A DNA stretch of 64,000 nucleotides from a bacterium. Lineage in GTDB: Bacteria > UBA8248. The notes beneath the pieces were generated by a model. That model did no database searches and was not told the origin of the DNA. It worked only from the letters and a program-made list of their open reading frames with translations. The position numbers were made by a program, and so were the translations under genes. Positions 1 to 64,000 of this stretch are shown in pieces; the first letter of the stretch is position 1, and each line of letters begins with the position of its first letter. The stretch is taken from the NCBI GenBank assembly GCA_965213685.1, contig CBDBZY010000016.1, positions 416,001-480,000 of the forward strand, given 5' to 3'.

Positions 1-33007: not shown

Positions 33008-36000
33008 ATGAAGCTGAACTCACTGCACTCTCTTCCTCTGGTGCTGCTTGCCATCTGCATCTCTGTGGCTGCATATGGAGAACCACTACTGCTGGAGTCA
33101 TATGAGCACACAGTGTATGTGGACTGTAGCAACCCCAATGCCACTGATGATGCCACTTGTGGAAGCCACACCCACCCTTGTTGTACCTTCTCCTATGCTG
33201 TGAGTGAGCGAGTGCTGAACTCCACTCAGGTGGTGGTCAGCAGTGGAAACTACTCACTGAACTGCACAATCAGCTTGTCTGGGCTTACCAATATAGCCCT
33301 GATTGGTATTGTGAATGGGTCATCCCAACCTGTGGTGACAGTGACATGTGAATCTGGGGCAGGCCTCAGCTTTGTCCACTCCAGTGGCATCACTATCCAG
33401 AATGTGCACTTCTCTGGCTGTGGGGCTCTGCAGAACAGCACGAGCCGTAACTTCAGTGACCACAGCTTCTCCTTCATGCAGTTTCCTGTGGGCATGTACT
33501 TCCTGTTCTGTCAGCGCATCAACCTGACCGGAGTGAGTGTCACCAACAGCACAGGGACAGGAATGGCTGTGTATGCTACTGGTGGACTCAACTACATCCA
33601 CAACTGCAGTTTCCTCTATAACAGACCCCCCAACAACAACTGCAGTTTCCTAGAAAATACGCCATCAAGGTTTGGTGGGGGAGGTCTTTATATCGAGTTT
33701 CCCTACTGTTCACCCACAAATCAAACGAGTTGTACCACTATCCAGGATAGTGAGTATAACTCTAATGCATCCTACAATATATCCGAATCATTGTTCAGTG
33801 GGAACGTTGCACTAGAAACAGAGGCAAGCATTCATGAAAGCCAGTACAATTTTCTGCCCCCTGACCCCCACTATCACAACACTGCAGGGCATGGTGGTGG
33901 TATAGCACTGTACCTGTGCAGGGCAAATGATATTCATATCTCAGTCACTGAATGTAAGATAGAGCGTAACAAGGCCTACTTTGGTGGTGGTATTGTAGTA
34001 AGTTTTGAAGAGTACAGTGTGAACAATAGAGTAGAAGTGTTTGGTAGTACTTTCAGTGACAACCACTGTGTATACCGCAGTGCCTTTGGTGGTTCTGGTG
34101 GAGGGATGACAGTACTCTTCAAGTTCTCCTACCAAGCAAGCCACACACACAACAGTATGTCTGCGAACCACTCCCACTTTGCAAATAACACGGCATATTT
34201 TGGAGGGGGATCTGTCATCAAAGCATCTCCCGAGATGGAACAGACTGACCCCACAAACAGTGTGTACTTCAATGAGTGTGTCTGGACTGGGAATTACGGG
34301 ACAGTGGGAGCTGCTCTGTTAGCCTCAGCCTACAACATATCTGCCAAAAGAGGTGCCCTATTGAAACCTGTTTTTGAGAGCTGCACTTTTGAGAACAATA
34401 CTGGGGACATCCCTGGCATTGTCACAGCAGATTACCTTCCAATTGCATTCAGTACTAATGTTAAGTTTCTTAACAATGGAAATAGTTCTCAGGCTTCTTC
34501 CCCCCTCACTATTGACCAAACCCGTGTAGATTTCTTAGAGAACTGCCAGGCTACCTTCCATCACAACAAGGCAGCGTATGGTGGTGCCATATCACTTCAT
34601 GGGTATGCCTTCATAATAGTACACAGAAATACTTCTCTAAACTTCTCACGCAATTATGCACAGCGAGAAGGTGGAGCAATTTACCAGGATCCTACCAATA
34701 CCGGACTCCTAACCAGTGGAAACTGTTTTGTGCAGTATATAAATAGTTCTGTACATCCCAAAGACTGGGAAACCAACTTCATATTTGATTTTAATCGAGA
34801 AAATGTTCATACCTCTAACCCCGAGTGCAATGCAATGGTACTGGGTTCATTAATTCCATGCATTTGGAATGGCTACACATACAGTCGATCTCAGAATGAG
34901 ATGGTCTTGAGCAAAGTGTTCTGCAGTGATCGCAACAACTGGACATTTCGATCAAACTCTACTAATTGTAGCTGTAGCAATCAGACACGAACCTTACCAA
35001 ACAGAATGACAAATAAATCATTGAATGTGATCCCAGGGCTTCGCAGTCCTCTCAACATAACACTGCTTGATGACTACAGCAAAAATGTGACAAAATATGC
35101 AGTCCTCAATGTGTGGCCTGCCACTAACAGTGCCATAAGCTTACCTCCAAACGCCTTGTATGTAACTGATGACTCTCTAGTAATGTATGGTGAAAGCATG
35201 CATAATGGAACATTGGATGTTGACACTCTGCCTCCTCGCCATCTCTTTGCCTCTGTTCCTGTTCATTTCCAGCAGTGCCCACCTGGCTTTGTGCAGACCA
35301 ATACTACTGATGGACACAAAACCTGTAGCTGTGAAAGAGGAGGTTTTGAAGGCAGTGTGCAGTGTGATGGCAGTGGCAATGCCAACCTAAGACGAGGCAT
35401 GTGGATAGGCAAGGTGAGAAGCTCTGATGACTACGTAGTTGGGCAGAGCCCTCACATCAGGTCTGGTGCTTACTCAAGTGTAGTCCTTCCTCAGAACAAT
35501 GTATCTGCACTAGATGACCTGTTATGTGGGCAGCTGAACCGTGAGGGAACCCTGTGTGGTCGTTGCAAAAAAGGGTACGGTTTTGCAGTTAGTACATACA
35601 TCTGCCACCATAAATGTGTTCACTGTAAAGGCAATTCTCCTAAATACGGCTGGACATATGTAGCATTCGAACTCATACTTATCACAGGGTTTTTTCTTAT
35701 TGTAATGACATTCAACATAAGCGCCACTTCTGGTGCTATGAATGCCTTTGTGTTCTTTGCTCAGGTAATGGCAGGGAGCTTCTCTATTAATGCCTCTGGT
35801 GATATTCCACTTGAGACAATCACCCATCGTTCTGACAGCTTGGTAGAAATATATGCTTCGCTCTATGGTATTTGGCGTCTAGACTTTATCTTCCCCAACC
35901 TTTGTTTGTCTCCACATCTCACAGCACAAAACGCATATCTCTTGCTCTACTTCAAAGCAATCTATCCAGTCTTTTTAATTTTGGTTTTCCTTGCTGTGGT

Positions 36001-37087
36001 GTGGCTCCATGACCACGGAGTTCAGCCGTTCTACAGCTGTGGTAAGTGGGTCAGCAGGCAGCTGCGCAGGCTACGAAAACCATGGACAGTTCAGAAAACA
36101 GTGATACATGCACTAGCAACCTTCCTTGTGCTCTCCTTCACCAAATTCACAGAACTGTCATTCTTCATCCTAGCTCCAGCACGACTTATTCACCATGATG
36201 GCTCTATAGTCACCTGGGTACCACGATACTATGGAGAGCTCAAGTATCTTAGTGCTGTTCACATCCCATACTTTCTTGTTGCCACACTTTTCCTCATACT
36301 CTTTGTAATACTTCCAACTCTACTTCTTCTCTTGCTTCCTGCTAGGACGAAGTGGGGCAAGCTGTTCTTTAACAAGGCTTTCAAAATTCTTCATATTAAT
36401 CCAGATGGACGCTTGCACATTTTCTTGCAAACCTTCCAGGGGAGTTTCAAGGACGGTTCAGGCTCAAAGGGTGAAATAAATTGCCAAATATTTGCTGGCA
36501 TTTATTTGCTACTCCGATTTGTCATCTTCATGCTTGCATCACTGCTCCCATCAAGAGACTATCTTATCTACCAACAGTTTGTATGCAGCATAGCCATATT
36601 GCTCTTTGCTATCTTCAGGCCTTACCGCGAGAACCGCTACAACATCTTAGATATCAGTGCATTCACACTCCTCGGTACAATCAACCTACTCACCATATTC
36701 AACAGCCTCCTTGTGGCAGTGGATGTGGAGTTGTCTCCTGTGCTCTTCACTGTCCAGTATGTACTTGTCTTTGTGCCACTTATCATCATGATCATCTGGT
36801 TCTCGTACACTATCATCAAACACTGTTGTGGCAAACATATCAAACTGAAGAGTTTCCAATCGACTGACACACCCTCCACAATTGATTCTGCTTTCTTAGA
36901 TTTCAGGAGAGATGCAAGTCTACGAGAAGGAGAGAGCAGACACAGGAATCGCTGCATCAGTGCCAGGAAGAAGACACTTGAGTCCTATAATGTTGTGCAT
37001 GACTCAGCTGGAGGAGAGGAAGAGTGTAATGATGAGTCATCGCCACTGATTGCTAGTGGACCAACATATGGTGCTAATCAGCACTAG
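33008..37087 (+). CDS. Receptor-like protein A: signal peptide, Pmp-like beta-helix, Cys-rich stalk, multi-TM domain, tail type alpha
   Basis: Uninterrupted 1359-aa ORF; repeated GGG/GGAI and FxxN motifs; CPPGF and NREGTLCGRC; ~9 hydrophobic segments with an RPY..N motif. Confidence 0.9.
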   Translation: MKLNSLHSLPLVLLAICISVAAYGEPLLLESYEHTVYVDCSNPNATDDATCGSHTHPCCTFSYAVSERVLNSTQVVVSSGNYSLNCTISLSGLTNIALIGIVNGSSQPVVTVTCESGAGLSFVHSSGITIQNVHFSGCGALQNSTSRNFSDHSFSFMQFPVGMYFLFCQRINLTGVSVTNSTGTGMAVYATGGLNYIHNCSFLYNRPPNNNCSFLENTPSRFGGGGLYIEFPYCSPTNQTSCTTIQDSEYNSNASYNISESLFSGNVALETEASIHESQYNFLPPDPHYHNTAGHGGGIALYLCRANDIHISVTECKIERNKAYFGGGIVVSFEEYSVNNRVEVFGSTFSDNHCVYRSAFGGSGGGMTVLFKFSYQASHTHNSMSANHSHFANNTAYFGGGSVIKASPEMEQTDPTNSVYFNECVWTGNYGTVGAALLASAYNISAKRGALLKPVFESCTFENNTGDIPGIVTADYLPIAFSTNVKFLNNGNSSQASSPLTIDQTRVDFLENCQATFHHNKAAYGGAISLHGYAFIIVHRNTSLNFSRNYAQREGGAIYQDPTNTGLLTSGNCFVQYINSSVHPKDWETNFIFDFNRENVHTSNPECNAMVLGSLIPCIWNGYTYSRSQNEMVLSKVFCSDRNNWTFRSNSTNCSCSNQTRTLPNRMTNKSLNVIPGLRSPLNITLLDDYSKNVTKYAVLNVWPATNSAISLPPNALYVTDDSLVMYGESMHNGTLDVDTLPPRHLFASVPVHFQQCPPGFVQTNTTDGHKTCSCERGGFEGSVQCDGSGNANLRRGMWIGKVRSSDDYVVGQSPHIRSGAYSSVVLPQNNVSALDDLLCGQLNREGTLCGRCKKGYGFAVSTYICHHKCVHCKGNSPKYGWTYVAFELILITGFFLIVMTFNISATSGAMNAFVFFAQVMAGSFSINASGDIPLETITHRSDSLVEIYASLYGIWRLDFIFPNLCLSPHLTAQNAYLLLYFKAIYPVFLILVFLAVVWLHDHGVQPFYSCGKWVSRQLRRLRKPWTVQKTVIHALATFLVLSFTKFTELSFFILAPARLIHHDGSIVTWVPRYYGELKYLSAVHIPYFLVATLFLILFVILPTLLLLLLPARTKWGKLFFNKAFKILHINPDGRLHIFLQTFQGSFKDGSGSKGEINCQIFAGIYLLLRFVIFMLASLLPSRDYLIYQQFVCSIAILLFAIFRPYRENRYNILDISAFTLLGTINLLTIFNSLLVAVDVELSPVLFTVQYVLVFVPLIIMIIWFSYTIIKHCCGKHIKLKSFQSTDTPSTIDSAFLDFRRDASLREGESRHRNRCISARKKTLESYNVVHDSAGGEEECNDESSPLIASGPTYGANQH

Positions 37088-37399
37088 TACCTCAACTCTA
37101 CCTCCTGTTATTCTTGCATTGTCCTTTCTAGTATTGTTGCTTTTGTATTGTAGCATTAAGTGTATGTATTAATGTAGAATACATTCCTGTGTTTTTCCTA
37201 TGGGATATCAATGTTGTGCATAATTTACCCCCTTTGTTTAGCCTATACTGAGTGATGAGATTCTGCACTAATAGTTCACAGTTTGTTGAACTTACTGTAT
37301 GCATTACCTGCAAAATTTTGATGATACAAATACACTGCAGAAGAGCTCGAGTGTATTGTGTACATATTGCACGCAAAGTCTATATAGTAACAGCTACTC

Positions 37400-38800
37400 C
37401 CATATAATACAGCTATTTTGGGCTATGCTATGATAAGGAAGTGTTGTGATTGTGTAGCACATGGAAGGGAACCGTGGGCACTGCTACACAGGTACAACTC
37501 ACATAACAACGGTCTCTGAAAGGAACAGCTCTGTTACAATACCGTATGGCGCTTAGGTCTTTATCTTTGCGAATTTCGCGAACCTTGGAGGCATTCGCGA
37601 AATTTTGAGACTCCGCCCACCAAAAATCCGATCTCGCAAGCATTCTGAAGCCACGCCTTTAGCTAGCGTTAAGCGAGTTGCAAGCTGCTAGATGCAAATA
37701 TCTGATGAACACGGTATTGTAATCACGCACCGTTGCTGTAACCTCGGGAGCTGGCACGTCTGACAGCTTGCACTAAAGTTAGTATGTTCCGCCCACACTA
37801 TCGTGCCTGGGCGCGTAGCATCTAGCGCCTACGAGCGTGGGTGTGCTGAGCGAAATTAAAATGTCCAAAACAGCTTTTCGCGAAATTTTAGACCCACGAA
37901 ATACAAAGCGCCATACGGTATACGCTTCACTCTATGGTAGACTATTTGGTGTCTAGACTTCAGCATTTGTTTGCATCCACTACTCACAGCGCAAAACGCA
38001 TATCTTTTGCTCGTTCACCAAATTCACGGAAGTTTCTTTTATCATCTTAGCTCCAACATCGCTAATTCACAATGATGGTTCTATAGTCACCTGGGTACCA
38101 TGGTATTCGCTGGCATTTATATGCTCCTCTGATTTGTCATCTTCATGCTTGCATCACTGCTCCCATCAAGAGACAATCTTATCTACCAACAGTTTGTATG
38201 CAGCGTAGCCATAATTATTTCTTTGCTATCTTCAGGCCTTACCGCGAGAAATGTTAAAACATCTTAGATATCAGTGCATTCACACTCCTCGGTACAATCA
38301 ACCTACTCACCATATTCAGCAGCCTCCTTGTGACAGTGGTGGGTGTGGAGTTATCACCCATACCTATACTCTTCACTGTCCAGTATATGTACTTGTGTTT
38401 GTGCCACTTATCATCATGATCATCTGGGTCTCGTACACTATCATCAAACACTGTCTGTCTCGATGTATGGGTTCCAATGCATCTGAGAGGTCACCACTGG
38501 TGCCCTTCCCTAAAGACACAGATGATGAGACATCTGAAGCCCCTCCGTTGTTGTCTGCTGATGAGGAATACTGACTCTTTGTGAAGCAACACTAAACCAG
38601 TCCTATGGACAGTCAACCAGCTGAACATATGGAACCAATAGCAGTGACAGTTAAGCTGTTACTAGACTGTGTGTGCAATATGTGCACAATACACTCTTCT
38701 GCAGGTATATTTTTTCTGTTTTTGTTAGTGCGTATATAATTTTGCAGATAATGCGTACAGAAGTTCAACGAATCTCATCACTCAGTATAGGCTAACAAAG
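37400..38800 (+). pseudogene. Chimeric, internally deleted receptor pseudogene (B-type leader, A-type TM pieces, tail beta)
   Basis: 37405-37535 matches the 5' leader of the minus-strand genes; 37925-38452 matches gene A ~35855-36825 with deletions and frameshifts; 38453-38655 encodes CLSRCMGSNASERSPLVPFPKDTDDETSEAPP as in genes C-E. Confidence 0.85.
37542..37918. mobile_element. Tc1/mariner(pogo)-type MITE
   Basis: TA-ccgtatggcgctt ... aagcgccatacgg-TA. Confidence 0.85.
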
Positions 38801-39064
38801 GGGATATATATATATCAGAGAGTCGGTAGACTCTCTATGTAGGGATGGCGCCGACACGCCCATAGTGCGTGTACATAGGAAAGCCTTCTTAACTGGCGAA
38901 CGCTCGCGTTCTAAGCCTTTCTGGGCCCCTAGCTATTCTATTCCAGTGATTCTCTACCCAACAATACCCCCCAAGTAGCTAAAATGCATCCCTTGACATA
39001 CTACCAGAAAACTCTCCGAAGGTCGTTTTGTCTTTCTTCCTATTCTTCTTCTTCTTCTTCTTAA

Positions 39065-39638
39065 GGCAGGACGACCCTAAGACATGATTTTGCCTGATTT
39101 ATGTTTTATTGTATTCTCCTAATGATGCCTGTTAGCGAAATAACGTAGTTTTGCGTGATATGTCGGTTCATAGAATTATAAAACTTACGCAATATGCATA
39201 TCGCTTATTATAGAAAAAAAATTTGCCAATAACGGCTAATGCTGCAGAGACGAAACTTCGGTGGATGATTACTAAGCATGTTGGCTATCTAAGTTTGCTT
39301 TAAAAATCCGTGCTAAATCTTTCTTTCTAGACATATAATCGTTTTCTTCGTGCTGCAGAATTTAGAAAAACGGTAGCAAATTCTGCCGTAAAGTAGCAAG
39401 CCAAGCCTCGAGCAACCCATTGCGCATAAACTAGTTCACTCCCCTTTGGCGAGCATCCACCTCTTCACCGGTTGGCGCCACACAGCGCCGCACGTCCAAC
39501 GGTAGCGGGAAATATGAATTCTTTCCCAGCGAATTTGCAACCGCGCCAAAGAATTGCTGTCGTTTTAGCGTTGGTAAATGTAGGGGGAAAGCGACGGTAG
39601 AGTAATTGACGAAGAACGCAATCATGACTCGTCCTCCC
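39065..39638. mobile_element. TTAA-targeting MITE (Kolobok/piggyBac-type)
   Basis: TTAA-ggcaggacga ... tcgtcctccc-TTAA; single TTAA at the empty site near 16477. Confidence 0.8.
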
Positions 39639-39727
39639 TTAAGAGATTTCTTTAGACTAACGTATCTCAAAACTGGCTGAAGTAATCACCGTAGTTCTTC
39701 AACGGATCCACTGTAATCACTACCAAG

Positions 39728-42136
39728 TTTTTTTTTTTTTTTTTTTTTACTGGAGAAAGGACAAATAACAAATGCAAGGATGAGGCGAATACCATACAGA
39801 GCAAATAAAGCCATTCAAAACAAACAAAAAAAATAAGTATACAGTATATGAAACTAAACTGTTCACGCATGACACACAAAGGTTTACAAATGGCAGGAAA
39901 GACCTGCCTCAGAAGTAACAAGGTCAATAAGAGGAACCGGCTGCCTCATCGCGTGGCCAACAGTAGAACGAGCACCTCTAATACACCGGATGGATGATCG
40001 TAGGAGGGAAAAAGAGAGAGCACATCTGATCCAGGCAATAGTGGAGCTGTAGGGCTGGTCATGTTTGGAGGAGAGCATGGAGGCAAGCCTCTTGTAACAG
40101 ACAGTGGCAACTTTTCCCAAACCTCCAGTGAGTGACAGGACGAGTGGAGTGAATGAGCTGTGCTCAATTTCACGGACCCTCTGTTCATAGGCACGTTTTT
40201 TTATGTTCTCATGCTTTCTGTAGCAAGTAGCAAGAGGTTGCCTGTTTGAGGGAGCATATGGGTTAAAAACCCTTACATCAAAGAAAGCTCTCTCATACTG
40301 GCCTCCCCAAAAGCCACTGGCAGCCACATCCAATCTGGCACCGTCCTCAGTGATGGCAGAGGAACTGGCGAAAGTTTCCCCAGTGAGTGGCTGAAGGGAA
40401 GGTTCTATTGAGACGTCATGGCAGACTTCTGACAGTAGGTTAGCAGTGAGGTCTCGGATCTCATTGTGTCTTAAGGTAGGGAAGCCACCTTTCTGACAGG
40501 AGAGGACATGCTCCAGGGAGAAGTTGACACCACAGGCACAGATTGCAGGGGTATTCAGTGGTTGCCAGCCATACCGGATGGCAATGGCATCTCTGAAAGC
40601 TCCCTTGTGGAGAGTGAATCCAAATTCTTCCAAAGGGAGGGCCGTGAGCCAGCTAGAGGCTCCTTTTTCCTGGGCAAGGTCTATTGCACGTTGTGTAGAA
40701 GTATCGACAGTAGCTCTGAGAGTTGCTGCGGTAGCCTTTGTTCTCTCACGATTTTGCTTGTGAACTTCTATCTTGGCTGTCAGTTGTGCCTCAATGCACT
40801 CAAGGGGGTATTCAGAACATTGTTGTAATATGAGGTCTTTCAGTGGTGCAGCTATCTTAGTGGATGAAAGATATTCGTGGGTCAAGAGAAGTGTGGGATT
40901 AGTAATGCCAAGGCCACCCAGTCTCACAGGCAGAGAAAATAACTCACGATCAGTGTCATTGGAAGGAGCTCTACCAGTTAGAACAGGGATGAAATGGAAT
41001 CTAATGTATTCTTCCAGGGGCTGCAGCAGCAACTCAATGTTGGGGGTAGTTCTACACAGATATGAGAATTTGTGCACATAGCCATGTGTGTAGGCTGCAA
41101 AAGCCACATGTGGCTGAACTCTGGCAACATCAACTAGTTGTGTTAGCTCTTTCTTCCACTGCTGAACTTTTTCAATGACAAAACTGTTGGTAAACTCATC
41201 TGAACCTATAGCAGACCCAAGATATGCTCTGCCATCTGAAGTGATATTAACCTGCGTATCCTGAAAAATATTTCTAGCATTTTCAAGGTGTGTGTCCTTC
41301 GTCACAAGCCAGGTTTTCTTGGCATTCCCAAAGTAACTAAAGGCAGGTCCAGCGGAAGTGAGGTTATCCCACCAAACACGTAGGGATGTCAGTGATCCTG
41401 AAGCGGCAGCATCATCTGCATACCAGACCTGCATATTACTGGATGTACTGCTCAAATACTTGATAAGTGGAATGGTTGCCAGGGCGTACATGGGCATTGC
41501 CAGAGGGTCTCCCTGGGTAGTGCCCTCCTCTGAGAGCAGGGTGTGCCCATCCACATAGAGATCAGAAGAATCACGGTAGATGTTGATGAGGATGGTCGCT
41601 AAGGCAGGACAAAGATATCTGATGTTGTGCAAGGCAGATTCACGGTTGAGGGCATTGAATGCGTTGGTTGCATCAACAAGCAGAACAGCTTCTGTTTCCT
41701 CCTGTTGAAAGAAGGCTCTCAAAGCATGAATGGCAGCTTCTGTTCCAGCTGTTTGCCCAGCACATAGCTGTAGTGGCCCTACTGCCTCTTGTAGATCTGC
41801 TCTGGTGATAAGGAGGACTGCTTTGGAAACGATTCGTCTTGCAGTCTCACAAATGCCAATTGGCCTCACCCCAGGGCACTTGTCCAATGCAATGAGACGA
41901 CAAGCAAGAAACGCAGCCAGGCCCTTCGGGTCTACAAAAGTGGAGCATATCCTTCTAGCCAGCAGGGCAAGGGAGAGACATAGGTCCTGTGAGGCAGACT
42001 TAAAGGAGGTGCAAAGCCTCCTCCAGCAATGTGCATCAATCCCAGAGGGACCGGCTGCACCTCTGGTGCGAAGGGCCGCAGAGCGAATTGCAGTAGCATC
42101 GATCTGATCAAACACTACTGGGTGAAGTAGGGGTGC
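39728..42136 (-). mobile_element. 5'-truncated non-LTR retrotransposon with RT and restriction-like endonuclease (CRE-like)
   Basis: RPIG, DATNAFN, QGDPL and YADD RT motifs; CACG..HVLSC, RHNEIRD and RLDV..FFDVRV RLE motifs; 21-nt poly(A) at 39728-39748; TSD atcactaccaag at 39716-39727 and 42137-42148. Confidence 0.95.
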
Positions 42137-42271
42137 ATCACTACCAAGTACGATCTGTGCTAATAAAACTCTTAGTACGTTCCCAAATGGGCAGAAACTA
42201 GAAGTCCCCGACAACTTCCCATATTTGGGAAACCATTTTGTAATAGTTACTGTCACGTGGCGCAAACGGTA

Positions 42272-42833
42272 AGGTAGGGGCGGGGGTTTCTGGAAGGGGT
42301 GGGGTTCCCGGACACTGCCACTGAGTTTCTCTGAACGAATAAGCTTTCGGTCACCGTTCTTGGTACAAACATAAGAGTGTTCACTTAGCTCTGGCCCAGT
42401 GCTGTCTCCCTTGACCGTCTTTCAGAGATGCACGGAGAAAATCACGGCATGGATATTATAGACTACGTAATCTACGTAGCTTTTCCGTGTTATCTCTGAA
42501 AAAACGATCGAGGGAGACGGCACTGCACCATTGCAGAAGAGCTAAGTGAACGCCCTTATCTTTGCGCGTAGTCTATAGTATCTAGGGTTGTGGACTTTCA
42601 AAAGCGAGAGTGTCCGGGAACCCCCGCTGTTTTGATTTTTGGGAAATCTAGAACAACGGCCCAACAACGCTGAGCTGAAGTTCTAGATTTGCTTCAAACT
42701 TGGACCGTAAGTAGCCCACTCATACACGAGCTTATAAATAGCAGTAGCACTACTGGCTTCAAAGTACACTTGAAATATAGGGCTTAATACGGAAGCCACT
42801 ACAAAGTTTGTCCGGGAACCCCCGCCCCTCCCT
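42272..42833. mobile_element. MITE with G-rich TIRs, TA/TAA TSD
   Basis: aggtaggggcgggggtttc / gaacccccgcccctccct; empty site cggtaagcac in copy 1 (~16265). Confidence 0.8.
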
Positions 42834-43599
42834 TAAGCACGTGAGGGCGGGCCTCGCGAAGCCACGCCTATTAATTATAGGTTCGCGAGACGTAGCAAAG
42901 GCTGCTTCATATCTGATGGCGCGTTCGAGCAGCGTCTTACTTCACTATACTATTATGTAGCGGGGATGAGTTGGCCAGTTAGATACAGTGAGGTACATAT
43001 GTAGCTACTCTAGCTCAAGAATTTTTAGAGGGGCTCAGCCCCCAACTTCAGAAATGATGGTGTTCAAGCCCCTCCCTACCCGCCTTAGCAATGGCTGTTA
43101 TGACCACTGATTTGTTTGCTGGACTCTGAAAGAAGCTTCAGTGGCAAGAACAATACTTTTTAATGGTACCCTTGTGCAAAAAAAGGGATGCAAACAAGTA
43201 TGAAAAACATTTTCAAAAAATGTATAGGGATGTAGAGATGGCCGTGCCAAAAACTACAGAAACTAGATGTAGGGATGGCAGTGTGGAGACAAGACATGTT
43301 ATACAAAGACTACACAACTAACCCCATCCCTACATCTTTTTTTTTTGGCTCAAAAATTGCTCTTCCCAGTAATCTTGTAGCATAACTCGCAGAATGATTT
43401 CAGATAATTATAAAAAAAGATGTAGGAATGGGGTTAGTTGTGTAGTCTTTGTATAACATGTCTTCCCTGCATACTGCCATCCCTACATCTAGTTTCTGTA
43501 GTTTTTGGCACGGCCATCCCTACATCCCTATACATTTTATGAAAATGTTTTTCACACTTGTATATATATAATACAACATTGATATATATCCCAAAAATG

Positions 43600-43980
43600 T
43601 ATCCTAAATACAATACTAGGAAGGACAATTCAAGAATAACAGGAGGTAGAGTTGAGGTACTAGGGCTGATTAGCATCGTATGTTGGTCCACTAGCAATCA
43701 GTGGTGATGACTCATTATTACACTCTTACACACCACCAACACCAAACCAGTCCTATGGACAGTCAACCAGCTGAACATTATGGCAGTTACTATATAGACT
43801 GTGTGTGCAATATGTACATAATACACTCTTCTGTAGGTTTACCTTTATTCTAATGTATTGTATTTTGTTAGTGAATATCAAAATTTTGACCATGAATGTA
43901 TACAGTACGTTCAACAAACTGTGATATTGGTACAGAATCTCATCACTCAGTATAGGCTAATTATAAACAAAGGGGTATAC
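43600..43980. pseudogene. Fused fragments of receptor 3' ends (alpha on -, beta on +)
   Basis: 43640-43725 matches the reverse complement of 37023-37110; 43729-43980 matches tail beta (acaccaccaacaccaaaccagtcctatggacag) and its 3' UTR. Confidence 0.75.
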
Positions 43981-44086
43981 ACACAAGATTAATATCCCAT
44001 ATGAAAAACAGAAGAATGCATGCTAAATACAAAGCAACAATACTAGAAAGGACAATGCCAGAATAACAGGAGGCAGAGTTGATGTG

Positions 44087-47000
44087 CTAGTGCTGATTAG
44101 CACCATATGTTGGTCCACTAGCAATCAGTGGCAATTCATCGTTACATTCTTCCTCTCCTCCAGCCAAGTCTGGCACAACGTTATAGGACTCAAGTGTCTT
44201 CTTCCTGGCAATGGTGCAGCGATTCCTGTGCCTGTTCTCTCCTTCTCGTAGACTTACATCTCTCCTGAAGTCTAGGAAAGCACAATCAATTGTGGAGGAT
44301 GTGTCAGTCAATTGGAAACTCTTCAGCTTGATATGTTTGTCACAGCATGACTTGAGAGACTGTTTGTTGTTCTTGACTATTCGATATATTACATAACAGA
44401 TCATGTAGAAGAGAGGACAGAAGATGAGGATATACTGAAGTGCAAAGGCCCAACTAGAGAGTGGAATGCCTATTGCTGTGTGATACATGTTGATCATACT
44501 GAGAACATTGATCAGTGCAAGGATTCCAAGAATTGTGGCATCAACATTATTGTAAAAGTCTTTCTTGTATGGTCTGATGACAGTAAATAGGAGAATTCCA
44601 ACTGTGCACACCATCTGCTGGACAACATACTGGTGGAACCAGATGCCAGTATACATGAAAGAGGTGAATATTATTGTGCGCAGAAGGAAATAGAGCCCAG
44701 CAAAGTATCGGCAATCTCTTGTTCCATTTGTTCCATCTTTAAAGCAACCTTGGAATGTATCGAGAAACATCTGCATACGTCCACCAGCTTGGAAAAACTG
44801 CCCACAGCAGCCAAACCTTATAGTCAGACTCTCTAATAACTTTAAGGGGTAGACAAAGAGGATCAGAGGTGGGAGTAGTACGAATGTGATCATCACAAAC
44901 ATGGCCATTATGAAACATGGGATGTGCTCCTTGCCAAGGTATTCTGTGCCTCCTTGAAAATAGAGATGATTACCTGCTCTTGGTCCTGTGGAGTCCTGCA
45001 CAGTTGTAGGAGTGAGCAGGTAGGTAGAAACCACAGTGAACTTGGTATATGAAAGGACAAGAAATGTGGAAAAAGCGTCAATGGTGGATCTATTCAAGTT
45101 CCAGCGTCGTTGGAATGAGCCAAAAATACGATGCACTGGTTTACAGAGACAGAAGATTGGCTGTATGCCACGTTCATACAGTGACACTGTGCAGTAGAAT
45201 ACCAGTATCAGAAGCAGAGGATAAACAGCAAGGACATAGTGTAGAGACAACACTCCTAGGGTGTCTACATCAGGGCTGATGCAGAAAGGTGGCACAACGG
45301 AAGTGAAAAAGTTCAGATTCCAAATGTCGTATGGTACTTCATAGATCTTTTGCAGAGTAATGGCACTGCTAGTGACGTTTCTTATAGGGACAGTCTTATC
45401 TCCATCTATATCGAATGTTGTTGTTAGCAGTTGAGCAAAAAAGATGAAGCCATTTGCGCTGCCTCGAGTAACACTGATGTGGAAGAGGACAACAATGAAG
45501 AAGAATATAGTGATAGGGAGGATCTCTAACAGCAGGTAATAGACCCAGTGGTACAGGGCCTGCTTGTGAGTGCACTTCACACAGTCAAAGGTATTTGAGT
45601 TGATGGCAGGGGCATACCCTTTAAGACACTGTCCACAAAACATTCCTGTCCTGTTAACAGGATGGCAGAGCACTTGATCTAGCTCAGAACTTTTGTTGGG
45701 TAGCTTCACATACTCCTCCTCCATATGCACAGCAGTGTAGGGGCACATCCCCACAACAAGCTGGCCAGACGACTCGTCTATCCCCATCCACTGCCCTCTC
45801 CTCAGTTTCACTGAGAAATCCGCCTGATTGCACCTCACCACTCCACCATAGTTACCAGTACACACACACCGTGTGTTGTTGTGTGTGTCATTCTGAGGGG
45901 AAAATCCCGGGGGGCAGGGAAGAATTTCTACTACAATTTCAGTGTAGAGCACCCGAGGATTGATTGTTTCTATTGCTAGCAGAGCAGTTGAGTTTGGTTC
46001 TCCAGTTAGCTCAATAGTATTGTCGGAAACACAGGTATAGGCACTTGGAATCTGCGCAGTGTCTGGAGAGTGTGACCTCAACAAGAACACAGCATGAGCA
46101 GTTTGGTTTTTCATATTGTCCCCCAAAACCTCAAGAGGCATCAACTGTCTCTTCCCCAGTATGACCTCTATATGGTAGGATGAATCATTCTCTGTGTTAT
46201 TGAAGGCAGCTGGAGCGCTAGATATAGCGTCTGAACAGTTACCTCCGTCATGCTTCCATGTATCATTCCAACAAAACACATCTTTACGAGGATCTGAGAT
46301 CACTTTCGTGGACATTGGGTTATGGTATCCCCAAAGACAGGGAAGAAGAGATGTGCTATATATAGCATTCCCACCATCGCTGTACAGAGCAGTATTTCCC
46401 CTGAAGTAGAAAGTGGCTGTCCAGCTCCACGGCTGTAGTAGAGGGTCACTGTACTGGATGAAGCACATGCCAAACAGCTGCTGCATATGCTGCCCAACAA
46501 TGTAGGAGTATATGGCGCCACCATACTTGTCAGCTTTGTTGTCAATGAATATCATTTGTGTGTAGTTGTAAACACGAATGTAGGAGGAGCTATAGAGGGC
46601 AATGGCACCGCCAGTCCTGCCCTGGTTTCCAGTGAAGTTAGCGATGCAGTTATCTAAGAAATGCACACCACTGTCAACAACAGCCAAAGCCGATCTGTTA
46701 TTGTTTTCAAAATGGACACTATTATTAAAATGTAGAGGAAGTTTCTGTGTGTTAATTGTACCAACACCTATGGGCTCCCCGAGTATGGACACCACACTGG
46801 GATAGTCAGTATTCCCTATGAATATGCAGTCAGTGAAAACTGGATTTGTAATGGCGCCTGTCCAATCTACTGACCGCTCTGATAAGTCCATTGCACTACC
46901 AACTCTGCCAAGGTTGTATAGCCATGAACAGTTGTAGAACAGTAATCTGTTGGTAGCCAGGCTCCTGCTTCTCTCTCTGGCTGTGTCGAAGTATACCCCT

Positions 47001-48172
47001 CCCCCCCAGTACGCCCAGTTGTGTTGGAAAGTGCAGTTTTGAAAGAGCATGTTATTGAGGCTCATACGGGAATCGTTACTGAAATGGAACCCAAGTTTCA
47101 TTCCTCCACCACCTGTAGCTTGGCCAGTTGTTGCAGTAGCGTTGTAGAGGTATGCAGTGTTGTTATATATTATACAGGAGTCCATTGTGAATGTGCTGTT
47201 CCAACTCAGATGCTGGAACTCTACAAACACTCCTCCTCCCCACTCCGCCTCATTGTTCTCAAACACACACCTTTCCACTGCCACTGAGCTGTTCTCAACT
47301 TCACTGAAGAACACACTCAGGCCTCCTCCGTGACCGAATGTCAGGTGGTTCGTGTCCTGGGGCAGGAGGTAGATGTACTCCACTGGGTGCCACATGTGCC
47401 CACGATTGCCCCCAAACACACACTCACTGATCCTGTACTCCACTCCTGTGCTGTACTGTGGGGGGATGGAGGTGTTGCCTGCGTCACAGTCGCTAGGGAG
47501 TTGGGGGTCACAGAAGGGAAATTCGATGTATAGACCCCCTCCACTAGGAACCATTTCATTGTTGGGGGGTCTGTTATAGAGGAAACTGCAGTTGTGGATG
47601 TAGTTGAGTCCACCAGTAGCATACACGGCCATTCCTGTCCCTGTGCTGTTGGTGACACTCACTCCAGTCAGGTTGATGTGCTGACAGAACAGGAAGTACA
47701 CGCCCACAGGAAACTGCATGAAGGAGAAGCTGTGGTCACTGAAGTTACGGCTCGTGCTGTTCTGCAGAGCCCCACAGCCAGAGAAGTGCACATTCTGGAT
47801 AGTGATGCCACTGGACTGGACAAAGCTGAGGCCTGCCCCAGATTCACACGTCACTGTCACCACAGGTCGGGATAACCAATTTACAAATGGGTCAACACCA
47901 GTCAGGGCTATACTAGTTAATCCAGATAAGCTAATCATGTGGTTCAGTGAGTAGTCTCCACTACTCACCTCCACCTGAGTGGAGTTTAGCACTCGCTCAC
48001 TCACAGCATAGGAGAAGGTACGACAAGGGTGGGTGTGGCTTCCACAAGTGACATTGTCACTGGCATTGGGGTTGCTACAGTCCACATACACTGTGTGGTC
48101 ATAGTGAGCAAAGGAGAGGGCACTATGCAGCACAGCTGCCACCAGCAGCCAGAACAACCTCTCAGATGTCAT
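44087..48172 (-). CDS. Receptor-like protein B (B-type body, tail alpha)
   Basis: Open ORF; probable start MTSERLFWLLVAAVLHSALS at 48172, by comparison with C and D. Confidence 0.9.
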   Translation of the reverse strand: MTSERLFWLLVAAVLHSALSFAHYDHTVYVDCSNPNASDNVTCGSHTHPCRTFSYAVSERVLNSTQVEVSSGDYSLNHMISLSGLTSIALTGVDPFVNWLSRPVVTVTCESGAGLSFVQSSGITIQNVHFSGCGALQNSTSRNFSDHSFSFMQFPVGVYFLFCQHINLTGVSVTNSTGTGMAVYATGGLNYIHNCSFLYNRPPNNEMVPSGGGLYIEFPFCDPQLPSDCDAGNTSIPPQYSTGVEYRISECVFGGNRGHMWHPVEYIYLLPQDTNHLTFGHGGGLSVFFSEVENSSVAVERCVFENNEAEWGGGVFVEFQHLSWNSTFTMDSCIIYNNTAYLYNATATTGQATGGGGMKLGFHFSNDSRMSLNNMLFQNCTFQHNWAYWGGGVYFDTARERSRSLATNRLLFYNCSWLYNLGRVGSAMDLSERSVDWTGAITNPVFTDCIFIGNTDYPSVVSILGEPIGVGTINTQKLPLHFNNSVHFENNNRSALAVVDSGVHFLDNCIANFTGNQGRTGGAIALYSSSYIRVYNYTQMIFIDNKADKYGGAIYSYIVGQHMQQLFGMCFIQYSDPLLQPWSWTATFYFRGNTALYSDGGNAIYSTSLLPCLWGYHNPMSTKVISDPRKDVFCWNDTWKHDGGNCSDAISSAPAAFNNTENDSSYHIEVILGKRQLMPLEVLGDNMKNQTAHAVFLLRSHSPDTAQIPSAYTCVSDNTIELTGEPNSTALLAIETINPRVLYTEIVVEILPCPPGFSPQNDTHNNTRCVCTGNYGGVVRCNQADFSVKLRRGQWMGIDESSGQLVVGMCPYTAVHMEEEYVKLPNKSSELDQVLCHPVNRTGMFCGQCLKGYAPAINSNTFDCVKCTHKQALYHWVYYLLLEILPITIFFFIVVLFHISVTRGSANGFIFFAQLLTTTFDIDGDKTVPIRNVTSSAITLQKIYEVPYDIWNLNFFTSVVPPFCISPDVDTLGVLSLHYVLAVYPLLLILVFYCTVSLYERGIQPIFCLCKPVHRIFGSFQRRWNLNRSTIDAFSTFLVLSYTKFTVVSTYLLTPTTVQDSTGPRAGNHLYFQGGTEYLGKEHIPCFIMAMFVMITFVLLPPLILFVYPLKLLESLTIRFGCCGQFFQAGGRMQMFLDTFQGCFKDGTNGTRDCRYFAGLYFLLRTIIFTSFMYTGIWFHQYVVQQMVCTVGILLFTVIRPYKKDFYNNVDATILGILALINVLSMINMYHTAIGIPLSSWAFALQYILIFCPLFYMICYVIYRIVKNNKQSLKSCCDKHIKLKSFQLTDTSSTIDCAFLDFRRDVSLREGENRHRNRCTIARKKTLESYNVVPDLAGGEEECNDELPLIASGPTYGANQH

Positions 48173-48688
48173 CACGCTCTTTTTCAATCTAGCAGGACAA
48201 CAAGAGTAGGGCTGATATATGCAATACATTAGCCACTGTATGTGTAAAGCTATATGCACACGTATTACTGCTAATGTCACACTCTCTGAATACAGCGAAA
48301 ACAGAACTGTTCTCTTCATAGACGATTGTTGTGTGAGTTGCACCTGTGTAGCAGTGCCCATGGTTCCCTCCCACGTGCTACACAATCACAACACTTTCTT
48401 TCTCATGTGGCCCACAGCACAGCTCAAAATAGCTGTATTATTTGTATTATATGTTGCCCTGCAACTTGTATGGCAAAGGCCTTTGTTAAAGGAACAATGT
48501 CAGTTGCTGTAAATAACATAGTCCGTATGTATAATACCTAAAAGTGCATGGTTTGCTATACGTGACGTATGCTACTTTGTTCTGGGCTAATGCTCACCTG
48601 CTGTGTGTTGAAACGCTCCCTTTTCACGCTGCGTATACACACGTACTGCAGCTTGTAAACTAGCTACTCAGTCCAGTTGAGCCTTATA

Positions 48689-49434
48689 GGTATTTCCCAC
48701 AGAAAGGTGTGAAGGAATGTTAATTAGAAATTTAGTTCCGCTTAACTGCGGAAGCGGATGTGCCACGCCCCTTGGAGGGCTATCGCGAGCCTTAGTAACG
48801 TTGTGATGTTGGCCTGTGTAGCAAAAACTTTATTCGCGGTGCGAAAATGAGCGACTCTCTCCTTAGTTTGACTACAACGGTGAAAGCTTGCAAGCTCTCT
48901 ACGTTGGGGCTTAAAGAAAAACGACGATCCCTACGCTGCACACCACCGTGCCACTGACTTCGTGAATCAGTGACATGTCGATGTGGCCCAACACGCAGGG
49001 AGGCAGAGGTGAGAGTGCTTCGAGTCAGCGGTACTAGCCGTCTTCTGACAGCAAGAGTTAACTTTGAATGCTCACTACATTCATAGATACCTTACGTTCC
49101 GTAAGGTATAGTACCTATGCTACAATTCCGGAGGCTTCCGAGCCCGGCCAGTCCTACCTGCTCATTGCAGCTCCTCGACTTATCAGAGAGCAAACTCCAG
49201 CCGAACTTGTTATGGCAGCCTACAACACAGCAGTTGTTCACCATGACAGCTTAGTCGCGAAAACCCTGTGTACAGCGTTCGCCAGCGCGGCACTCGCACT
49301 TGACCCGTCCCTATCGAATCGTGTTACTAAGGCTTGGCGGTGGCCCTCCAAGGGGCGTGGCACATCCGCTTCCGCCTTTAACCGGAACTACATTTTTAAT
49401 TAACATTCCTTCACACCTTGTCGTGGGAAATACC
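48689..49434. mobile_element. MITE with ~90-bp TIRs inserted at TATA
   Basis: ggtatttcccac..aaggtgtgaaggaatgttaatta..ccacgccccttggagggc and its reverse complement; TATA on both sides. Confidence 0.85.
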
Positions 49435-49438
49435 TATA

Positions 49439-50618
49439 GAGGCCTTGCACCGGAAGTAAATTTGGGGGTGTGTCCGTAGCAACCGTTGCTATCCGCCATC
49501 TTTGGGGGCATCTGCTGTACATCGAATAGTGCGTACGTAGAACGAACTGCCGTGCTCTCATCCGTCCTCCTATTCTGAAGGAAGATACAAAGCAAAGTTG
49601 CCCTTGCAGGACCTAAGAGAGATCGATGTAGTACTTAGTAGCGAACTTAGATGCCTGACTGGAGCTATATGATAGTAGCCGTGAGTTCATATATCTAAGC
49701 CTGGAGGCATCACTGATGTACACACCATCAACGAATAGAGAAAATTGACGTAGAGAAACTCCAAATGAGAATCTACATTGGTATGCTCGATGGTGATAGC
49801 CTCCCTGAACAGGTTCATAGCAAGTTGAAGCCGAGTTTAGCCTGCCTGAACTTGATTCACCCTTACATGTATGTGAGGATAGGGTGTAAACTCAGCTGCT
49901 GTGCTTCACTATCTAAATTCCCCCTCAGCATCACATATTAGGTGAGCATAGATATTAGAGACTGTAAGCTTACCTCCATGGCTGGCACACAGATAGCATT
50001 ATAGCAAGTAGTTTAGCATTTGACATGCACATAAATTGCACAGAGATGTGCACATCATCGTCAGCATGGGAAAGATCAGTCGAGTCTCACACTAGTTGCA
50101 CTTGTAACCATGTTGAACCATAAATTTATGACCAGATTTACTTTGGAGTGAAATGAATGATTGCACTTTCCATGATAAAATAACATCTCAGACCATAGAT
50201 ATTATACACGGAACTATAACGTATAATATCTATGCTCAGACTCACTCACTCCATGTTAACTAAACCCCTAACATCATACAGTATCCTGTACTCGCATAAC
50301 AGACGCAGGTATGGGTGTCAACATAATACATATCGAGCAAGAAGCGTTCTGAACAACTGCGAGATGACTACTCAAAACGGCATACGATAATCCTTGCTAC
50401 GGTCCTCGCCAGACGCCGCTTGAGCTATGAATCTTTAGTTTATGCTGCACGGCAGGTAGAGAGAGGAGATCAACGGTCTTGTCCCTTCCTGAACTCTTGG
50501 CGTAGCTCGAAACACAGCGTGTACTCTACAAAGTCGCCTACAAAGGAACTGCCGCTTGCCCCCAAAGATGGCGGCTTCCGGTGTATCACATGACCTCTGA
50601 CGTCTCGTGCAAGGCCTC
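49439..50618. mobile_element. TIR element inserted at the same TATA site
   Basis: TATA-gaggccttgcac ... gtgcaaggcctc-TATA; sub-terminal ccgccatctt../..aagatggcgg. Confidence 0.8.
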
Positions 50619-50740
50619 TATAAAATTTCAGTCGTGAACTCCGAAGATTCACATGCCAATCACCCTCTCAGTACCGGCAGGACAAGTAGCTTTTGCACCA
50701 TCCTAGCCTCGTTCCCAGGCTCTTGCGTACAAGGCTAGTA

Positions 50741-50988
50741 CCACCCATGCGCAGCTATAGTGGCGGTGTCTACCGTTCTCTGCGCCACCCATGCGCAGCT
50801 AGTTGTGTGTCTACCGTTCTCAGCGCCACCCATGCGCAGTTAGTGGCGGTGTCTACCGTTCTCTGCGCCACCCATGCGCAGCTAGTGGCGGTGTCTACCG
50901 TTCTCTGCGCCACCTATGCGCAGCTAGTGGCGGTGTCTACCGTTCTCAGCGCCACCCATGCGCAGCTAGTGGCTGTCTACTGTTCTCT
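50741..50988 (+). repeat. 42-bp tandem repeat, ~6 copies
   Basis: Unit ccacccatgcgcagctagtggcggtgtctaccgttctc[t/a]gcg. Confidence 0.92.
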
Positions 50989-51342
50989 AGGATGTGTATT
51001 CAAAAACTTACCTAACAAAAGCGGCTGAGTGCCTCCTCGCAAGTAGTTAGTCTCGTGAGTCTCTCTTGAGCGCTGCCAGAAATACTTCACTAAGACACTC
51101 GCTGGGTGCTGCAATGGCTACATGTATAAACTGAACTTCCGCGGTGGTTTATAGCAGCGCACAAACAATTATAATTATGGCGGAAACAGTATTGTTTTCA
51201 CCACGCTGTTCATTGGCTATTGTAATGGTTCGCGTATAAACCCGCGCGTGACGGCTACACTTCCTTATCGTGTGGCTCACAGCACAGCACAATTGTGAAA
51301 TAGTAGGAAACGGAACAAACGGACCGGAATAGTGAGCACATG

Positions 51343-51770
51343 CAAAGTCAAAGTCAAAGTTCATCATTAATGCTTTCCAAGGGGTTCCAAGGGGCACAAA
51401 CACGCATACACAAAAGTACTACACAAGCAGGGTAATAAACTCAAAAAAGGAGATAAAAGTGAGCAATATCTGAAAAAATATCATTACAAATAGAATGAAG
51501 AGTGGACTCAGGTGTGGAGTGTTCAGGGATCCACAGCAGCCTGTAGTGTGCACTGATGACATGCTCTAGGAGAGGGACTTCACAGCTGTCACAGTAGGGG
51601 CAAGGCTTCTTCCCTCTTCCATGGTGCTCATTAGCCTTGTGAGGGCTTGCACACATTTGGTGTATCTGCCACCACACTCAAGGGCACTATCCCAAATCCT
51701 AGGCCACCTTGACCTCTCTGCTACGGCTGCAATCATATAGGCTTTTTCCTTGCATTTCTCAACTGACAAC
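51343..51770 (-). mobile_element. LINE 3' fragment with (TTTGAC)n tail
   Basis: WPRIWDSALECG..QALTRLMS|HHGRGKKPCPYCD..LLEHV (frameshifted); caaagt repeats at 51343-51362. Confidence 0.55.
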
Positions 51771-52379
51771 ATATAGCCCTAGCCCTAGCCCATCCCCTTC
51801 CCTCTCCTGCCCTCCCCTCCCCTCCCCTCCCCTCCCCTCCCCCTCTCTTGTTCTAGTTTTATTAAAAAACAGGATTACATGCATTTTTACAGCTTTACAC
51901 AAAGGGCTAAGAAACCTACCACAAATCAAGGCAGTCTCATTGATCATATATACACAAGGAACATCTCAGTACAGCTACATGTAGAAGTATCACCTCAGAA
52001 ATATAATTACACTATATCAGCTCAGTGTTAGATGTTTGAGTAGGAACAGAAGCTCGCTTGGGCTTGAGCAGCCCAAGAACTTACACTTCTCCAATAGGTG
52101 CACACCCAAGAACTAGCTAGGCTTACCGCTTTGGCTGGACACATGTGAGCCGAAAAGCTCCCAACCGCGTATGTGACACCAGATCGTACTGTTTGTACTT
52201 CCACTCCACTAGTAGCTAATGGAACCTTGAAAATGCGAGTTTACACAGCCTCGAAAAGTTATAATACTTTCGCTCACCAATAGCCTCACCATCAACCGAG
52301 CGGCTCCAGAGTTCACGAGTTCTGAGAGACTACGACGCTTCTCCTGTTCTCCAACTTTGAAGAGCGCAGCTTCTACCGT

Positions 52380-52580
<201 letters not shown>

Positions 52581-52782
52581 GTAATCTCTAGCACCTAAAT
52601 GGGTGTCTCCTTTGTTTAACCTATACCAAGTGATGAGATTATGTACCAATAGGTCACAGTTCATTGAACCTACTGTATGCAAAATTTCTATATTTTATGC
52701 ACTAACAAAAATATTATACTTGCAGAAGAGTGTATTGTGTACATATTGCACACACAGTCTAGTAACAGCTTAACTATCACTG

Positions 52783-55700
52783 CTATTGGTTCCATATGTT
52801 TGGCTGGTTGACTGTCCATATATAGGACTGGTTTGGTGTTGGTGGTTTTCTCTGAACCAGAGGAGACTGGTCTGAGCTCCCTCTTGTGCTGGTCTTGGTG
52901 ACACTCTGCTGTGTTGAAGAGCGTGCATAGCTCTGTGAGCTGCTCTGAGCTTCTTCACTTGAGTTGGTGCTGGTGGTGGAGTTAGTGTGCTTGGGTCGGT
53001 AGCGATTCCTCTCGCGGTCCCTCCCAAAAGCTTCCACGCCCTCCACAAAGAGTCGGTATTCCTCATCAGCAGATGACAAAGGAGGGGCTTCAGATGTCTC
53101 CTCATCTGTGTCTTTAGGAAAGGGTACCAGTGGTGACCTCTCAGATGCATTGATACCTATACATCGAGACAGACATGACCTAAAAGACAGTTTGCTGTTC
53201 TTGGCTATTCGGTATATTACATAACAGATCATGTAGAAGAGAGGACAGAAGATGAGGATATACTGAAGTGCAAAGGCCCAACTAGATAGTGGAATGCCTA
53301 TTGCTGTGTAATGGATGTTGTTCATACTGAGAACATTGATCAGTGCAAGGATTCCAAGAATTGTGGCATCAACATTATTGTAGAAGTCTTTCTTGTATGG
53401 TCTGATGACAGCAAATAGGAGAATTCCAACTGTGCACACCAACTGCTGGACAACATATTGCTGAAAATATGTGGAAGTATAGATATAGGAAGTGAATATT
53501 ACTGTGCGCAGAAGGAAATAGAGCCCGGCAAAGTATCGGCAATCTCTTGTTCCATTTGTTCCATCTTTAAAGCAACCTTGGAATGTATCGAGAAACACCT
53601 GCATACGTCCACCAGCTTGGAAAAACTGACCACAACAACCAAGCCTTCTAGTCAGACTCTCTACTAACTTCAGTGGGTAGACGAAGAGGATCAGAGGTGG
53701 GAGTAGTACGAATGTGATCATCACAAACATGGCCATTATGAAGTATGGGATGTGCTCCTTGCCAAGGTATTCTGTGCCTCCTTGAAAATAGAGATGATTA
53801 CCTGCTCTTGGTCCTGTGGAGTCCTGCACAGTTGTAGGAGTGAGCAGGTAGGTAGAAATCACAGTGAACTTGGTATATGAAAGGACAAGAAATGTGGAAA
53901 AAGCATCAATGGTGGACCTATTCAAGTTCCAGCGTCGTTGGAACGAGCCAAAAATACGATGCACTGGTTTACAGAGACAGAAGATTGGCTGTATGCCACG
54001 TTCATACAGTGACACTGTGCAGTAGAACACCAGTATCAGAAGCAGAGGATAAACAGCAAGGACATACTGTAGAGACAGCATTCCTAGGGTGTCTACATCA
54101 GGGCTGATGCAGAAAGGTGGCATAACAGAAGTGAAAAAGTTCAGATTCCAAATGTCGTATGGTACTTCATAGATCTTTTGCAGAGAATTGGCACTGCTAG
54201 TGACGTTTCTTATAGGGACAGTCTTATCTCCATCTATATCGAATGTTGTTGTTAGAAGTTGAGCAAAAAAGATGAAGCCATTTGCGCTGCCTCTAGTAAC
54301 ACTGATGTGGAAGAGGACAACAATGAAGAAGAATATAGTGATAGGGAGGATCTCTAACAGCAGGTAATAGACCCAGTGGTACAGGGCCTGCTTGTGAGTG
54401 CACTTCACACAGTCAAAGGTATTTGAGTTGATGGCAGGGGCATACCCCTTAACACACTGTCCACAAAACATTCCTGTCCTGTTAGCAGGATGGCAGAGCA
54501 CTTGATCTAGCTCAGAACTTTTGTTGGGCAGCTTCATGTACTCCTCCTCCATATGCACAGCAGTGTAGGGACACAGCCCCACAACAAGCTGGCCTGATGA
54601 CTTGTCTATCCCCATCCACTGCCCTCTCCTCAGTTTCACTGAGAAATCCGCCTGATTGCACCTTACCACTCCACCATAGTTACCAGTACACACACACTGT
54701 GTGTTGTTGTGTGTGTCATTCTGAGGGGAAAATCCCGGGGGGCAGGGAAGAATTTCTACTACAATTTCAGTGTAGAGCACTCGAGGATTGATTGTTTCTA
54801 TTGCTAGCAGAGCAGTTGAGTTTGGTTCTCCAGTTAGCTCAACAGTATTGTCTGAAACATAGGTATAGGCACTTGGAATCTGCGCAGTGTCTGGAGAGTG
54901 TGACCACAAGTTGAACACAGCATGAGCAGTTTGGTTTTTCATTCTGTCACCCAAAACCTCAACAGGCATCAACTGTCTCTTCCCCAGTATGACCTCCATG
55001 TGGTAGGATGAATCATTCCCTGTGTTACTGAAGGCAGCCGGAGCGCTGGATATATCGTCTGAACAGTTACCTCCATCATATTCCCATGCACTGCTCCAAC
55101 AAAACACTTCCTTGCTGGGGTCGGGAACATTTTTCTTGGACATTGGGGTATAGTATGCCCAAAAACAAGGTACAAGAGATGTGCTATATATTGCATTCCC
55201 ACCATCGCTGTACAGAGCAGTATTCCCCCTGAAGTAGAAAGTGGCTGTCCAGTTCCACGGCTGTAGTAGAGGGTCACTGTACTGGATGAAGCACGTGCCA
55301 AACAGTATTAACATATGCTGCCCAACAATGTAGGAGTATATGGCACCACCATACTGGCTGGCTTTGTTGTCAATGAATATCATTTGTGTGTAGTTGTAAA
55401 CACGAATGTAGGAGGAGCTATAGAGGGCAATGGCACCGCCAGTCCTGCCCTGGTTTCCAGTGAAGTTAGCGATGCAGTAATCTAAGAAATGCATACCGCT
55501 GTCAACAACAGCCAAAGCCGATCTGTTGTTGTTTTCAAAATGGACACTATTATTAAAATGTAGAGGAAGTTTCTGTGTGTTAACTGTGCCAACGCCTATG
55601 GGTTCCCCGAGTATGGGCACCACACTGGGATAGTCAGTATTCCCTATGAATATGCAGTCAGTGAAAAGGGGAATTGTGATGGCACCTGTCCAACCTAATG

Positions 55701-56997
55701 ACCACTCTGATAAATGCACAGCACTTCCTACTCTACCCAGATTATGCAGCCACAAACAATTGTGAAACAGCAATCTGTTGGTAGCCAGGCTCCTGCTTCT
55801 CTCTCTGGCTGTATTGAAATATACCCCTCCCCCCCAGTACGCCCAGTTGTGTTGGAAAGTGCAGTTTTCAAAGAGCATGCTATTGAGGCCCATACGAGAA
55901 TCATTAGTAAATTTGTATGAGAGTTTCATTCCTCCACCGCCTGTAGTTTGGCCAGTTGTTGCACTAGCGTTGTGGAGGTATGCAGTGTTGTTATAAACCC
56001 TACAAGAGTCCATTATGAACGTGTTGTTCCAACTCAACTGCTGGAACTCTACAAACACTCCTCCTCCCCACTCTGCCTCATTGTTCTCAAACATACACCT
56101 TTCCACTGCCACTGAGCTGTTCTCAACTTCACTGAAGAACACACTCAGGCCTCCTCCGTGACCGAATGTCAGGTGGTTCGTGTCCTGGGGCAGGAGGTAG
56201 ATGTACTCCACTGGGTGCCACATGTGCCCACGATTGCCCCCAAACACACACTCACTGATCCTGTACTCCACTCCTGTGCTGTACTGTGGGGGGATGGAGG
56301 TGTTGCCTGCGTCACAGTCGCTAGGGAGTTGGGGGTCACAGAAGGGAAATTCGATGTATAGACCCCCTCCACTGGGAACCATTTCATTGTTGGGGGGTCT
56401 GTTATAGAGGAAACTGCAGTTGTGGATGTAGTTGAGTCCACCAGTAGCATACACGGCCATTCCTGTCCCTGTGCTGTTGGTGACACTTACTCCAGTCAGG
56501 TTGATGTGCTGACAGAACAGGAAGTACACGCCCACAGGAAACTGCATGAAGGAGAAGCTGTGGTCACTGAAGTTACGGCTCGTGCTGTTCTGCAGAGCCC
56601 CACAGCCAGAGAAGTGTACATTCTGGATAGTGATGTCACTGGACTGGACAAAGCTGAGGCCTGCCCCAGATTCACACGTCACTGTCACCACAGGTTGGGA
56701 TAACCAATTTACAAATGGGTCACCAGTCAGGGCTATATTGGTAAATCCAGATAAGCTAATCATGTGGTTCAGTGAGTAGTCTCCACTACTCACCTCCACC
56801 TGAGTGGAGTTTAGCACTCGCTCACTCACAGCATAGGAGAAGGTACAACAAGGGTGGGTGTGGCTTCCACAAGTGGCATTGTCAGTGGCATTGGTGTTGC
56901 TACAGTCCACATACACTGTGTGGTCATAGTGAGCAAAGGAGAGGGCACTATGAAGCACAGCTGCCACCAGCAGCCAGAACAACCTCTCAGATGTCAT
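52783..56997 (-). CDS. Receptor-like protein C (B-type body, tail beta with frameshifted tip)
   Basis: Open ORF; ATG at 56997. Confidence 0.9.
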   Translation of the reverse strand: MTSERLFWLLVAAVLHSALSFAHYDHTVYVDCSNTNATDNATCGSHTHPCCTFSYAVSERVLNSTQVEVSSGDYSLNHMISLSGFTNIALTGDPFVNWLSQPVVTVTCESGAGLSFVQSSDITIQNVHFSGCGALQNSTSRNFSDHSFSFMQFPVGVYFLFCQHINLTGVSVTNSTGTGMAVYATGGLNYIHNCSFLYNRPPNNEMVPSGGGLYIEFPFCDPQLPSDCDAGNTSIPPQYSTGVEYRISECVFGGNRGHMWHPVEYIYLLPQDTNHLTFGHGGGLSVFFSEVENSSVAVERCMFENNEAEWGGGVFVEFQQLSWNNTFIMDSCRVYNNTAYLHNASATTGQTTGGGGMKLSYKFTNDSRMGLNSMLFENCTFQHNWAYWGGGVYFNTARERSRSLATNRLLFHNCLWLHNLGRVGSAVHLSEWSLGWTGAITIPLFTDCIFIGNTDYPSVVPILGEPIGVGTVNTQKLPLHFNNSVHFENNNRSALAVVDSGMHFLDYCIANFTGNQGRTGGAIALYSSSYIRVYNYTQMIFIDNKASQYGGAIYSYIVGQHMLILFGTCFIQYSDPLLQPWNWTATFYFRGNTALYSDGGNAIYSTSLVPCFWAYYTPMSKKNVPDPSKEVFCWSSAWEYDGGNCSDDISSAPAAFSNTGNDSSYHMEVILGKRQLMPVEVLGDRMKNQTAHAVFNLWSHSPDTAQIPSAYTYVSDNTVELTGEPNSTALLAIETINPRVLYTEIVVEILPCPPGFSPQNDTHNNTQCVCTGNYGGVVRCNQADFSVKLRRGQWMGIDKSSGQLVVGLCPYTAVHMEEEYMKLPNKSSELDQVLCHPANRTGMFCGQCVKGYAPAINSNTFDCVKCTHKQALYHWVYYLLLEILPITIFFFIVVLFHISVTRGSANGFIFFAQLLTTTFDIDGDKTVPIRNVTSSANSLQKIYEVPYDIWNLNFFTSVMPPFCISPDVDTLGMLSLQYVLAVYPLLLILVFYCTVSLYERGIQPIFCLCKPVHRIFGSFQRRWNLNRSTIDAFSTFLVLSYTKFTVISTYLLTPTTVQDSTGPRAGNHLYFQGGTEYLGKEHIPYFIMAMFVMITFVLLPPLILFVYPLKLVESLTRRLGCCGQFFQAGGRMQVFLDTFQGCFKDGTNGTRDCRYFAGLYFLLRTVIFTSYIYTSTYFQQYVVQQLVCTVGILLFAVIRPYKKDFYNNVDATILGILALINVLSMNNIHYTAIGIPLSSWAFALQYILIFCPLFYMICYVIYRIAKNSKLSFRSCLSRCIGINASERSPLVPFPKDTDEETSEAPPLSSADEEYRLFVEGVEAFGRDRERNRYRPKHTNSTTSTNSSEEAQSSSQSYARSSTQQSVTKTSTRGSSDQSPLVQRKPPTPNQSYIWTVNQPNIWNQ

Positions 56998-58066
56998 CAC
57001 GCTCTTCTTCAATCTAGCAGGACAACAAGAGGAGGCTGATATACAATACAGTAATTAGCCACCCTATGTGTAAGGCTCCATGCACACTCTGCTAATGTCA
57101 CACTCAACACAGTAAAAACAGAACTGTTCTCTTTAGTGTTATGTGAGTTGTACCTGTGTAGCAGTGCCCATGGTTCCCTCCATGTGCTACACAATCACAA
57201 CACTTCCTTATCATGTGGCCCACAGCACAGCCCAAAACAGCTGTGATGATATGTATTACCATGCACGGATAGTTTACTATCCCATGGTATTACATGGCGT
57301 AAAGGTATTTGCTAAAGAAACAATGCCATTTTTGCTGTGAATACCATAGTCCGTATGTAAAGTGCATGGTTTGCTATACGTGACGTATGCTACTTTGTTC
57401 TGGGCTCACCTGCTGTGTGTTGAAACGCTCCCTTTTCACGTTACGTACACACGTACTGCAGCTTGTAAACTAGCTACTCAGTCCAGTTGAGCCCTATAAA
57501 ATTTCAGTCGCGAGAACAAGAAGTTATTGTACATGTCACAAGTAGAACATACAAAACATGGAGTACGCAGCGACGTTGAGTATGCATGCGATGAGAGGCT
57601 GCAACGCGTAGAGTCTACATGTACTTTGCTTACCTACCAAGTACGACTCGTTTATGCTGAGCCTCTTTCACTGTGCAAATTCTGGCCCTCTTGAAGCACT
57701 GGTATGCGTTTGCAAGTTGAATGGTGCGCCTAGAAGTAGCACACCGCCATACCATACCGCACCCTTTTGGTTGGAATTGGAATCGGAAACAAACGGAAGT
57801 GATTCCGGAATATTGAGCACAGTGCGCGCGCGATGCACGCTAGTGGCATGCGGTACTAGCTACAGTGGCAACTGCTATAAAGTACCCTTTGTTTAGCCTA
57901 CCAAGTGATGAGATTCTGCACCAATAGCTATAGGTTACAGTTCATTGAACCTACTGTATGCATTATGTGCACACTTTTTATATGCACTAACAAAAATGAT
58001 AGAAATACAATCAAACCTGCAGAAGAGTGTATTGTGTACATATTGCACACACAGTCTAGTAACAGC

Positions 58067-61000
58067 TTAACTATCACTGCTATTGGTTCCATATGTTCGG
58101 CTGGTTGACTGTCCATAGGACTGGTTTGGTGTTGGTGGTGTTCTCTGAACCAGAGGAGGCTGGTCTGAGCTCCCTCTTGTGCTGGTCTTGGTGACACTCT
58201 GCTGCGTTGAAGAGTGTGCATAGCTCTGTGAGCTACTCTGAGCCTCTTCACTTGAGTTGGTGCTGGTGGTGGAGTTAGTGTGCTTGGGTCGGTAGCGATT
58301 CCTCTCGCGGTCCCTCCCAAAAGCTTCCACGCCCTCCACAAAGAGTCGGTATTCCTCATCAGCAGATGACAAAGGAGGGGCTTCAGATGTCTCATCATCT
58401 GTGTCTTTAGGAAGGGGCACCAGTGGTGAGCTCTCAGACACATTGGTACCCATACATCGAGACAGACATGACCTAAAAGACTGGTCGTTGTTCTTGGCAA
58501 TTCGGTATATTACATAACAGATCATGTAGAAGAGAGGGCAGAAGATGAGGATATACTGAAGTGCAAAGGCCCAACCAGAGAGTGGAATACCTATTGATGT
58601 GTAGTGGATGTTGTACATACTGAAGACATTGATCAGTGCAAGGATTCCAAAAATCGTGGCATCAACATTATTGTAGAAGTCTTTCTTGTATGGTCTGATG
58701 ACAGCAAATAGGAGAATTCCAATTGTGCACACCAACTGCTGGACAACGTATTGCTGAAACCATGTGGAAGTATAGACATAGGAAGTGAATATTACTGTGC
58801 GCAGAAGGAAATAGAGCCCGGCAAAGTATCGGCAATCTCTTGTTCCATTTGTTCCATCTTTGAAGCAACCTTGGAATGTATCGAGAAACACCTGCATACG
58901 TCCACCAGCTTGGAAAAACTGACCACAGCAGCCAAACCTTATAGTCAGACTCTCTACTAACTTCAGTGGGTAGACGAAGAGGATCAGAGGTGGGAGCAGT
59001 ACGAATGTGATGATCACAAACATGGCCATTATGAAGTATGGGATGTGCTCCTTGCCAAGGTATTCTGTGCCTCCTTGAAAATAGAGATGATTACCTGTTC
59101 TTGGTCCTGTGGAGTCTTGGATGGTTGTAGGAGTGAGGAGGTAGATAGAAACCATGGTGAATTTGGTATACGAAAGGACAAGAAATGTGGAAAAGGCGTC
59201 AATGGTGGATCGATTCAAATTCCAGCGTCGTTGGAATGAGCCAAAAATACGATGCACTGGTTTACAGAGACAGAAGATTGGCTGTATGCCACGTTCATAC
59301 AGTGACACTGTGCAGTAGAACACCAGTATCAGAAGCAGAGGATAAACAGCAAGGACATACTGTAGAGACAGCACTCCTAGGGTGTCTACATCAGGGCTGA
59401 TGCAGAAAGGTGGCACAACAGAAGTGAAAAAGTTTAGATTCCAAATATCGTATGGTACTTCATAGATTTTCTGTAGAGTAATGGCACTGCTAGTGACATT
59501 TTTTAAAGGGACAGTCTTGTCTCCATCTATTTCAAACGTTGTTGTCAGCAGCTGAGCAAAGAAGATGAATCCATTAGCGCTGCCTCTGGTGACACTGATG
59601 TGGAAGAAGATGGCGATGAAGAAGAAAATAGTGACAGGGAGGATCTCTAACAGCAGGTAATAGACCCAGTGGTACAGGGCCTGCTTGTGAGTGCACTTCA
59701 CACAGTCAAAGGTATTTGAGTTGATTGCAGGGGCATAACCTTTTTGACACTGTCCACAAAACATGCCCTGCCTGTTGACAGGATGGCAAAAGAACTCATC
59801 CAGCTCAGTGCTTCTGTTGGGCAATTTCACATACTCTGCATTTGTCACCATGGTAGTGTAAGAACTTGTTCCAACCACAAGCTTGCCAGTTGATCTATCT
59901 ACCCCCATCCACAGCCCTCTCCTCAGTTCTGCTGTGAAGTCTTCCTGGTTACATCTTAATACTCCACCATAGTTACCAGTACACACACAGAGTGTGTTGT
60001 TGTGTGTGTCATTCTGAGGGGAAAATCCCGGGGGGCAGGGAAGAATTTCTACTACAATTTCAGTGTAGAGTACTCGAGGATTGATTGTTTCTATTGCTAG
60101 CAGAGCAGTTGAGTTTGGTTCTCCAGTTAGCTCAACAGTATTGTCTGAAACATAGGTATAGGCACTTGGAATCTGCGCAGTGTCTGGAGAGTGTGACCAC
60201 AAGTTGAACACAGCATGAGCAGTTTGGTTTTTCATTCTATCGCCCAAAACCTCAACAGGCATCAACTGTCTCTTCCCCAGTATGACCTCCATGTGGTAGG
60301 ATGAATCATTCCCTGTGTTACTGAAGGCAGCCGGAGCGCTGGATATATCATCTGAACAGTTACCTCCATCATATTCCCATGCGCTGCTCCAACAAAACAC
60401 ATCCCGTTGAGGGTCGGGAACTTTCTTCTTGGACATTGGGGTATAGTATCCCCAAAGACAAGGTACAAGAGATGTGCTATATATTGCATTCCCACCATCA
60501 CTGTACAGAGCAGTATTCCCCCTGAAGTAGAAAGTGGCTGTCCAGTTCCATGGCTGTAGTAGAGGGTCACTGTACTGGATGAAGCATGTGCCAAACAGCA
60601 TTAACATATGCTGCCCAACAATGTAGGAGTATATGGCGCCACCATACTGGCCAGCTATGTTGTCAATGAATATCATTTGTGTGTAGTTGTAAACACGAAT
60701 GTAGGAGGAGCTATAGAGAGCAATGGCACCACCAGTCCTGCCCTGGTTTCCAGTGAAGTTAGCAATGCAGTAATCTAAGAAATGCACACCGCTGTCAACA
60801 ACAGCCAAAGCCGATCGGTTATTGTTTTCAAAATGGACACTGTTATTAAAATGTAGAGGAAGTTTCTGTGTGTTAACTGTGCCAACGCCTATGGGCTCCC
60901 CGAGTATGGACACCACACTGGGATAGTCAGTATTCCCTATGAATATGCAGTCAGTGAAAAGGGGAACTGTGATGGCACCTGTCCAACCTAATGACCACTC

Positions 61001-62296
61001 TGATAAATGCACAGCACTTCCTACTCTACCCAGATTATGCAGCCACGAACAATTGTGAAACAGCAATCTGTTGGTAGCCAGGCTCCTGCTTCTCTCTCTG
61101 GCTGTATTGAAGTATACCCCTCCCCCCCAGTACGCCCAGTTGTGTTGGAAAGTGCAGTTTTGAAAGAGCATGTTATTGAGGCCCATACGAGAATCATTAG
61201 TAAATTTGTATGCGAGTTTCATTCCTCCACCGCCTGTAGTTTGGCCAGTTGTTGCAGTAGCGTTGTAGAGGTATGCAGTGTTGTTATAAACTCTACAAGA
61301 GTCCATTATGAACGTGTTGTTCCAACTCAAATGCTGGAACTCTACAAACACTCCTCCTCCCCACTCTGCCTCATTGTTTTCAAACACACACCTTTCCACT
61401 GCCACTGAGCTGTTCTCAACTTCACTGAAGAACACACTCAGGCCTCCTCCGTGACCGAATGTCAGGTGGTTGGTGTCCTGGGGCAGGAGGTAGATGTACT
61501 CCACTGGGTGCCACATGTGCCCACGATTGCCCCCAAACACACACTCACTGATCCTGTACTCCACTCCTGTGCTGTACTGTGGGGGGATGGAGGTGGTGCC
61601 TGCGTCACAGTCGCTAGGGAGTTGGGGGTCACAGAAGGGAAATTCGATGTATAGACCCCCTCCACTGGGAACCATTTCATTGTTGGGGGGTCTGTTGTAG
61701 AGGAAAGTGCAGTTGTTGATGTAGTTGAGTCCACCAGTAGCATACACGGCCATTCCTGTCCCTGTGCTGTTGGTGACACTCACTCCAGTCAGGTTGATGT
61801 GCTGACAGAACAGGAAGTACACGCCCACAGGAAACTGCATGAAGGAGAAGCTGTGGTCACTGAAGTTACGGCTCGTGCTGTTCTGCAGAGCCCCACAGCC
61901 AGAGAAGTGTACATTCTGGATAGTGATGTCACTGGACTGGACAAAGCTGAGGCCTGCCCCAGATTCACACGTCACTGTCACCACAGCTTGGGATAACCCA
62001 TTTACAAATGGGTCAACACCAGTCAGGGCTATATTGGTAAATCCAGATAAGCTAATCATGTGGTTCAGTGAGTAGTCTCCACTACTCACCTCCACCTGAG
62101 TGGAGTTTAGCACTCGCTCACTCACAGCATAGGAGAAGGTACGACAAGGGTGGGTGTGGCTTCCACAAGTGGCATTGTCACTGGCATTGGGGTTGCTACA
62201 GTCCACATATACTGTGTGCTCATAGTGAGCAAAGGAGAGGGCACTATGCAGCACAGCTGCCACCAGCAACCAGAACAACCTCTCAGATGTCATCAT
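58067..62296 (-). CDS. Receptor-like protein D (B-type body, tail beta)
   Basis: Open 1409-aa ORF. Confidence 0.92.
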   Translation of the reverse strand: MMTSERLFWLLVAAVLHSALSFAHYEHTVYVDCSNPNASDNATCGSHTHPCRTFSYAVSERVLNSTQVEVSSGDYSLNHMISLSGFTNIALTGVDPFVNGLSQAVVTVTCESGAGLSFVQSSDITIQNVHFSGCGALQNSTSRNFSDHSFSFMQFPVGVYFLFCQHINLTGVSVTNSTGTGMAVYATGGLNYINNCTFLYNRPPNNEMVPSGGGLYIEFPFCDPQLPSDCDAGTTSIPPQYSTGVEYRISECVFGGNRGHMWHPVEYIYLLPQDTNHLTFGHGGGLSVFFSEVENSSVAVERCVFENNEAEWGGGVFVEFQHLSWNNTFIMDSCRVYNNTAYLYNATATTGQTTGGGGMKLAYKFTNDSRMGLNNMLFQNCTFQHNWAYWGGGVYFNTARERSRSLATNRLLFHNCSWLHNLGRVGSAVHLSEWSLGWTGAITVPLFTDCIFIGNTDYPSVVSILGEPIGVGTVNTQKLPLHFNNSVHFENNNRSALAVVDSGVHFLDYCIANFTGNQGRTGGAIALYSSSYIRVYNYTQMIFIDNIAGQYGGAIYSYIVGQHMLMLFGTCFIQYSDPLLQPWNWTATFYFRGNTALYSDGGNAIYSTSLVPCLWGYYTPMSKKKVPDPQRDVFCWSSAWEYDGGNCSDDISSAPAAFSNTGNDSSYHMEVILGKRQLMPVEVLGDRMKNQTAHAVFNLWSHSPDTAQIPSAYTYVSDNTVELTGEPNSTALLAIETINPRVLYTEIVVEILPCPPGFSPQNDTHNNTLCVCTGNYGGVLRCNQEDFTAELRRGLWMGVDRSTGKLVVGTSSYTTMVTNAEYVKLPNRSTELDEFFCHPVNRQGMFCGQCQKGYAPAINSNTFDCVKCTHKQALYHWVYYLLLEILPVTIFFFIAIFFHISVTRGSANGFIFFAQLLTTTFEIDGDKTVPLKNVTSSAITLQKIYEVPYDIWNLNFFTSVVPPFCISPDVDTLGVLSLQYVLAVYPLLLILVFYCTVSLYERGIQPIFCLCKPVHRIFGSFQRRWNLNRSTIDAFSTFLVLSYTKFTMVSIYLLTPTTIQDSTGPRTGNHLYFQGGTEYLGKEHIPYFIMAMFVIITFVLLPPLILFVYPLKLVESLTIRFGCCGQFFQAGGRMQVFLDTFQGCFKDGTNGTRDCRYFAGLYFLLRTVIFTSYVYTSTWFQQYVVQQLVCTIGILLFAVIRPYKKDFYNNVDATIFGILALINVFSMYNIHYTSIGIPLSGWAFALQYILIFCPLFYMICYVIYRIAKNNDQSFRSCLSRCMGTNVSESSPLVPLPKDTDDETSEAPPLSSADEEYRLFVEGVEAFGRDRERNRYRPKHTNSTTSTNSSEEAQSSSQSYAHSSTQQSVTKTSTRGSSDQPPLVQRTPPTPNQSYGQSTSRTYGTNSSDS

Positions 62297-63357
62297 GCTC
62301 TTCTTTAATCTAGCAGGACAACAAGAGGAGGGCTGATATATACAATACAGTAATTAGCCACTCTATGTGTAAGGCTCCATGCACACTCTGCTAATGTCAC
62401 ACTCAACACAGTAAAAACAGAACTGTTCTCTTTAGTGTTATGTTGTACCTGTGTAGCAGTGCCCATGGTTCCCTCCATGTGCTACACAATCACAACACTT
62501 CCTTATCATGTGCCCCACAGCACAGCCCAAAACAGCTGTGATGATATGTATTACCATGCACGGATAGTTTACTATCCCATGGTATTACATGGCGTAAAGG
62601 TATTTGCTAAAGAAACAATGCCATTTTTGCTGTGAATACCATAGTCCGTATGTAAAGTGCATGGTTTGCTATACGTGATGTATGCTACTTTGTTCTGGGC
62701 TCACCTGCTGTGTGTTGAAACGCTCCCTTTTCACGTTACGTACACACGCACTGCAGCTTGTAAACTAGCTACTCAGTCCAGTTGAGCCCTATAAAATTTC
62801 AGTCGCGAGAACAAGAAGTTATTGTACATGTCACAAGTAGAACATACAAAACCAAACATGGAGTACGCAGCGACGTTGAGTATGCGATGAGAGGCTGCAA
62901 CGCGTAGAGTCTACATGTACTTTGCTTACCTACCAAGTACGACTCGTTTATGCTGAGCCTCTTTCACTGTGCAAATTCTGGCCCTCTTGAAGCACTGGTA
63001 TGCGTTTGCAAGTTGAATGGTGCGCCTAGAAGTAGCACACCGCCATACCGCACCCTTTTGGTTGGAATTGGAATAGGAAACAAACGGAAGTGATTCCGGA
63101 ATATTGAGCACAGTGCGCGCGCGATGCACGCTAGTGGCATGCGGTACTAGCTACAGTGGCAACTGCTATATAGTACCCTTTGTTTAGCCTACCAAGTGAT
63201 GAGATTCTGCACCAATAGCTATAGATTACAGTTCATTGAACCTATTGTATGCATTATGTGCACACTTTTTATATGCACTAACAAAAATGATAGAAATACA
63301 ATCAAACCTGCAGAGGAGTGTATTGTGTACATATTGCACACACAGTCTAGTAAGAGC

Positions 63358-64000
63358 TTAACTATCACTGCTAATGGTTCCATATGTTCGGCTGGTTGAC
63401 TGTCCATAGGACTGGTTTGGTGTTGGTGGTGTTCTCTGAACCAGAGGAGGCTGGTCTGAGCTCCCTCTTGTGCTGGTCTTGGTGACACTCTGCTGTGTTG
63501 AAGAGTATGCATAGCTCTGTGAGCTACTCTGAGCTGCTTCACTTGAGTTGGTGCTGGTGGTGGAGTTAGTGTGCTTGGGTCGGTAGCGATTCCTCTCGCG
63601 GTCCCTCCCAAAAGCTTCCACGCCCTCCACAAAGAGTCGGTATTCCTCATCAGCAGATGACAAAGGAGGGGCTTCAGATGTCTCGTCATCTGTGTCTTTA
63701 GGAAGGGGCACCAGTGGTGACCTCTCAGGCACATTGGTACCCATACATCGAGACAGACATGACCTAAAAGACTGGTCGTTGTTCTTGACTATTCGGTATA
63801 TTACATAACAGATCATGTAGAAGAGAGGACAGAAGATGAGGAGATACTGAAGTGCAAAGGCCCAACTAGTGAGTGGGATATCCATTGCAGCATAAAAGAT
63901 GTTGTACATACTGAGGACATTGATCAGTGCAAGGATTCCAAGAATTGTGGCATCAACATTATTGTAGAAGTCTTTCTTGTATGGTCTGATGACAGCAAAT
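63358..64000 (-). CDS. Receptor-like protein E, 3' part (continues beyond window)
   Basis: Near-identical to the 3' end of D at an offset of 5291 bp. Confidence 0.9.
   Translation of the reverse strand, partial: FAVIRPYKKDFYNNVDATILGILALINVLSMYNIFYAAMDIPLTSWAFALQYLLIFCPLFYMICYVIYRIVKNNDQSFRSCLSRCMGTNVPERSPLVPLPKDTDDETSEAPPLSSADEEYRLFVEGVEAFGRDRERNRYRPKHTNSTTSTNSSEAAQSSSQSYAYSSTQQSVTKTSTRGSSDQPPLVQRTPPTPNQSYGQSTSRTYGTISSDS

What the first reader, a model, noticed from the sequence alone, without database searches (positions are those of the whole stretch)
36820..44345. Reciprocal swap of cytoplasmic tails between two divergent receptor types
Seen: all four body/tail combinations exist. A-body+alpha (gene A); B-body+alpha (gene B, KHIKLKSFQ..GPTYGANQH almost identical to A although the bodies are very divergent); B-body+beta (C, D, E); A-body+beta (pseudogene, IIKHC|LSRCMG). 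Both switches fall at the Cys just after the last TM. Inference: recombination at this juxtamembrane point re-pairs ectodomains with alternative signalling tails, like paired activating/inhibitory receptors. Both tails carry Tyr motifs (SYNVV; EEYRLF).
Basis: partly seen in the sequence, partly recalled or inferred. Interest (0 to 1): 0.8.

Follow-up and report, generated by a model that had tools for sequence, protein, structure and literature searches.

The report
Reciprocal tail swap in sponge receptor-like genes
Two neighbouring, tail-to-tail genes of a large uncharacterised sponge membrane-protein family have exchanged their cytoplasmic tails at exactly the same codon, most likely through one small inversion, in a gene cluster that is a patchwork of exchanged pieces.

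Summary
All four body/tail combinations exist, and both switches fall in the same Cys codon after the last membrane helix (A 36824-36826, pseudogene 38452-38454, B 44345-44347). The shared tail comes from recent exchange, not constraint. A and B tails have dS 0.19, while their bodies are saturated. Contigs from other sequencing studies bridge all three junctions.

The window is not bacterial. It is a eukaryotic, probably sponge, contig inside a chimeric bacterial assembly. The genes are intronless and about 1,400 aa long: signal peptide, PMP-repeat beta-helix, Cys-rich stalk, about 9 membrane helices, then the tail.

Relatives elsewhere show that A-body+alpha and B-body+beta are the original pairings. 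B (B+alpha) and the pseudogene (A+beta) are therefore the derived chimeras. They are also the only adjacent convergent pair in the cluster. One inversion with both breakpoints in that codon explains both (about 0.55). Two separate conversions is the main rival.

The swap is not a recurrent hotspot. Among 1,828 comparable protein pairs only A/B shows it. The cluster has other junctions elsewhere (N-terminal module, G's stalk). Neither tail has an ITIM or ITAM, so the paired-receptor reading stays speculative. Moderate interest.

The parts
33008..37087 (+). Gene A: intronless CDS, A-type body + alpha tail (1359 aa)
   Evidence: ORF list. Pfam Chlam_PMP. Identical to database protein P0001.
33101..33637 (+). 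N-terminal module of A, homogenised with B/C/D (nt identity 0.93-0.94, dS 0.13)
33602..33673 (+). Imprecise junction between the shared N-module and the A-type ectodomain. A 12-codon tandem duplicate: a B-type NCSFLYNRPPNN followed by an A/G-type NCSFLENTPSRF.
   Evidence: nucleotide and protein strings of A-G side by side
36824..36826 (+). Junction codon TGT (Cys) in A, the pivot shared by all copies
36827..37087 (+). Alpha tail of A (86 aa + stop)
37088..37394 (+). Alpha-type 3' flank shared with B. Positions 37230-37395 are the reverse complement of the immediate 3' flank of beta genes.
37401..37921 (.). Dispersed repeats with many copies on contigs C41 and C64. Not a gene-specific 5' flank.
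   Evidence: raised depth
37919..38454 (+). Pseudogene psi: three A-type TM-domain fragments (76-90% nt identity to A 35850-36826) with internal deletions and frame breaks
38452..38454 (+). Junction codon TGT in psi (A-type to beta)
   Evidence: bridged by X7 record 18
38455..38810 (+). psi beta tail (91-92% nt identity to C/D/E, about 200-nt internal deletion after ..DEEY) and beta-type 3' flank
38813..39912 (.). Very high-copy repeats (transposable elements)
   Evidence: depth table; (copy at 16480-16723)
39884..42421 (-). 845-aa reverse-transcriptase ORF of a retroelement
   Evidence: Pfam RVT_1 at E 3.5e-5, below the gathering score.
42020..43561 (.). High-copy repeats, including a hairpin-like inverted repeat at 43194-43561
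43610..43738 (-). Third, partial alpha-tail copy (last 79 nt of the CDS plus flank). It is closer to A than to B at several sites.
43783..44086 (-). Alpha-type 3' flank of B
44087..44344 (-). Alpha tail of B (85 aa + stop)
44345..44347 (-). Junction codon TGC in B (B-type body to alpha)
   Evidence: bridged by X1 record 8 and X8 record 32
44348..48172 (-). Body of gene B (B-type, 90-92% aa identity to C/D/E)
52783..56997 (-). Gene C (B-type body + beta tail)
58067..62296 (-). Gene D (B-type body + beta tail)
63358..64000 (-). 3' part of gene E (B-type + beta). The gene continues beyond the window (C16 479358-483662).

Best explanation
The interval holds the 3' ends of two convergent members (A, B) of a tandem cluster of intronless genes. 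The genes are eukaryotic, probably from a sponge. Each encodes a signal peptide, a PMP-repeat beta-helix ectodomain, a Cys-rich stalk, about 9 membrane helices and a cytoplasmic tail.

The original pairings were A-type body with alpha tail and B-type body with beta tail. A tandem duplicate of A (call it A2, now the pseudogene psi) lay tail-to-tail with B. One inversion had both breakpoints in the conserved juxtamembrane Cys codon, where only the TGY triplet is shared as microhomology. It flipped the DNA between the two genes and so exchanged their tails reciprocally. A2 became A-body+beta and later decayed to psi. B became B-body+alpha and kept an open frame.

The unaffected paralogues A and C/D/E preserve the parental forms, which is why all four combinations coexist.

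What is shown: recombinant origin, polarity, junction position, adjacency and orientation. What is inferred: that it was a single inversion, the microhomology or paired-arm mechanism, the cytoplasmic location of the tail, and any change in signalling.
For: (1) Recent exchange rather than constraint. For A vs B the alpha tail has dS 0.19, while the body is saturated. The non-coding 3' flank is shared. (A,B) as a clade is rejected for the stalk/TM segment (AU p 3e-7).

(2) Polarity. 8 of 8 nearest non-self relatives of A's TM region carry alpha-class tails (CCGK/CCGR start in some, D..F[LV].F, no EVEAFGRDRERNRYRP). 11 of 11 printed B-type relatives (P0002, P0152-P0161) carry the canonical beta motif.

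(3) Both junctions lie in the same codon at 3-nt resolution and are seamless and in frame.

(4) psi (+) and B (-) are adjacent and are the only convergent neighbours among the eight cluster genes. This is the arrangement an inversion between the two junctions must leave.

(5) Divergences fit one event after the duplications. psi body vs A is 76-90% nt identical, and alpha(B) vs alpha(A) is 91.8%. beta(psi) vs C/D/E is 91-92%, and B vs C/D/E bodies are 91-94%.

(6) A third alpha-tail relic (43610-43738) lies in minus orientation next to B's alpha flank. That is expected if a block that once followed A2 on the plus strand was flipped.

(7) The junctions are bridged by contigs of other runs.
Against: No un-inverted haplotype or outgroup locus was found. 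The alpha tail occurs nowhere else in the collections searched. The interval between psi and B is now almost entirely transposable elements, so its former orientation cannot be read.

The divergence figures fit two separate conversions equally well. The chance that two independent recipients would be exactly psi and B is only about 1 in 8 by simple counting. A breakpoint without flanking homology in both genes needs an additional assumption, either pairing of the inverted arms or selection for in-frame products.

The AU test on the short tail partition did not reject (B,C,D,E) as one side of a branch (p 0.216). That constrained tree is only one rearrangement away from the best tree, and the partition has few columns.

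All dS values for tails rest on 85 codons.
Confidence: 0.55

Rival explanations
1. Two independent non-reciprocal events (gene conversion or ectopic repair). An alpha tail with its flank was copied from A or an A-type copy into B. Separately, a beta tail with its flank was copied from a B-type gene into an A-type copy. Both tracts started at the juxtamembrane Cys codon because only in-frame exchanges at this domain boundary survive, or because the conserved Cys motif acts as a local hotspot.
For: The cluster shows many non-reciprocal patches. The N-module is homogenised in all seven genes. The ecto1 segment is about 0.3% divergent among B-F. Local switches occur between B~C and B~E, and there is a D-specific patch. 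Donors for both tails still exist. The divergences are compatible.
Against: It needs the same codon to be hit twice without flanking homology. The other junctions in the cluster are imprecise, with a 12-codon duplicate in A and a 16-aa filler in G. It does not explain why the two recipients are the one convergent adjacent pair, or why an extra alpha relic lies inverted beside B. No further swap was seen among the 1828 comparable pairs and the 40 high-identity pairs.
Confidence: 0.3
2. Functional reading of the first reader: the swap created a paired-receptor-like set. The same B-type ectodomain is coupled to a Tyr-motif tail (C/D/E) or to an alternative tail (B), giving opposite or different signalling, and the arrangement is maintained by selection.
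For: B vs C/D/E bodies are 90-92% identical while the tails are unrelated in sequence. B's frame is open. The alpha tail has dN/dS of about 0.3 between A and B. Alpha lacks both aromatic positions of the conserved beta motif: DEEY..F becomes DSAF..F, and N.Y.P becomes N.C.
Against: No ITIM, ITSM or ITAM occurs in any tail. No expression data exist. The reciprocal product decayed to a pseudogene. There is no recurrence in the family sample. The function of the family is unknown.
Confidence: 0.12
3. Artefact: the junctions are assembly chimeras between paralogues, or the pattern reflects strong constraint on an ancient shared tail.
For: The window comes from a chimeric assembly that mixes bacterial and eukaryotic contigs. 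The region is repeat-rich.
Against: Contigs from three other-coded studies bridge the three junctions with 0-4 other letters. Synonymous divergence and shared non-coding flanks exclude constraint.
Confidence: 0.03

Closest known systems
Paired activating/inhibitory immune receptors shaped by gene conversion or recombination (Siglec-11/16, PMC5701461, abstract seen in the listing; CEACAM families, PMC2832619, abstract seen; KIR/Ly49 recalled from memory)
   Same: Neighbouring paralogues have near-identical ligand-facing parts and unrelated cytoplasmic tails. The ectodomain segments are homogenised by gene conversion (the N-module here). The chimeras were created by recombination within a gene cluster.
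   Different: The proteins are multi-pass (about 9 TM) with a beta-helix ectodomain, not single-pass Ig or lectin receptors. They have no ITIM, ITAM or adaptor-recruiting charged TM residue. No immune role is known. The exchange looks like one reciprocal inversion rather than repeated conversion. The organism is a sponge.
Chlamydial polymorphic membrane proteins (Pfam PF02415 Chlam_PMP; PMC11166332 and PMC10715098, abstracts seen)
   Same: GGA(I/L/V)/FxxN-type repeats forming a right-handed beta-helix (Pfam hits).
   Different: There is no autotransporter beta-barrel. Instead there is a Cys-rich stalk plus about 9 helical TM segments and a cytoplasmic tail. The genomic context is eukaryotic.
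Inversions between inverted paralogous sequences that create hybrid genes (general genome-rearrangement mechanism; recalled, no paper read)
   Same: Two convergent paralogues and one inversion, with both reciprocal hybrids retained in cis.
   Different: The breakpoints lie in a 3-nt microhomology at a domain boundary rather than in a long homologous tract. One product remained an open gene.
JAMP (Pfam PF05571, JNK1/MAPK8-associated membrane protein)
   Same: One family member (P0186) matches the JAMP profile over the Cys-rich stalk and first TM helices (E 2.7e-6, 27.7 bits against a cut-off of 25).
   Different: The window's own proteins give no JAMP hit at E up to 10. These proteins are four times longer, with a large ectodomain and more helices.

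Membership tests
Paired activating/inhibitory receptors | Members with near-identical ectodomains but different cytoplasmic/signalling parts | tested here: met
   B vs C/D/E body is 90-92% aa identical, with no tail similarity.
Paired activating/inhibitory receptors | Inhibitory member carries ITIM/ITSM in its tail | tested here: not met
   A regex scan of alpha, beta and gamma tails found 0 ITIM and 0 ITSM.
Paired activating/inhibitory receptors | Activating member has an ITAM or recruits an ITAM adaptor | tested here: not met
   0 ITAM in any tail. Adaptor recruitment is not testable here.
Paired activating/inhibitory receptors | Opposite signalling outputs demonstrated | not testable with these tools
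   No expression or biochemical data are available.
Chlamydial Pmp autotransporters | PMP repeats / beta-helix passenger | tested here: met
   Chlam_PMP E 2e-10 to 2.7e-6 and Beta_helix E 7e-10 to 2.7e-8.
Chlamydial Pmp autotransporters | C-terminal autotransporter beta-barrel | tested here: not met
   The AF2 model of A 816-1360 is helical with about 9 TM helices (pLDDT 85.8). Hydropathy agrees.
Mosaic multigene cluster evolving by ectopic recombination/gene conversion | Segment-wise discordant phylogenies with significant support | tested here: met
   Segment trees. AU tests reject (A,G) in stalk/TM (p 0.0057), (F,G) in ecto2 (p 2.5e-4), (F,G) in ecto1 (p 1e-43) and (A,B) in stalk/TM (p 3e-7).
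Mosaic multigene cluster evolving by ectopic recombination/gene conversion | Low synonymous divergence confined to the exchanged tracts | tested here: met
   For A vs B, N-module dS is 0.13 and tail dS is 0.19, while the body is saturated.
JAMP (PF05571) | Significant match to the JAMP profile | tested here: inconclusive
   P0186 passes the cut-off over profile positions 18-124. A and B give no hit at E up to 10.

The most novel reading that the evidence does not exclude
Sponges hold a very large, so far unnamed family of beta-helix/9-TM surface proteins that diversifies by in-frame exchange of modules between neighbours. The inversion-made B gene would couple a B-type ectodomain to a tail lacking the family's conserved Tyr motif. 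That would be an independent, non-Ig invention of paired-receptor logic for recognising microbes or non-self in an early-branching animal.
Probability: 0.1. Interest if true: 0.75.

Novelty: new variant of a known kind. Interest (0 to 1): 0.4.

Why it matters
The finding gives a clean, nucleotide-resolved example of how one small inversion between convergent paralogues can re-pair an ectodomain with a different cytoplasmic tail while keeping both products. It lies in a family of sponge membrane proteins that is very large (7,774 cluster representatives at E <= 0.001), that no source in these searches names beyond 'hypothetical protein' or 'predicted outer membrane repeat protein', and whose TM domain has no clear solved counterpart.

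If the family acts in recognition, the cluster shows how sponges generate receptor diversity. On its own, however, tail or domain shuffling in tandem gene families is a familiar process.

The window also flags a bacterial genome record whose low-GC, ORF-poor contigs (about 5 Mb of 7.97 Mb by my sum of the contig table) look eukaryotic.

Tried and rejected
- **Expression.** No RNA holder was listed for the stretch.

- **Names and taxa of relatives.** The protein atlas gave only 'hypothetical protein', Eukaryota/Porifera.

- **Alpha tail elsewhere.**
  - The 5.8-billion-protein search (longer proteins) found only the window's own A.
  - Metagenome contigs and genome contigs gave no confirmed locus. 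No outgroup or un-inverted locus could therefore be examined.

- **Fold of the TM domain.** Foldseek against the PDB gave no match at E <= 0.001. VIA-align wide gave a best Z of 7.3 with none at 8 or above, all generic helical bundles.

- **Literature.** Searches found no paper on this sponge family. One search gave the paired-receptor comparisons.

- **Earlier notes.** None exist for this genome.

- **AU test on the tail partition.** (B,C,D,E) was not rejected (p 0.216). I relied on distances and dS instead.

- **Considered and rejected.**
  - Alpha as the antisense reading of beta. Alpha aligns with the canonical tail in the forward sense (IDSAFLDF..GESRHRNR vs IDDEYRQF..GRDRERNRY), and A-type relatives have alpha-class tails.
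  - Exon shuffling through a present-day intron. All ORFs run uninterrupted through the junction.
  - 37401-37535 as psi's own 5' flank. It is a dispersed repeat.
  - Two other protein pairs with similar bodies and dissimilar tails (P0213/P0220, P0013/P0196). These are ordinary divergence, not swaps.
Full report
**Where the window comes from.** The window is G000:C16:416001-480000. G000 is filed as one prokaryote genome (7.97 Mb, 71 contigs), but it is a mixture.
- Most contigs have about 65% GC, and ORFs of 200 aa or more cover 0.87-1.0 of them.
- C2, C7, C16, C18, C41, C51, C56, C64 and a few small contigs have 42-54% GC and ORF coverage of 0.1-0.4.
- C16 carries reverse-transcriptase elements, very high-copy repeats and tandem arrays of long intronless genes.
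- Several runs that hold the stretch are labelled sponge metagenome.
- The protein atlas places the nearest clusters in Eukaryota/Porifera, though the phylum is known for only one member per cluster.

I therefore read the window as host DNA, probably sponge, that was binned with a bacterium.

**The genes.** The window holds A (33008-37087, +), a decayed copy psi (37919-38810, +), B (44087-48172, -), C, D, and the 3' end of E (all -). On C16 the cluster continues with E (479358-483662, -), F (484774-489270, +) and G (491835-496271, +).

Each protein has these parts:
- a signal peptide;
- a right-handed beta-helix with Chlam_PMP repeats (Pfam);
- a Cys-rich stalk;
- a helical membrane domain;
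- a tail.

An AlphaFold2 model of A residues 816-1360 is confident (pLDDT 85.8, pTM 0.83). Together with hydropathy it gives nine membrane helices. A signal peptide, nine helices and basic residues after helices 3, 5, 7 and 9 place the tail in the cytoplasm. This is inference, not shown.

The family is very large. A profile of A-D finds 7,774 cluster representatives at E <= 0.001 and 2,231 at E <= 1e-30, nearly all 1,250-1,480 aa long. No source gives a meaningful name. The TM fold has no convincing solved counterpart. One relative passes the Pfam JAMP cut-off over the stalk and first helices, but the window's proteins do not.

**The observation.** It holds as described. In the alignment of all six copies, A-type and B-type body sequences are barely alignable up to one Cys codon. 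Alpha and beta sequences are barely alignable after it. The codon TGT/TGC is the only shared triplet at the join. The positions are A 36824-36826, psi 38452-38454 and B 44345-44347.

| Comparison | nt identity | dS | Source |
|---|---|---|---|
| A vs B tail (85 codons) | 0.918 | 0.19 | |
| A vs B body (1018 codons) | 0.467 | saturated (pS 0.80) | |
| B vs C body | 0.936 | 0.146 | |
| B vs C tail | 0.37 | not alignable | |

At the protein level the A and B tails are 86% identical. The similarity of A and B continues about 300 nt into non-coding 3' flank. Purifying selection on an ancient tail therefore cannot explain it.

Contigs of public runs bridge every junction:
- A: X1 record 2 and X8 record 25.
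- B: X1 record 8 and X8 record 32, with 0 other letters.
- psi: X7 record 18, with 0 other letters.

X1 may be the source sample. X7 and X8 are from other studies.

**Which forms are ancestral.**
- The eight nearest non-self relatives of A's TM region (41-57% identity) all have alpha-class tails. Features are a CCGK/CCGR/CCGS start in three of them, a D..F[LV].F core with Phe, and no EVEAFGRDRERNRYRP (8 of 8).
- B-type relatives printed (P0002, P0152-P0161, 11 of 11) carry the canonical beta tail: C..RC, SER..LLS, DEEY[RQ].FA.EVEAFGRDRERN.Y.P.
- F's nearest relative, P0168, has a gamma-like tail.

So A+alpha, B+beta and F+gamma are the old pairings. B (B+alpha) and psi (A+beta) are the derived chimeras. 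Alpha, beta and gamma are still faintly alignable in the forward sense. They are old diverged versions of one tail, not unrelated sequence.

**How the swap happened.** psi and B lie next to each other, tail to tail. Only transposable elements separate them: very high-copy repeats at 38709-39912 and 42020-43825, and an 845-aa RT ORF. They are the only convergent neighbours among the eight genes.

An inversion whose two breakpoints lie in the junction codon of two convergent genes exchanges their tails reciprocally. It leaves exactly this arrangement, with both joins at the same position and in frame.

The divergences agree with one event after the local duplications:
- psi vs A body is 76-90% nt identical, and alpha(B) vs alpha(A) is 91.8%.
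- beta(psi) vs C/D/E is 91-92%, and B vs C/D/E bodies are 91-94%.

A third, partial alpha-tail copy (43610-43738, minus strand) sits just beyond B's alpha flank. It retains A-like states where B has changed. It is most simply a relic of further A-type array material that was flipped together with the tail.

I put this model at about 0.55. The main rival is two independent conversions that both begin at this codon (0.3). It fits the abundant non-reciprocal patches in the cluster. It needs the same codon to be hit twice without flanking homology, and it does not explain the adjacency.

There is no homology around the breakpoint beyond the TGY triplet. The mechanism is therefore inferred to be microhomology-mediated joining or template switching, possibly helped by pairing of the two inverted gene arms.

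**The swap in context.** The cluster is a patchwork.
- An N-terminal module of about 180 codons is homogenised in all seven genes (A vs B dS 0.13). In A its 3' edge is an imprecise join with a 12-codon duplicate, one copy B-type and one A/G-type (33602-33673).
- The next ectodomain segment is about 0.3% divergent among B, C, D, E and F, yet about 1.9 substitutions per site away from A and G.
- G has an A-type ectodomain. It switches at the Cys-rich stalk, through a 16-aa filler, to an F-type stalk, TM domain and gamma tail. AU tests reject (A,G) in stalk/TM (p 0.0057) and (F,G) in ecto2 (p 2.5e-4).
- A and E each have their own signal-peptide region.

Module exchange is therefore common here, but it uses several different breakpoints. 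The juxtamembrane codon is not a demonstrated hotspot. Among 228 family proteins with a definable tail:
- 1 of 1,828 comparable pairs (A/B) has a tail more than 10 points more similar than its body.
- 3 of 40 pairs with bodies at least 80% identical lack tail similarity, and all three involve B.
- Two other low-tail pairs are ordinary divergence.

This sample is cross-genome and de-replicated, so within-genome recurrence in the host remains untested.

**Function.** The beta tail carries the motif conserved among B-type relatives: EEY..F, a YxxPhi match, followed by GRDRERNRYRP. Alpha has Phe and Cys at the two aromatic positions and a different YxxPhi (SYNVV). Gamma has neither. No tail has an ITIM, ITSM or ITAM.

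B therefore presents a C/D/E-like ectodomain and TM domain with a different cytoplasmic tail. This resembles the logic of paired receptors such as Siglec-11/16 or CEACAMs (PMC5701461 and PMC2832619, abstracts seen). It fails their defining motif tests, and there are no expression data.

B's open frame and the alpha dN/dS of about 0.3 are weak signs that it is still used. The reciprocal product decayed.

**Verdict.** The recombinational origin is secure. A single reciprocal inversion is the best explanation but is unproven. A recurrent swap point and paired-receptor function are not supported. This is a tidy new variant of a known evolutionary process in an uncharacterised sponge gene family, of moderate interest.

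Noticed in passing
whole assembly G000 (window = C16:416001-480000): The 'prokaryote' genome is a mixture. About 65% GC, ORF-dense bacterial contigs sit alongside 42-54% GC, ORF-poor contigs (C2, C7, C16, C18, C41, C51, C56, C64 and others, together about 5 Mb by my sum of the table) that look eukaryotic.
   Followed up: partly
window 33101-33673: The N-terminal module of about 180 codons is 93-94% nt identical between A and B/C/D, although the rest of the body is saturated. In A it ends in a 12-codon tandem duplicate, one copy B-type and one A/G-type.
   Followed up: yes
C16:491835-496271 (gene G) and C16:484774-489270 (gene F), outside the window: G is a chimera of an A-type ectodomain and an F-type stalk, TM domain and gamma tail, joined through a 16-aa filler. 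F shares an almost identical early ectodomain segment with B-E, then diverges. F and G share a third tail type.
   Followed up: yes
window 37230-37395 and 43795-43960: The 3' flank of alpha-tail genes contains, about 130 nt after the stop, the reverse complement of the immediate 3' flank of beta-tail genes (70-78% identity). It may be a footprint of an older rearrangement.
   Followed up: partly
window 43610-43738 (-): A third, partial alpha-tail copy lies downstream of B. It has one in-frame TAA and is nearer to A than to B at several sites.
   Followed up: partly
window 38709-39912 and 42020-43825; RT ORF 39884-42421 (-): Extremely high-copy repeats, with word depth up to about 10^6 against about 150 for the unique flanks in run X1, and a retroelement ORF fill the space between psi and B.
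   Followed up: no
C16:178675-375533: About 30 tandem, same-strand ORFs of about 700-790 aa. Each ends in a hydrophobic segment and an almost invariant C-terminus..GDLSPESDDETSCDSTE. This is another expanded single-exon membrane-protein family.
   Followed up: no
window 52783-52830 (end of gene C): The last ~12 residues of C (IWTVNQPNIWNQ) differ from those of D/E (GQSTSRTYGTNSSDS) although the rest of the tail is over 90% identical. A frameshift or indel near the stop is likely.
   Followed up: no
C64:671406-675326, 812725-814650, 819156-820655, 103838-105205, 235958-237709: Distant members or fragments of the same family (26-33% identity) lie on another host contig.
   Followed up: no
A residues 816-1360 (window 35450-37084): The confidently predicted 9-helix membrane domain has no convincing match among solved structures. 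Foldseek gave nothing at E <= 0.001, and the best VIA Z was 7.3.
   Followed up: partly
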